Shown piece by piece: positions 1 through 64,000 of a stretch of 64,000 nt of DNA (position 1 is the first letter of the stretch; every line of letters begins with the position of its first letter). The position numbers and the translations under genes were made by a program. Under the pieces are notes generated by a model, which saw only the letters and a program-made list of their open reading frames with translations, was not told where the DNA came from and ran no database searches. Location of the stretch: positions 160,001-224,000 of the forward strand of contig JAHPZA010000010.1 in the NCBI GenBank assembly GCA_019058445.1. Direction: 5' to 3'. Origin of the DNA: Promethearchaeota archaeon (GTDB taxonomy: Archaea; Asgardarchaeota; Lokiarchaeia; Sigyniarchaeales; SOKP01).

Positions 1-1
1 A

Positions 2-940
2 TTAAACTCTATCTCATTTTCAATATTAATGACTAATTATAATAATGCCGAATATATTGAAGAAGCAATAGAAAGTGTAATTTCTCAAACTTATTCAAAC
101 TGGGAATTAATTATTGTTGATGATTTTTCCTATGATAATTCAATCAAGAAGATTAAATCATATTTAAGTGATAGTAGAATTAAATTAATTATCCATAATG
201 AAAATATGGGTTATGGAAAAGCACTAATAACTGCCATCGATAAAGCCTCTAACCTTATAATTGGAATTCTTGACTCGGATGATAAACTTGATAGAAACAC
301 TTTAAAATTATTTGCTGAAGCATATCAAAAAAATCCTGAATTTGGTTTCATATATAGCAATTTATGGGTATGTGATTCAAAATTACAGAATCCTAAAATC
401 AATATTCAATTTGGAGATATTGATCCTAAAAAAACTAACCTTTTAGAAAGAAGAACTTCACATTTTAAAACTTTCAGAAGAGAGCTTTATTACAAAACGA
501 ATGGATTCGATCCAAATCAGTCTACCTGTGTGGATGCTGATATTATTTTTAAATTAGAAGAAATCACTAAATTAAAATATATTGATAAGCCCTTATACTA
601 TTATAGGGTACACCAAAAAGGAGTATCAAGAAAATATTTTTTTAATAATCAACTTGAAGATTATATATCAAAACTAAATGCTTTTAATAGAAGATTAAAT
701 ACAAATATACCAAATTTAAAAATTAGTGATCTTAAAAAATTATATTACAAGTTAACATTTTTTAAAATAATTAAATTTTGTAAAACAACGAAAAACTTCT
801 TCAAATTATATAGAATTAAAGATTCAATTAAAAATATAAAGAAAAAAACTCCAGCTTTTTTAATATACCAAATCACTGAAAAATATAAATCCTTAAAAAA
901 GAAATATTTATATTGGTTCGAATTTAAAAAAGTTCTTTAG
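2..940 (+). CDS. Glycosyltransferase family 2 (5' end probably outside the window)
   Basis: Motifs SILMTNYN..EYIEEAIESV, IIVDDFSYD, LDSDD and LYYYRVH. The frame is open from base 2 (LNSISFSIL-MTNYN), so the first GT-A strand lies upstream of the ATG at 29. Confidence 0.9.
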   Translation, partial: LNSISFSILMTNYNNAEYIEEAIESVISQTYSNWELIIVDDFSYDNSIKKIKSYLSDSRIKLIIHNENMGYGKALITAIDKASNLIIGILDSDDKLDRNTLKLFAEAYQKNPEFGFIYSNLWVCDSKLQNPKINIQFGDIDPKKTNLLERRTSHFKTFRRELYYKTNGFDPNQSTCVDADIIFKLEEITKLKYIDKPLYYYRVHQKGVSRKYFFNNQLEDYISKLNAFNRRLNTNIPNLKISDLKKLYYKLTFFKIIKFCKTTKNFFKLYRIKDSIKNIKKKTPAFLIYQITEKYKSLKKKYLYWFEFKKVL

Positions 941-964
941 AATTTTAATTTTTAATTATAATAA

Positions 965-1654
965 TTAATTATACTGTTGTTTAATACTCCAATTTTCCCA
1001 TATAAATTTATATTGATAAGTCAAATAATGAGTCTTTCTTAACATTTTTTGTATTTTAATCATTCTGGTTTCTGCATTTGCTATAAAATCATGAAATTGG
1101 ATTTGAATATTGTTAATTTTTGTTATTTCCCCAGAATTAATCAAATCTTCTAGTAAATCATATTCCCCTCCCTCAATATTAATTTTCATCAAATCTATTT
1201 CATTTATATCGTGTTCTTTTATAAAATTTACTGCTCTTACTATTTGACTATTTCGATATTCTTTCCCACCTTTTAAAAAAGAAGATCTATCATTATTTAA
1301 AGATATTTTAGCATTTTTAGTACTATTTCCTAATCCAAATTTAAAAATACGAATTTTTTCATTTCTAGAAAATCTTTTTTCAATATTATTAGCATATTCT
1401 GGAATCGGCTCAAAAACATAAATTCTACAGGAATATTTAGAAAAAATATCACTAGCCCATTGCCCTTCATACCCACCTATGTCGAATACTAAGGAATCTT
1501 CATCTAAATCGTACTCCAATCGAAGAAATTTATCTCGGTTAGCATTTAACCATTGATGAAGGACAATTTGCTTTTCCGTTTGAAAATATTTAGAAATTAT
1601 GAAATTACATAAGAATATAATTTTCTTTAGTAATCTAAGAATTAGTTTGCGCAT
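965..1654 (-). CDS. FkbM-family SAM-dependent methyltransferase
   Basis: Motifs VFDIGGYEG, VFEP, LMKINIEGGEY and IQIQFH. Confidence 0.88.
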   Translation of the reverse strand: MRKLILRLLKKIIFLCNFIISKYFQTEKQIVLHQWLNANRDKFLRLEYDLDEDSLVFDIGGYEGQWASDIFSKYSCRIYVFEPIPEYANNIEKRFSRNEKIRIFKFGLGNSTKNAKISLNNDRSSFLKGGKEYRNSQIVRAVNFIKEHDINEIDLMKINIEGGEYDLLEDLINSGEITKINNIQIQFHDFIANAETRMIKIQKMLRKTHYLTYQYKFIWENWSIKQQYN

Positions 1655-1869
1655 TATATAATTATGATAATCAAAAAATATTATATAATAATTTTATAGT
1701 TTATAATTTAAAATTCTTAAATAAGGTTTATCTAGTTTAATCACTAAATCATAGAGCAATAAACAAAAACGTAGTAAGAAGATATGTATAATATGGATAT
1801 TTTTTAGGGGATTTGAAAATCATAATTTAAAACAACAAAATTTATGAAATTAAAACATTTAATTATCTT

Positions 1870-2703
1870 ATGTTAAAAAGAAATGCGATAAAAAGATATA
1901 CCAGACAAATATTAGCAATGATAGAAAAAAATTTATATCTCGAATTACGGATTAAGACCGAATTCATTTATCGTTTTCTAATACCTATTATTGAGCTAAT
2001 TTTATATGTGTTCCTATTCGGGGCGATATTTAAAGCCAGAGAAGGTTATAGTTTAGGTTACTGGAATTCAAGTAATTTTATACTTTTTTTACTTATTGCC
2101 TTTTGTGTCCAATTCTCAAAACCTATTGTCGCCCGATACAGACAGTTATTTATAGGAGAAAAATACTGGAAAACATTAAGCGCTATTATGGTTGCTCCAG
2201 TTAATCGTTTTACTTTACTTTTAGGAGTATTAATTTCAGAATTAGTTTTAATTAGTGTACCTTTCTCCATCGTCTTAATAATTGCATTTATACTTTTTCC
2301 CATATCATTAATTAATTTTATTTTAATTTTATTAATCTTTTTTTCAATTTTTTTAATATTTGGATCTATTGGGTTAATTCAAGGTGCTTTTGCAATTTCT
2401 CACGAGGAGTATATTACATATTTCGGTTTATGTTTAAGATTTATTTTCTTGTTTAGCTGTACTAATTTTCCTAAAGAGATATTTCCTGAAATTTTTCAGT
2501 CTATTGCAGTTTTAAATCCCTTTTATTATGTTTTTGATTTATTAAGACTTACTTGGTATTTAGGAATTGATTATGATGTTGCAATTGCTCTTATCTCGCC
2601 AATTCATATCATTATACTCGTATTATTCACAATCTTATCACCAATTATTTCTGTTTATCTCTTTAATAGAGTGTACAATAAATATGGTATTACAGGATAT
2701 TAA
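1870..2703 (+). CDS. ABC-2 type exporter permease
   Basis: About 6 TM segments, EKYWKTLSAIMVAPV and LNPFYY motifs; immediately upstream of an ABC ATPase. Confidence 0.85.
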   Translation: MLKRNAIKRYTRQILAMIEKNLYLELRIKTEFIYRFLIPIIELILYVFLFGAIFKAREGYSLGYWNSSNFILFLLIAFCVQFSKPIVARYRQLFIGEKYWKTLSAIMVAPVNRFTLLLGVLISELVLISVPFSIVLIIAFILFPISLINFILILLIFFSIFLIFGSIGLIQGAFAISHEEYITYFGLCLRFIFLFSCTNFPKEIFPEIFQSIAVLNPFYYVFDLLRLTWYLGIDYDVAIALISPIHIIILVLFTILSPIISVYLFNRVYNKYGITGY

Positions 2704-2726
2704 TGAAAAACTAAGGAGAAAAAATA

Positions 2727-3653
2727 TTGTCTGATAATGATGGATATAGTATTGAAACGTTTAACTTAAGTAAAATATATGACCTAAAAGGAAGAAAGAA
2801 AACTATCACTGCTTTAAATAATATTAGTCTGAAAATTAAAAGTGACGAAATTTTTGGATTACTTGGTCCTAATGGGGCTGGAAAAACAACGTTTGTGTCG
2901 ATTTTAACCACATTGATTCATCCTACAAGCGGTTATGCAACAATTTTGGGACATGATGTAGTAAAAGAATCTTGGTTTGTAAGAGAGAATGTAGGTTTAA
3001 TGTTAGGAGGAGAAATGATATATCATAGACTATCTGGTTATAGAAATTTAAAATTTTTTTGTAAACTTTATGGAATCAAGGATTATAAAACAAAAATAAA
3101 TTCAATAATGGAAAAATTGAATCTAACTAAATGGTTACATCAATATGTTTCAAGTTATTCTAAAGGAATGAAACTAAAGTTGGCATTAGCAAGAGTGTTA
3201 TTAACAGAGCCAAAAATTTTATTTTTAGATGAGCCGATGTTAGGATTAGATCCTAAAGCAGTACAAGAGGTTATGAATATTTTAAAAAGCTTAAAGATTA
3301 CAATTCTTCTAACTTCTCATCAAATGGATGTAGTCTCAAAATTATGTAATCGCGTCGCATTTCTTAAAGAGGGGAATATCTTGAAAATTGATACTCAAGA
3401 AAATTTCCAAAAGTTAATAACTGATAAAGTGAATATTAGTTTACGAATATCTAGGGATAAAAATAATTTTATTCGAGCACTATATTCCTTAGATTTTGTC
3501 GATCAAATCCAAGGGGATGAAAGTGACATTAGATTTACAATTAAAAATGAAAATTATTACCCCGAACTGTTTAATTTCCTAAAAGATTATCCTATAACAA
3601 ATATTATGGAAATTAAACCGTCTTTGGAAGATGTGTTTATAAAGTTAACTTAA
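2727..3653 (+). CDS. ABC transporter ATP-binding protein (DrrA/CcmA-like)
   Basis: Walker A GPNGAGKT, signature YSKGMK, Walker B LFLDEP, H-loop TSH, C-terminal PSLEDVF. TTG start with AGGAG upstream. Confidence 0.95.
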   Translation: MSDNDGYSIETFNLSKIYDLKGRKKTITALNNISLKIKSDEIFGLLGPNGAGKTTFVSILTTLIHPTSGYATILGHDVVKESWFVRENVGLMLGGEMIYHRLSGYRNLKFFCKLYGIKDYKTKINSIMEKLNLTKWLHQYVSSYSKGMKLKLALARVLLTEPKILFLDEPMLGLDPKAVQEVMNILKSLKITILLTSHQMDVVSKLCNRVAFLKEGNILKIDTQENFQKLITDKVNISLRISRDKNNFIRALYSLDFVDQIQGDESDIRFTIKNENYYPELFNFLKDYPITNIMEIKPSLEDVFIKLT

Positions 3654-4583
3654 TAAATTTTTAGCTTTTTCTATGATATTTTCAATATTTAGACCATATT
3701 CTTTTAATACCTCATTTCTTGTTCCAGATTGACAATAAGAGTTATCAACCCCAATAATTTTCATTTTAATTGGATATCTCTCAGAAAAAATTCTTGCCAC
3801 TATACTACCCACTCCACAATAAATATTGTGTTCTTCAATTATTATTACTCCTTTAACATTTTTAACTTCATTAATAAGTTTTTCTTCATCTATGGGTTTA
3901 ATAGTAGATAGATTAATGACTTTTACAGTACAATTTAACTCGTTTTCAATTTCTAAAGCAGATTTCAGGCTCAATATTGTGCCATATCCTGTTCCTATAA
4001 AGCAGATGTCCTTTCCTTTTTTGACGACATCTGGTTTTCTCATTGTGAAGTGATAGTTCTTATTATGCACATTAGTAGATGATTCTCGTGGTATTCTAAT
4101 ATAAAATGGACCTTCATTCTTTAGAGCAAAATCTAACATTTGAACTAGTTCTAAATTATCGACAGGTATTAAAACATTTAAATTTGGGAGTGTGGCCATT
4201 ATACTTAAATCTTCTAATGCATTATGAGTGCTTCCATCTTCTCCTACTATCCCTCCATGTGTGGTAATTATTTTAACATTTAAATTATCATGGCACGCCA
4301 TTCTTATAAACTCCCACGCTCGTCCGGAAGTAAATATAGAAAAACCGCTTACAATAGGAATTTTTCCTGAAATTGCGAATCCCATTGCAGTTCCCAGCAT
4401 ATTTTGCTCGGCAATACCCATATTAAAAAATCTTTTAGGATATTTTTTAGCAAATAAATTCGTTCTTGTTGATGTTGATAAATCACAATCCAAAACTACC
4501 ATATCTTTGTATTTATCTCCTATATTATGTAAATATTTTCCAAAAGCGTCGCGCATATTAATTTCTTCCAGTTTAAGAAACAC
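3645..4583 (-). CDS. tkt: Transketolase, C-terminal (pyrimidine-binding) subunit
   Basis: Motifs GIAEQNM, GEDGSTH, GPFYIR and IEEH. The listed GTG lies within an AGGTG SD motif, so the true start is probably slightly downstream. Confidence 0.93.
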   Translation of the reverse strand: MFLKLEEINMRDAFGKYLHNIGDKYKDMVVLDCDLSTSTRTNLFAKKYPKRFFNMGIAEQNMLGTAMGFAISGKIPIVSGFSIFTSGRAWEFIRMACHDNLNVKIITTHGGIVGEDGSTHNALEDLSIMATLPNLNVLIPVDNLELVQMLDFALKNEGPFYIRIPRESSTNVHNKNYHFTMRKPDVVKKGKDICFIGTGYGTILSLKSALEIENELNCTVKVINLSTIKPIDEEKLINEVKNVKGVIIIEEHNIYCGVGSIVARIFSERYPIKMKIIGVDNSYCQSGTRNEVLKEYGLNIENIIEKAKNLLS

Positions 4584-5427
4584 CTATTTTTTTCTCAATT
4601 TCTTCAATTTCTTTTATTGCATTTTCATATTCTTCCTTATTTGGGGCACGGCCATGATATTTACTACTATGTTCCATAAATGAAATGTCAGAACCTTTCA
4701 CAAGATATGAAATAATAACAGTTGGTTTCCTTATAGTTTTTTTAGATTTTTGAAATCCACCAATTATTTCTCTAATATTTGAACCATCCACCTCAATAAC
4801 ATCCCATCCAAATGCATCCCATTTATTTGCTAATGGCTCTAAACCCATAATTTCTTCAGTAAAACCATCTGATTGAATTCCATTTCTATCGACAATAGCA
4901 ATTAAATTATCGAGATTGTAGTGAGATGCGGCCATTGCAGCTTCCCATATTGATCCTTCATTCAATTCGCCATCTCCAAGTAGAACATAGATTAATTTAT
5001 CCTTTTTTTTATCTAATTTGGCTGAAAGCGCACATCCAACGCCAATTGATAAACCCATTCCTAAAGAACCCGTAGTAATTTCAATTCCTAATTGATCATT
5101 TTTTACGGGATGTCCCTGCAATTTCGAGTTAACTTTTCTTAATGTAGTTAATTCTTCCTTAGTGATAAGACCAATTTTTGATAAGACAGAATATAAAGCA
5201 GGAGCGGCATGCCCTTTACTTAAAATAAAAATGTCCCTTTCATCCCATTTAGGATTTTTAGGATTAAATTTCATAATTTTCTTATAAAGAAGATAAATTA
5301 AAGTAGCACAGGATAAAGAACCCCCAGGATGCCCTGACTGTGCTAGATAAATCATTTTTAAGATATTTTTTTTAATATCTAAAATATCTAATAATAAATC
5401 GCTTTCTTCAGCTTCATTAATTACCAT
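4573..5427 (-). CDS. tkt: Transketolase, N-terminal (TPP-binding) subunit
   Basis: Motifs SGHPGGSLS, LSKGHA, LQGHP, TGSLGMG and GDGELNEG. Confidence 0.95.
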   Translation of the reverse strand: MVINEAEESDLLLDILDIKKNILKMIYLAQSGHPGGSLSCATLIYLLYKKIMKFNPKNPKWDERDIFILSKGHAAPALYSVLSKIGLITKEELTTLRKVNSKLQGHPVKNDQLGIEITTGSLGMGLSIGVGCALSAKLDKKKDKLIYVLLGDGELNEGSIWEAAMAASHYNLDNLIAIVDRNGIQSDGFTEEIMGLEPLANKWDAFGWDVIEVDGSNIREIIGGFQKSKKTIRKPTVIISYLVKGSDISFMEHSSKYHGRAPNKEEYENAIKEIEEIEKKIGVS

Positions 5428-5450
5428 TTTCTAGTATAAAAATTATTTAT

Positions 5451-6446
5451 TTATTCATTAAACTGAGATGTAACATATTTGATTAGTTTTTCTGAATTAT
5501 AGAATTCTACTGGAGGCAAAACAGCAGAAAAAGTTGCACCATAAAGTGCTAATCTAGCGGCTTCTAAATAAGGGATTTTGGATGCAAATGCCAAGCCTAA
5601 TATGGCCATTAGGCAACTTCCTACAGCAACATAACTCCTAACGGGTTGATTTAAAATGGAATCAAATTTTTCTAATCTTTCAGAATCTTTATTATATAAA
5701 TAGGAAATTGATTCAATGTCGTTTAATAGGACATTTTTACATTTTGTTGTGCTTAATATTTTTTTGGCAACTATGGAAATGCTAGTTTCATTACAACAAT
5801 CAATTGATAATGTACCCAGAGCTTTCTGAAGTGTCATTTTAATTAAATCAACATCCTCGTATATATAATAATTAGATAAATTAGGTCGAGCTAATATTGG
5901 GATATTCACATAAGTTTCTTTTAAAACATTAATTAAATTTTGAATAAGAGAATCTTCGAATAGACCCCCTATTCCATAATCTAAAATAAGGATGGCTCCT
6001 AATTCTTTAGGTCTCGATTTTATTACATTTAAAAACTTCTTAATTAAAGATTCGGAAAAATCACTTGAATAATCAGTTTCTAATCTAAGAACATGCTGAT
6101 TCATTGCTTTTATTCTGGTAATTTGAGGTGTAGCTATCTTATCATCTATGATTATTCCCGAAGAATCAATATTTAATTCTTTTATTTTTTTAAAGAAAAA
6201 ATCTCCTTCATAATCATTACCAATTATGGTACAAACTTCTGGAATTCCTCCTAATGACTTTATATATTTTATTACTAATCCAATGCCACCTAAGTAGGAA
6301 AAATTTTCTTCTATTTTTATGTTTGGGACCGGAGCGTCAGGAGAAATTTTATCTGCAAGACCTTTTATGTAATTATCTATTAATGCTTCACCAATAATTA
6401 GGATTCTTTTTCCATTCCAGGTTTTTACTATATCAGCGATTTCCAT
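5451..6446 (-). CDS. RfaE/HldA domain-I (PfkB family) heptose-kinase-like protein with a degenerate active site
   Basis: IGEALID, KISPDAPVP, QHVLRLE and LDYGIG match RfaE-I. The PfkB DVTGAGD motif reads SYVAVGS. Confidence 0.8.
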   Translation of the reverse strand: MEIADIVKTWNGKRILIIGEALIDNYIKGLADKISPDAPVPNIKIEENFSYLGGIGLVIKYIKSLGGIPEVCTIIGNDYEGDFFFKKIKELNIDSSGIIIDDKIATPQITRIKAMNQHVLRLETDYSSDFSESLIKKFLNVIKSRPKELGAILILDYGIGGLFEDSLIQNLINVLKETYVNIPILARPNLSNYYIYEDVDLIKMTLQKALGTLSIDCCNETSISIVAKKILSTTKCKNVLLNDIESISYLYNKDSERLEKFDSILNQPVRSYVAVGSCLMAILGLAFASKIPYLEAARLALYGATFSAVLPPVEFYNSEKLIKYVTSQFNE

Positions 6447-6617
6447 TTTTATATTGTATGAATGAAAAATATCGTTTTTACTTTGTAATATTTATTTTAT
6501 TATTTTATCTTAAAAGATGATTATAATTATATGTCGTATCATAATAATCTTTTTTGGATTTACTGGTTTATTTAAAATGTAATCTCTATCTTAATCATAG
6601 TTTCCCTATTAACTTTT

Positions 6618-7244
6618 TTAATCTATATTTTTTAATTTTTTAATAATAAGATTAGGATCTTTAGCCTTCAGAATTGTACTCGAACTACATAATATATCTA
6701 CATTTTTTAATGTTTTCGCATTATTAAGATTAATTCCACCATCAACACTTATTTCAAATTGATATTCTTTTTTATAACGAGCTAATAAATTAATTTTTTT
6801 TATTACATCTGGAATGAATTTTTGTCCAGACCAACCAGGATGGACAGACATTACTAAAATTTGGTCTATATCTTTTAAAAATGGCGTAATTTCAGAGATT
6901 TCAGTCTCTGGATTAATTACTAATCCCACTTTTTTATTAAAAATTTTAACCTTATCAATTGTATTCTTTATATCATTCTCTGCCTCAAAATGAAAGAGTA
7001 TAATATCAGCGAAATTAATGATTTTATCAATATAATCATGTGGATTATTAACCATCAGATGTGCAACAAGTGGTACACTTGTATTCTCCTTTAATATACG
7101 AAAAGTCTCGAGATTTAGATTCGTATTATTTACAAACTTACCATCCATAACATCCACATGGATAAAATCAATATAATTCAATCCCTTAATTATAGCAACG
7201 TCAAAATTCTCAACAGCGTGGAGTGCAACAGCAACTTTCTTCAT
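6618..7244 (-). CDS. rpe: Ribulose-phosphate 3-epimerase
   Basis: Motifs HVDVMDGKFV, HLMV, NPET, MSVHPGWSGQKF and VDGGI. Confidence 0.95.
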   Translation of the reverse strand: MKKVAVALHAVENFDVAIIKGLNYIDFIHVDVMDGKFVNNTNLNLETFRILKENTSVPLVAHLMVNNPHDYIDKIINFADIILFHFEAENDIKNTIDKVKIFNKKVGLVINPETEISEITPFLKDIDQILVMSVHPGWSGQKFIPDVIKKINLLARYKKEYQFEISVDGGINLNNAKTLKNVDILCSSSTILKAKDPNLIIKKLKNID

Positions 7245-7251
7245 CTTATTC

Positions 7252-7824
7252 TTATCCGTATAGTTCTTTTTCGACTAAATAACAAATTATATGTCCAACA
7301 GTTATATGGCCCTCCTGAATTCTTGGAGTGTCTGTTGATGGTATCTTTAAACAATAATCAGCAATTTTTTCAATTTCATTTTCTCTTTCACCTGTAAAAC
7401 CTATAGTAATAGCTTCCTTTTCCCTTGCTTTTTGTAATCCTTTAATAACATTGGGCGAGTTTCCTGAAGTACTTATTCCAATAACAACATCGCCTTTGTT
7501 AACGAATGCAGCAACCTGCCTTTCAAAAATTTTATCATAACCAAAATCATTGGCAGTAGCAGTAATTACAGAAGTATTAGTATGAAATGCTAAAGCTGGA
7601 AGTGATTCACGGTTTTTATAAAATTTGCCAACAAATTCCGCTGCTATATGCTGAGCATCAGCCGCACTGCCACCATTACCAAATAGAATCATTTTATTAT
7701 GATTTTTATATGCGCTAATAATAATATTTGAAATTTTTAATATGAGGGATGACAAGTCTTTAATCCTTGTAATAACTTTTATAGTATTTTCTAAACTCGT
7801 AATAATCTCGTTTTCCATTATCAT
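7252..7824 (-). CDS. gmhA: D-sedoheptulose-7-phosphate isomerase
   Basis: Motifs GNGGSAADAQHIAAE, ANDFGY, ISTSGNS and RIQEGH. Confidence 0.96.
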   Translation of the reverse strand: MIMENEIITSLENTIKVITRIKDLSSLILKISNIIISAYKNHNKMILFGNGGSAADAQHIAAEFVGKFYKNRESLPALAFHTNTSVITATANDFGYDKIFERQVAAFVNKGDVVIGISTSGNSPNVIKGLQKAREKEAITIGFTGERENEIEKIADYCLKIPSTDTPRIQEGHITVGHIICYLVEKELYG

Positions 7825-7863
7825 TATTTACTCAATATTTTGTATATTTTAAATTTCATTAAT

Positions 7864-8877
7864 TTAATCATTAACTTTCCAAACTTCGAGACCATTTGGG
7901 TAAAAGTGAAAATTAACGATAATACCCCCAATTTTTTCTAATTCTTGAATTACTAGATATTTTTTACTTGGTTGAGAAAACAATAATAAATGTCCACCAC
8001 CTCCAGCACCTAATAATTTCCCTCCAATAACCCCAAATCTTCTTGAAAGTAGATAAAAATTCTCAACATTTTTATTAGATATTTTCGAGCTTAGACTTTT
8101 TTTAGCCATCCATCCTGTATGTAAAAGCTCTCCAAATTCATTTAATTTCATTACACTATGAGATTCAATAATAGCTTTCATTGAAGTGGCAACGTCTTTT
8201 AAATCTTGCATAGCTTCCATATAAGATTTTTTTTCAATTTCATACCCTTTTAATACTTCATGCTGTATTTCTGAAGAAAAATGTGAGCCACCTACATAAC
8301 ACAAAATTAACCTATATTGTAATTCATTGTTAATTTCTTGGGTAGTATCGATGGGTGTAACTTTCACATTATCTCTAAATTCTATAAAATTAAACCCTCC
8401 GTATGCTGCTGCGAACTGGTCTTGATACCCTCCTTTTTGCTTTAATTCGATCCTTTCTATTTCATAGGCTTTTAAGGCAATTTCATGCCTATTAAGACCA
8501 AAATTATAATATTCATTAAATGCGCCTATAAGTGCTACTGATAATGAAGAGGATCCCCCCATACCAGACCCCGGTGGCAACTCAGAATAAGTTGTGATAT
8601 TAAATCCTTCCTTAATATTTAAAACATTAACTATTGCCTTAAATATTTCAAAATTTTCTTTGTAATTCCTATCACCAATTTCAAAAACTTCTGTGTTATT
8701 ATAATTAACAGAATAGACTTGTATTTTTTTATCTTTTCTTGGTTTAATTGTTACGTGTACATGTCGATCTATCGTGGTATTAATTACACAACCTCCATGT
8801 TCAATACAATATGGAGCCATATCAGTTCCCCCACCTCCAAAACTAACACGAAATGGTGCTTTTGAGCGGACTATCAT
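7864..8877 (-). CDS. hddA: D-glycero-alpha-D-manno-heptose-7-phosphate kinase (GHMP family)
   Basis: Motifs RSKAPFRVSFGGGGTD, PPGSGMGGSS, GGYQDQFAAAYGG and KLLGAGGGG; adjacent to gmhA. Confidence 0.9.
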   Translation of the reverse strand: MIVRSKAPFRVSFGGGGTDMAPYCIEHGGCVINTTIDRHVHVTIKPRKDKKIQVYSVNYNNTEVFEIGDRNYKENFEIFKAIVNVLNIKEGFNITTYSELPPGSGMGGSSSLSVALIGAFNEYYNFGLNRHEIALKAYEIERIELKQKGGYQDQFAAAYGGFNFIEFRDNVKVTPIDTTQEINNELQYRLILCYVGGSHFSSEIQHEVLKGYEIEKKSYMEAMQDLKDVATSMKAIIESHSVMKLNEFGELLHTGWMAKKSLSSKISNKNVENFYLLSRRFGVIGGKLLGAGGGGHLLLFSQPSKKYLVIQELEKIGGIIVNFHFYPNGLEVWKVND

Positions 8878-9024
8878 TTTATTTATTCATACCAAATGAT
8901 AATATTTTTTGATTAAATATTTTTAATTAGTTATATATTTTAATCAAATATTGTATGATTTACTAATTCTTTAATTTTTATTAACCATTTAGATAACTAC
9001 TAGAATTAAAATAATATTTTTAAA

Positions 9025-10080
9025 ATGGCTTCAAACGTACTAATTACTGGAGCAGCAGGCTTTATAGGATCACATTTGATTGATTTTTTAATTTCCAAAG
9101 ATTTTACTATCTACGGATTAGATCTACCAGGGAGTCATTTTAAAAATTTAGAGCATTACATTGTAGAAGATTATAATATCTCCCATGATAAAAGACTAAA
9201 AATTATGGGAAACAATATTCAAGTCCCTACTTATCATGATAATTTTAAAATTATTCAATGTAACTTAAATAATAAGAAATTATTAGAGGAACTAATCCAA
9301 AAAATTAACCCAAAATATATATTTCATCTTGGAGCTCAATCATTGATATTACCTTCATGGAAGGACCCAATTAATACAATTGAAGCGAATGTGATTGGTA
9401 CAATAAACATCTTTGAGCCTATAAAAAAATTCAATATTAAAACTAGAGTAATCCTACCAGGAACTGCGGCTGAATTTGGAACTTCTGCTAGTATAGGGCG
9501 TCCATTAAAGGAAACAGATCCATTATTAGCTGTGCATCCGTACGGAATAAGTAAAATTGCAGTAGAGCTTCTTGGCAGACAATATTTTCTTAATTTTGGA
9601 ATTGAATGCGTAATTGTGAGATTTTTTAATCAGACAGGTCCTCGAAAATCATCAGGGGCAGCTGCAGAATTTACAAAAAGAGTTGCTCAAATTGATTTAG
9701 GAATCGCAGAACCCATAATTAAAGTAGGTAATTTAGACTCATATCGTGATTTTACAGGGATAAAAGATACAATACAAGCCCTATGGTTGGCTGCAACTAA
9801 AGGAAAGCCAGGTGAAATATATCATGTATGCTCTGGAAAAAAGATTCATATTCGAACTTTACTGGAAATCGCATTAAGCTTTTCAAATAAGGAAATTGAT
9901 GTAGTGGAAATCACTTCAGATAAATTAAGAAAATCTGATGAAGATATTATAATTGGAGATAATTCAAAAATAAAAAATGAACTAGGATACAAAATTTCTC
10001 AAACAATTGAGGACGTACTTAAAGATATGTATGAATATTGGAAGCTTTACTATAAAAAAAATGGACTTTTAAATTCTTAA
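9025..10080 (+). CDS. GDP-sugar 4,6-dehydratase/reductase (GMD/RMD/DmhA-like extended SDR), copy 1
   Basis: Motifs GAAGFIG, GAQS, PYGISK (YxxxK), RFFNQTGP and VGNLDSYRDF. Confidence 0.85.
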   Translation: MASNVLITGAAGFIGSHLIDFLISKDFTIYGLDLPGSHFKNLEHYIVEDYNISHDKRLKIMGNNIQVPTYHDNFKIIQCNLNNKKLLEELIQKINPKYIFHLGAQSLILPSWKDPINTIEANVIGTINIFEPIKKFNIKTRVILPGTAAEFGTSASIGRPLKETDPLLAVHPYGISKIAVELLGRQYFLNFGIECVIVRFFNQTGPRKSSGAAAEFTKRVAQIDLGIAEPIIKVGNLDSYRDFTGIKDTIQALWLAATKGKPGEIYHVCSGKKIHIRTLLEIALSFSNKEIDVVEITSDKLRKSDEDIIIGDNSKIKNELGYKISQTIEDVLKDMYEYWKLYYKKNGLLNS

Positions 10081-10109
10081 GAATTAACAAGATGAATTAA
10101 TTACAAAAA

Positions 10110-11159
10110 GTGAGATATATGGAGCAAATAATAATAACTGGAGCTGATGGATTCTTAGGATCTCATTTAACTGACTTCCTGATAAATAAAGGTTATTTCA
10201 TTTCTGCATTAAAAAAGCCTTCAGGTGAAGTGAATAATTTATATCAATATACCAGTGGTAAACGTAATTTCTCAAAAAAAGAATTACATATTTATCACGG
10301 AAAACGAATTGAAATACCAACCAATCAGAAAAATCTAATTATCCTAGAGTGTGATTTGAAAAATAGAGAATTATTAGCTTTAATTATAAAGAAGTCCAAT
10401 CCAAAATTCATATTTCATTTTGGAGCTCAGCCATTTGTGATCCCCTCATGGGAAGATCCCGTGAATACCATCGAAACAAATGTAATAGGCACAATAAATA
10501 TCTTCGAACCAATAAAAAAATATAAAATTAATTCAAAAATTATCGTAGCATGCTCGAGTGCAGAATATGGAACAACTACCAAGTTAAATCGAGCACTTAA
10601 GGAGACAGATCACCTTTTGGCAATTCACCCATACGGAATCAGTAAGGTTGCTTCCGAACTCCTTGCTCGTCAATATTATATAAATTTCGGTATAGAAAGT
10701 GTTATATTAAGATTTTTTAATCAAACTGGCCCTCGAAAAGTTCATGATGCCTGTTCTGATTTTGTAACAAGAATTGCGCAAATTGAGTTAGGATTAGTTG
10801 AGCCTATAATTGAGGTGGGAAATTTAGATCCATATAGAGATTTCACAGGAATAAAAGACTCGATACAGGCAATATGGTTAGCAGCAACTAAGGGAAAACC
10901 TGGTGAGACTTATAATATATGTTCAAGTAAAAAAATTCAAATACGTGAAGTTCTAAAAATTGCTTTAAGTTTCTCAAAAAAAGAGATCAGAGTACAAGAG
11001 AATACCCCCGATAAATTAAGAAAAACAGATGAAGATATAATTCTAGGTGATAATACAAAAATCAAGAGGGAATTAGGATATAATATTACACAATCTATTG
11101 AAAGCATCTTAAAAGAAATGTTTGACTATTGGATTGACTATTTTCAAAAAAATGAATAG
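10110..11159 (+). CDS. GDP-sugar 4,6-dehydratase/reductase (GMD/RMD/DmhA-like extended SDR), copy 2
   Basis: Motifs GADGFLG, CSSAEYG, PYGISK, RFFNQTGP and VGNLDPYRDF; tandem paralogue of the previous gene. Confidence 0.85.
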   Translation: MRYMEQIIITGADGFLGSHLTDFLINKGYFISALKKPSGEVNNLYQYTSGKRNFSKKELHIYHGKRIEIPTNQKNLIILECDLKNRELLALIIKKSNPKFIFHFGAQPFVIPSWEDPVNTIETNVIGTINIFEPIKKYKINSKIIVACSSAEYGTTTKLNRALKETDHLLAIHPYGISKVASELLARQYYINFGIESVILRFFNQTGPRKVHDACSDFVTRIAQIELGLVEPIIEVGNLDPYRDFTGIKDSIQAIWLAATKGKPGETYNICSSKKIQIREVLKIALSFSKKEIRVQENTPDKLRKTDEDIILGDNTKIKRELGYNITQSIESILKEMFDYWIDYFQKNE

Positions 11160-11213
11160 ACAATTAATAAATAATAGAGTTTAGATAACAATACAATTAA
11201 AAATTTAAGATTA

Positions 11214-12311
11214 ATGTCAAAAATTATTTATCTAGTTGCCGGCGCGAGACCCAATTTTATGAAAATTGCTCCCTTGATAAGGGAATTAGAAAAAAGAAAT
11301 CTAGAGTATAAACTGATACATACTGGTCAACATTATGATTATGAAATGTCAAAGATCTTCTTTGACAGGCTAGGGATCCCAGAGCCAGATGTATACTTGA
11401 ACATAGGGTCCGCATCTCATGCCGTTCAGACTGCAAAAATTATGATTGAATTCGAAAAAGTTATTTTAAATGAGAGGCCATCAATGGTAGTTGTGGTTGG
11501 AGATGTAAATTCCACCTTAGCTTGTTCGCTTGTTGCAAAAAAGCTTGATATTAAAATTGCACATGTTGAAGCAGGATTAAGAAGCTTTGACCAGAGTATG
11601 CCAGAAGAAATTAATCGAATTCTTACAGATCAGTTGTCTGATTTGTTATTCATAACAGAGCCTTCGGCAGAAACTAATTTAAAAAGAGAGGGCATCGAAC
11701 AGAATAAAATTTATTTTGTAGGAAATATAATGATTGACAATTTGTTAATGAATTTAGAGAAAGCAAAACCACTTAATACTTTAACAAAATATAATTTAAA
11801 ATCAAAAGATTTTGCTCTCATGACGATTCATCGACCATCGAACGTGGATAACGCAGCAAGTTTAGAAAAAATTACAGAAATAATCAATTTCATTCAAGAA
11901 AAAATGAAAATATTCTTTCCTATTCATCCACGTACTAGAAAAAGATTACAAGAGTTCGATTTAGAAAAAAAACTCGTCGGCTCTAATTTAGTTTTAACAG
12001 AACCTGTTGGTTATTTAAAATTCTTAAATTTAATGTTGAACTCCAGAGTAGTTCTGACTGATTCAGGTGGAATCCAAGAAGAAGCTTCTTACCTTAAGAT
12101 ACCCGTTTTAACTCTCAGAAAAAATACCGAAAGACCTATTACAATAGAAAAGGGTACAAATGAACTGGTAGACACTGATTTTGAAAAAATTAAGATGTAT
12201 ATTAATCAAATTCTCACGAGTACCTACAAAACAAGTCAAAAAATCGAGAAATGGGATGGGAAAACCTCTGAAAGAATAGTAAATATTATTGAAAAAGAAA
12301 TAATAGGCTGA
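11214..12311 (+). CDS. wecB: UDP-N-acetylglucosamine 2-epimerase (non-hydrolysing)
   Basis: Motifs GARPNFMK, HTGQHYD, HVEAGLRS, MPEEINR, TDSGGIQEE and TERP. Confidence 0.95.
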   Translation: MSKIIYLVAGARPNFMKIAPLIRELEKRNLEYKLIHTGQHYDYEMSKIFFDRLGIPEPDVYLNIGSASHAVQTAKIMIEFEKVILNERPSMVVVVGDVNSTLACSLVAKKLDIKIAHVEAGLRSFDQSMPEEINRILTDQLSDLLFITEPSAETNLKREGIEQNKIYFVGNIMIDNLLMNLEKAKPLNTLTKYNLKSKDFALMTIHRPSNVDNAASLEKITEIINFIQEKMKIFFPIHPRTRKRLQEFDLEKKLVGSNLVLTEPVGYLKFLNLMLNSRVVLTDSGGIQEEASYLKIPVLTLRKNTERPITIEKGTNELVDTDFEKIKMYINQILTSTYKTSQKIEKWDGKTSERIVNIIEKEIIG

Positions 12312-12363
12312 AAAATTTTTTTATTGTTCTAATAATGACAATAAAAATAGTAAATTAATAGTA

Positions 12364-15300
12364 TTATTTTATTATCTCAACAAGGATTTTGATTTCTTTC
12401 CCTTGAATTTTAAAAATAAATGGTTTACCTTTTTTTCCTTTACTAATTTTAGTACAACCAATTTCTTCTTTAACAATATCAAGAAAATCTCCTAATTCTT
12501 TTTCTATGTCTATACCATTGATAACGTTGATTATAATTTTTTCTTTAAATCGAGATAAGTTCAACTCTTTACGTATATTTTGGAGGTTCCTAATAAATTC
12601 TCTAGAAAAACCTTCTCTCAATAATTCATTATCTAATTTTGAGTTGATTAAAATTGAGCCAATACTTAAAACCTTAACATCATAGGGATCTTTACCGTTT
12701 TGGTTAATTTGCGCATGCTCTTTTGTGATTTCATACTCTTTTTTATTTATCTTCGTTTTAAATTTTCCTTTAAGCATTTTTTGCTTAAAATCCTCCAAAT
12801 CCATGGAACTTAAGAATTTTTCGATTTTTTCCCGATCTCTTTTAAAATCTTTGCCAATTGCAACCTTATTTAAAATGAGTTCTTCAGTATATAAAGATTT
12901 TGCCTTCTTTTCATCAATAAATTTAATATCTTTAACATTTAGCTCAGATTTAATTAGATTATCAAATTTTTCGACAATAGATTTATGTTTATCATCTAAA
13001 TTCATTAAATATTCTTTAATGGGTTGTCTTATCTTAATTTTCACTTGTTCTCTTAAAGCACGTAAGTCTTGAGTCAAATCAATTACAAACTCCATTTCTT
13101 CAATAATAAAATCATTAATAAATTTCTCTTGTCCTTCTGGGAAATCGGTTAAATGAACTGATTTTGCCTCCTTCATATAGTCAAAATCCTCGTGCATTTT
13201 CAAGAAAACTCTCTCTGTTAAAAATGGAACAAAAGGAGCCATTATTTTATTTAAAATATCAAAATTGTAATAGAGAACATTATAGGTCTCCTGATCTTTC
13301 TCAAGTAATCGCTTTCTTACTAATCGTAAATACCAATTGCTTAATTGGTTAATAATAAAATCTTGGATTATATCTGCAGCTTTAAAAATTAAATAATCGT
13401 CAAGCAATTCTTTCACTTCTTGTGCTAATGAATTAATTTTACTCACTAACCAAATGTCCAGTGGATCATTTAATTTTTGAGGATTAAAATTCAATGAGGG
13501 GGTGATTTCATTATTGATTGCATTATTATGAAATAATAAGAATGAATTCCAATATTTTACAATAAATTGAGATACTATATATCTTACCATATCTACACTC
13601 ATACGTTTTTCTTTATGGGGAGGTCCTGAAACGTAATACAACCACCTAAGTGCATCTGAACCCTCTGAATTAAAAATAGTCCAAGGATCTATGGTATTAC
13701 CTAAACTTTTACTCATTTTACGCCCTTCAGCGTCTAGGATTATCCCATTTACAACGCAGTTATGAAACGCATTTTGGTTAAAAACTACTGTAGCTATCGC
13801 ATGGAGCGTATAAAACCAACCTCTTGTTTGATCCATACCCTCGGCAATAAAGTCAACCGGATAAGCCCCTCCTTTTTCAACCAGATCTTTATTCTCGAAA
13901 GGATAATGATATTGAGCAAATGGAGCTGCTCCAGAATCATACCAACAATCAATCACTTCTGGGGTTCTACTCATATCACTTTTACATTTAGGGCATGGGA
14001 TTACAACCTCATCTATCATTGGTTTGTGGTAATCTTCTAACACCACATTATCCTTAGATAATTTTTTTAATTCATCATAAGAACCTATGGCTAACATATG
14101 GTTGCATTCTTTATCATTACATATCCAAATTGGCAATGGGGTACCCCAAAATCTTTCTCGAGAAATTGCCCAATCTCTCACATTATCTAAGAAATTGCCA
14201 AACCGTCCAGTTCCTATCATTTTTGGAACCCAATTCACTTTGGCATTGGTTTCCAATAACTCTTCTCTGAATCGAGACATCTCTATAAACCACGATTCTC
14301 GAGCATAGTATAATAACGCTCGCTTACATCGCCAACAGAATGGATAATCGTGCGCATAATCTCTTACATCTAATAACTTTCCCATTTTTTTTAATTGATC
14401 GATAACCCATTGATCAGTATCCCATACTTTTTTCTTTCCAATATCTTCTCTATGAATCTTAAAATATTTGCCTGCAAGTTCTGGGATGGATTCATCAAAA
14501 TACCCTTTCTCATCAATTGGCTGTATAAATGGAAGGTCATATTCTTGTCCAACATTATAATCATCCTCTCCAAACGCAGGTGCGATATGTACAAATCCAG
14601 TTGAAATATTGTCTGAAGTGGGTTCAGTATTGACAAAATCTGCTGTTATAACGATAAATCCATTTTCCTCCGATAAATGCTCGAAATATGGGAATAATGG
14701 CTCATATTTCTGATACAGTAAATCTGAACCAAAGAATTCTCTAATTTTTTTATAATTACCTTCTCCTAAAACAGTATCTAATAACGTGGTGGCAATTATT
14801 AGTTTTTCATCATTATATTCGACCAACGAATAGCGCCCATCAGGATTTGCAGCTATAGCAACATTACTTAATAAGGTCCAAGGTGTAGTTGTCCATGCAA
14901 CTATCTTTACATCTTTATAATTCGGATCTAATAGTTTAAAAGTGATATATATGGATGTCTCTGTTATATTTTCATAACCAAGAGAGATTTCATGTGAAGA
15001 TAAGGGAGTTTCACAGCGCGGACAAAAAGGAACCACTTTTTTACCTAAATAAAGCAAGTTCTGATCAAATATTTGTTTTAATGACCACCAAACTGACTCG
15101 ATATAATAATTTTCATAGGTGATATAGGGATTTTTCATGTCCAACCAAAACGCCATTCTCTCTGTTAATTTCTCCCATTCTCTGATATATCTAAATACAC
15201 TTTCACGACATTTCTCGTTAAATTTGTCAATTCCATAATCTAAAATGTCCTTTTTTGTTTTAAGACCTAATTCTTTTTCAATTTCAAGCTCCACAGGTAA

Positions 15301-15543
15301 TCCATGGGTGTCCCACCCTGCCTTTCTTGGAACCCAATAGCCTTCCATAAATTTAAACCGTAAAATTATATCTTTTATGCTTCGTGCATATACATGGTGG
15401 ATACCCGGCAGTCCATTGGCCGTGGGAGGACCTTCAGTGAATTGATACCTACCTAATGGCTTTTCTGCTTCTAAAATTAATTTAATTATTGAAATTGAGT
15501 CCCAATAGTCTAAAATCTTTTGCTCTTCTTCGGGTAAAGTCAT
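12364..15543 (-). CDS. ileS: Isoleucyl-tRNA synthetase, type 2, with GIHH signature
   Basis: Motifs EGPPTANGLPGIHH, GWDTHGLPVE, WTTTPWTL, DWAISRERFWGTP, EGMDQTRGWF and KMSKS. Confidence 0.97.
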   Translation of the reverse strand: MTLPEEEQKILDYWDSISIIKLILEAEKPLGRYQFTEGPPTANGLPGIHHVYARSIKDIILRFKFMEGYWVPRKAGWDTHGLPVELEIEKELGLKTKKDILDYGIDKFNEKCRESVFRYIREWEKLTERMAFWLDMKNPYITYENYYIESVWWSLKQIFDQNLLYLGKKVVPFCPRCETPLSSHEISLGYENITETSIYITFKLLDPNYKDVKIVAWTTTPWTLLSNVAIAANPDGRYSLVEYNDEKLIIATTLLDTVLGEGNYKKIREFFGSDLLYQKYEPLFPYFEHLSEENGFIVITADFVNTEPTSDNISTGFVHIAPAFGEDDYNVGQEYDLPFIQPIDEKGYFDESIPELAGKYFKIHREDIGKKKVWDTDQWVIDQLKKMGKLLDVRDYAHDYPFCWRCKRALLYYARESWFIEMSRFREELLETNAKVNWVPKMIGTGRFGNFLDNVRDWAISRERFWGTPLPIWICNDKECNHMLAIGSYDELKKLSKDNVVLEDYHKPMIDEVVIPCPKCKSDMSRTPEVIDCWYDSGAAPFAQYHYPFENKDLVEKGGAYPVDFIAEGMDQTRGWFYTLHAIATVVFNQNAFHNCVVNGIILDAEGRKMSKSLGNTIDPWTIFNSEGSDALRWLYYVSGPPHKEKRMSVDMVRYIVSQFIVKYWNSFLLFHNNAINNEITPSLNFNPQKLNDPLDIWLVSKINSLAQEVKELLDDYLIFKAADIIQDFIINQLSNWYLRLVRKRLLEKDQETYNVLYYNFDILNKIMAPFVPFLTERVFLKMHEDFDYMKEAKSVHLTDFPEGQEKFINDFIIEEMEFVIDLTQDLRALREQVKIKIRQPIKEYLMNLDDKHKSIVEKFDNLIKSELNVKDIKFIDEKKAKSLYTEELILNKVAIGKDFKRDREKIEKFLSSMDLEDFKQKMLKGKFKTKINKKEYEITKEHAQINQNGKDPYDVKVLSIGSILINSKLDNELLREGFSREFIRNLQNIRKELNLSRFKEKIIINVINGIDIEKELGDFLDIVKEEIGCTKISKGKKGKPFIFKIQGKEIKILVEIIK

Positions 15544-16019
15544 ACTGTATCAGTGATGTTTTTTAAAAATTTCTATCATAACTATAAACATGTATTTTAT
15601 AAGAATTTTGGGATTCTTCTCTAAAAAGACTAACTTCTAGATCAAAATTCTAAATTATAAGAAGATTTATTAGTATAATTGAATATGTTTAGAGCTTTTT
15701 TACGCTCTAATATTAATACATATCTATAATCCTTCATCATAAGGTCATAATTTCTCATAATTTTGATAAACCTTTTATGTAATTTGCAATATTTTAGTTT
15801 TAGCTTAATAGGCCAATAATAGAATTCCAAATATCCAAAATTTCATACTTTATTGATTTAACATGGATATAACACAATTTTCATAATTATAGCTCTAAAA
15901 ATAGTTATTTAAAACCATTAAGTGGCAGGAAGGATCTTCAATGCCATGTAATTACATAACATTAAATACTAATAATTCTTAATTAAATATAATTAAAAAA
16001 TATTAAAAGATGAAATTTC

Positions 16020-16154
16020 ATGAAAACCAGAAATATTCCTCATTTGTCAAACAAAGAAAAAGAATATTTCTTCCAAGGTCTTATGATTGGAATTATAATT
16101 GGTATAATAATTTTTATGTGTATTTCATGTTGTTTTGGTTTGTTGAATAATTAA
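16020..16154 (+). CDS. 44-aa single-TM microprotein (paralogue of 17189..17320)
   Basis: Manual translation MKTRNIPHLSNKEKEYFFQGLMIGIIIGIIIFMCISCCFGLLNN*. Shares SNKEKxxFFxGxxIGxIxG with the ORF at 17189. Confidence 0.65.
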   Translation: MKTRNIPHLSNKEKEYFFQGLMIGIIIGIIIFMCISCCFGLLNN

Positions 16155-16181
16155 AACACAATATTAACAAATTGATAAAAA

Positions 16182-16334
16182 TTGAAAGATTGGGATATAG
16201 GGCAAGAAGCGAGAGAATTAGATGAGAGACCGATTTATGAACGAATGAAGATAAAGAAAACTTCAATAAAAAAAATAATGGGTTCTCTTATAATTTACTT
16301 CATTATTATGGGTATTTTCTATATCGTTCTCTGA
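16182..16334 (+). CDS. 50-aa tail-anchored microprotein
   Basis: TTG start; MKDWDIGQEARELDERPIYERMKIKKTSIKKIMGSLIIYFIIMGIFYIVL*. The stop is 13 nt before the TSUP start, and the stop/spacer contains GAGGA. Confidence 0.55.
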   Translation: MKDWDIGQEARELDERPIYERMKIKKTSIKKIMGSLIIYFIIMGIFYIVL

Positions 16335-16347
16335 TGAGGATATAACT

Positions 16348-17142
16348 ATGTTTAAACTAATTCTTTTAGTTATAATATTGGCATTTATCTTTGAAACGTT
16401 AGATTCAGCCGCCGGAATGGGTTTCGGAACATGTATGGCTCCATTTTTATTTTTATTAGGATATAGTCCACTTCAGGTTGTGCCTTCTTTATTAATATCG
16501 GAAGCTATTACAGGTTTAATCGATGCCTTTTTTGATCACGAATTTGGAAATGTTCAATTTTCATTTAGACCATTGAATGACCCTACAAAATTAACACTTC
16601 AAGTAGCTATTTTTGGTTGTATAGCAATTTTCTTGTCTATTTTTCTTACATATATTGCTTTTAAATCACCTGTTATGATTATAAAAATATATGTAGCGAT
16701 TTTAGTTTTAACTATGGGGTTTATCGGCTTAATTCGTTTGAAAATTAAAAAAAAAACCGAAATTACCTTAAAACCTAAATTATTTATTGCTTTTTCAGTC
16801 CTTGCTGGATTTAATAAAGGAATTGGAGGAGGAGGATATGGTCCGGTAATAACCATGGGTCAGATTTATTGTGGTGTTTATGAAAAGTCAGCAACTGCGA
16901 TTGTATCTCTCGCAGAAGCCTTAGTATCTATTACAGGCATCTTTACATTCTTGTTGATAACTATAGCCGGAATAGAATTAGATTTAGTACTTTTACCATC
17001 TATTTTTACAGGAGGATTTATCGCTGCTATTTTATCACCATATTTAGTAAGGATAATGCCCAATTTAATTTGGAAAATTATTATTCCTATTTATGCAATA
17101 ATTATGGGAATAATATCTCTATTATTAATAACAATTCTTTAA
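16348..17142 (+). CDS. TSUP (TauE/SafE) family sulfur-compound transporter
   Basis: About 8 TM segments with the two Gly-rich repeats DSAAGMGFG and NKGIGGGGYGP. Confidence 0.88.
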   Translation: MFKLILLVIILAFIFETLDSAAGMGFGTCMAPFLFLLGYSPLQVVPSLLISEAITGLIDAFFDHEFGNVQFSFRPLNDPTKLTLQVAIFGCIAIFLSIFLTYIAFKSPVMIIKIYVAILVLTMGFIGLIRLKIKKKTEITLKPKLFIAFSVLAGFNKGIGGGGYGPVITMGQIYCGVYEKSATAIVSLAEALVSITGIFTFLLITIAGIELDLVLLPSIFTGGFIAAILSPYLVRIMPNLIWKIIIPIYAIIMGIISLLLITIL

Positions 17143-17188
17143 ATATGTGATTTTAACCAAAAAAATACAATAATTCAAGTGAAAATCT

Positions 17189-17320
17189 ATGAGAGATAAT
17201 AGTAAATTAAAAGCGTCTAATAAAGAAAAAAAAATGTTCTTTTATGGTGTTATAATTGGCGTTATCTTAGGATTTTTGCTTGTTATAGTTTTAATTGGAT
17301 TTATTGAATCAAAAATTTAA
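17189..17320 (+). CDS. 43-aa single-TM microprotein (paralogue of 16020..16154)
   Basis: Manual translation MRDNSKLKASNKEKKMFFYGVIIGVILGFLLVIVLIGFIESKI*. Confidence 0.65.
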   Translation: MRDNSKLKASNKEKKMFFYGVIIGVILGFLLVIVLIGFIESKI

Positions 17321-17377
17321 AAGAATACCTTTAATTATAGATAATTAATCAAAAAATATAAACGAAATATAAGAAAC

Positions 17378-17617
17378 ATGTCAGAAGAAGAACATAAGGT
17401 TGAATATACTACTGTATCAATACCCAAAATTCTTGCAGATAAAATTAAGGAAAGGATGAAAGGGACTGGATTTGCTTCAGTCTCCGCATATGTAACTTAT
17501 GTAATTCGACAGGTACTTTCTTCAATTGAAGAAGAAGAGAAATCTAAAGAAGCATTTACTAAGGAAGAAGAAGAAAAAGTCAAACAGCGTTTAAGAGATT
17601 TAGGATATATAGATTAA
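17378..17617 (+). CDS. CopG/ribbon-helix-helix protein with C-terminal EEEEKVKQRLRDLGYI tail
   Basis: YTTVSIP beta-ribbon and G-F-x-SVS-x-YV helix pattern. Confidence 0.85.
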   Translation: MSEEEHKVEYTTVSIPKILADKIKERMKGTGFASVSAYVTYVIRQVLSSIEEEEKSKEAFTKEEEEKVKQRLRDLGYID

Positions 17618-17641
17618 TAAAAATTAAAAGAGAGAATAAGT

Positions 17642-18787
17642 ATGATTCAACCACATGGAGGTACTTTAATAAATAAGGAACTGCCTAAAATGGAAAAGCA
17701 GCGAATTTTAGCGCAGATTGATGAATTTGAGAAGATTCAAGTAGACTCAGAAACCTGGAAAGTAATAAAGAATATTGCTTTTGGAGTTTTCAGCCCTTTG
17801 GAAGGCTTTATGAATCAAAATGATACTTCACATGTCCTTGACCACATGTATTTAGAAAGCAATATTGCCTGGCCTTTTCCAATTGTACTTGATATCTCCG
17901 AAAGTCAAGCGAATAAAATCAATGTAGATGATAGTGTCATATTAACTGATAATTCAATTACACCAATTGCATTATTGAACGTCAGTGATATTTATAATTA
18001 TAATAAAAAATATTTTGCGGAACAAGTATATGGAACTTTGGATCGCAACCACCCTGGTGTTGAAAAGATATTTAATCAAAAAGAGAAATTAATCGGGGGG
18101 GAAATTTTTCTAATAAACGAGCTTCCCTCAATGTTTCCAGATTTAGACCTAAAACCTTTAGAAACTAGAGTGTTATTTAAAGAAAAGAAATGGGACAGAG
18201 TAGTTGCATTTCAAACAAGAAACCCTCCACATTTGGGGCATGAATATGTGCAAAAAGCGGGTTTAACTTATGTTGACGGATTATTTATTAATCCAGTAAT
18301 TGGGAAAAAAAAATCAGGGGATTTTTTAGATGAGGTTATTGTTGAATCCTATAAGGTTTTAATAAAAGAATACTATCCCAAAGACCGTGTAGTGTTAAGT
18401 ACATTTGAAACCGAAATGAGATATGCTGGACCAAAAGAGGCAATTTTTCATGCAATAGCACGAAAAAATTTTGGTTGCGACCATATTATTATCGGAAGAG
18501 ATCATGCGGGAGTTGGAAATTTTTATGGACCTTATGATGCCCATCAAATCTTTGAACAGTTTCCCGACTTAGGAATAGAACCGATCTTTTTTAGGTCCTT
18601 TTCACGATGTAGAAAATGTGATAGTGTTGTCAATGATAAGATTTGTCCTCATCCCCCGGATGACCATATATTTTTTAGTGGTACAAAAATAAGAGATATC
18701 CTAATTTCAGGGAAAGAACCGACGCCAGATATTATGCGTCCTGAAGTTGCTAAAGTTATTTTAGGATATAATAATCCATTCTGTTAA
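17642..18787 (+). CDS. sat: Sulfate adenylyltransferase (ATP sulfurylase)
   Basis: Motifs PHGG, FSPLEGFM, AFQTRNPPHLGHE, MRYAGPKEA, GRDHAGVG and SGTKIR. Confidence 0.97.
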   Translation: MIQPHGGTLINKELPKMEKQRILAQIDEFEKIQVDSETWKVIKNIAFGVFSPLEGFMNQNDTSHVLDHMYLESNIAWPFPIVLDISESQANKINVDDSVILTDNSITPIALLNVSDIYNYNKKYFAEQVYGTLDRNHPGVEKIFNQKEKLIGGEIFLINELPSMFPDLDLKPLETRVLFKEKKWDRVVAFQTRNPPHLGHEYVQKAGLTYVDGLFINPVIGKKKSGDFLDEVIVESYKVLIKEYYPKDRVVLSTFETEMRYAGPKEAIFHAIARKNFGCDHIIIGRDHAGVGNFYGPYDAHQIFEQFPDLGIEPIFFRSFSRCRKCDSVVNDKICPHPPDDHIFFSGTKIRDILISGKEPTPDIMRPEVAKVILGYNNPFC

Positions 18788-18818
18788 TTAAAAATCAAAA
18801 ATATTAAGGAGCAATTAT

Positions 18819-20204
18819 TTGTCTAAAGAGAAAAAAGTGGTGGTCATCGGATTAGACTGTGCTGCACCTAAAACTCTTTTTGAGGATTTCATTGAAGATT
18901 GCCCTAATCTAAAAAAATTAATGACTAACGGAGTTTATGGTAAATTAAGAAGTTCTGATCCCCCGATTACCATTCCTGCGTGGATGGTTATGTCTACAGG
19001 TAAAAAAGCAGGAACTCTTGGGGTATATGGTTTTAGACATCGGAAAAATAACTCATACACAGATTTCTGGGTTGCCAATTCACAAACGATAAAAGAACCA
19101 AAAATATGGGATATTCTTGGAAGTCATGGATTAAAATCCATAATATTAGGTGTTCCTCCAACATATCCTGTGAAACCGCTCAAGGGTAACATGGTTTCGG
19201 GATTTATCACCCCTGATATTTTAGCAAATTTCACATATCCTCCCGAATTAAAAGCAGAAATCATAGAGAATATCGGAGATTATATATTGGATGCAAAATT
19301 TAGAACAAATGCGAAAGAACAATTACTAATTAACATTTATCAAATGACAAAAATTCACTTTAAAACCTTAAAATATTTGATGACAAACAAAGAATGGGAC
19401 TATGTTCAGTGTGTATTAATAGGACTAGACAGACTTCATCATGCTTTCTGGAAATATTATGATAAAACCCATCCAAAATATGAACCAGGTAATATTTTTG
19501 AATCTGTTATTAAAAAATACTATATATACTTAGATCAAGAAGTTGGAGAGATTTTAAACTTAATAGATGAAGATACTATCATTTTCATTGTGTCCGATCA
19601 TGGGGCAAAAGCCATGAAAGGAGTTCTCTGTATTAATATGGCGTTAGAAAAACTAGGCTTGCTAAAATTTAAGACTCCCCCTAAACCCAAAACAAGAATG
19701 CAAGATGCCGAAATTGATTGGAATAATACTTATGCATGGGGATGGGGAGGATATTATGCAAGGATTTTTCTTAATGTGAAAGGTAGAGAGAAGCATGGCA
19801 TTATTGAGCCGGATAAATATGAGGAATGGAGAGATAAATTAATAAAATTACTAAAAGAAATACCAGATATTACGGGAAACAAGATGAATACTAAAATTTA
19901 TCGTCCTGAGGAATTATTTGATATAATACGAGGAGATGCGCCTGATTTATTAGCATATTTTGATGACTTATATTGGAGATCTGCTGGTACAGTAGGATAT
20001 GATTCAATGTACCTTAATGAAAATGATACTGGGCCAGATGATGCGGTGCATGATTATTATGGGATTTTTCTGATCTATGATCCTAAAAAGAAATTGGGAA
20101 AAAAGCTAAAAACGCGTAATATTCTTGATATTGCTCCTACTATTTTAAATATATTTGAAATTGAAATTCCAGGTGATATGGAAGGAAAAATAATAAAAAT
20201 TTAA
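18819..20204 (+). CDS. Cytoplasmic alkaline-phosphatase-superfamily (NPP/COG3379-like) enzyme
   Basis: VIGLDCA (metal Asp), PPITIPAW (Thr nucleophile position), DRLHH, VSDHG and DAVH; no signal peptide; TTG start with AGGAG upstream. Confidence 0.88.
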   Translation: MSKEKKVVVIGLDCAAPKTLFEDFIEDCPNLKKLMTNGVYGKLRSSDPPITIPAWMVMSTGKKAGTLGVYGFRHRKNNSYTDFWVANSQTIKEPKIWDILGSHGLKSIILGVPPTYPVKPLKGNMVSGFITPDILANFTYPPELKAEIIENIGDYILDAKFRTNAKEQLLINIYQMTKIHFKTLKYLMTNKEWDYVQCVLIGLDRLHHAFWKYYDKTHPKYEPGNIFESVIKKYYIYLDQEVGEILNLIDEDTIIFIVSDHGAKAMKGVLCINMALEKLGLLKFKTPPKPKTRMQDAEIDWNNTYAWGWGGYYARIFLNVKGREKHGIIEPDKYEEWRDKLIKLLKEIPDITGNKMNTKIYRPEELFDIIRGDAPDLLAYFDDLYWRSAGTVGYDSMYLNENDTGPDDAVHDYYGIFLIYDPKKKLGKKLKTRNILDIAPTILNIFEIEIPGDMEGKIIKI

Positions 20205-20224
20205 AAAAATAAAAAAATTGAGAA

Positions 20225-20764
20225 TTGAAAATGGAACATAAGGGGTTTACTCTTTGGTTTACAGGACTTCCATGTTCAGGGAAGTCAGTGCTTGCAGATG
20301 CCGTAGCGGAAGATTTAAAAAATAAAGGGATGAAAGTTGAACGATTAGACGGAGATATTGTAAGGAAAAGCTTAACTAGAGATTTAGGATTTAGTGAAGA
20401 AGATAGAAATAGAAATATTGAAAGGATAACATTTGTTGCAAAATTATTGACTCGTAATGGAGTCGCTGTTCTGGCATCTTTTGTTTCACCATATAACAAA
20501 ATACGAGCTTACTCACGTGAAGAGATTGGCGACTACATCTTAGTTTATGTCAAATGTCCCGTTGGAGTTTGTGAAGAAAGAGATGTGAAGGGAATGTATG
20601 CGAAAGCAAGAGCCGGGGAAATTAAAGACTTTACGGGGATTGATCACCCATTTGAGGAACCAGACAATCCAAATATTACTGTAGAAACAGATAAACAGAC
20701 AGTGGAAGAAAGCAAGCGTATTATATTAGAAGCTTTAGATGAAATGGGATATTTACCAAATTAA
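20225..20764 (+). CDS. cysC: Adenylyl-sulfate kinase
   Basis: WFTGLPCSGKS P-loop, LDGDIVR, LGFSEEDR, RDVKGMY and FTGIDHPFE. Confidence 0.97.
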   Translation: MKMEHKGFTLWFTGLPCSGKSVLADAVAEDLKNKGMKVERLDGDIVRKSLTRDLGFSEEDRNRNIERITFVAKLLTRNGVAVLASFVSPYNKIRAYSREEIGDYILVYVKCPVGVCEERDVKGMYAKARAGEIKDFTGIDHPFEEPDNPNITVETDKQTVEESKRIILEALDEMGYLPN

Positions 20765-20793
20765 TGGATAAGTCTTTCAAATCAATAATGAAT

Positions 20794-22116
20794 CTAGATT
20801 AAATCTTTATTTTTTACTCTTTTTATATTAACCTTGTTAAATTTAAGCAATAATAACGAGTACATCATTATACTTAAAAGAAAAATCCATCTTAAATAAT
20901 AGAAGATAATCAGAGGATATTCTTTTAATCCAGGGATATAGTCATATATAAAAAATGTACTCCACGAAAAAAATATGACCACAATTGAAGAAATCCCAAT
21001 TATGACTATTTTATTGCTTTTGAAAAATTCAATCCCATGAACATTCTCATTTAAATGAGGTACATATAATAGGAGCACTAAAGAATATAATATTAATCCC
21101 AATAAGAAAGAATAAGAAAAGATTCCAATAAAAATATAAGCAATTGCAAAATATCCAAACTTCTCTTCAATCATCAATTTATCATTAAACATCAGGATTA
21201 ACGATATGACAAAAAGAGCAATACTAAATACTATTGCGTAATTTCTTATTTCACTTGGAGATAACTCAAGCCATTCTCTTAAATATATGAGTTTGAAATA
21301 ATTAGGCCTACGTGACGGACGATTAAACCCATCTATAAAAGAGAATATTTGAAATGGATAGATAATAAATAAAAAATTCTGAATAAAAAACCATAGGATT
21401 AAAATAAGATATTTTCTCTTATTCTCTCTATTAAATACATTCTTAAGGGAAATATCCTGAAATACGTATATCAATAAAAAAAAAACAAAATAGGGGGCCA
21501 TACCGATAGCAAACACAATCAAACCATAGTTTAAAACATAAAAATCAAACTCCTTAGGCCTCTCCTCTATTCTATATTGAAGTTCTCTTCTAAGAATAAA
21601 AAGTAAAATTACAAATGTGAGATACTTTGATTGGTTAAAATAAAATTGATAATATACAAAATACCCGTTGGAAATTATTAAAAGGAATATAAATCTATGG
21701 ACTTTCTCTTTTGAATCCATAAAAACGAGGATCTTGTTGAATTCTCTTATAGAAAATATACCTAAAACATAATTTATAATAAAAAAAACATAATAAGCAA
21801 TTTCATACGGGATTAATGATACCGTAACAGCAAAAAATAGCGCAAAACTTGGCATATAACGAAAACCACGAACTTCATAAAGATTGGCAGGATTAATAAA
21901 GATTTGCCTGCCAGATTCATAAAAAATAGAAAAATCATTCATTTGAGGATCAAAATCCCAGCTTACTAATGCGTAAATAGCCCATAAACCTATAAAAATA
22001 GGAGGAATTATTAAATATAAATTCTCTTTTATAAGATTTTTATGAAACAAACAAAATAAAATAATAATAAATATGAGGATAAAAATTGTCAAAAAAACTA
22101 TGATATAATTAAGCAA
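20794..22116 (-). CDS. GT87/DUF2029-like GT-C membrane glycosyltransferase
   Basis: Polytopic membrane protein with DFSIFYESG...LY...FRYMPSFALFF, matching the GT87 N-terminal loop pattern. Confidence 0.7.
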   Translation of the reverse strand: MLNYIIVFLTIFILIFIIILFCLFHKNLIKENLYLIIPPIFIGLWAIYALVSWDFDPQMNDFSIFYESGRQIFINPANLYEVRGFRYMPSFALFFAVTVSLIPYEIAYYVFFIINYVLGIFSIREFNKILVFMDSKEKVHRFIFLLIISNGYFVYYQFYFNQSKYLTFVILLFILRRELQYRIEERPKEFDFYVLNYGLIVFAIGMAPYFVFFLLIYVFQDISLKNVFNRENKRKYLILILWFFIQNFLFIIYPFQIFSFIDGFNRPSRRPNYFKLIYLREWLELSPSEIRNYAIVFSIALFVISLILMFNDKLMIEEKFGYFAIAYIFIGIFSYSFLLGLILYSLVLLLYVPHLNENVHGIEFFKSNKIVIIGISSIVVIFFSWSTFFIYDYIPGLKEYPLIIFYYLRWIFLLSIMMYSLLLLKFNKVNIKRVKNKDLI

Positions 22117-22210
22117 TAAGTTATTTCACGCTTGGCTTATGTATTAACATTTTATAAATTAGTTAAATTATCAAATAATCTTAAATTATTCTAAAAATTC
22201 ACATAAAGCA

Positions 22211-22607
22211 ATGCGATTTACGAAAGTTATCGCTGATGTTTTAAATATCTCTGAAAGAACTGCATAGAGACAAGTTGGAGTAGGAAACGCGATAATATAG
22301 GGAAACTTTGACAGTAGCATCATAGAAGAGTACAAAAATGGGAAAATATTTCATACTGAAATGCGTAAAACAATTTAAAAAAATTCGACAAAATGAAAAA
22401 GTTAGAAAGCCAAATGAAAAAGAAAAGAAAATCATTATTATTATTCAAGCAAAACAAAAAAATCAGTAAAACAAATATTGCATTAATTGTAAAAAAGCTA
22501 AAGCATCAACTTGTCCCTGCTGTAATAAAATGGTTATAATTTGTGATAAAGGGTATTTTGTTTTAATGGAAAAGGATACTAAAGCCTGTAAGGATTATGA
22601 AGGTTAA
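22211..22607 (+). pseudogene. Decayed gene remnant: HTH-like segment followed by a Cys-rich segment
   Basis: 22211 encodes MRFTKVIADVLNISERTA* (HTH-like). Another frame from 22338 reads ...KNQ*NKYCINCKKAKASTCPCCNKMVIICDKG...ACKDYEG*, interrupted by TAA at 22467. Confidence 0.4.
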
Positions 22608-22645
22608 ATTATTTGTTTAATTCATTTTTTTAGGTTTTTTTCTAT

Positions 22646-24328
22646 TTAATAAATCATTTCAGGAGGCGGAGGTTTCAAACAAAAACCACATTTCCCAAAT
22701 GATTTAATCGTTTGTTCCCAACAATGTTTATGATAAGCTCGCTCACAGTGCGGACATTCAACATGACACGATTCTCTTCGCCCTGCAATTCTTATACCAC
22801 ACGTAGGGCATTCTATTTTATGACATATAACACATGCTACCACAGAAACTTCGAATATTTTCTCTGAAATTAAATTAAATAAATCAATTAAATAGCTATA
22901 AGGAGTCCACTCCTCAAAAAAATCCTTGAATGACGATTGGAGATCAGACTTGATTTTTTCATGAGTATCTATCTCAAACTCATTTAAAACTTTTATATTC
23001 GGCATTTTCATAGGATAATCTTTCGGTAAATTTATCTGAAACTCAAATGTAATGTCTTGAGTTTTCATTTTCCCTTTCATATTTAGCTTTAAAGTTTGGG
23101 TGGTATTTTCATATTTCAAATCCTTATAATGCTCATTTAATAATTCAATTTCAAAATTTATCCGTGAATTCTTATCTACAAGCCACGCGATTTCTCTAAT
23201 AATTTCGACGGGCTCAGATTCATTTTCTTTCCAATTTTTGTAAGAATTTAAAGAATTAATCGGTGTGTGAATAATATTCTGCAACTCAGAGGATAAAATA
23301 ACCTCAGGCGGCTTAGGATAGGCCGTCAAATCAAGTTCTAATACATACTCTTTAAATCCATAAGTCACTAAATGAACCTTTAATTTCGTAATTTCACCCT
23401 CTATTTCTTCACATTTATATTCATTAAGGATTTTCTTAGCCTCATTTTCAATATGTGTTATAATTTGCAGATTATTTTCGATTTCATGCAAAATATCGAT
23501 GATATGCACTGGTTTCTTGACATTCCATTTCTTTAGCATATTTATTGATTCATATGGATTTCCCAAAATGTTTATAAGTTGCTCTGGCAGTGATATGATG
23601 GGTTTTTGTGGATATTCCATAAAATTTATGTCTATTATGAAAGTTTTTGTTATAGTTAGAGTCATATATATTGTAATATCAGCAGGATTTTGCCCTTTTT
23701 GGTCATATGCATAGTACTGCTGTATCAATCCTAATTCTGTACTAATTTCTACACCAATTGGCTGAGGTTCTTCAATACTCTCTTCATATTTTTCTTGTTG
23801 TGTTGTTTTTGAACTCTCTATTGGATAATCTTCAGCTTTTGAGGGGACTTGATCGGTAGGTTCTGAATAAAATAAGGCATCACTAGAATTGATTTGAATA
23901 TTGTTCTCGAGTTCAGGAGGGTAAGCATCAAGATCAGGGGTAATATACTCCTCAGAATCTGCCTGTTCAATTTTTACTTCTGATATTTGAACCGGTTGTT
24001 GAACATTAGTCGTTTTTTTCATTGTTTCTTGTATCTTAAGATTTAACTCTTTTAAAATATCAACTACCGCTGAACCGGGAGTCCACATTCTCAACTTGTT
24101 TAACTTTACATTACCTAATAAATTTTTTATCGCATTATGATATATAAGCTGAGGGGGAGAATCGGGAAAATCTTCACCGAACTTAATCTCTAATTCATAT
24201 TTCTTCTCTGGTGTCTCATACACATGGCCGTATAAATGCGCAATATTCCCTGACACCATCCAAAAAGAAAATTCTGAAGCGATTTTTTGCGCTTCTTTCA
24301 AAATTCGTTGTCCATCCATAGAATTCAC
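22646..24328 (-). CDS. Multi-UEV/RWD (four E2-like folds) plus C-terminal C4HC3 RING protein; FANCL-like putative E3 ligase
   Basis: Four ~95-105 aa repeats, each with [FY]PxxP(P) followed by a W (FPDSPP/WTP, YPQKP/WN, YPKPP/WK, YPMKMP/WTP) and no E2 catalytic Cys. C-terminus CVIC..CPTC..CH..CPHC..YHKHC..FGKCGFC. Confidence 0.75.
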   Translation of the reverse strand: MNSMDGQRILKEAQKIASEFSFWMVSGNIAHLYGHVYETPEKKYELEIKFGEDFPDSPPQLIYHNAIKNLLGNVKLNKLRMWTPGSAVVDILKELNLKIQETMKKTTNVQQPVQISEVKIEQADSEEYITPDLDAYPPELENNIQINSSDALFYSEPTDQVPSKAEDYPIESSKTTQQEKYEESIEEPQPIGVEISTELGLIQQYYAYDQKGQNPADITIYMTLTITKTFIIDINFMEYPQKPIISLPEQLINILGNPYESINMLKKWNVKKPVHIIDILHEIENNLQIITHIENEAKKILNEYKCEEIEGEITKLKVHLVTYGFKEYVLELDLTAYPKPPEVILSSELQNIIHTPINSLNSYKNWKENESEPVEIIREIAWLVDKNSRINFEIELLNEHYKDLKYENTTQTLKLNMKGKMKTQDITFEFQINLPKDYPMKMPNIKVLNEFEIDTHEKIKSDLQSSFKDFFEEWTPYSYLIDLFNLISEKIFEVSVVACVICHKIECPTCGIRIAGRRESCHVECPHCERAYHKHCWEQTIKSFGKCGFCLKPPPPEMIY

Positions 24329-24526
24329 AATAAAATATCTAATTTTTGCTCTATATAAAATGATTAAAGATTATTCTTAAAAATCTTTTTAGATGTTTTT
24401 TCGTGAAAAATTATTGATTCATTTCAATTAATTTCTTGAGTATCACAATTATATAATTTTAAGAAAATTCAAATAATCTTATAAATAATTTAATTTTATA
24501 GATTTGAAACCACAACTCATAAAAAG

Positions 24527-27500
24527 ATGTACCAAAAATCAAAAAATAAGCATTTAATATCCTTAATAATATTAATTACCCTTATGTTTATTTTTTCTTC
24601 ATTAACAAACCAAAATTATTTAATAAACTCTAATAATTCTATTTCTGATTATAAGAAGGAATCTGATGAAGAAGATATTAAATCGATCAATCAGTATCCG
24701 GTAATTTCAGATATCAATTATATTAATAGCAAATATAATATATCTGACTGGTGGAATACAACTTTTAGATATCGCATTTGCATAGAATTAGAAGAAATCG
24801 ATTCTATCAACCGATACCAACCATTAGACATATTTTTAGTGTTTCAAGAAAATGAACATTTTGTAAATACATCCCGGTTGGTAAGTTATAATGCGACAGG
24901 ATTGAATGAATGGAGCAATCCAGTACCTATTCAATTATGGAACATAACCTATTGCCAAAATACAAATTATATAAAGACCTGTACAATAACTTTTATAGCG
25001 AATATAACAGCTAATTCGAATAAATTGTACTTCTTTTACTATAATGATAATAATGAAGGAATTGAAATTCCAAATTATAAAACCGAATTTTCTACTATTT
25101 TATCGAATGGAAAACTTAATGTGACTGTTGGACCTCAAGGATCAAAATATCAAGCTTTAATTGAAGAAGGTTATGGTATATCCGAATTTCAAAAAGATGG
25201 AATTAATTATCATACAAAATATTCATTAACTCCTGAGAAGCAGTTAAATCATCAATCTGTTGAGTTATTATTACATTGTGACGAAGAGAGTGGTTCAGTG
25301 ATTTATGACTCTTCTTATAATGAGCTTGAAGGAGATCTCATAGGAAATTCAGAATTTAACATAGGTGTCTTACATAATGGTATAAAATTTGATGGAATTG
25401 GTGATTATATCACATTTGATGATAAATTAAACAGACCATTTGGATCCACAAGTAAAGCATTTACGATTACAATGTGGATTATGCCTACTTCATTGAGTAA
25501 TTCGAGTAGTAATCATGGTGTTATGAATTGCTTTATGGCAAAAGCCAGTAAACCCTATAGTGATAATTTTGAATTAGGAATATTTAAAGAAAATAATACA
25601 CACGGTTTGTTGCATGTATATATTGGAACGGCACTTATACATAAGCAATCGATATATGGTGATGTAATGAGTAATCCAATTTTAACTAATGAGTGGAACT
25701 TTATCGCTGTTAGATATTTTGAAGGAAATGTTGATGTTCAAATTAATGATGTTATTTATGGAAAAGATATAAATAATACAGAACCTTGGGATGGATCCGT
25801 ATATCTTGACCAAGCTAGCGGAAGTCATTTTACATTAGGAGGCACATTAGACAGTGACATCTATTATAATGGAACTTTGGATGAGATTGTTGTATATAAT
25901 AGCTCAATTAGCAATGTTGAAATAAATAATAACAAATTAGCAAAAAAAAAATCATCTATTAATTCTATAATCGAAATCGAGAGTGGTATTATCTTTTCTA
26001 GATATAAAATCCTCTGGAATCCTATTTTTGATATGAATATTGAAGATATTATTACATTCTATAATGATTATAATCTTTGGAATATTTATCGGAGTATATA
26101 TTTTGATAATCCATTTGATCCTGATAAAGCCTCTATGAATGCTCTAAATACGTATTATAATTTAACTGAAATATACAACCAGCAAGAGGGTAAGTATTTT
26201 TATGATAGTAAGGTTAAACAAAATATTATTTCAGCAGGATTTAACGTAGAAAATTATTCCATAATTCATATCCCGAAACCTTATAACGTGAGTTTTGGAA
26301 TTTTTATAGCAGATTATATGGTTTCTGATATTTTATATACTTCTGTATCTGAATTTAAAGGAAAATTAACCTATAACAAGAATATTACAGAATTTACACC
26401 AGGTTCTATTAATGACTTTGATAATAATGATGGAGGGAGTAATTTCAAATTAAATATTGATTTATGGGAATTTATTGATACCATTAATCAGTCAGGAAGT
26501 TTGAATGACAATGATTTATTAAACTATTTCAATAATACTTTAGTTTCACTAAGAAATCCCATAGATATTAAAATTTACCATCAAGAAGCTTTATTTTATA
26601 CATTAGTAATCCATGTTGAGGATATAGATAATAACCCCGTTAATCAAGCCACAGTTTCTCTTTATAACTTGACGAATAATGGAAATATAGATCAATGCAT
26701 ATCAAAACAAAAAACAAGTTTAGGGGGTAATACTACTTTTAAATATCTCAAAAACGATACTTATACTGTAAATTTAACCTATGAGAAGTATGGTCAACCT
26801 GCTTTTCAGGTTATTCATAATCCTGTTAATATAACAGTAAATGAAACAAACTCAGACAGATTTGGTAAAATTACTTACAATTTCTACAATGTAAGTCTTA
26901 CCTCTCTCAAGATGAAAGTGCAAAGAATTGACCCTGATACACATGAAATTAAAGAGCCTGTTGTAAACGCTAATGTATCATTTTGGATCAATAATGGGAG
27001 TGGGAATAAACATATAGGTTATGAGTTAACTGATATTTCTGGTATGGCAATATTTCAGTGGAGAAATTTTTCCTCTGCTAACGATGGAAATATCACTTTT
27101 GCGATAATCTGGTATGACAATCCACATAATATTTCTACAGAGGGAGATTTACTTAAAGAAAATTCAACTCATATCACGTTATATTTTTATAGGGGAAATA
27201 TTATTGTTGTCAATTTGACATCTTATAAATTTGCAACCGCTCTTGTGGAATCTATCCCTGATGGTGTATACATTGGAGATGAAATAACCTTCCAAGTGAA
27301 CTATTCTTATACCATAAATTACACGGATATAAAACCTATAGAAAATGCAAGAGTATATTATTATATTAAGATCGATAATACAAATATAAGTTCAAAATTA
27401 ATCGAATTCAATGAGACAACAATAAAGGGGACTTATAGTACAAAGATTAATACTTCTAATCCTGAAGATCCAAATATTAATTTTTTAGCAGAAATTTCCT

Positions 27501-28702
27501 ATAGGATGGTTATTCACGCTTCTAAAGCAGGATATATCCCTACTACGACAATTATATTATTTGAACTCTTATTTAAAAGCACCAATTTAACCTCTGATCA
27601 AAATTATAGAGAAGTTGTTTGGAATGAAAATTTTACTTTAGAAGTATATTATGAAGATATACATAATTTACCTTATAAAGGAATTGATGGAGCTTCAGTT
27701 AATTATTCGGTTATTGGAATGCCGAATATTAATGGTTCTATTTTCCCAAATGGAATAGATGGGTGGTATCAACTTGAATTAAATAGTTCAATTTTTAATA
27801 TTACAGGTGAATATGATATAAAGATTACAGCAAATAAAAAATTCTATGAATTTAAAACTATTTTTATTGAAATAAAAATCTTAGCAAGACCGACTTTAAT
27901 TAATGGGAAACCGCAGTTACAAAACAAGATATATAACTTGTATTTTGGGGAAATGAGAAATTTTACTATATCTTATACAGATGAGTTTTTAAATGAGACT
28001 ATTATTGACCTTGATGATCAGTCATATATATGGAAGATATATGATGTCGATTTTAAATTAATTGCTCAGGGTGAAAGAAATCTAATTTTAAATGAAGAAA
28101 ATCTTTATGTTTTAGATTCTAAGGATTTCCGTAATTTTCTTGGAACAATTACTTTTGAAATAATTTTATTTAAAATGAACTATGAAGAAAAAGAAATTAA
28201 ACTTATATATAATATTGTTGAAAATGAATTTGAATATGAATTAAGTACAGGTTTTAAAGAGAAGAATATAGAAATGGAAAAAGACATTTCGAAAAAATTA
28301 AGAATTAAGCTTTTTACTCCTTCTTTAGGAAATGTTCCTTTAACTGGAGCAAAAGTTATTTTGAATATTAAAGATAAAGATTATGATTTTATAGAAATTG
28401 AGGATGGCTTATATGAATTAGATTATAAACAAGAAGAAGTTGATACAACTTTTTTTAAATCTGAGTATTTTCAAGGTAAAATAGATATAACTATATATGG
28501 ATATGAAGATAAGAATATCAATGTAAATATTATTATTAAAAGAGAAGAGATTTTTCCAGGAGTACCTATATTTTACTTTTTGCTATTTTTAGGGGCAATC
28601 TTTTTTGTATTAGGAATTACCATAATAGATAAATTAATCAAAATAGAATCTTTTACTATATTAATAAAGAAACTTAAAAAGAATAACGTAATGAAAAAAT
28701 AA
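24527..28702 (+). CDS. Large membrane-anchored cell-surface glycoprotein (DUF2341-like N-terminus, LamG/ConA-like domain, Ig/CnaB-like repeats)
   Basis: N-terminal signal/TM, DWWNTTFRYR, LamG motifs (FDGIGDYI, FTITMWI, WNFIAV, YNGTLDEIVVYN), repeated 'P[VI]..A.V' and 'ASKAGY/ANKKFY' Ig-like motifs, C-terminal TM with basic tail, many NxS/T sequons. Confidence 0.8.
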   Translation: MYQKSKNKHLISLIILITLMFIFSSLTNQNYLINSNNSISDYKKESDEEDIKSINQYPVISDINYINSKYNISDWWNTTFRYRICIELEEIDSINRYQPLDIFLVFQENEHFVNTSRLVSYNATGLNEWSNPVPIQLWNITYCQNTNYIKTCTITFIANITANSNKLYFFYYNDNNEGIEIPNYKTEFSTILSNGKLNVTVGPQGSKYQALIEEGYGISEFQKDGINYHTKYSLTPEKQLNHQSVELLLHCDEESGSVIYDSSYNELEGDLIGNSEFNIGVLHNGIKFDGIGDYITFDDKLNRPFGSTSKAFTITMWIMPTSLSNSSSNHGVMNCFMAKASKPYSDNFELGIFKENNTHGLLHVYIGTALIHKQSIYGDVMSNPILTNEWNFIAVRYFEGNVDVQINDVIYGKDINNTEPWDGSVYLDQASGSHFTLGGTLDSDIYYNGTLDEIVVYNSSISNVEINNNKLAKKKSSINSIIEIESGIIFSRYKILWNPIFDMNIEDIITFYNDYNLWNIYRSIYFDNPFDPDKASMNALNTYYNLTEIYNQQEGKYFYDSKVKQNIISAGFNVENYSIIHIPKPYNVSFGIFIADYMVSDILYTSVSEFKGKLTYNKNITEFTPGSINDFDNNDGGSNFKLNIDLWEFIDTINQSGSLNDNDLLNYFNNTLVSLRNPIDIKIYHQEALFYTLVIHVEDIDNNPVNQATVSLYNLTNNGNIDQCISKQKTSLGGNTTFKYLKNDTYTVNLTYEKYGQPAFQVIHNPVNITVNETNSDRFGKITYNFYNVSLTSLKMKVQRIDPDTHEIKEPVVNANVSFWINNGSGNKHIGYELTDISGMAIFQWRNFSSANDGNITFAIIWYDNPHNISTEGDLLKENSTHITLYFYRGNIIVVNLTSYKFATALVESIPDGVYIGDEITFQVNYSYTINYTDIKPIENARVYYYIKIDNTNISSKLIEFNETTIKGTYSTKINTSNPEDPNINFLAEISYRMVIHASKAGYIPTTTIILFELLFKSTNLTSDQNYREVVWNENFTLEVYYEDIHNLPYKGIDGASVNYSVIGMPNINGSIFPNGIDGWYQLELNSSIFNITGEYDIKITANKKFYEFKTIFIEIKILARPTLINGKPQLQNKIYNLYFGEMRNFTISYTDEFLNETIIDLDDQSYIWKIYDVDFKLIAQGERNLILNEENLYVLDSKDFRNFLGTITFEIILFKMNYEEKEIKLIYNIVENEFEYELSTGFKEKNIEMEKDISKKLRIKLFTPSLGNVPLTGAKVILNIKDKDYDFIEIEDGLYELDYKQEEVDTTFFKSEYFQGKIDITIYGYEDKNINVNIIIKREEIFPGVPIFYFLLFLGAIFFVLGITIIDKLIKIESFTILIKKLKKNNVMKK

Positions 28703-28730
28703 AAAAAATTCCCTCAAAAAATTAGATTTC

Positions 28731-30881
28731 TTATCCCGAAGCTAACTTTCGCAAACTAAAAAATGTACCAAAAAATAAGAAGAGAATAATAAAGGTGATT
28801 AAGTATTGCTTCTTTTTCTTCATGATCTCCTTAAAATAAGTATTCTGAATAATGATTAAATTAAATACAATTAAAAAAGGTAAAAATCTGGAGTTTAATA
28901 GATAAAATGCAGTAAAAACCTCTCCAGCTAGAAATATAGCGACCATAATAGACGCAGTAGCTAATATTGATAAAATGTAATAATTTTGTTTTAAGTTATC
29001 TTTTTCATAAAAACAAATGCCATAAAAAAATAAAAATAAATTAAATATAATGATAGAATAATTTAATATTAATTCGATTATTACTAGTAAAAGTTCTTTT
29101 TCAAGTAGAAATTGGAAAATGAATTGATTAATAAAGAGAATTATAAAAAAAAATATCGGGATTATTGTATACCTAAGATACTTATTATTGTATAAGTATT
29201 GTATTATATTATGTATTTTTTTCAAAAAAGAAAAGAAAAATCTAAAAAAATAATTTAAGAGATTATAAAATTTAAGTATAAGTAAATAACAACCTATAAT
29301 ATAAAAGATTACTAAAAGCGTTATAATCATTATTATTATTAAACTAAAAGAGAAACCTCCTTTTAATAATGGCAGATCTATAATCACAATAAATAAGTAA
29401 CTCTCAAATAAAGAGGAAAGAAAGGGAATTACCTTAAATAAATAATAAGAGATATGAGCAAAAAATTCTTGAATAATGTACCATAAAATTGTTAACATAT
29501 ATAATAAAATTCCATTTGCTAATAAATTATATTTTAGTTTTTTACTTGAAAACCAATATATATTGTTTTGTTTTAATTTTCTTACGCCAAAAAAAAGAAA
29601 ATAAAAATTATAAATTACCACTAAAATAATAAAATAAATAGGTTCTTCAAAGTGTGATAAACAAAGAAAAAAGAAAAGTAAAAATATCATTCCACCCCCT
29701 ACAATTTTAAGTTTAAATTTCTTAATTAAATTAAAATCATAAAACTCAGAAATTAAAACGAAGAAAATAAACATAGTCAATGGTTTTCCTGTAGCATAAC
29801 GGGCAGATTTAGCAAATTGGGAAATAAAAAGCACAATAATAGTTAGGAATATTAAATTTTTATTTTGTTCAGCATTTTCCTTTAAATTTTTTTCGAATAT
29901 TGAATAAATAAAAAATGGTAATGACAGATAAACTATTGGAAAAATATACCACATAACAAAATAGAGATTCATTTTCGTAGATTCCATAAGAATTATTATA
30001 GTAAAAATTCCTGTAGTATATCTATATGGATAAATTATATTAGGATCATATGCGGTTAAAAAAAAGTTATAATCTGAATTAGCATTAATTCCCCTCTTCT
30101 TATACCCATGTAAAGCAATGGAATTTAAATAAGCATCCCAAGATAAATTGTTTTTAACTTGAAGATGAGGTAGAATCCATAAAACATAAATGAATAAAAA
30201 AATAGAGATTAAAATTAAATACTTGTTTTTGGAAAAAAAAATAAGTGAAGTCAAGGAAGATATTGAAATTACTAAAAAAATATAAAATTGGATAGGTATT
30301 CTTCTGAAAAAAGTGAAGTTATCCTGGTAATCGCGATAATTTTGAGAATAATCATTATTTGGTAAATAACTATAAAAAGCTGATAAACACATAAAAAATA
30401 ATGATACTAAAAAAATTGATAAAATAAATAAAATCTTTAAATTTATTTTTTCTCTTATTATGTTAAATTTAAATCTTATCTCGTAAGAAGAATCTTTTCT
30501 CTTTTCAATATTATATTCAGAAAAAAATATTAAGGATAAAATAAAAATTAAATTCAGAATCTGAATTGATGATATTAAATAAATACCTTCGAACTTAAAA
30601 CCAGTATTGCCGCCCGAAAAATAATTGTAAAGAAGAAGATAACTAAAAAACATAAAAATATTTATAATTGCTAGACTAAGAACTGTCGAATAGCCTATTT
30701 TTTCAATTTTACTTGATTTAGGTCTAATTATTGCTATAAAATTATAGCCTGGTAAAAATAGGGTACATAGAATTCCTAAAATAAGGATTATTGGTTGTAA
30801 AAGGATTGAAAATAAGATAAGATACCAATAAATAAATACTATGAGAATCTCAATATATAAAAACCTTCTATAAAAATTCAT
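28731..30881 (-). CDS. Polytopic membrane protein, putative GT-C glycosyltransferase/polymerase
   Basis: Many TM segments, LFLPGY motif, acidic loop SWDAY; located within the glycan cluster. Confidence 0.5.
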   Translation of the reverse strand: MNFYRRFLYIEILIVFIYWYLILFSILLQPIILILGILCTLFLPGYNFIAIIRPKSSKIEKIGYSTVLSLAIINIFMFFSYLLLYNYFSGGNTGFKFEGIYLISSIQILNLIFILSLIFFSEYNIEKRKDSSYEIRFKFNIIREKINLKILFILSIFLVSLFFMCLSAFYSYLPNNDYSQNYRDYQDNFTFFRRIPIQFYIFLVISISSLTSLIFFSKNKYLILISIFLFIYVLWILPHLQVKNNLSWDAYLNSIALHGYKKRGINANSDYNFFLTAYDPNIIYPYRYTTGIFTIIILMESTKMNLYFVMWYIFPIVYLSLPFFIYSIFEKNLKENAEQNKNLIFLTIIVLFISQFAKSARYATGKPLTMFIFFVLISEFYDFNLIKKFKLKIVGGGMIFLLFFFLCLSHFEEPIYFIILVVIYNFYFLFFGVRKLKQNNIYWFSSKKLKYNLLANGILLYMLTILWYIIQEFFAHISYYLFKVIPFLSSLFESYLFIVIIDLPLLKGGFSFSLIIIMIITLLVIFYIIGCYLLILKFYNLLNYFFRFFFSFLKKIHNIIQYLYNNKYLRYTIIPIFFFIILFINQFIFQFLLEKELLLVIIELILNYSIIIFNLFLFFYGICFYEKDNLKQNYYILSILATASIMVAIFLAGEVFTAFYLLNSRFLPFLIVFNLIIIQNTYFKEIMKKKKQYLITFIILFLFFGTFFSLRKLASG

Positions 30882-30986
30882 TTATTTGAATATTCTCATT
30901 TTATAGCTTTAAAATATTAAATGTTACTTAGTTTTTATATTATGGATATTAACTTAGATAGTGTTAATTTAATTAATCTAATGATT

Positions 30987-31682
30987 TTAATTGGATTTTT
31001 TTTGGGCAACAATTACACAACATTTACCAAAAATATGAAATCTCTTTCTTAATAAAACAGAATTTATAAAAGGAAATTCTACAGCCTCTACTTGGAGTAT
31101 TCTTAAACCAGTATCTCTAATCATTTTCATCCATCCAAAGGATGAATGTGAAAATATATGATAAGGAGATTTACCAATACGTATTTTAAACTTTTCAAAT
31201 AGTCCCGGACCGCTAAAAATTAATATACCATTATTTTTTAAAAGATGATTTATTGAATTCAATACTTTGCAAGCATTCTTTTCTGAAAGATGTTCAAGCA
31301 CATCTAAAGCAGTAATATAGTTAAATTTCATATTATTAAATAACTTGTCAATCTCAAGTATATCTCCCCTTATTATTTTGAAATTTTCCTTTTGAAATTT
31401 TTTTATACACATGTTTATTGATTCTTTATCTAAATCTATTCCATAAATCTCTTCAAATTTATTTTTTACTAATTCTATTAACGCACCAGTTCCCATTCCC
31501 AAATCTAAGAGATTTTTAGATTTCTTGATATAAGTATTGACAATCCTTATTTTTTTATACATTAATTTATTTTTTTTTTTGTAATTCTTATCTAATTGTT
31601 TAAGATTTAATTTTTTAAATGTCATCATCAACAATTTTTTTTTCTTTTTTTTTATATTCAAAAAAAAACTAAAAACATTCAA
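30987..31682 (-). CDS. Class I SAM-dependent methyltransferase
   Basis: Motifs LLDLGMGTG, GIDLD, DVLEHL and LKNNGILI. The true start is probably the ATG-ATG near 31628. Confidence 0.88.
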   Translation of the reverse strand: MNVFSFFLNIKKKKKKLLMMTFKKLNLKQLDKNYKKKNKLMYKKIRIVNTYIKKSKNLLDLGMGTGALIELVKNKFEEIYGIDLDKESINMCIKKFQKENFKIIRGDILEIDKLFNNMKFNYITALDVLEHLSEKNACKVLNSINHLLKNNGILIFSGPGLFEKFKIRIGKSPYHIFSHSSFGWMKMIRDTGLRILQVEAVEFPFINSVLLRKRFHIFGKCCVIVAQKKSN

Positions 31683-32937
31683 TTTGTTTTAACAGCAATT
31701 TAAGTTTCTCAATATCAACTAGAATATTATTTCCTATACTGTAATCTTCCCTATTTTTTGAAAGCGGTCTTCCTTCACCAAGAAGATAATAATAATCTAA
31801 GTTTATTTGATTACTTAAAGCAAAATAACAAGTATTTATATATCTGGGAAAAAAAATTTCGATTACTCGCGTTTTTGGTTTACAAAATACAAGATTAACC
31901 AATCCAGCTCCATGGGGGGCAATAATAATTTTGGCGGATTGAAAAATTTCTACTTGTTTTATAAATTCAATATCCTCAAGAAAGACTTTCTTAAATCCAT
32001 ATCTTGATAAAAAGTTAAAAACCCTTTCTTCATTTATAATTTTTCTTTTAGTTGCTTTATTTCTAGAAATATAAATTCTTTCAAATGACTTGTCATAATT
32101 TTTAATTTCTGGTAAGAATTTTTTACGTAAAAATTCACATGCCCAATCAGGCATATTGCCAGAAACATTATTAATCCATGATGGAACAATCAAAATTGAT
32201 GCTTCAAGATATAAGTTATCATCACTTGGAATAATTTTTTCTTTATCAATACCTAATATTTTTAGTGTTTGATCCTGATATAATTTGTTGGAATAATTGA
32301 TGATGTATTTATCAATCTTTAAATCTATATAATCTATTAGATATAATCTTGGTAATACATCAAAAAACCAATGAAAAAATGTATCACCTCTGTCGGTTGC
32401 TAAAACTCCTACAACATTTTTTGTTTTAATTAATTTTGGAAGTTTGAATCTCCTGAAAATACGATTTTCAATTATTCTTGATCCTAATTGCTTAGAGACA
32501 TCCGATAATAATTTTCCATCAGGAGTTATAATTATAGCATTTTTTCCCCACACCCTTCCATTAGGCATAGAAAAAACATATGTTGCGCTTAATTTTGTTT
32601 GAAGTTCATCACGAAATTTCCAGTGAATTTTCTTTTCTAAGCATTTTGGTTCTTTCCTTTCAATGATTTTAGAAGGAAAAATATCTATTAATTCTAAATT
32701 GTAATTTTCCTTATTTATCTCAATCCATTTCTTAGAATGATAAATGTCAATCGGGAACGGTAATATTATTTTTAAAAAGGGAAATAAGGAATAAATTAAT
32801 TTTCTAATGAAAAAAGCAAGTCTAGTTACAAATTTGACAAAATTAATATAAAATTTTACTAAAGGATTAAAAATTGGTTTCTCGAGCATAATATTTTCCA
32901 TTAACTGCATAAGTCTCATGATCCGTCCCATTCTCAT
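31669..32937 (-). CDS. Glycosyltransferase family 61 (DUF563)
   Basis: Motifs FFHWFFDVLPRL, RIYISR, RKIINE, IIAPHGAGLVN and VIEIF. Confidence 0.88.
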   Translation of the reverse strand: MRMGRIMRLMQLMENIMLEKPIFNPLVKFYINFVKFVTRLAFFIRKLIYSLFPFLKIILPFPIDIYHSKKWIEINKENYNLELIDIFPSKIIERKEPKCLEKKIHWKFRDELQTKLSATYVFSMPNGRVWGKNAIIITPDGKLLSDVSKQLGSRIIENRIFRRFKLPKLIKTKNVVGVLATDRGDTFFHWFFDVLPRLYLIDYIDLKIDKYIINYSNKLYQDQTLKILGIDKEKIIPSDDNLYLEASILIVPSWINNVSGNMPDWACEFLRKKFLPEIKNYDKSFERIYISRNKATKRKIINEERVFNFLSRYGFKKVFLEDIEFIKQVEIFQSAKIIIAPHGAGLVNLVFCKPKTRVIEIFFPRYINTCYFALSNQINLDYYYLLGEGRPLSKNREDYSIGNNILVDIEKLKLLLKQIECF

Positions 32938-33077
32938 TTAAATTTCTGTTTCTGTTATACTTAATCCTATATAATCATATAATAAAACAATTCTAAATCA
33001 TATGGATTTGCCAAATTAATAAATATTTTTTGCATTTTTGTTATTTCATTTTATAATATATTAGTCTTATTTAAGTA

Positions 33078-34169
33078 TCAGTAATTAATATTCTCAAAGA
33101 CTCTTAGACTTTCTTCAATAACTTGATCCATATTATAATATTTATATTGGGCTAAACGACCAACAATAATAAGATTCTTAATCTTATCTGCTTCCTTTTT
33201 ATACATTTCAAATAGTCTATAATTTATATTTCGTGGTATGGGATAGAAAGGTTTTCCATTAGTGCATGGAAATTCTTTTACAATAGTTGTTTTAGAGTTT
33301 TTTTGACCAGTTGCATGCTTTATTTCAATAATTCTTGTAAATTCATAGTTATTTGGATAGTTAATTTGAACCCAATCCTGGTAATATTCTTTATCATAAT
33401 TTTCATGTTTAAATCTTAGAGATCTATATGGTAGCTTACCATATTTATAATTAAAGAATTCATCAATACGTCCCGTATAAATTAAATATTTATATTTGAT
33501 TTTATTTTTTATTTTCCAATAATTAGTATTTAATTTTATTTTGATATTCGAATTATTTAATAAATTTTGGAATAATTCATGATATCCATTAAGTGGCATA
33601 GCTTGTATTTTATCTGTAAAATATCGATCATCATTATTAATTCTAATAGGAATTCTTCCACAAACAGAAGGATCTAATTGTTTTGGATTTAATCCCCATT
33701 GTTTTATAGTATAATTTTTAAAAAATTTTTTATAAATTTCCCAACCAACTTTTGAAATTACCTCTTCTTCTGAATTTTGAGGATTTTCAATGTCAATCCT
33801 CTTTTTCTTCAAAAATTCTTTAGCTTGCTTTTCAGTTTTTAAATTAATTTTAAAAAATTTATTTAGTGTTTCCCTATTTATTGGAATTGGATATAATTCA
33901 CCATTCACATAAGTTCTTATTTTATATTCATATGGCCTCCATTTCGTAAATTTTGATAAGTAATTATATACTTTCTTTGAATTTGTTCTGAAATAATGAG
34001 GGCCATATTTATGTACTAAAATGCCTATATCATTATAATAGTCATAACAATTACCACCTAAATGATTCCTTTTATCTATTATTAAGACCTTTTTATCTAA
34101 CTGAGAACTAATGCGTTCTGCTAAAACTGATCCTGCGAAACCTGCACCAACAATTAAAAAATCATACAA
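33078..34169 (-). CDS. glf: UDP-galactopyranose mutase
   Basis: Motifs IVGAGFAG, HLGGNCYD, HKYGPH, YTIKQWG, LPYRSL, PFYPIP and GRLAQYKYYNMDQ. Confidence 0.96.
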   Translation of the reverse strand: MYDFLIVGAGFAGSVLAERISSQLDKKVLIIDKRNHLGGNCYDYYNDIGILVHKYGPHYFRTNSKKVYNYLSKFTKWRPYEYKIRTYVNGELYPIPINRETLNKFFKINLKTEKQAKEFLKKKRIDIENPQNSEEEVISKVGWEIYKKFFKNYTIKQWGLNPKQLDPSVCGRIPIRINNDDRYFTDKIQAMPLNGYHELFQNLLNNSNIKIKLNTNYWKIKNKIKYKYLIYTGRIDEFFNYKYGKLPYRSLRFKHENYDKEYYQDWVQINYPNNYEFTRIIEIKHATGQKNSKTTIVKEFPCTNGKPFYPIPRNINYRLFEMYKKEADKIKNLIIVGRLAQYKYYNMDQVIEESLRVFENINY

Positions 34170-34170
34170 A

Positions 34171-35103
34171 TTACAAAAATTCTCTCTTTACAATTTCAAT
34201 TAAATCATTAGAATTATCAACATGAAATATTTTAGAACCTGATAATTTATGATACCAATTATAGGAATTGTATTTTAATTCAGCTCCTCTCATAGCTAAG
34301 ATTATATTTTTTCCGCCAAAATAACTAGTGAAAACGCAATTACCTCCTTGAACAGAAATAAATCTGTTACAATTTGCATAAATCATCATCTGAATTTGAT
34401 TATAGGATAAATCTTTATTATTTTTATTTAAATTTTGCATTGTAATAACATATGGAAATTGTTCTTTTAATATTGCAAAATCCTGAAAATTATGATCTCT
34501 TTGTTGATCTTCTGCTATATCTATTGAAGTTGGTCTATTATATATAATTTGATATTTTTTCTGAAGAATTTTAAATAATTCTTTTAAAATTTCAAGTGAA
34601 ATATAATTTACAGGTGGACCACTCCATTCAACAGTATATTTATTACCTATAACACAAATAGGATTATCCCATACAAAACGATTATTTTTATATATTTTTT
34701 TATATGGTGGAGGTTCCCACATTTTTTTATTAATTTTTTTTTTATGTATATGTCCAATTGGAAAACTTTTAACGTTTAAACATAATCTTTTTTTATCAAG
34801 TTCTGAATGATTTTTAGAGAAATAATATAAACATTTTGTATCTTTAACACCTCTAGTAAAAATTAATTTATTTCTTTTAAATAACCAATAAGCATATGGA
34901 ATAACTGCTATAAGTTCATATCCAAACTCTCCATAAAATTGTACATTTCTTCTTTTAAATATCTTCCAATAACTAAATATTAATGGTTTTATTATTATTC
35001 TAGGTAAATTTCTCCATAAAAATAAGATCTTCCATAAAAAAGTCCCAGGATTATTTTTATTAAAAATTAGTGTTTGTATCCTTTCAATTTTCCCTAATAT
35101 CAT
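34171..35103 (-). CDS. Hypothetical protein, possible divergent GT-B (GT9-like) glycosyltransferase
   Basis: GEFGYEL N-terminal motif; C-terminal IYANCNRFISVQGGNCVFTSYFG resembles the GT9 'A.LFIG.DSG..HLA.A.G' pattern; ends 1 nt before glf. Confidence 0.45.
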   Translation of the reverse strand: MILGKIERIQTLIFNKNNPGTFLWKILFLWRNLPRIIIKPLIFSYWKIFKRRNVQFYGEFGYELIAVIPYAYWLFKRNKLIFTRGVKDTKCLYYFSKNHSELDKKRLCLNVKSFPIGHIHKKKINKKMWEPPPYKKIYKNNRFVWDNPICVIGNKYTVEWSGPPVNYISLEILKELFKILQKKYQIIYNRPTSIDIAEDQQRDHNFQDFAILKEQFPYVITMQNLNKNNKDLSYNQIQMMIYANCNRFISVQGGNCVFTSYFGGKNIILAMRGAELKYNSYNWYHKLSGSKIFHVDNSNDLIEIVKREFL

Positions 35104-35543
35104 TTTAATTATATAATTTTTGTTTCTAAAAGAGTTTTAATTTAGATTAATTAAAGTTTAAATTGTTTTTAAACTATTGTACATGAATTTTTTACACTAT
35201 CCAATTGAGCTATTTTAATAGAGAATTCTCCAAATTCAGGTTCTAAAAATTTCTCTTAACTTAAACGTAAAAAATAAAGGATATCTTGCATTATATAATT
35301 AATATGTTATTGATTTAATTTTAAATTAAGCAGGCTAATAACTTTCAAACAGATAATATTTACTTATTAACTGTCTAAAAGAACGAAGCATTTCATTTCA
35401 GATCAATATGATTTGATATTACCTTTTTTTCTTCATTTTTTTGACTATTAAATTAATAGAAATAAAATAGGATTTGTTTTTTTCAGTAACGAAATACTCA
35501 AGAAATGCATACTTTAAATATTTTTATCAAAAAAAGGGAAATT

Positions 35544-37037
35544 TTAACTTATTTCTTCTTGAATTGTCCTATTTCTAAATAATTGAACTAAACTGATAAT
35601 TTCTTGCCATTTTAATTCCTGAAGTAAAAATAGTATAAGAGTAAAAAGCCCTAGACTAAATACTGATAAAACAAGAAAAAGAATTATTTGATTATCAAAT
35701 AGAAGAATAAAAATTTGATTTTTTATAAGGATAGTTAAAAGAATTATAAATAATGCTAAAGGTAAATGTAAAAAATTTCGCATACGCGGTTTTATTTTGA
35801 AAATTCTATATGAAAAATAATAACATAATAAGCACCATAAAATCCATGGAATAGTATTAGCAATAGCAAATCCAATACCACCCAAACCCAATGTTTTTAC
35901 ATGCCAAATAGATTTAGGAATTAGTATTATCATTAATGTTATTATTAAAATTTTTATTAATGAATTTATAATAGCATAAAGCTTTTGTCTTTTCCCTGAA
36001 AGAAATAGATATACTGTAGGGCGTGATAATCCAATAAAATAGGGAACAAAAATCATGATATTTAATATAGGGATAGAATTAGAATAATTTGGTAAAAAGA
36101 TGGAAAAGATGAATTCAGCATTTATTATTACTATTATTATAATCAATAAATAGAAAATTGAAAAATATTTTTCAATTTTATTTTTTAGAATGGTAATTGA
36201 ATTATAATCATTTTTTTCAAAATATTGAGAAGATAATACTAAATATAAAGGGACTACACTTGCCGATATTGATAGTAGTATCATTATTATATAACTGTCA
36301 ACTAGACTGACGTAGCCAAGAGTTTCATAACCAAACGAATAAGCAATAATAAAATTTCCGATATTGGCACATATGATAGTTATTATACAATATATAATCA
36401 ATGGATTTGTATCTTTTAAGAAAGTTATAATTGTTTTTTTTTCAGGTTTAGTAATCTTTATCTCATCCTTAGACAATATGATTAAACAGAGAAAAATTGT
36501 GAGATTAAGTATGAAATAAGAGAGAGAAAGAAAAAATAGCATAAAAAATGAATTTATATTGAGATTTACTAAAAAAATAATAAGTATGCTATGAATTGTA
36601 TTAGTAATTAGATATGGAAGTTCGGCTTTATAAACTTTAAAGCAAGTTTTTAAATGAGTAATAAATATGATATTAATAGCTACGAAAATCTTCGATAGTA
36701 GGATAAAAATACAAAACAGAAAGAATTCTGTTTTATAAATACTAAATATGAATAATAAGGAAATAGAGATGCTTATATTTAATAACAAAAAGAAAATTTT
36801 TAGTGTAAGATAAGAGCTAAAGGTTTCAGAATAATTTTTTTTTCCAGAATATTGATAATATATATTATCTAAGCCAACATCTATAAATAGAAAACCTATA
36901 TTAATAATACTATTTAAAAAAATCCAGAGTCCCAAAAAAGCAGGTGAAAAATTTAAAATAAGCAAATAAAAAGATATTATAGTTAAAATTCTAACTATTA
37001 GATTTGTAAAAATGGAAAAAATAAATTTATCTAACAT
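35544..37037 (-). CDS. Wzx/RfbX-type oligosaccharide flippase (MOP superfamily)
   Basis: About 12-14 TM segments, FIDVGL near TM2, LIPK...LGGIGFAIA motif. Confidence 0.8.
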   Translation of the reverse strand: MLDKFIFSIFTNLIVRILTIISFYLLILNFSPAFLGLWIFLNSIINIGFLFIDVGLDNIYYQYSGKKNYSETFSSYLTLKIFFLLLNISISISLLFIFSIYKTEFFLFCIFILLSKIFVAINIIFITHLKTCFKVYKAELPYLITNTIHSILIIFLVNLNINSFFMLFFLSLSYFILNLTIFLCLIILSKDEIKITKPEKKTIITFLKDTNPLIIYCIITIICANIGNFIIAYSFGYETLGYVSLVDSYIIMILLSISASVVPLYLVLSSQYFEKNDYNSITILKNKIEKYFSIFYLLIIIIVIINAEFIFSIFLPNYSNSIPILNIMIFVPYFIGLSRPTVYLFLSGKRQKLYAIINSLIKILIITLMIILIPKSIWHVKTLGLGGIGFAIANTIPWILWCLLCYYFSYRIFKIKPRMRNFLHLPLALFIILLTILIKNQIFILLFDNQIILFLVLSVFSLGLFTLILFLLQELKWQEIISLVQLFRNRTIQEEIS

Positions 37038-37170
37038 ATTTTTAGTTTAACCAAGCATTTATTATATTATTATATTCATAAATATACTTTGGAGCATTTT
37101 TATTATTAGCAGCTTTCTATAGCCTAAGAAAACTGAGCTATAGTTAAAGAATTGATGCCATTTTTTTTAA

Positions 37171-38346
37171 TTATTTTTCTAAAATTTTTTTATATAATTC
37201 ATAATGTTTCTTAGCATTAATTTCCCACGAGAAGTTACTTTTGACATATTCTCTAGCATAATCACCCATTTTTTTTTTGAGTTCCTCATTACTTAAGATA
37301 AGAATTAATTTCTCTTTCATTTCTATAATATCACCAAATTCAATTAAAAATCCGTTTTTCCCATTATTGATTATTTCTCTTGGACCCCAATGGTTTGATG
37401 CGATAACTGGGGTTTTACAAGCATTAGCTTCTAAAGCAACAAGTCCAAAAGTTTCAGATTTAGCTGGCATAACAACTACATCTGCCATAGAATAAATTTC
37501 AGGGAGATATCTCTTAGGTAAATGTCCTAATATTATAACGTCATGTTTTAAATTCATTTTTTGTATTAGATTCTCTAAGGTTGATTTATAACCAAAATCT
37601 CCGCCAGCTAATAATAATACCGTATCTGAGATTTCTTTTTTTAATAAAGAAAATGCATTAATCAAAATATCTATTCTCTTGTCCTTGAAAAGACGTCCAA
37701 CATATAAAACAATCTTTTTTTTTTCTAAATTGTATAATTTAATGAAATTAGAAGAATTTGAATGTTTAAAATGATTAATATCTATTCCATGTGGAATTAA
37801 ATAAATATTTTCTTTAGCAATTCCAAATCTTATTAAATATTCTGCTTCAAATTTAGTTACTACAATATAATTTATATCTAAAAAGGTATTTTTTATATTA
37901 CCTAAAGAAAGATCAATAATTCTTTGGTATAAATGCTGAAAATAATTTAAACTAAGAGTTATTCCTCCATGAGATGTAATAACTAACTTTTTTTTGTTTT
38001 TAATTAAAGCGACTAAACTTCCCATATCTTCTTGATAAGATCTTGGTGCATGAGAGTGAAAAATATCTATATTTTTACTATCTTTTAATAACTCTTTAAA
38101 TAATCCAAATGAAACTCTGTATTCCCTAAATCTCAAATATGAATTAAATCTTTTTATTATTAATTTTGGAGATACTTCATGAATTTTAGGAGCTTTTTTC
38201 GTTTCCTTAAAATCTAAAGCATTTGTTGTATAAATAATATTTCTAATAGGAAATGGTTTAAGAAATTTAGTCAACTCATTAATATGGACTGCTGGACCTC
38301 CATATTGACGAGAATAAATAGGAATTAATCTAGCTATATTTATCAT
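37171..38346 (-). CDS. Glycosyltransferase family 4
   Basis: Motifs YGGP, IPHGID, VGRL..DK and ETFGLVALEANAC. Confidence 0.93.
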   Translation of the reverse strand: MINIARLIPIYSRQYGGPAVHINELTKFLKPFPIRNIIYTTNALDFKETKKAPKIHEVSPKLIIKRFNSYLRFREYRVSFGLFKELLKDSKNIDIFHSHAPRSYQEDMGSLVALIKNKKKLVITSHGGITLSLNYFQHLYQRIIDLSLGNIKNTFLDINYIVVTKFEAEYLIRFGIAKENIYLIPHGIDINHFKHSNSSNFIKLYNLEKKKIVLYVGRLFKDKRIDILINAFSLLKKEISDTVLLLAGGDFGYKSTLENLIQKMNLKHDVIILGHLPKRYLPEIYSMADVVVMPAKSETFGLVALEANACKTPVIASNHWGPREIINNGKNGFLIEFGDIIEMKEKLILILSNEELKKKMGDYAREYVKSNFSWEINAKKHYELYKKILEK

Positions 38347-38416
38347 TATAGGTTATTAAATTAAAATTAATATATTCTTTAATATTAGCAATTTTATAAT
38401 TAATATAAAATGTTTA

Positions 38417-40126
38417 TTATACCTTAGTAATTAAATAATTTCCTAACGCAATTCCATCCAATTTAGAATTATTAAACACCCATAATGCATTTTCTGGGGA
38501 ACATACTATAGGAAAACCATGCAAATTAAAACTTGTATTTAATACTGCTCCAATTCCAGTAATCTTTTGAAATTCCGAAATTAATTTATAATATGAGGGA
38601 TTCCAACTTTCCTTTAATACTTGAGGTCGACAAGTTTCATCATATGGATGAATTGCTGCAACTATTTCATCTCTTTTAGGTGTAGTATCAAATGCATCAA
38701 TCATATAAGGCGCGAATACTGGATCATTAAGATAATCATTTACCCTTTCAAATAAAATTGATGGAGCAAAGGGCATCCACCATGTTCGGTGTTTGATCAT
38801 CTCATTAATTTTTTTTATTTGTTTAATGTTACTAGGATCTGCAATGATGGACCGATTTCCCAATGCTCGTGGACCCCATTCCATTCTTCCAGAAAATCTG
38901 GCATATATTTTACCTTTTGCAATAGATTCTGCTAAAAATTCCCCAATATTTTGCATTTTTTCATAGTGATATTTATTCTTATATGTCTCTAGGTACTTTT
39001 CTATAAAATTATTATCATACTCAGGGCCAAAATAAAGATCTCTTAATTTTTTTTTTTCATACTTTATTTTCTTAAATCTACAATATTGATAATAAGCTTC
39101 TAAAGCCGCTCCTAAAGAAGTACCTCCATCTCCCGCAGCAGGATATACGAAAATATCTTCAACTTCTTTTAATTCACGTAATTTTTTATTTGCTTTAACA
39201 TTTAAAAATACACCCCCACTAGCAGCAATTTTATGAATATCTGTCTTTTTTATCGCATTTTTAACCCATCTTGTTAATAAATCTTCGAAATGTTTTTGTG
39301 TTGCAGCTGCTAAATTATCGAACCTTTGTTCTTTTAATTTTTTCTGAAGATATCTTGACATTGCGTACATCCAATGTAACGTATTATTCTTAAATTCTAA
39401 TGGATTTCTTTTATCAATTTGAATGATTTTATTAATAAGATGAATTGAATATTTATAGTTGCCATAAGGAGCAAGCCCCATTAATTTATATTCATCATTA
39501 TCCCTCTTCATTCCTAAGTACCCCGTCATTTCAGTATAGAATCTACCTAAACTGTTAAAGAAGTTAGATTCAGCAATAGTTTTTATCTTATTATTATAAC
39601 CAATCGAAACTGTTGCGCTCTTTCCATCTCCCGCAGCATCTGCTGTGAAAATTAAAACTTTTTCATCCTCATCCCATGGGCAGTTTCTATAAGCACTGCT
39701 TGCATGAGCTAGATGATGATCAATGAAAACGATTTTATTATTTGAAAGTCCAAAATTATTTAAAATTTTTAATAAATCTTTTTGTTTTCTCATACGTCTT
39801 AAGATTATATTAAAAGCTTTGTTTACTGGTTTTAATTGAATTATTTTAGCAGATCTTGAATAAGCTTTAATATAAAATGGGACTGGAATTTCACTAGGAT
39901 TATATGTTCTTACTAAACTTACAATTCCAATTAAATTTATATCTTCAGGTTTAATAGAAAAATTCTTGAAAAGGTAATTAAGCGAAATAGAAGGGACTCC
40001 TGAATAATGTTTGATATTTCTCAATCGCTCTTCCTCAACTGAAAAAATAACATTACCATTTTCCAATAAAGTAATAGAAGAATCATGTCCATCATTAATA
40101 GCAAGGATATAATTTTTAGATTTCAT
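38417..40126 (-). CDS. O-carbamoyltransferase (NodU/CmcH/TobZ family)
   Basis: Motifs GHDSS, EEERL, HHLAHA, EYKLMGLAPYG, GGVFLNV, MEWGPRALGNRS, PFAPS and LNTSFN. Confidence 0.95.
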   Translation of the reverse strand: MKSKNYILAINDGHDSSITLLENGNVIFSVEEERLRNIKHYSGVPSISLNYLFKNFSIKPEDINLIGIVSLVRTYNPSEIPVPFYIKAYSRSAKIIQLKPVNKAFNIILRRMRKQKDLLKILNNFGLSNNKIVFIDHHLAHASSAYRNCPWDEDEKVLIFTADAAGDGKSATVSIGYNNKIKTIAESNFFNSLGRFYTEMTGYLGMKRDNDEYKLMGLAPYGNYKYSIHLINKIIQIDKRNPLEFKNNTLHWMYAMSRYLQKKLKEQRFDNLAAATQKHFEDLLTRWVKNAIKKTDIHKIAASGGVFLNVKANKKLRELKEVEDIFVYPAAGDGGTSLGAALEAYYQYCRFKKIKYEKKKLRDLYFGPEYDNNFIEKYLETYKNKYHYEKMQNIGEFLAESIAKGKIYARFSGRMEWGPRALGNRSIIADPSNIKQIKKINEMIKHRTWWMPFAPSILFERVNDYLNDPVFAPYMIDAFDTTPKRDEIVAAIHPYDETCRPQVLKESWNPSYYKLISEFQKITGIGAVLNTSFNLHGFPIVCSPENALWVFNNSKLDGIALGNYLITKV

Positions 40127-40269
40127 AACTTATCCGAAATTTTTCTTTGAATTTAAATAAATATTTTCTATTGTTAAAATATTTCGAAAAACAAAACCTT
40201 CAAGATAAATAACAATGAGACTATAAAAAAATTGCTTGCTCAGATTTTACTACCTAAATCTTTCAATTG

Positions 40270-41322
40270 TTAATTTATAATTAGATTTTTTATACCAATT
40301 ATTAATCCTAACCCCCAAGCGAATCCACGCATATGATGGAGCAATATTGTTTCTAAAAATGTTTTAATTTTATTTTTTTTAGAATAAGCAGCAGTTTGAT
40401 ATGCTGGAATAAGTCCATATATAAATAATAAAATGATTGTTATTAATATAAGCCAAAACCAAATAAATATTAAATTATTAAAAAGTAAATTCGAGAATAG
40501 GGGTAAAAGAAAAATATTATATAACAAAAACATGATAAATAACAAAATTCCTGAAGACATTAAAAATAAATAAAGAAAAGGTAAAATGTATATATCATAA
40601 GGAAAATACCAAGTAGAATTGAATTTATTACGGAGAGAAGTTTTAAAATGATGCTTTGAAACTCTACAATATGCCGTTCCGTCTCGGATACCTTTACGAA
40701 TCAATCTACAAAAACCACCATCTGCTACATGATATGTTATAGCATCATTTACTTTAAGGATTTTATAACCATTTTCAATAGCTATAAATGATATTTCAGC
40801 ATCTTCTCCGTAGACCCATTCAGGATCAAATCCATTAATTTCGTCTAATAGTTTTCTTCGAAACATTGAACAAGGACCACCAGCCCATACAACCTCCTCC
40901 TTTTTAATATTATTGTATCGTCTTGAGAATTCGAGACTTCTATAAATAGAACTAAATCTATCGTCAGTTCTAAATATTGTTGTACCCCCAACTATACCAA
41001 CTTTATCATCTCTAAAACCTTTTAATAGATTTTTAGTCCATAATGGATCTAATTCACAATCTCCATCCGTAAATGCTATAAATTTACCTGATGAGTTTTT
41101 ATAACCGAGATTTCTTGCATTGGAAATTCCTAATTTTTCTTTTATTAGTTTAATGGGATATTTTCTAATTATTTCAACGGTTCGGTCTTGAGAACCTCCA
41201 TCTATTACAATTATTTCTTTATTAGGATAGTCTTGATTTATAATTGACTCAATTGTCATTCCAATAGTATTCTCCATGTTTTTAACGCCAATTACATAAC
41301 TAACTAATGGTTCTTCGCTTAT
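40270..41322 (-). CDS. Glycosyltransferase family 2 with C-terminal TM helices (start extended to ATA at 41322)
   Basis: Motifs IDGGSQD, ARNLG, FTDGDC, GFDP and GEDAE. The first strand (PLVSYVIGVKN) lies upstream of the listed ATG at 41277. Confidence 0.88.
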   Translation of the reverse strand: MSEEPLVSYVIGVKNMENTIGMTIESIINQDYPNKEIIVIDGGSQDRTVEIIRKYPIKLIKEKLGISNARNLGYKNSSGKFIAFTDGDCELDPLWTKNLLKGFRDDKVGIVGGTTIFRTDDRFSSIYRSLEFSRRYNNIKKEEVVWAGGPCSMFRRKLLDEINGFDPEWVYGEDAEISFIAIENGYKILKVNDAITYHVADGGFCRLIRKGIRDGTAYCRVSKHHFKTSLRNKFNSTWYFPYDIYILPFLYLFLMSSGILLFIMFLLYNIFLLPLFSNLLFNNLIFIWFWLILITIILLFIYGLIPAYQTAAYSKKNKIKTFLETILLHHMRGFAWGLGLIIGIKNLIIN

Positions 41323-41765
41323 TTAAAACACCTATTAGTATATTTTTAACATACTTTTGTTAATACTAAACAAATTTGATTTCCACGATGTTTCGTAAAA
41401 AAGGTATCCATTAATTTAACCTAACTCGACTGTAAATTGATTGACTATTTTCAATTCTTCCCTCTGAAATATTTTTTCTACATGACGGAATTCACATATA
41501 TCGGATGAAGTATATTTTTTCATCATGATTATGAGATATTTTGTAGATTCATACTTCAAAACCTCTATTTCTTAATTCTTTAACTATAGTTTATGTAATT
41601 TTATCAAGCTCTACAGACACAAGAAATTTCATCGTTTAATTAAAGATGTAAAGAATTATTGTATAATAATTTACTTGTGAGTATTATTAAATATTAATTT
41701 TTTGAATAAATAATTTTAGGGGGTTGATGATTTACACTTTTTAGATAAATTATATGAGAAAACAA

Positions 41766-42569
41766 TTATGGTAAAACTCTTTTTATTTTTAATTTCTTCA
41801 TTTTACAAACAGTAATACAAGAATAAATTGCTTTATTAATTCTAATTATTTAAATATGGTATGAATTCTATTCTTTTTTATTTATCATAGTCGGAAATTC
41901 TAAGATTCTATAGATTTTATATAAAGTTTTAAATAACATTTCCGTGCAAAATCAAATCCTTTATAAATCATACCATCAAATATCTCTAAGCATCCTTTAG
42001 AAAAATTTCGATAATTTCTTTGATTATTTGAAAATTTTTGATGAAAAAGGAACCATAACCATTTCATTATGATAAATTCTCTAAAACGAGTATGAAAAGG
42101 TACCTAATATTCACTATTACCTAAATATTTTAAACTAGCTACTATCTCTGCTTCAATATTGATAATCGGTTTAAATAATTTTAATATTAACTTAGGATTG
42201 TGTTGTTCATCTGGGTTTAATATATTGGTGATATTTCCTATAGTTTATCGAATGTCTGATAATAATCTTGCGCAATAACCTTTATTTTTATAATGCTGGA
42301 TGAATTAGATATTTTGATTTTTAAAATCTTGTATTTTTTTGACACAATCATCAAAACAGCTATCATAAACGACAAAAATTTCATTTTTGTAATGGTTAGG
42401 GATTCTATGAGGCAGATTCTTGATTGAATTTTCCTCATAAAATGCTAGTATTACGAGAAAGAGTAATACATTTTCATTGTTAATTTAATTAGTATTTTGG
42501 GTATTTATTTTGTAGCATCCGATGTCTTTTATCACTATTTCTCTCAAATAATTAATCTTGGACATTCAT
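41766..42569 (-). pseudogene. Pseudogenised duplicate of the DPM1-like GT2 gene at 45505..46374
   Basis: Manual translation MNVQD*...IPNHYKNEIFVV...HYKNKGY...DEQHNP...YLGNSEY*VPFHTR...NNQ.NYR.F...CTEMLFK...MKKLKI is colinear with the intact gene but has several stops and frameshifts. Confidence 0.88.
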
Positions 42570-42595
42570 ATTTGCTTTCTATATTAGGATTTTTG
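42556..42595. repeat. Duplicated 5' end and upstream region shared with 46361..46400
   Basis: Exact 16-mer tcttggacattcatat (42556-42571 = 46361-46376) and exact 15-mer atattaggatttttg (42581-42595 = 46386-46400), with the same 9-nt spacing. Confidence 0.85.
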
Positions 42596-42852
42596 TATTC
42601 TAAATTATTATAATATAATTTACGGTAAGCATTTATCGGTAATCTAGTTTATTAATTATTTACTGCCTTTTGTATATAATTAAATCTAAGTTTTGCAGAT
42701 TTGTCAATCTTGACAAATGTGAAATTGAATTAAGTTTTTAGATAAATTTCTAAAATTATTTAAGTATTTCGAAAGTATCAATAATTAATAAAAATGAAGA
42801 AATTGAAAAAAATAGTCTTATTTATATTTTCAATTTTTTGTGGGACATTTAA

Positions 42853-45408
42853 ATGTATAGAAATTTAAGCAGTAGTATTTTTATTTTGATATTTACACCT
42901 TTCTTTTTGATTTGTTGGATTTATATATACTTAATTCCAATGGGATTAAAAGTATCATATGTGTTATTAGTAGGTTTTGCGGTTTTAATTATTGGGTTTT
43001 ATGCTTTCGTTAATTTAAATCAAGAGGATGGGAGCGTTATCCTATTTAAGATAAAGGGATTATCTGAAAACCATTTAAAGATTTTTTTATTTATAACAAT
43101 GATTATTGCAAGCTTTATCCCTCCAACTTTAGGGTCAAAAACAGTAATTTTGTGGAGTCGAGTTAGTTTTTTGAATTATTTTAAAGCTATAGTTTTTATT
43201 ATCGGATGTGCTTTCCTTCCCGGTGCTAATATATACAGTTCTTTTTTTCATAAAAAAAATTTACATGAGCATTTTAAGGTTGAATCTTATTTCTTAAAAT
43301 TAACTCTTTATCCCCTTTTGTCGTTTTCTTTTATCGGAGTAATAGTTTTATTACTCGATCAACTTAATTTTACCCGCGAACTAATTTTGTTTCATTTAAT
43401 CTTTTATATTACCATCTTATTCTTTTTTGATTTAATAAAATCGAGAATTAGAAACCATAGTATTAATTATACAAAAAAACCAATAAAGATCTCAAAAAAT
43501 TCTACTATAATTCATATTTTTACATTGGGTATATCATTAATTTCTATAGGTTTTTTTTTTAAGACTTTATATCTCATTTCGAGTGATAGTTGGACAGGTT
43601 TGCATATAGTTTATTATATTGGAGATCCAAACTTAAATCCTATAGAAGATAAAATTTATTTTGAGAATTATCCTATTTTTTGGAGTTATATTATTTATGG
43701 TTTAAGCATTTTAAGCGGATTACCTTATATTAATGTGAACGCTATGTTAGCCCCTTTTTGTTATTTATTTGTTACTACAATGTATCTATTAATAAAGGGA
43801 ATATTATATGATTTTGAAGAAAAATATGCAGTATTATCTACTATTTTTGTCTCAACTTTTTCAAATCTAAATTTTCTCTTTTCTAATTATACAGGTAATA
43901 TTGATAGAGTGGGATTGATAGTAATATGCGAATTTTATTTCATCTATAAAAGTTTTTCATATTGCTTATTATTTTTTTCATTGGCTTTATTTGTGGTTTT
44001 AATAAATAATGATGATGATAGTAATTTTAGTTTCAAACAACTTTTCAGAAATGAAATTTATAAGTATTTAATTTTAATTTCTTTTCTATTAATTGTCTCT
44101 TATATGACTTATATGTTCCCTCTATTACTGGGAATTCTGTTGATTTTTATTTTTAGCATTTTTTTAAATAAAAGAAAAAATTTTCAAAATTTCTACTATT
44201 ATTCTCTCTTATATTTCCTTTTGGTAATACTTTTCATAGTGTTCGATGTTCTAATGAATTATTATCTTAGTATCTCTTTAATTTTTAGATTTTTAATCTT
44301 TTATAAAATAGAAGAAATAATTAAACTAGAAGAAACTATGTCTTGGCAATATTTAGTATATTCCTTTTTATTAGTGACTTATATGATTAGTTCAAGCTTT
44401 CTTTATTTCTACTCTAAGATTTATAATATATTATGGAAAAAAGAAAGAAAGGATTTTTCCAATAATTTTAATTCTAAGAATAAAATAAAGACATATTTCA
44501 GAGTAGGAATATTTATTTTTTCAATTCTTTTAATAATTGAAATAATTAGTAAAATATATGAATTTATTTTTGGTTTTGATAAATTTAGAAGGAATTACTT
44601 CTTTTTCTTCTATTTAGATACATTAATTCTAAGCTTTGGCGTTATTGGTATCAGCGCAGTATATTTATCGTATTTTTTTTTTAAAAAAAATAAAAAAATA
44701 TTTATACTGTTAACATTTTGGATTTTTTTAACATTTTCGATTGCATTTTTACTTCTTATAAGAGCTAACATAGAATATTCCAATAAACTTCCCAAAACTA
44801 TCCCATTTAGAGATTATCATCTAGCTATTACTTGGTTTGAACGAATTTGGTTTTACTCTATTCCACCGTTATGTATTATCTCATCAATAGGAGTATTTGA
44901 TGTAGTAAAGAAGCTAAAAGCTTACAAAATTTTTAAGAACTATAAGTATTCGAAACCATGTTTTAAACATATCACATTCTGCTTTTTAATTTTTTTAGTA
45001 CTCTCTGGTTTGATTACATCTGGAATGTGGTATGGGAGTGATAAATATAGAGTAAGAAATAATAAAATTAGAATAATTGGATATGTGTCTGAAAATATAC
45101 CTCATAAGTCGAAAATTCTAACAGAGGATGACCCTCATATAATGCAGGGCTTATATTCAATGACATCATGTAGACCATTTAAAATAAGCGAACATATTAA
45201 AGAAGAATATAATGAAATACAACTAAATGATAGAATTCAGAGTTTTAAAAATCATGAAATTAAGTATCTAATCGTCTCCGAAGATTTATTGTCTCAAACC
45301 ACTAATGTATCTAGATTTATTAAAAATCGTTTAATTCCAGAGTTTTATAATGAAACTGAATATGAAACTAGTGACTGGACGATATACTATGCTCCCTATT
45401 TTGAATAA
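42853..45408 (+). CDS. Large polytopic membrane protein, putative GT-C glycosyltransferase (STT3/PMT-like architecture)
   Basis: Many TM segments, AFLPGA, loop SSDSW...YPIFW, and a C-terminal soluble domain (YVSENIP..SKILT, IKYLIV) typical of GT-C proteins. Confidence 0.55.
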   Translation: MYRNLSSSIFILIFTPFFLICWIYIYLIPMGLKVSYVLLVGFAVLIIGFYAFVNLNQEDGSVILFKIKGLSENHLKIFLFITMIIASFIPPTLGSKTVILWSRVSFLNYFKAIVFIIGCAFLPGANIYSSFFHKKNLHEHFKVESYFLKLTLYPLLSFSFIGVIVLLLDQLNFTRELILFHLIFYITILFFFDLIKSRIRNHSINYTKKPIKISKNSTIIHIFTLGISLISIGFFFKTLYLISSDSWTGLHIVYYIGDPNLNPIEDKIYFENYPIFWSYIIYGLSILSGLPYINVNAMLAPFCYLFVTTMYLLIKGILYDFEEKYAVLSTIFVSTFSNLNFLFSNYTGNIDRVGLIVICEFYFIYKSFSYCLLFFSLALFVVLINNDDDSNFSFKQLFRNEIYKYLILISFLLIVSYMTYMFPLLLGILLIFIFSIFLNKRKNFQNFYYYSLLYFLLVILFIVFDVLMNYYLSISLIFRFLIFYKIEEIIKLEETMSWQYLVYSFLLVTYMISSSFLYFYSKIYNILWKKERKDFSNNFNSKNKIKTYFRVGIFIFSILLIIEIISKIYEFIFGFDKFRRNYFFFFYLDTLILSFGVIGISAVYLSYFFFKKNKKIFILLTFWIFLTFSIAFLLLIRANIEYSNKLPKTIPFRDYHLAITWFERIWFYSIPPLCIISSIGVFDVVKKLKAYKIFKNYKYSKPCFKHITFCFLIFLVLSGLITSGMWYGSDKYRVRNNKIRIIGYVSENIPHKSKILTEDDPHIMQGLYSMTSCRPFKISEHIKEEYNEIQLNDRIQSFKNHEIKYLIVSEDLLSQTTNVSRFIKNRLIPEFYNETEYETSDWTIYYAPYFE

Positions 45409-45504
45409 CTTGTAATTTAAATCTCATATAATTTCACTTACTACTAATTTTTTAAAGTAGAATAAAAACCTTAGATGTATAAAGTAGAGATTAAATGAAG
45501 TTAT

Positions 45505-46374
45505 TTAAAATATTTTTTTAAGATAATCCAATATAATAGGATATAACCTAAGGGTAATTTTTTTAGGGAATATTCTATTTATTTTTAACTTCTTCATTGT
45601 ATAAAATACTATACAAGAAGCAATTGCTTTTATAATTCGGAGTATTTGAACATAAGAAGTGCCATGTTGTCGTTTATATATCGTAATAGGAACCTCAGTA
45701 ATTCTAAAGTTTTTGTATGAAGCTTTAAACAATATTTCAGTACAAAACCCAAATCCAGTGTGAATCATGTCTTCAAATATTAGCTGACAGTCTCTTGTAA
45801 ATGCTCTATACCCACTTTGATTATTACCTACTTTTTGATTAAACACTAACCATAGGCAATTTCTAACAACAAATTCTCCAACTCGTGTATGTAAGGGTAC
45901 TCTATACTGACTTTTACCTAAATATCGTGAACCAACAACAATATCTGCTTTATTCTTAATTATAGGTTTAATCAGTTTAGGAATTTCCTCAGGATTATGT
46001 TGTCCATCTGAGTCCAATGTTATTATAATATCTCCTTTAGCTTGTTTGATTCCAGTTAATAATGCTGCTCCATACCCTCTGTTTTTGAAGTGTTTGATTA
46101 ATTTGATATTGCGATCCTCAATTTCATTTATTCTCTCAACACTATTATCAGATGATCCGTCATCGACTACAATTATTTCCTTTTTATGATGATTAGGAAT
46201 TTTAGAAATAACTTCCTTAATGGTGGTCTCTTCATTAAAAACGGGAATTATAACAGATACTAATAAATTATCGTCTATAAAAGAATCCGAATATTTATCT
46301 TCTATTATTTCTAATTTGAAATCTTGTTCGATATTTAGAGCCTTATTCTCTAACAATGATTCTTGGACATTCAT
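45505..46374 (-). CDS. GT2, DPM1/AglD-like polyprenol-phosphate glycosyltransferase
   Basis: Motifs VSVIIPVFNEE, VDDGSSD, NRGYGAAL, LDSDGQHNP, VVGSRY, NQSGYRAF and EVPI. Confidence 0.9.
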   Translation of the reverse strand: MNVQESLLENKALNIEQDFKLEIIEDKYSDSFIDDNLLVSVIIPVFNEETTIKEVISKIPNHHKKEIIVVDDGSSDNSVERINEIEDRNIKLIKHFKNRGYGAALLTGIKQAKGDIIITLDSDGQHNPEEIPKLIKPIIKNKADIVVGSRYLGKSQYRVPLHTRVGEFVVRNCLWLVFNQKVGNNQSGYRAFTRDCQLIFEDMIHTGFGFCTEILFKASYKNFRITEVPITIYKRQHGTSYVQILRIIKAIASCIVFYTMKKLKINRIFPKKITLRLYPIILDYLKKIF

Positions 46375-46647
46375 ATGAGCATTTAATATTAGGATTTTTG
46401 CACTTTAAAATGTTATGCAATTGTTTAAAATATTATGGATCGAAACTCTCGTTTTATAATATTCTATTATATATGCCTAATATTTAATACTTATGATTTT
46501 ACATGTCTGTATATTATAAAAACAAGAGGGATTTTTTTGAAATAATCGAAATCTTTATTTCTAATAAGATAAACTTAGGTTATATTTTGCGAATTAATTT
46601 CCAAACAACTAATTTAAGAAGAAGTGTTATAATTAGTTCAATTGGAT

Positions 46648-47925
46648 TCAATTATTTTGTTGAAATGGGAGAATTTGTGGTCCATTTGGCAAGATTAAGA
46701 TTTTTGCTTCATTTCCATGCTTATTTAAACTCACTTCAATTGCCTCTTCAACAGAATTAGCGTATTTTAACCCAATATTGCCAATTTCGTCCTTAGTTAA
46801 TTTGGAAACTATATAGATCTCAGCTTTCATCATTATCCTTGTTAAAACTTGGATTTCCCATTGATCAGGAATAATGATTTCTTTGTTTAGGATTTGGTTA
46901 TAGATTGTTTTAGGAGTCTTACCCGAATAAATTAATTGTTTAAAATTATCGTGTCCAATACCATCAGAAAGTTCATTAACAGAAATGATCGTTCCATTTT
47001 TCTTTACAGCCAATTCTCCTATGGCCATGCTTTTCACTGCCTGGTAAAGATTAAGATCTAAAGGGTATCCTCCATTCCCGCAAATTACAATGTCATACGG
47101 TTCTGCGATTTCTTTAAATACTGTAGTAAATTGGTAATTTACGAGTTGTTCATGAACGGCCTCCAAATCACCGGAAGCAACTTGCGTGATTTCATGATTT
47201 TCATTAATACACACATTCATTACGAAATCAGCTCCAATTAATTTCGATATTTCCATGGAAATTTTATGCATTGGATTTTTCTTATAGATCCCAAAGCGAG
47301 CATAAGGAGAGGCAATGTTTTCAGCAGAATGATTCGCTTGTATAGTTTCTTCACCAGCTATTCCTGGAACAATAGATTTTCTACCCCCAGAAAAGCCTAA
47401 GAAAAAATGAGGCTCAACATAGCCGGTTAGGATCTTTAAATCGCTTTCACAGTAATGTTTGTTTATATAGATTGGAATATTATCTGAGGTATCTCCGAAA
47501 TACTTCTGCGAATCTTTATCAGTTGCATCATGATCTATTACTTTCAACCGGCTCCTTAAATCTTTACCTAGTATTCTAATTATTTCTTCCTCGCGAGATT
47601 GACGGTGGAGTCCTGTCGCAAATAAGATTAATATTTTGTCGTCTTGTATTCCATATTCATTTAATTTTTTAATTAAGCCCTCAAGGATTATATGAGAAGG
47701 CACAGGACGCGTAGCGTCATTGACCACTATACAGACCCTATTTATTTCCTTTTTTTTTTTAATAATATCGTTTAAAGGAAGGCATCCAATTGGATTCTCT
47801 ATTGAATTCATTATTTTTTGAACAGGATTTTTTATAACTACTTGCTCCTTTGGATGGATGATTGTAACATTCCAAGAGGGATCAATTCCAATTTCCAATC
47901 CTTCTTCACCATAATCAAATTTCAT
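46648..47925 (-). CDS. larA: Nickel-pincer-dependent lactate racemase family protein
   Basis: Motifs DATRP, ATGLHR, DHD, EPHFFLGFSGGRK and NLYQAVK. Confidence 0.9.
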   Translation of the reverse strand: MKFDYGEEGLEIGIDPSWNVTIIHPKEQVVIKNPVQKIMNSIENPIGCLPLNDIIKKKKEINRVCIVVNDATRPVPSHIILEGLIKKLNEYGIQDDKILILFATGLHRQSREEEIIRILGKDLRSRLKVIDHDATDKDSQKYFGDTSDNIPIYINKHYCESDLKILTGYVEPHFFLGFSGGRKSIVPGIAGEETIQANHSAENIASPYARFGIYKKNPMHKISMEISKLIGADFVMNVCINENHEITQVASGDLEAVHEQLVNYQFTTVFKEIAEPYDIVICGNGGYPLDLNLYQAVKSMAIGELAVKKNGTIISVNELSDGIGHDNFKQLIYSGKTPKTIYNQILNKEIIIPDQWEIQVLTRIMMKAEIYIVSKLTKDEIGNIGLKYANSVEEAIEVSLNKHGNEAKILILPNGPQILPFQQNN

Positions 47926-47937
47926 TGGTGTTTTACC

Positions 47938-49677
47938 TCAATTTGAATTATGAATAATCTCTCGAGCTTTTTCGAAAATTTGGTAGGTTTCAACGCCCGC
48001 AGGACATTTTTCCATGCAAAGACCGCATAGAGTACATGAATGAAAAATATCATTAATTAAACTAGTTAGCTTGAGATCGTCATAGACTAATCCATATAAA
48101 ATACCCAATCTCCCTCGTGGGCTATATGCCTCCGATTTATAATTAATTCTCGAGGGACAGGTTGCTATACAAAATCCACATCCCATACAATTTAGTTCTA
48201 AGATTTTATCTTTTTGATTTTTTAATCTCCTTAGTATTTTGGTTGTTTTAATGGGAATTCCATCAGCTTTACCTTGTCCGGGATTCAAAATCATATTTGG
48301 ATCAAATAGTCGTTTCAAGTTGTACATAATATCTAAAACTTTTGGATCGTGCTCTAACTGGAGATAATGTGTTTTAATTTTTCCAATTCCATGTTCACCG
48401 GTTATAGTTCCACCAACAGGAGTAATAACCATTGTATATAAGTAACTTAAAGCAACATGATAATTTTCTACGTCATTTTCATTATTTTCATTGAATAAGA
48501 AAGTAGGGTGTAGATTTCCCTCCATATGTCCGAAAGTTGCAATTTTAATATTTGGTAGGTTTAATTTTTCAGGGATTATTTCTATCTCTTTGACAACTTT
48601 CGCAAAATCAGTTATTTGAATGGTACAATCCTCTAAACAGGCTGTGGGACTAATCCTCGCCAAAGCTGGTAAAGCATTTTTTCGAGCTGTTATTAATTCC
48701 TCTCGTTCCTCATAATCAGAAGCAATCTTATGCAGGATGGGTTCCCTTTCAAGCAGAATATCATTTAATTTTGAGAAATTTTCACTGATTTCTTTTTCAT
48801 TGTTCCCATCAATTTCAGCTAAGAGAACATAACCTTTTGGATAATTCTCAAATTCCCCACCTAAATATTCAAACACTGCCTGTGTAGTAAGCCGATCTAA
48901 AAATTCTAGTAAATTAGGTATAATACCTTCTTTTCTTAGTTTAATAACGGACTGACTAATATCTTCAATATTTTTAAAAATATAGAAGCCAAGTTTCCTT
49001 CTCTTTGGCAATGGTTTTATTCTTAATCCTATTTTAGTAATAATTCCCAAAGTTCCCTCTGAACCTACAATTAAATCTTTTAAATTATAAGAAGAAACCG
49101 ATTTAAGAACTTTTGAACCTAAATTTATGATCTCCCCATTTGCGAGAATCATTTCTAAATATAAGACATAATCTTTTGTCACTCCGTATTTAAAGGCTTG
49201 AACTCCTCCTGAATTGGTAGCGACCATTCCTCCGACGGTACAAACTGTACTAGACGCGGGATCTGGAGGGAAAAAATATCCAAAATCTTTTAATTTTTCA
49301 TTTAGATCATCGCAAATTACTCCCGGTTCTACTTCTACTAAATTATTCTCAATATCAATAGAAATGATTTTATTCATTGCGCTTAAATCGAGGATGATTC
49401 CTCCATAAGCGCTTTTGGACCCGGCGGATAAGCTAGTACCGCTTCCTCTAGGGGTAATAGGAATTAGATATTCATTGGCTAATTTGACAATCTCTGAAAT
49501 TTGTTTAGCAGTTTGGGGCATGAGGATTAGTTCAGGAATCCACTCTTTTTCAAAAATAGTACTTCCAAAAGCATAACTCCATCTTATTTCATAATCTGAA
49601 AAGCAATTAGTTTCTCCAATGATTTCCTTAAACTTCTGTAGGAGTTCATCGGTAATTTTCTGATAACATGAAGTCAT
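47938..49677 (-). CDS. FAD-linked 2-hydroxyacid dehydrogenase (GlcD/D-lactate dehydrogenase-like) fused to a 2x[4Fe-4S] domain
   Basis: Motifs PRGSGTS, FPPDP, GGMVATNSGG, GSEGTLGII, GNLH and GEHGIG; CMGCGFCIATC and CTLCGLCMEKC. Confidence 0.9.
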   Translation of the reverse strand: MTSCYQKITDELLQKFKEIIGETNCFSDYEIRWSYAFGSTIFEKEWIPELILMPQTAKQISEIVKLANEYLIPITPRGSGTSLSAGSKSAYGGIILDLSAMNKIISIDIENNLVEVEPGVICDDLNEKLKDFGYFFPPDPASSTVCTVGGMVATNSGGVQAFKYGVTKDYVLYLEMILANGEIINLGSKVLKSVSSYNLKDLIVGSEGTLGIITKIGLRIKPLPKRRKLGFYIFKNIEDISQSVIKLRKEGIIPNLLEFLDRLTTQAVFEYLGGEFENYPKGYVLLAEIDGNNEKEISENFSKLNDILLEREPILHKIASDYEEREELITARKNALPALARISPTACLEDCTIQITDFAKVVKEIEIIPEKLNLPNIKIATFGHMEGNLHPTFLFNENNENDVENYHVALSYLYTMVITPVGGTITGEHGIGKIKTHYLQLEHDPKVLDIMYNLKRLFDPNMILNPGQGKADGIPIKTTKILRRLKNQKDKILELNCMGCGFCIATCPSRINYKSEAYSPRGRLGILYGLVYDDLKLTSLINDIFHSCTLCGLCMEKCPAGVETYQIFEKAREIIHNSN

Positions 49678-49812
49678 AGCTAAGATCTATTTTGTACAAT
49701 ATTTATTATTTTAAACAATTCTGGCTTAAAATTATTACTTATTATGAATATTAGATACTTCTATTTTAAATGAATTAAAATTATTTAAAATTCACTCGAA
49801 TCAAAAACAATT

Positions 49813-50745
49813 TTATATAGAGTGAGTTTTCATATACTGCAATCCATCATCTAAACTATAAACTTTTAATTCTGAGCCGAGGAGTGTTTTAAGTTTGCTG
49901 ATATCTAATCCCGCATTTTTGGGACGTACTGCTTGCTGCTTTAGAGATGCTAAGGGGGAGATTAATGATTTATTAAGATTAAAAACATCCGCACAATGAA
50001 TAGCCATCTCATATCTATTTATAGCCCCATCTCCTGCTGTATGGTATATTCCTGTTGCCTCTTTTTCAATGAGTTTTAAAATTATTTCCGCTAAATTTTT
50101 CACAAATGTTGGAGAGTTTATTTGAGTAGTTACAATGGAAATTGGTTCATCTAGTTCCAATTTCTTTAAAATCCAAGTTATAAAATTTAATTTGGATTTA
50201 TTCCAGCCATATAAGACAGCAGTTCTGCAGATAAGATAATCGAGATTTGAATTAATAATTGCTAATTCGGCATCATATTTTGTTTTGGCATAAAATGAAA
50301 GCGGATTTGGAGTATCAGTTTCATTATATAATCCCTCTTTTTTAGTCCCATCAAATACAAAATCAGTAGACATAAAAATTAGTTTTGAATCAGCTGTTTG
50401 ACATGCTTTAATTACATTTTGAGGGCCCTCAGTATTTATTTTTTTAGCTAACTCTTTATTCACTTCGCATTCATCAACATCGGTCATCGCAGCTGTAAGT
50501 AGGGTAATGTCCGGAGATATATTTATTATTTTCTTTACAGCATCATCTGCATTGGTAATATCAATATGATAAAAAGGCATTTTAGGATTAATATTTGAAT
50601 TGGATATGTCAGCGGTAACAAAATGAAATTGATTTTCGGATGTTTCGTATTCCTCTTTGAATCGGAGTAAATTTGTGCCTAAGAATCCATTAGCACCAAT
50701 AATCAATATTTTCAAGGTATCATCTGTTAAGGTATTGTTTTTCAT
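49813..50745 (-). CDS. rmlD: dTDP-4-dehydrorhamnose reductase
   Basis: Motifs GANGFLG, AAMTDVDECE, STDFVFDG, YAKTK and SPT. Confidence 0.92.
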   Translation of the reverse strand: MKNNTLTDDTLKILIIGANGFLGTNLLRFKEEYETSENQFHFVTADISNSNINPKMPFYHIDITNADDAVKKIINISPDITLLTAAMTDVDECEVNKELAKKINTEGPQNVIKACQTADSKLIFMSTDFVFDGTKKEGLYNETDTPNPLSFYAKTKYDAELAIINSNLDYLICRTAVLYGWNKSKLNFITWILKKLELDEPISIVTTQINSPTFVKNLAEIILKLIEKEATGIYHTAGDGAINRYEMAIHCADVFNLNKSLISPLASLKQQAVRPKNAGLDISKLKTLLGSELKVYSLDDGLQYMKTHSI

Positions 50746-51742
50746 AAAAAGTTAAATATTCTTTGGTGATTATATTATTAAGCCAGTTTTTATTGTCCAA
50801 ATACCATTGGACAGTTAATTTTAACCCTTCCCTGAAATTAACTTCTGGTTTCCAATGCAATTCTTTCCGAATTTTATTATAATTGATAGCATATCTTAGA
50901 TCGTGGCCAGGTCGATCTTTCACGAATGATATTAGCGATTCTGGTTTATTAATTATTTTTAATAGCTTTTTAATCAAATTAATATTGGAGTATTCACAAT
51001 CAGCTCCGATATTATAAATCTCTCCTTCCCTTCCTTCTATTAAGACTTTTAAAATTGCAGAGCAATGATCAGTAACATATATCCAATCCCTTACATTTAT
51101 CCCTTGCCCATATACAGGCAGTTCCTTATCTTGGAGTGCATTATTTAACATTAATGGAATTAATTTTTCAGGGAATTGGTATGGGCCATAATTGTTTGAA
51201 CAACGAGTTATGTTCACTGGGAGTTGAAATGTTTTAAAATAGGCTCTTACTAAGAGATCCCCAGATGCCTTGCTGGCAGAATAAGGACTATTAGGTTTTA
51301 ATCGATTATTCTCCTCAAATGGAGGATCATCGAGGCTTAGTGATCCATACACCTCATCTGTGGAGATTTGGATATATTTCTTTATCTTGTTTTTTCTAAC
51401 TGCATTTAATAAAGTCTGCGTTCCAATTACATTGGTTTGGACTACTACATTCGGGTTGTCAATTGACCTATCCACATGAGACTCCGCTGCGAAATTGATA
51501 ATAAATTCAATCTTTTCCTTGTTAATTATTTTGTCAACTGTCTCAAAATCATTTATATCCGCTTTGTAAAAATTGTATCTTTCAGGATAAATTTGTTCAA
51601 TATCTTTTAAGTTTTCAGGATTTCCGGCATATGTCAATTTATCTAGATTGACAACTTTAAAATCGTGATTTAGATTGAGAATGTATCTAATGAAATTGCT
51701 TCCTATAAAGCCCATTCCCCCAGTTACTAAAATTGTCTGCAT
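50720..51742 (-). CDS. rmlB: dTDP-glucose 4,6-dehydratase
   Basis: Motifs GGMGFIGSNF, DKLTYAGN, AAESHVDRS, STDEVYG, PYSASK, QFPEKLIP and DRPGHD. Confidence 0.96.
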   Translation of the reverse strand: MQTILVTGGMGFIGSNFIRYILNLNHDFKVVNLDKLTYAGNPENLKDIEQIYPERYNFYKADINDFETVDKIINKEKIEFIINFAAESHVDRSIDNPNVVVQTNVIGTQTLLNAVRKNKIKKYIQISTDEVYGSLSLDDPPFEENNRLKPNSPYSASKASGDLLVRAYFKTFQLPVNITRCSNNYGPYQFPEKLIPLMLNNALQDKELPVYGQGINVRDWIYVTDHCSAILKVLIEGREGEIYNIGADCEYSNINLIKKLLKIINKPESLISFVKDRPGHDLRYAINYNKIRKELHWKPEVNFREGLKLTVQWYLDNKNWLNNIITKEYLTFYEKQYLNR

Positions 51743-51775
51743 AAATAACCAAATTTTAAAGTTTAATTGCTTAAT

Positions 51776-52237
51776 TTAACCCATTTTTATTTCCCAATCA
51801 TATTCTATTTCATCTGTATCGTAAGGCAATCGGTATTCATCGGGATTTTCATAATTATATAGTTCTGTAGGAATATTTAATACAACTATTTTTTCTCCTC
51901 CAATTGCTTTAAAACCATGCCAGATATTATTTGGAACAGTGACTAAAAGAGGATTTTTTTCACCAAAAAAGATTTCATTAATTAGTTTATATGTTGAGGA
52001 GCTCTCTCTTCCATCATATAATACAAGTTTTGCATTACCTACTAAACATATCATATTATCTGTTTGGATCTTATGTTTATGCCAAGCTTTCACAACATTC
52101 GGAAACGCGATAGTTATATAAGCTTGACCAAATTTTTGGAAGATTGGCCAATCAGAACGCAAGCATTCTTGTAAATACCCTCGTTCATCAAGAATTGGTT
52201 TTAAATTTCTAATTTTAACACCTTCAATCAAGTCCAT
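51776..52237 (-). CDS. rmlC: dTDP-4-dehydrorhamnose 3,5-epimerase
   Basis: Cupin motifs DERG, KAWHKH, LYDGR and WHGFK; between rmlA and rmlB. Confidence 0.92.
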   Translation of the reverse strand: MDLIEGVKIRNLKPILDERGYLQECLRSDWPIFQKFGQAYITIAFPNVVKAWHKHKIQTDNMICLVGNAKLVLYDGRESSSTYKLINEIFFGEKNPLLVTVPNNIWHGFKAIGGEKIVVLNIPTELYNYENPDEYRLPYDTDEIEYDWEIKMG

Positions 52238-52274
52238 ATTATTAACCTAAAACACTTTTGATTTATAATCAATT

Positions 52275-53021
52275 TCATTTGACTTTATTAATTTTTTGCG
52301 ATTTTATAAAATTGCTTGATTTTAATAATGTATCAAATTTACCTGCATCGGACCAAAACCCCTTAATAATTACTGATTTTGTTTTTCCATTTTTAATATA
52401 ATAATTATTAACATCTGTAATTTCTAATTCATCCCGTTTAGAATAACCAATCTCCTTATTTACCTTTTTTATCACATTAAAGATATTCTCATCATAAAAA
52501 TACAATCCTGTAACAGCGTAATTCGTTTTAGGCGATTTTGGTTTTTCCTCAATTGATTTTATTGTTCCGTCCTCATTTAATTCTGCAACACCAAATCGTT
52601 CTGGATCTTCTACTTCTTTTAGAAATAAATAACATTCGAAATCAGTTGAATTTTTAAATTCATAAAGTTCAGAATCAAATGAATCTTCGAAGATATTATC
52701 TCCTAATATTACTGCTACTTTATTTCCTTCTATTATCTTTCTGGTAAGGAACAATGCTTCGGCAATTCCGCCTGCTCTTTGCTGATACACGTAATTAAAA
52801 TGTGCCTGAAATTCGCTACCATCTCCGAGTAATCTGATAAAATCTCCTACACTTTCACCTCCTAAAACAATGGTGATATCGGAAATTCCTGAATTCGTCA
52901 GAGTTCTTATCACTTTATATATCATTGGCTCATCATAAACCGGTAATAAATGCTTATTCGTGACATTTGTTAATGGTGATAGTCTTGATCCAGTTCCACC
53001 TGCCAAAATAACGCCTTTGAT
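52275..53021 (-). CDS. rmlA: Glucose-1-phosphate thymidylyltransferase, short form (start extended to ATC at 53021)
   Basis: Motifs (I)KGVILAGGTGSRL.PLT...KHLLPVYD.PM, LGDNIF, RFGVAE, EEKP, ELEITD and WSDAG. Confidence 0.93.
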   Translation of the reverse strand: MKGVILAGGTGSRLSPLTNVTNKHLLPVYDEPMIYKVIRTLTNSGISDITIVLGGESVGDFIRLLGDGSEFQAHFNYVYQQRAGGIAEALFLTRKIIEGNKVAVILGDNIFEDSFDSELYEFKNSTDFECYLFLKEVEDPERFGVAELNEDGTIKSIEEKPKSPKTNYAVTGLYFYDENIFNVIKKVNKEIGYSKRDELEITDVNNYYIKNGKTKSVIIKGFWSDAGKFDTLLKSSNFIKSQKINKVK

Positions 53022-53159
53022 ATAAATCCACCGGAAAAATTATAAAAATTGTATAAGTTAACGTACTATAATTGTACTATAATATTTTATTAGTTTTTAA
53101 TTATTATTTTTAAGAAACTTCGCTTAATACTCAATATTCTAATGATATATAATATTATG

Positions 53160-54776
53160 TTAAGAGGGAAGCTCGTATAATGCTAATGTAATATCTAACC
53201 TATAATTATACTCTTTAATTTCCTCTAAATCATATTCATCAACAATCATATCGTCTGTTTTATCTTTAGGATCTCGATAGCTTTCCCAAAAAGTAATAAT
53301 CCAAATTCGAGTAATATTATCTTTAGTGATATCTTCAAAGAATTCCTCTATTTCATCTTCATCATATATTACTTCTTCAAAATTGTCGTCTAAGTCAAAA
53401 TTATTCAAGTCACTATAATATTCCATAACATCGGAGTAGGGTCCTCCAGGATAACATAAAATAATGATATCATGGTTTTTAAATTTCTTTTTGAGTTGTT
53501 TGATACAGCCATCCCAATCTGGCTTCTGTAGATAATAAGCTCTAAATAGGGGGTAAATTGAAATATTTGTTATTAAGAAGACTGCTATAATTGAATAGAG
53601 TAATCTTTTCGATAAATGTGCTCTAATTATTGTAAGAATCTTATTATTGCTTACTATTAAATTCTTATTTGAAAATAGATGATAAAGTCCAATAGCTTCA
53701 AGGATATGTATAGGAGTCAAGACGCCAATTAAATTTTTCGCAGTAAAAGAGTTTATCACAATAAATCCAATTATGATTGTAATTCCAAATAATAATACTG
53801 GTATTACGATTATAAAGAATAATAATTCTTTAGAATTGAAAGAATCTATATCTTTATAAGTAAAAATTAGTCCAATTACAGAAATAATCGATAGAATCAT
53901 CAATGGTATATTAAGTAATAACGTTAAAACAATTATTTTGTAGACATATGGATCATTAATATTTGAGGGAACGGGTCCTAAAAATAAATTGAAAGCCCAG
54001 TAGAAGAGATATATTAAATTTAATTCCCCTCCAGCATATCCATGAGCGCCTCCCAAGAAATCTTGAACAGCATAAGGTAACCAAGGAATATAACTTGCGA
54101 CAGTAATCAGTATGGTTAAAATAACTTTTCTATATATTACTTTTTCTTTTCTATTAAAAATTAGCAATCCAATTAATAGAATACCAAAATAAATAAATCC
54201 TATATAATGGGTATATATTAGAGTTGCTCCTGTTATACTAAGATAAAGATAATTCCTAAGCTTAATTGGATCTTTTATACAAAGTATCGCAAAATAGAGA
54301 CAAATTGTAAATAATAAATGAATTAAGGAATAAGCTCGAACTTCATTTGCGTAGAAAATGGAAAAAGGAGATAAAGAATAGAGAAAGATGACAATTAATC
54401 CCAGTTTTTCATCTTTAATTTCTTTACCAATTAAATATAAAACAGGAAAAGTTAGAATACTAAATAGAACAGATAACAATCTTGTGGAGAATACTGATTT
54501 TCCAAACAGTATAATCCATCCTCTTAAGATAAGGTAATACAATGGGGGGTGAATATCTCTTATAATGACATTCCAAAAGCTATTGTTTGGAGCACTCGCA
54601 ATAGCAATACTTATAGCCTCATCTTCCCATAACTGTTCAGAAATTATATTAATTACTCTTAGGTACGTGGTAATGAATAAGAGAATTAAAAAAAGATTTT
54701 TTGAATTAAATAAATCTTTATAGTTCATTATATAACATTCGTACAATTTTGACTTATTATTATTACAACATTTCAA
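53160..54776 (-). CDS. GT39/PMT_2-like (ArnT/PMT) GT-C membrane glycosyltransferase
   Basis: Motifs LWEDEA, DIHPPLYY, RLLSVLF, YANEVRAYSL, YTHY and PDW. The true start is probably MNYKDL at about 54728. Confidence 0.85.
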   Translation of the reverse strand: MKCCNNNKSKLYECYIMNYKDLFNSKNLFLILLFITTYLRVINIISEQLWEDEAISIAIASAPNNSFWNVIIRDIHPPLYYLILRGWIILFGKSVFSTRLLSVLFSILTFPVLYLIGKEIKDEKLGLIVIFLYSLSPFSIFYANEVRAYSLIHLLFTICLYFAILCIKDPIKLRNYLYLSITGATLIYTHYIGFIYFGILLIGLLIFNRKEKVIYRKVILTILITVASYIPWLPYAVQDFLGGAHGYAGGELNLIYLFYWAFNLFLGPVPSNINDPYVYKIIVLTLLLNIPLMILSIISVIGLIFTYKDIDSFNSKELLFFIIVIPVLLFGITIIIGFIVINSFTAKNLIGVLTPIHILEAIGLYHLFSNKNLIVSNNKILTIIRAHLSKRLLYSIIAVFLITNISIYPLFRAYYLQKPDWDGCIKQLKKKFKNHDIIILCYPGGPYSDVMEYYSDLNNFDLDDNFEEVIYDEDEIEEFFEDITKDNITRIWIITFWESYRDPKDKTDDMIVDEYDLEEIKEYNYRLDITLALYELPS

Positions 54777-54961
54777 TACTTATTAAAATTAAGTTTGTCT
54801 AGAACTAATAATTAATTTTTAAGATTTATCCTTTTATTAGATCTTAATTTTAGTAAATCCAATTCACTATTGACTTAATCTGCCCATTTTAGTTTTGAGC
54901 TTAATAACAAGTATTCACAAGTTTATACTGATGGTTATATATGGGTAATGGCATTTGCTAA

Positions 54962-55183
54962 CGGATTACAACAGATAGTATACAGGATCCTTTTAAAATT
55001 TATCATCAAAAACATCATAAAAGGGGACGTGCCACGCACCCCGGAATAGAGTATAACCAATACCAAAGAGATGTAAAGCGAATATTAGATACCAGAGAAC
55101 TATTAACTTTTAATAGTGAGGATTGGGGTCTCAAAAATGAAATTTTATCAGAGGATCTCATCAATTTTGATGAGATAAATTAA
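54962..55183 (+). pseudogene. Start-less gene fragment, possibly the C-terminus of a YdjC/ChbG-like carbohydrate deacetylase
   Basis: Open frame ...RGRATHPGIEY...TRELLTFNSED...DLINFDEIN*, reminiscent of the 'HPG...R..EL..L.S...LI.F' YdjC tail; no start codon. Confidence 0.25.
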
Positions 55184-55343
55184 GTTTCCATGGTAAGTGG
55201 AGCTTTTTAATTTATCAAAATTTCAAATTACAATTAAGAAAATAACGTATTTTCATTCTTTAAATAATTACATATATTATCTCAACTTATACAAATTATT
55301 CATTATAGTTTAAGATTAATTACAATACATCTTGAGAAGTTAA

Positions 55344-56357
55344 ATGAGAATATTACATGTAGGTGTTTTTTCTGATCCAGCATCGACAAATATTCAAATG
55401 GCATTAGCTATTAAAAAAAAAAAAAATAATGTTCTATGTTTTGATTATCGATATAAGAAGAAAAAAAAGGAGTTTAATCATTTTCATAAAATATTCTTGG
55501 AGAAAATAAGCAAAATTAAATTACCTTTTTTTGAAAAAATTATTGATTTTCATAGATATTATCTCTTAGGAAATTGGAAAGTAAACAGACAATTGTACTC
55601 TGAAGTAAAGAAAAATAAATATGATGTAGTATTCTTTTCGAAAACTGACATTATAAACTATAACAAAATTTCTCAATTAAAAAAATATACGCGAACTTGG
55701 TATTATTTTATGGATCCATTAAGGAATGCGATTAATATAAAAGCTCAAAAATATGCTTTATCGAGTACTTGGAGTAGCGCTACTTTTTCTAGTGTAAGTG
55801 CTTTATTTAGAAGAGAGGGTGCGAATAGTTATCATATAACAGAAGGTTATAATCCGAACATTTTTAATCCTGGTGAAAGAAATATAAAAAAATCTGTAGA
55901 TATTATTTTTGTTGGATCTAGTAGCTCTAAACGTAAAAATTATATAAATTATTTGACAAAAAACAAAATAAATATTGAATGTTTTGGTCCTGGATGGAGA
56001 AATAAATCAATTTTTATCGATGATTTAGCAGTTGTATATAGGAGAACTAAAATTATATTAAATTTTACTAGGGATAAAGTTGGTTTTTCTGATAGAGTAT
56101 TTCACGCACTTGGATCCAGAACTTTATTAATTAGCGAATACTGCCGTGATTTGGAGAAATTTTTCAAAAAAGGTTTTCATTTAGAGTGGTTTAAGACTCC
56201 AGAAGAACTTTTAAAATTAGTCAAATTTTATCTCAAGAATGAAAATTTACGAGAAAAAATTGCTATTCAAGGGTATAATTATGTACTTAAATATTTTACT
56301 TGGGAAAAAATAATTGAGAAAATTTTCAATATTATTCAAAACAAAAAGGATAATTAA
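55344..56357 (+). CDS. CgeB/Glyco_trans_1_2-type GT-B glycosyltransferase
   Basis: Motifs DIIFVGS..KR, FGPGW, KIILNF, SDRVFHALG and REKIAIQGY..V...TW. Confidence 0.85.
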   Translation: MRILHVGVFSDPASTNIQMALAIKKKKNNVLCFDYRYKKKKKEFNHFHKIFLEKISKIKLPFFEKIIDFHRYYLLGNWKVNRQLYSEVKKNKYDVVFFSKTDIINYNKISQLKKYTRTWYYFMDPLRNAINIKAQKYALSSTWSSATFSSVSALFRREGANSYHITEGYNPNIFNPGERNIKKSVDIIFVGSSSSKRKNYINYLTKNKINIECFGPGWRNKSIFIDDLAVVYRRTKIILNFTRDKVGFSDRVFHALGSRTLLISEYCRDLEKFFKKGFHLEWFKTPEELLKLVKFYLKNENLREKIAIQGYNYVLKYFTWEKIIEKIFNIIQNKKDN

Positions 56358-56405
56358 TACAATAAGATTTAGAAAATTACTTTTAAAACTAGGACTCTTA
56401 TCAAA

Positions 56406-57674
56406 ATGGATATCGTACTCATCACGGATGATTTTTATCCTAATTTAGGCGGAGTGTCTCATACTTTAATGAATCTATATAAGATGGTTCGCAATAAAGG
56501 ACATTCTCTACATGTCTTTAATCCATATTCTAAAGGTGAAAATATATACAAAACAATTACATTTTTAGAAGATTATACATTTAGAGATTTGATTAATTCC
56601 ATACGCTCTAAACGATTTTTATCCCTTTTACTTCTTAGTTTTTGGAAAATATTCAGAGATAAGAAAATCTCTTTATCTCATAGATTAAAAATAATTATCT
56701 ATTTTATTTCAAATCCAAGAATCTTAATCTGGGTTATAGAAAATAATATTATTTTATCTCCGTACCTCAATAGAATTAATTTTGATATCTTTTTAGGCAG
56801 TAATTTGGATGTATTACCATTACTTTTTGTATTGTCCAGGAATTTTGATAAAAAAATTGTCATATTAGCACATGGCATTGACTTTCTCATACCACATTCA
56901 ATAATCTTTAAATCATTATATTTTAAGACATATTTAATAAGAAATATCGAAAAAATCATTTTAAGCAATAATATAATGAAAAAACTTATTAAAAATATTC
57001 ACCATTTAGATGAAAACAAGTTAGAAGTTATATATAGAGGAATAAATCCGAGAGAATCAGAAGTAAAAGAAACTAGAGAGGAAATAAGAAAAGAGTTTAA
57101 TATCCCAGACAATCAGTTTGTACTTTTAAGTGTTGGACGTCATATTTCACGAAAAAAATTTGATCTAGTAATAAAAGCTGTGCGAGAGATTAAAACACTG
57201 AGACCATCTTTAAATATTAAGTATTTTTTAATAGGAGAAGGGGAGCAAACCCCATTTTTGCGTCAATTAACCAAAAACTTAAATTTAGAGAAAGAAGTAG
57301 AGTTTCTTGGACCAATTAGCATTGAAAAAAGAAATAAATTCTATAAATTATCTGATATTTTTCTCATGCCTGTAAATCCAAACAGGGACGATATTGAGGG
57401 GTTTGGAATTGTATTTTTAGAAGCAAATTATTATAGAGTTCCAGTAATAGGTACAGCGACAGGAGGGATTCTTGAGGCTATCCAAAATAAAAAAACCGGT
57501 TTTTTAATAAAACCTCACGATATAAATGATTTAATTAACAAAATTTTATTTTTACATGATAATGAAAGTATCAAAAAGGAAATGGGTGAAAAAGGTTATA
57601 GTAGGGTCATTAATGAATATACCTGGGATAAAATTGTTATGGATTATATAAAAGTTTTTAAAAATGTCATTTAA
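56406..57674 (+). CDS. Glycosyltransferase family 4 (PimA/PimB-like)
   Basis: Motifs DFYPNLGGV, AHGID, SVGR..RK and DIEGFGIVFLEAN. Confidence 0.92.
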   Translation: MDIVLITDDFYPNLGGVSHTLMNLYKMVRNKGHSLHVFNPYSKGENIYKTITFLEDYTFRDLINSIRSKRFLSLLLLSFWKIFRDKKISLSHRLKIIIYFISNPRILIWVIENNIILSPYLNRINFDIFLGSNLDVLPLLFVLSRNFDKKIVILAHGIDFLIPHSIIFKSLYFKTYLIRNIEKIILSNNIMKKLIKNIHHLDENKLEVIYRGINPRESEVKETREEIRKEFNIPDNQFVLLSVGRHISRKKFDLVIKAVREIKTLRPSLNIKYFLIGEGEQTPFLRQLTKNLNLEKEVEFLGPISIEKRNKFYKLSDIFLMPVNPNRDDIEGFGIVFLEANYYRVPVIGTATGGILEAIQNKKTGFLIKPHDINDLINKILFLHDNESIKKEMGEKGYSRVINEYTWDKIVMDYIKVFKNVI

Positions 57675-57773
57675 ATCCTCATTATCATATCAGATATGAA
57701 ATGAACGCATAAAAATGCCAGCTAATATGTGTAAAATTAAAAAATTATTTTCATTATTATCATATATAAAAGG

Positions 57774-58556
57774 TTGTTCTCTATGAGAGATATATTACTA
57801 AAGTGGAAAAATCTAATTATATTTATTCGAAAAAATAAAAAGCAGATAATTAATTTATCCAGTTTTACTCAAGCTCCTTATAAATTTATTGATTATTTCA
57901 GAGATTGGAAAAAATATTCAAAAATGGAAGGAGCAGAGCGAATTGAATTAAAACATGCACAGCCCTCATTACATGACAAAACTTTAACTAGCGGTTTTGA
58001 TAAACACTATTTTTATCAAGATATTTGGGCTTATAAAAGGATTCTAGAATCAAACTGCGATTATCATGTTGATGTAGGGTCAAATGTATACTTTGTTGGA
58101 TTTTTAACTGCGATTACAAAAGTACAATTTATTGATATCCGCCCTCTAAAAGCAAATTTAGAAAATCTTAAATCAATAAAAGGATCTATTCTTTCAATGC
58201 CATATGAGGATAATTCAATTTCCTCCTTATCTTGCTTACATGTAGCTGAACATATTGGTTTAGGACGATATGGGGATCCGCTCGATCCATTAGGGACTAA
58301 AAAAGCTGCGAAGGAATTATCAAGGGTTTTGGCACCTAATGGAAACTTATATTTTTCATTACCTATTGGAAAACCTAAATTATGCTTTAATTCTCATCGA
58401 ATCCACTCTACAGAACAAATAATGAACTACTTTTCGAGCTTAGATCTTGTAGAAATCTCCGGTATCGATGATAGCGGAAATTTTATAAGAAATATTGACG
58501 GGAGCATATTAGATTCTTGTAATTATGGATGTGGATTGTTTTGGTTTACTAAATAA
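57774..58556 (+). CDS. DUF268-type SAM-dependent methyltransferase-like protein
   Basis: Motifs HYFYQDIWA, HVDVGS, DIRPL, SCLHVAEHIGLGRYGDPLDP and FNSHR. Confidence 0.8.
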   Translation: MFSMRDILLKWKNLIIFIRKNKKQIINLSSFTQAPYKFIDYFRDWKKYSKMEGAERIELKHAQPSLHDKTLTSGFDKHYFYQDIWAYKRILESNCDYHVDVGSNVYFVGFLTAITKVQFIDIRPLKANLENLKSIKGSILSMPYEDNSISSLSCLHVAEHIGLGRYGDPLDPLGTKKAAKELSRVLAPNGNLYFSLPIGKPKLCFNSHRIHSTEQIMNYFSSLDLVEISGIDDSGNFIRNIDGSILDSCNYGCGLFWFTK

Positions 58557-58572
58557 AAAATATCACATTTTA

Positions 58573-59244
58573 TTAAAGAGAATATTTCTTATGAATTCTA
58601 ATAATGTTTTTCTTTACTATAATGGTAAAGTCAGGACGCTTAGAAAAAACCATTGTTTTTAACTCATTTATAGTTGGATAATCATTTTTTCCGATAAAAA
58701 GATTTGCATCATCTATTAAAATAACATGATTAAGATTCGAAATATTTAAAATATGTTCTAATTCTTTTTTAATAGGGGTTTCTAATTCACCTTTAGCAGT
58801 TATTCCGCCTGAAAAATGGGCATCAAGCCAAAAAACACAGGGTGATATAATATCAGGTAGGATTTTAGGCAAAATCTTACTACTATCTCCTTGAAATAAA
58901 GTAATATGATTATATCTAGAAAATCTCATCTTAGCTTTTTGATAAAGTGTCTTGTCAAGTTCAATTGAGTAAATACGATTAAAGACTCTCTTAGTTGCAT
59001 TTACCATATTTCCTCCAAATGTTCCCGTTTCAATTAAAACATCAATTGAAAATATCTTCGCATATTCTTTAACAATTTTCTGTTTTAAGTATGGAGGAGT
59101 TGGTCCTTTCATACCATTTTTTGCCCACTTCCTTAAATTATTTATGTTCCAAACTCTAGTATAAATTTTTTCAATAATTATATACCTAAGGGTTTCTATT
59201 ACAGATTTTATCATAGATTTTAGAATTTTACTCATATAAATCAA
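58573..59244 (-). CDS. Putative SAM-dependent methyltransferase
   Basis: Motifs LIETGTFGG, SIELD, GDS, FWLDAH and ILIDD. Confidence 0.7.
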   Translation of the reverse strand: MIYMSKILKSMIKSVIETLRYIIIEKIYTRVWNINNLRKWAKNGMKGPTPPYLKQKIVKEYAKIFSIDVLIETGTFGGNMVNATKRVFNRIYSIELDKTLYQKAKMRFSRYNHITLFQGDSSKILPKILPDIISPCVFWLDAHFSGGITAKGELETPIKKELEHILNISNLNHVILIDDANLFIGKNDYPTINELKTMVFSKRPDFTIIVKKNIIRIHKKYSL

Positions 59245-59532
59245 AGTCCATATACTTCTTCTAATTAAATCTAATTTATTATAGTTCTCAAATTATATGG
59301 TATTGAATATACTCTAAATAAACTTTCGAAGAGATTTAAATAGCAAGTGAGAATATACTTAAAGTTTGAATGTAGTTGGTTTACTACAAGATCAGACTAA
59401 GGATTGTAAAAAAAATTTACTTAATAGAAAGGATCTGAAATTTTTTAGACTGAAGAGATATTCTATTAGGATTTTTATGATTAAGTATGAATCTATGGGG
59501 ATATATAAAAAAAACTGTTAATATAAGAAATT

Positions 59533-61089
59533 TTAAAAGTTAATGTGGTGGGGTTTTACTAATATTTTTATTGTTTTGTAATACAAATAATTAATAAAAT
59601 ATTTTATTTTGAGTGAATAAACAATTTTGGCAAAATTGTATTTAATATAACAAGTTTTTAGATACCTCATTATTTTCATAATACTATACTTATTCAAATT
59701 TAAATGGGATTTTAGCACCCGTCGATTGGGAATGGTTTTTAACCATTTTCTATTAATAAAATCTCGAATAACCCATTTATTCCCATTAGTTAATATACCA
59801 AAATTAGGAATGCTCAGATCAATATTTTCAGTCAAATATACGATTTTCTCCAACTCATTCCATTCTTTTAAATTTATATTATTTTCAGAAGATATTAATT
59901 TTATAACCATCATTATTTTTCCTTTTATTTCAATAAAATAATAATTCTTTAGATTTGGTTTATAAAAGAAGGGCCTTTTCTTCCAACATAATATTTTGAT
60001 TGATCTTTTGGTTTTTAAATCTTTTTTTGTATTAAATCCCAAATATTTTAATATGAATGCAAAATCTCTTTGATTCAAATTATCGTCAGCAAAATCTTTC
60101 ATTCTATTAATTGTATTTTTACCAACTATTCTATCAATTCCCCTGATATATTTTGTAAAATCGATAGAAACATCTTTTTTTTTTAAAAAAGTGCTAATTT
60201 CTTCAAACCTCTTTGACCATGTATGATCTTCAATTGCTCTCCGATAACCGTTTTTTGCTATTTTATCCCTTTCAATTGGATTTTCTAAATAATATAATAT
60301 TTTTTGAAATAGATCTTTTTTTTTTTTCCAACAAATAATTTCTTTATCTATTTCAAAATATTCTTCTAAACAGGGGGAATACTGCATTAATTGAAAACCT
60401 CCAGACATACTTACTTCAAATGTTCTTAAATTAACAATTCTTCTATTAGAAAATGGTACTGATTCTTTGGTAGCAAATGTAATATTGATTTTTGTCTGAT
60501 TATAAAATCTATTTATATCTTCATAACTCCAAGGCATATCTACTCCATGACCGATTGGAAATTTATAAATTAAATTGTGCTTTTCACAAAATTTTCTTAT
60601 TAAATTAAGCCAATAACCTCGTTCTCCGTAGAATTGTCCAAAAAACCCAATGTCATAAATTTTATTAATATTTTTGGGGTAAAACATATAAGGATTTGCC
60701 GCCATCCCTTTATACATAAGATTCTCTCTTTTATAATATTCCATTAAAGGTTTAGCATATTTCTCAACATACCATACTTTTGTAAAAACCGACATTTTAG
60801 CAATATAGGGTCTATTTATAGCATTTTCAGAAAACTTGATTAATGGAATATTAATCTTACGATCTTCCAACCATTCAATTATATAAGGGAAATTAGCGGG
60901 AAAATCAAAAATAAAATCAATGTCTTTGTTTTCTTTAACGCATTTTTCTAACGCATCTAAATCTATTTTTGCATTTTTATTAGATGCATCTTTATAATTT
61001 TCAGGGAGGATTAGCTCATAATGTCTTATTAACTCATCATAAATCTGCGAATACCACATCGCAATATTATTATTAAAAATGATCTTCAT
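59533..61089 (-). CDS. CgeB-type GT-B glycosyltransferase with a C-terminal HsdR-N-like extension
   Basis: Motifs YDIGFFG, YNQTKINI, NLRTFEV, RDKIAKNG and HTWSKR; the extension contains ILKYLGF...FGILTNGNKW. Confidence 0.8.
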   Translation of the reverse strand: MKIIFNNNIAMWYSQIYDELIRHYELILPENYKDASNKNAKIDLDALEKCVKENKDIDFIFDFPANFPYIIEWLEDRKINIPLIKFSENAINRPYIAKMSVFTKVWYVEKYAKPLMEYYKRENLMYKGMAANPYMFYPKNINKIYDIGFFGQFYGERGYWLNLIRKFCEKHNLIYKFPIGHGVDMPWSYEDINRFYNQTKINITFATKESVPFSNRRIVNLRTFEVSMSGGFQLMQYSPCLEEYFEIDKEIICWKKKKDLFQKILYYLENPIERDKIAKNGYRRAIEDHTWSKRFEEISTFLKKKDVSIDFTKYIRGIDRIVGKNTINRMKDFADDNLNQRDFAFILKYLGFNTKKDLKTKRSIKILCWKKRPFFYKPNLKNYYFIEIKGKIMMVIKLISSENNINLKEWNELEKIVYLTENIDLSIPNFGILTNGNKWVIRDFINRKWLKTIPNRRVLKSHLNLNKYSIMKIMRYLKTCYIKYNFAKIVYSLKIKYFINYLYYKTIKILVKPHHINF

Positions 61090-61267
61090 TTCTTAAAATA
61101 ACAATTAGTAAAAATATAAAACTTAATAATTGCAATAAAGTGGTAAAAAATTAATATTTTAAGCAAAAAGATCAATAATTATGGTTTACAAAATAATAAT
61201 ATAAAACTAATTAAAAACCTAGAATATGAAATACAAAATTAGTAATATTTACTAATTTATTTTAAAA

Positions 61268-62065
61268 CTATAGTGCTCGTCGTGAGAAAAATGTAAAATA
61301 AATACCATAAGCACGTTCATAAATTCTATTAAGAAATCCAATTTTCGGAATTATCATTTCAAAAAGATACCATATACTCCATAATTGCCTTATACCTTTT
61401 TCTCGTATGTAATATTTTTTATTTTGGGGCAGAGTCCTTGCAGCAAATATATTAAGTTCGTCGAATTGCTTTTTTGAGATAAATTCACTACTTTTTTTTT
61501 TAAAAAATGCTACAAATATCATTCTGCTTTTAGGTATAGGAGGATTAAAAGCATTCTGTATTTTTAACATTATGACTTTATAATCACACAATCTTGCTAA
61601 TCTAGAAAAAAATTCCTTTGGGTAATAATAAAGACAATGATCTGGGAAATTATTAGGGAGCGGGAGAGTATGAATCATAATACCATTAGCTTTACACATA
61701 TCATGTACATTTTTAAAAACCTGAAATTGATTTTCAACATGTTCTGACGTTCCATAATCAGTGATTAATTGAAATCTATCTATTAAAGATTCAGGAACAG
61801 GAAAATTTAAGTCTACAACTAAAGATCCAAACATTCCATTTAAATCTAAAGATACATGTTCTAATACTTTCTTTATTTCAGTATAATATTTTTTTGCTAC
61901 TATATGACTTTTATAAAATATTTGATCGCCAAGTTCACACATTCGCACATCTTTCCACTTAAGATTTATTATTTTAAGAACCTTATCTTGGAAAGCAAGG
62001 ATATTATATGTTAAACCCATTCTCAACATCCCTTTTATTTTATAAGTGAAATAAGAATTTCGCAA
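61268..62065 (-). CDS. Putative class I SAM-dependent methyltransferase
   Basis: Motifs CELGDQ, SLDLNG, VDLN, DYGTSEHV and GIMIHTLP. Confidence 0.7.
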   Translation of the reverse strand: MRNSYFTYKIKGMLRMGLTYNILAFQDKVLKIINLKWKDVRMCELGDQIFYKSHIVAKKYYTEIKKVLEHVSLDLNGMFGSLVVDLNFPVPESLIDRFQLITDYGTSEHVENQFQVFKNVHDMCKANGIMIHTLPLPNNFPDHCLYYYPKEFFSRLARLCDYKVIMLKIQNAFNPPIPKSRMIFVAFFKKKSSEFISKKQFDELNIFAARTLPQNKKYYIREKGIRQLWSIWYLFEMIIPKIGFLNRIYERAYGIYFTFFSRRAL

Positions 62066-63165
62066 ATCTTTATAATATCTTGATCTTTCAACCCACTATA
62101 TAAAGGAAGACATAAAATTTGGGTGGTTATCTTTTCGGCAATAGGAAGTTGATAATCTCTATCCTTTTTAAAGAACAAATAATCTGTACATAAGGGATAG
62201 AAATATTTTCGTGTAAAAACATTATATTTTTTAAGCAAATCATAGACTTTATCTCTATTATTTCTTGATTTTTTTTCATCAATTAATAGAGGAAAATATT
62301 GATAATTGTACATGACATTCTGTTTCTCAACATTAAACTTTAATCCATCAACATTTTCAAGATTTTCTCTGTAAACTTGAGTTAAATGTTTTCTCTTTTT
62401 AATCTCATCTTCAACAAGTTGTAAATTTAAAAGTCCTATCGCTGCCTGTAATTCGTTTAATTTACCATTTGTTCCGGGCAGAAGGATTTCATATTCATCT
62501 TTAGTTCCATATCCGAAATTTTTTAAAAGATACAAGAGTTCCTTTAATTCAGAATTATTGTATGTAAGAGCTCCACCTTCTATAGTATGAAAGATTTTAG
62601 TAGCATGGAAACTAAACATACTAATATCTCCATAATTTCCAATCCCTTTATTTTTAAAATTAACACCAAAACAGTGAGCAGCATCATATATAACTTTAAC
62701 TTGGTAATTTTTGGCAATCTTCTCAATTTTTTCAACGTCACATGGATTACCAAATACATGAACCCCAAGTATAGCAGATGTATTAGGAGTTATCAAATCT
62801 TCGATTGCATCACTGTTGATATTAAAATCATCTGGATTAATGTCGCAAAAAATAGGCTTTAAATTCTTTTGAAATAACGAAGTTACGGTCGCGGGAAATG
62901 TGAAAGGAGTCGTGATTACTTCTCCTTTTAATTCAAGTGCTTGTAATGCTATTTCTAAAGCAATTGTACCATTACAAAAAAGAGTGAGATTATCCACATT
63001 TAAATATTTTGTAAGTTCTGTCTCTAACGCTTTATGTTGATTTCCGTGATTTGTGAGCCATTTAGATTCCCAAATCTCATCAATCTTTTTATAAACTTGA
63101 ATTAATGGAGCTAAAACAGGTCGAATTATATAAATTGGTTCTTTAAAAGGTTTAATTTTAGTCAA
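62035..63165 (-). CDS. DegT/DnrJ family sugar aminotransferase (VioA-like)
   Basis: Motifs NGTIAL, TTPFTF, YDAAH, SFHATK (PLP Lys), EGG and NGKLNE. Confidence 0.93.
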   Translation of the reverse strand: MTKIKPFKEPIYIIRPVLAPLIQVYKKIDEIWESKWLTNHGNQHKALETELTKYLNVDNLTLFCNGTIALEIALQALELKGEVITTPFTFPATVTSLFQKNLKPIFCDINPDDFNINSDAIEDLITPNTSAILGVHVFGNPCDVEKIEKIAKNYQVKVIYDAAHCFGVNFKNKGIGNYGDISMFSFHATKIFHTIEGGALTYNNSELKELLYLLKNFGYGTKDEYEILLPGTNGKLNELQAAIGLLNLQLVEDEIKKRKHLTQVYRENLENVDGLKFNVEKQNVMYNYQYFPLLIDEKKSRNNRDKVYDLLKKYNVFTRKYFYPLCTDYLFFKKDRDYQLPIAEKITTQILCLPLYSGLKDQDIIKICEILISLIK

Positions 63166-63535
63166 GCAGCAAAACCATTTTCGATAAAAAAGTCTTTCGT
63201 CAAAATTATTCTATAGAATTATTTAAAAAATATTAAATTTATTTAATTTATTCATACTTCTAATTTATTCGATTTTCTGATTCAAATAACTATTTATTAC
63301 TTCCATTATTAATGTTAATTAAGCTTTTATTAATATGAAGTTTTAGATGGTATTAAATTAATATTTAAAGTCTGATACTAATAGTATTAATAGAAAAGAT
63401 AAAATTAAAACGAATTTTAGGAGATTACGTTAACCGTATTATTTTAGATAATAAAATGGGTCTCAATCTTATACGAAAAATTAGAGAAATCAGAAGATAT
63501 GGTTTTATTTAACAATTGGTTAAGAGGGGAAAAGA

Positions 63536-64000
63536 ATTAAAGTTGCGATAATTCAACCTTATTATTTTAATATTTGGGAAGCAATTGGTCCTGCGTATAT
63601 AATTTCTTATTGTAAGAAAAATTATGAGGGTGCCCTCGATTTTAAATTCTTTCAAAGCTATTTCGATTCTGATAGTTATATCATAGAAAATTGTAAAGAT
63701 TGTGATATTGTCGGCTTTTCTTGCACTTCTCCAACTTTTAAGCATGGCGTAAAATTAGCGAATAACTTAAAAGAGTTAAATCCAAACATTAAAACTGTAT
63801 TTGGTGGATATCACGTATCTGCATTAAAAGATCTAATTACAGATGAATGTATCGATCAAATTGTTGTCGGAGAGGGAGAATATGCCTTTTTAGACATTCT
63901 TAATGGTAATAATAATCATATTGTATATGGAAAGCGTCTAGATTTCAAGGAACTTCCCTGGCCTGATCGGGATGCAATTAAAAACGAAAGAACTATTAAT
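63536..64000 (+). CDS. Cobalamin-binding radical SAM protein, N-terminal B12 domain (runs off the window; ATT start)
   Basis: Manual translation IKVAIIQP...AIGPAYIISY...DIVGFSCTSPTF...TVFGGYHVS...VVGEGE...LPWPDR. Absent from the ORF track. Confidence 0.85.
   Translation, partial: MKVAIIQPYYFNIWEAIGPAYIISYCKKNYEGALDFKFFQSYFDSDSYIIENCKDCDIVGFSCTSPTFKHGVKLANNLKELNPNIKTVFGGYHVSALKDLITDECIDQIVVGEGEYAFLDILNGNNNHIVYGKRLDFKELPWPDRDAIKNERTIN

Follow-up and report, generated by a model that had tools for sequence, protein, structure and literature searches.

Does a lokiarchaeial genome encode a ubiquitin ligase built, like eukaryotic FANCL, from a series of inactive E2-like folds and a terminal RING finger? 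Such pseudo-E2s, the RWD and UEV domains, are regarded as having arisen when an archaeal E2 expanded in eukaryotes, and are building blocks of FANCL, BRE, the kinetochore (Knl1, CENP-O/P), Mediator, GCN2 and ESCRT-I. Scaffolds that join a double RWD to a RING are thought to be part of an E2-fold radiation specific to eukaryotes, which is also the source of the RWD proteins of the kinetochore and Mediator. A previous paper noted just one RWD-like sequence in Asgard archaea (PMC6601020). We analyzed a 64,000-nucleotide stretch of one lokiarchaeial contig (the window, to which all coordinates refer), in which the original prediction had placed at 22646-24328 a gene of FANCL-like architecture encoding an E3 ligase or a ubiquitin-binding scaffold.

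A conserved gene encoding four E2-like folds

The predicted open reading frame lies exactly at this position on the minus strand, contains each of the elements listed for it and spans 560 aa when begun at the GTG at 24328 (22646..24328). The database copy and all homologs begin at an ATG three codons downstream (24319), with the N-terminus MDGQ or MDKQ, and comparison of these sequences makes this ATG the probable start codon; residue numbers below refer to the resulting 557-aa protein. A sequence database search returned at least 316 full-length homologs with 55-76% identity, so that neither the open reading frame nor its domain layout can be a chance product, and the frame encoding four UBC folds and a RING is a real, strongly conserved gene. 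The protein has no match in NCBIfam. Its features are as follows.

22646..24319, minus strand: whole gene, ATG at 24319 to stop codon at 22646-22648, 557 aa
24008..24319, minus strand: D1, E2-like domain of UEV type, aa 1-104 (Pfam UQ_con; VIA)
23762..24007, minus strand: acidic, proline-rich disordered linker, aa 105-186 (pLDDT, composition, alignment A1)
23912..23953, minus strand: conserved short linear motif within the linker, aa 123-136, EEYITPDLDAYPPE (ortholog alignment)
23465..23761, minus strand: D2, non-catalytic UBC/RWD-like domain and first half of the predicted double-RWD unit, aa 187-285 (AlphaFold2, hhalign)
23126..23464, minus strand: D3, non-catalytic UBC/RWD-like domain, aa 286-398 (AlphaFold2, hhalign, Atlas search)
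22850..23125, minus strand: D4, canonical RWD domain just N-terminal to the RING, aa 399-490 (Pfam RWD, VIA)
22649..22849, minus strand: putative three-zinc RING finger, aa 491-557 (ligand pattern, profile matches)

The N-terminal domain had been described as E2-like and devoid of a catalytic cysteine, and both properties hold: D1 matches Pfam UQ_con with 42.6 bits (cut-off 27), superimposes on the E2 structure 2h2y_B with a VIA Z of 11.7 (rmsd 2.2 over 98 aa) and contains no cysteine at all, the catalytic column of the E2 alignment being occupied by K or Q. The C-terminal helices of E2s are missing from it. The linker that follows, estimated beforehand at about 85 aa, measures 82 aa (24% D/E, 10% P, pI 4.05), with pLDDT values of 25-43, all below 50, in the AlphaFold2 model; it is hypervariable in alignment A1, the linkers of orthologs measuring 77 to 120 aa. 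Embedded in it is a motif with the consensus YITPDLxAYPP, of which T127, P128, D129, Y133 and P134 are invariant in the ortholog alignment. Four of the five full-length relatives of 42-50% identity (P0123, P0124, P0126 and P0127) retain this motif although the linker around it can no longer be aligned; in the fifth, P0128, it is not evident.

The three further tandem domains, recognized in the original prediction by YPxxP and W residues, proved to be UBC/RWD folds by AlphaFold2, Pfam and VIA alike. The protein comprises four helix/beta-meander/helix units in the AlphaFold2 model, in which D2-D4 reach pLDDT values of 85-95 (88-95 for D2, and 87.7 for aa 187-557) and long helices connect D3 to D2 and to D4. 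The turns EYPQKP, AYPKPP and DYPMKMP, together with a Trp, mark D2-D4. Pfam RWD matches D4 with 32 bits (cut-off 22.8), and the VIA Z scores of this domain are highest for RWDD1 (12.3), the SEA-complex chain 8adl_C (11.9), the GCN2 RWD (11.3) and RNF25 (11.2); overall, Z scores to E2, UEV and RWD structures are 10-12. The domains also resemble one another in sequence (hhalign probabilities of 96.8% for D1-D2, 97.5% for D2-D3 and 89% for D1-D3), and, for D4, profile A2 matches E2 chains at E 3e-6. Neither D2 nor D4 contains a cysteine and the only one in D3 is non-conserved and lies in its first helix; alignment with E2s reveals that the catalytic cysteine and the HPN motif are both lost. Second VIA comparisons yielded mostly single-domain E2 and RWD matches, which say little on architecture.

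A RING-type zinc finger with a putative third zinc site

The C-terminus had been predicted to be a RING with an extra zinc-binding insert. The ligand pattern and profile matches agree, pointing to a RING-type binuclear finger with an additional putative zinc site of the Rbx1 type. The tail reads C496xxC499-x4-C504xxC507-x10-C518-x3-C522xxC525-x4-H530-x-H532-C533-x10-C544xxC547, with ligands invariant or nearly so in 35 orthologs. Residues C496, C499, C522, C525, H530, C533, C544 and C547 constitute a C4HC3 core with the spacing C-x2-C...C-x2-C-x4-H-x2-C-x10-C-x2-C; in 39 diverse relatives seven of the eight are invariant and the eighth, C522, is kept in at least 90%. The inserted putative third site consists of C504, C507, C518 and H532, the layout of C53/C56/C68/H82 in Rbx1. 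The CxxC...C insert co-varies with its fourth ligand: H or C occupies the position between ligands 5 and 6 in 165 of the 167 sequences with the insert, A or N in the three scored as lacking it and G in P0231, which was mis-scored through an upstream CxxC and has no insert by eye, counts that are not independent because many of the sequences are close kin. As in Rbx1, APC11 and Prok-RING_1, the insert falls between ligand pairs 1 and 2 and the additional ligand between ligands 5 and 6; ligands 3-4, however, form a C-x2-C pair separated from the His by four residues, as in PHD fingers and FANCL, whereas Rbx1 has C-x-H-x2-H.

Profile comparisons place the domain near known RINGs. Profile A2 matches the RCHY1 RING at E 1.2e-4 in a PDB profile search, and the families matching most of the RING sequences (top 25) are led by RH_dom, Prok-RING_1, zf-RING_2, zf-rbx1 and zf-ANAPC11. 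Prok-RING_1, the archaeal and bacterial RING of ubiquitin operons, matches 30 of the 39 sequences (best 5e-8), zf-rbx1 23 (best E 2.4e-4) and zf-ANAPC11 17, and zf-RING_2 reaches 2.2e-4 with single members; the Pfam scores listed for single members in the comparison with Rbx1, APC11 and Prok-RING_1 are all under the curated cut-offs, those for zf-rbx1 lying at 10.6-18.8 bits against a cut-off of 31. In the model the region shows beta-beta-alpha elements at a pLDDT of only 71-90, which was counted against an E3 role, and falls within the alignments to listerin, RNF25 and FANCL. The same RING forms the C-terminal end of membrane proteins elsewhere.

The identity of this domain bears on a reading in which the protein is a non-catalytic scaffold of BRE/UEV type, whose pseudo-E2s bind ubiquitin or partners and whose zinc domain is PHD-, Rubicon-homology- or IBR-like and does not recruit an E2. 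PHD-like ligand spacing, weak matches to RH_dom, IBR_1, PHD and C1, and the resemblance of D1 and D4 to UEVs such as TSG101 (VIA Z 10-11) speak for such a scaffold, but the best profiles of the zinc domain are those of true RINGs (RCHY1, Prok-RING_1, zf-RING_2 and zf-rbx1), and the hydrophobic position of C-x-[ILV]-C is retained across the wide family. Together with the operon location of one relative, described below, this leads us to consider a scaffold of this kind improbable. The E2-binding surface itself cannot be read from sequence, because the Loki clade carries CGFC as its last zinc pair in place of the commoner CPxC, and a conserved Trp directly after ligand 6. A predicted complex of the RING (alignment A3, three zinc ions) with the operon-encoded E2 (alignment A4) scored 0.01, which counts neither way.

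Structural likeness to FANCL, BRE and RWD-RING ligases

Outside its own family, three methods find FANCL most similar to the protein. In Foldseek on the PDB, FANCL holds the top rank (9a0j_L, 1.3e-8; 7kzp_L, 1.5e-8; about 400 columns on a 370-aa target; fly FANCL 3k1l_A, 5.3e-4), followed by BRE/BRCC45 (6gvw_C, 7.5e-7) and listerin (8aaf_e, 6.4e-5); the ESM Atlas search superimposes D2-D3 on clusters of FANCL_d2+d3 (rmsd 3.6-3.7 for 173-177 aa, and a by-target TM of 0.64 on a DRWD-only cluster); and FANCL clusters are the nearest ones in language-model features (0.89-0.88). VIA aligns model positions 8..371 colinearly with FANCL 3..370 (Z 8.8, 297 aligned residues), that is, an E2-like fold, a double RWD and a C-terminal C4HC3 RING in the same order across the whole FANCL chain. 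In line with the original prediction, FANCL is the best whole-length structural match, and cysteine-less UBC folds in series with a terminal C4HC3 RING are common to both proteins.

This likeness could mean that the protein is a true FANCL homolog, namely a double-RWD and C4HC3-RING ligase already present in Asgard archaea that gave rise to the Fanconi ligase and perhaps BRE, with D1 or D2 corresponding to ELF. The agreement of three partly independent methods, the reproduction by D2-D3 of the rigid DRWD (DRWD/URD) geometry in the model, the shared core RING spacing, the FANCL-like size of short relatives (350-430 aa) and a Pfam BRE signal all argue for it. Of the 35 A1 members, 4 carry that last signal at E up to 1; individual scans, which also took in P0047 from outside A1, gave 24.8-30.7 bits (cut-off 25.8, exceeded by three A1 members), and each match spans only some 55-75 positions of the 320 in the profile.

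Sequence comparison gives the FANCL reading no significant support. Among Pfam FANCL families only FANCL_d1 appears, in 2 of the 35 members at E 0.014; FANCL_d1, FANCL_d2, FANCL_d3 and FANCL_C yield no match for the query or 10 short relatives, and FANCL_C is missing from the top 25 families matching the RING sequences. FANCL is not among the best 60 chains listed in either PDB profile search (E up to 10; in one, 60 of 386), and neither FANCL nor BRE is among the matches listed when the protein and profiles A1 and A2 were run against PDB sequences, matches that comprise E2s, Rbx1 and RCHY1. The zinc finger groups with Prok-RING_1, Rbx1 and APC11, is a mobile module found on unrelated proteins and has an extra zinc site that FANCL lacks; the original prediction had itself held that a RING grouping with other families would tell against FANCL specifically, and by its own measure that link is weakened.

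The structural evidence, too, admits a broader reading. FANCL aligns in two registers, with its DRWD on D2-D3 or on D3-D4, and in the latter Knl1 fits better (Z 10.4, rmsd 4.2 over 176 aa) than FANCL 3zqs (Z 9.1, rmsd 7.2), as would be expected of generic tandem RWDs. D4, the best-scoring single domain and a canonical RWD, is less close to FANCL than to RWDD1, GCN2, RNF25 and a SEA-complex subunit. FANCL has three UBC folds, whereas the archaeal protein has four, the first on an 82-aa disordered tether, and the overall arrangement of domains differs (whole-chain rmsd about 24). Among 301 Asgard genomes sampled, full-length and three-domain forms occur only in the Lokiarchaeia, the class of the window, and the family was not found in the about 230 genomes of the sample outside this class. 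Some near-identical NCBI records are labeled as Hod-, Thor- or Hermodarchaeota, labels that we did not rely on because genome sampling places the family in the window's class only. UBE2T, FANCD2 and FANCI are absent from the neighborhood of the gene, which offers no DNA-repair context.

For these reasons we regard true FANCL homology as unlikely, and the suggested kinship with the ancestor of the Fanconi ligase, a part of the prediction that has no sequence support, as doubtful, as is a common ancestor that would include BRE. The FANCL-like layout may have been inherited from a shared ancestor, or it may have been put together independently out of E2-derived domains and an archaeal Prok-RING_1 finger. 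Were FANCL ancestry true, double-RWD and RING ligase scaffolds would have arisen in Asgard archaea before eukaryotes, and the origin of the FANCL-type ligase would predate eukaryogenesis.

Likeness to BRE (6gvw_C, 6h3c_C) lies in the tandem non-catalytic UBC folds. BRE is the only eukaryotic multi-UBC family to give a sequence signal, which, with its rank in Foldseek, favors a scaffold; it has no RING, whereas the archaeal protein ends in one, and it partners the JAMM protease BRCC36, whereas here a D2-type domain is joined to a JAB protease domain in a separate gene of the same genome. That BRE, which ranks second among the structural matches, is a scaffold with no catalytic activity was counted against an E3 role. 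D4 and the RING align with the RWD-RING portion of listerin (VIA Z 9.0-9.2 over roughly 150 aa) and also with Atlas clusters resembling RNF25, and the canonical RWD fold of D4 resembles that of RNF25 (Z 11.2-11.6); listerin/Ltn1 and RNF25 differ in having a single RWD, other N-terminal regions (HEAT repeats in listerin) and two-zinc RINGs.

Ubiquitin machinery and proposed function

The genome encodes the ubiquitin, E1 and E2 that the original prediction had named as a check, plus a JAB protease. At a distance of about 310 kb on the contig of the window, one operon encodes ubiquitin together with E1, E2, JAB and a RING protein, and two further E1-E2 pairs bring the total to three. P0164, a relative with three UBC folds and a RING that matches profile A1 at E 6e-30, opens a ubiquitin-E1-E2-JAB-RING operon whose genes all run in one direction, an association that speaks for a ligase and against the scaffold reading; the short relatives P0146, P0161 and P0193 are located outside ubiquitin operons. 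Neither ubiquitin-system nor repair genes were found beside the gene in the window or at three orthologous loci, where the neighbors are glycosyltransferases, sugar epimerases, a PAPS module, methyltransferases and IleRS. These shared neighbors would represent synteny within one class and not a functional link; the glycan, sulfate-activation and IleRS setting was nonetheless counted against an E3 role.

On balance, we favor as reasonably likely the reading in which the protein serves the ubiquitin system of Lokiarchaeia as an E3 ligase of RING type, or as an adaptor resembling an E3, and bears an array of four non-catalytic E2-fold domains. The ligase-or-scaffold proposal of the original prediction thereby stands on the UBC folds, the RING and the ubiquitin machinery of the genome, while its suggestion of FANCL kinship is weakened. 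In such a ligase, the C-terminal three-zinc RING would bring in a ubiquitin-charged E2 of one of the three E1-E2 pairs, and the D2-D3 double RWD and the D4 RWD could serve as platforms gripping a substrate or partner, in the manner of the FANCL DRWD and the RWD of listerin and RNF25. D1, UEV-like and held on its long flexible acidic tether, may bind ubiquitin or the YITPDLxAYPP motif, resulting in recruitment or auto-inhibition.

Small RING finger E3s and UEV-Vps23 have been described in Asgard and Caldiarchaeum ubiquitin operons (PMC5654768; bioRxiv 10.1101/2023.07.25.550441). The protein shares with these systems an archaeal RING and a genome with operon-encoded ubiquitin, E1, E2 and JAB, and UEV domains serve as ubiquitin sensors in them; unlike the operon RINGs, it has four UBC folds and its gene lies outside the operon. 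It does not appear in the searched literature on Asgard RWD, FANCL, BRCC45, UEV and RING proteins, structure-based ESP surveys included, and is probably a previously undescribed archaeal ubiquitin ligase. If active, it would define a second, larger class of archaeal E3 alongside the small operon RING proteins and a tractable model of substrate positioning by pseudo-E2 arrays. In this family, Lokiarchaeia already link pseudo-E2s into rigid double-RWD units joined to a RING, the same logic by which FANCL, listerin and RNF25 are designed.

A sequencing-run search with the window stretch listed no RNA runs containing it and returned four sediment-metagenome DNA runs, all from one study.

Gene structure, E2-like domains and predicted three-zinc RING

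The window, with a G+C content of 21-34%, contains the following reading frame, in which each of the motifs quoted in the original prediction was found.

22646..24328, minus strand: ORF of 560 aa counted from GTG

The start shared by the identical database protein P0002, whose numbering is used here, and all homologues is the ATG at 24319, three codons inside the GTG, yielding a 557-aa protein. A word-indexed search returned at least 316 homologues, the best 120 of which are full-length, share 55-76% identity and originate from Promethearchaeota/Lokiarchaeota MAGs, with annotations that read hypothetical, 'E2 variant' or 'ubiquitin-protein ligase'. Alignment of 35 homologues revealed 146 invariant columns, including all Cys and His residues of the tail. 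Judging from sequence conservation, the ORF is a real feature under strong constraint.

The protein had been predicted to contain UBC-fold repeats, the first of them lacking a catalytic cysteine, and this is borne out by Pfam, structural modeling and the residues at the catalytic position. Two Pfam families score above cut-off: UQ_con, with 42.5 bits against 27, at aa 33-125, and RWD, with 32 bits against 22.8, at aa 390-486. Modeled over its full length with AlphaFold2 (pLDDT 72), the protein presents four helix, beta-meander, helix units, D1 to D4 (aa 1-104, 187-285, 286-398 and 399-490). A second model, of aa 187-557, based on a more diverse alignment (A2), reached a pLDDT of 87.7 and a pTM of 0.68, with values of 71-90 in the zinc domain. 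Profile-profile comparison of sub-alignments related D1, D2 and D3 to one another (96.8%, 97.5% and 89%), with D4 further off (77% to D1). Cysteine is absent from D1, D2 and D4, D3 has a single, non-conserved one, and K or Q occupies the catalytic-Cys column when the protein is aligned to E2K, which makes pseudo-E2s (UEV/RWD) of D1 to D4 alike.

The segment between D1 and D2 (105-186, 82 aa) is disordered in the AlphaFold2 model, and acidic (pI 4.05, D/E 24%, P 10%); its length varies between 77 and 120 aa among orthologues. Within this hypervariable linker lies an invariant motif:

23912-23953, minus strand: T127-P128-D129...Y133-P134 (YITPDLxAYPP; consensus EEYITPDLNAYPP)

The motif is retained in four of the five relatives examined at 42-50% identity, is not evident in P0128, and looks like a docking peptide. 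P(T/S)AP and PxxP are ligands of UEV domains and provide a possible comparison. The linkers of many orthologues carry a second copy, Y(I/L)TPS.

The ligands of the tail are C496xxC499, C504xxC507, C518, C522xxC525, H530, H532, C533 and C544xxC547, with a C4HC3 core pattern of C-x2-C...C-x2-C-x4-H-x2-C-x10-C-x2-C. Of these eight core ligands, C522 is kept in at least 90% of sequences of the wide family, and the other seven never vary there. The insert C504...C518 is missing in a few relatives, where position 532 is always A, N or G; where it is present, position 532 is H or C in 165 of 167 sequences, many of them close kin. This co-occurrence follows the principle by which Rbx1 binds its third zinc: three of the ligands come from an insert, and the fourth is a His placed between ligands 5 and 6. 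Matches to Rbx1 were also obtained. The tail gave weak zinc-finger matches, and nothing stronger, in the whole-protein Pfam scan. Profile A2 matched the RCHY1 RING (E 1.2e-4), and 39 single RING segments matched RH_dom (31), Prok-RING_1 (30, best 5e-8), zf-RING_2 (23), zf-rbx1 (23) and zf-ANAPC11 (17). Ligand pattern, profile matches and insert co-occurrence together support the proposed C4HC3 RING with an extra, putatively zinc-binding insert.

The same RING type closes unrelated proteins, down to the ending FGKCGFCL-x-PPPE, some of them with beta-helix ectodomains and a membrane anchor, which shows the RING to be a module that is mobile among these archaea. Four membrane-anchored proteins from other genomes (P0175, P0179, P0172 and P0186) have a C-terminal three-zinc RING ending in FGKCGFCLExPP(S/P)EL and look like archaeal transmembrane RING ligases; two of them present a large right-handed beta-helix-like ectodomain and a cytoplasmic zinc ribbon.

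Relationship to FANCL and BRE, and distribution of the family

With either model as query, Foldseek placed a FANCL chain at the top of the PDB matches (7kzp_L, 1.2e-7, for the whole protein; 9a0j_L, 1.3e-8, for aa 187-557), with alignments of ~400 columns to a FANCL chain of 370 aa, followed by BRE/BRCC45 (2.5e-7; 7.5e-7) and then by listerin, fly FANCL and Knl1. FANCL clusters were also the nearest structures beyond the family's own cluster in the ESM Atlas, where FANCL_d2+d3 superposed on D2-D3 with an rmsd of 3.6-3.7 over 173-177 aa, and the nearest outsiders by language-model features (0.89-0.88), ahead of listerin and RNF25-like proteins, all below the 0.9 that marks more than a lead. An exhaustive VIA comparison aligned FANCL 3..370 colinearly with model residues 8..371 (297 aa, Z 8.8, rmsd 24.6), the FANCL double-RWD unit with D3-D4 (Z 9.1, rmsd 7.2), the Knl1 double RWD with D3-D4 (Z 10.4, rmsd 4.2, 176 aa) and the listerin RWD-RING with D4 and the RING (Z 9.2); its highest scores were for D4 as a single domain (RWDD1 12.3, SEA-complex 8adl_C 11.9, GCN2 RWD 11.3, RNF25 11.2). 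FANCL thus fits in two registers, with either D2-D3 or D3-D4 as the double RWD, and the best domain-level matches are generic RWDs.

The proposed relation to FANCL holds for the architecture, which the models support well as FANCL-like in Foldseek, VIA and the ESM Atlas, but not for the sequence. FANCL_d1 matched two of 35 members (E 0.014), Pfam scans of the query and its relatives matched no other FANCL family and gave no significant sequence link, and FANCL_C is missing among the 25 families most often matched by the 39 RING segments. A non-catalytic BRE-like scaffold is a live alternative; the Pfam BRE family matched a few members marginally above cut-off, over ~70 of its 320 profile positions.

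A profile scan of all 1.84 billion representatives identified 172 proteins, and no more, at E ≤0.001. These include full-length forms, a 350-430-aa tier, with one member labelled Helarchaeota, that has three UBC folds and a RING but lacks D1, forms of 670-690 aa in which a further RING-like finger lies at the N terminus, and some proteins sharing the RING alone or a D2-type domain alone. Sampling of 301 genomes of the phylum placed full-length or three-domain matches in the window's family, where most genomes have one, and in its order and class; the ~230 genomes from other families yielded no such match and no more than three weak single-domain hits. Given the lack of sequence signal, the affinity of the RING to Prok-RING_1/Rbx1 and this narrow distribution, common descent with FANCL appears unlikely. 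In P0144 and P0148 (671-691 aa, other genomes), a RING-H2-like finger precedes the first UBC fold, giving two RING-type fingers per chain.

Ubiquitin machinery and genomic context

Ubiquitin, E1 and E2, which the original prediction had proposed to look for, are all encoded in the 4.6-Mb genome, as is a JAB protease, at loci away from the gene. E1(ThiF)-E2 pairs are found at three separate loci of the genome, and these features lie outside the window:

Contig C10, 492284-498940 (L011): operon of a 695-aa RING protein, ubiquitin (ending ...STAG), E1, E2 and JAB, on the same contig, ~310 kb from the gene
Contig C10, 384298-387083 (L012): second E1-E2 pair, 528 and 171 aa, E2 with HPN...C motif
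Contig C9, 220916-222508 (L013): third E1-E2 pair, 292 and 193 aa, E2 with HPN...C motif
Contig C3, 387185-387844 (L032:1185-1844), plus strand: 219-aa fusion of a D2-type pseudo-E2 (YPKKPK...W...) and a JAB/JAMM protease with an HSHPS...D motif (26.4 bits to Prok-JAB)

The fusion recalls BRE with BRCC36, a pseudo-E2 and a deubiquitinase, here in one chain. The short relative P0164, with three UBC folds and an insert-less C4HC3 RING, opens a ubiquitin operon on a JGI metagenome contig:

L036, 3923-9083: compact co-directional operon of P0164, ubiquitin (97 aa), E1, E2, JAB and a second RING protein

None of three other short relatives checked lies inside a ubiquitin operon. The protein is most economically read as a RING E3, or an adaptor resembling an E3, that works in the Lokiarchaeial ubiquitin system; its pseudo-E2 domains would offer platforms for binding, and ubiquitin-charged E2 would be recruited by the three-zinc RING. 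As such an E3 or adaptor it would bind an E2 and presumably act on a substrate, with putative roles for D1 and the linker motif. No published description of this protein was found in the literature searched; a single Asgard RWD-like sequence, and no more, is mentioned in PMC6601020.

The surrounding genes encode a TauE exporter, ATP sulfurylase, an AlkP-type enzyme, APS kinase, glycosyltransferases and two flanking proteins:

20794-22116, minus strand: polytopic membrane protein, 440 aa, no Pfam match
24527-28702, plus strand: surface protein, 1391 aa, secreted or anchored, with a Laminin_G_3 domain

Ubiquitin genes are absent at the orthologous loci inspected, which contain similar glycan genes and IleRS. 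A counterpart of the membrane protein (439 aa, locus L015) adjoins the closest ortholog checked. The stretch 28000-46000, with glycosyltransferase and methyltransferase genes, has a G+C content of 21-25%, versus 28-33% elsewhere, and may be a variable glycan island.
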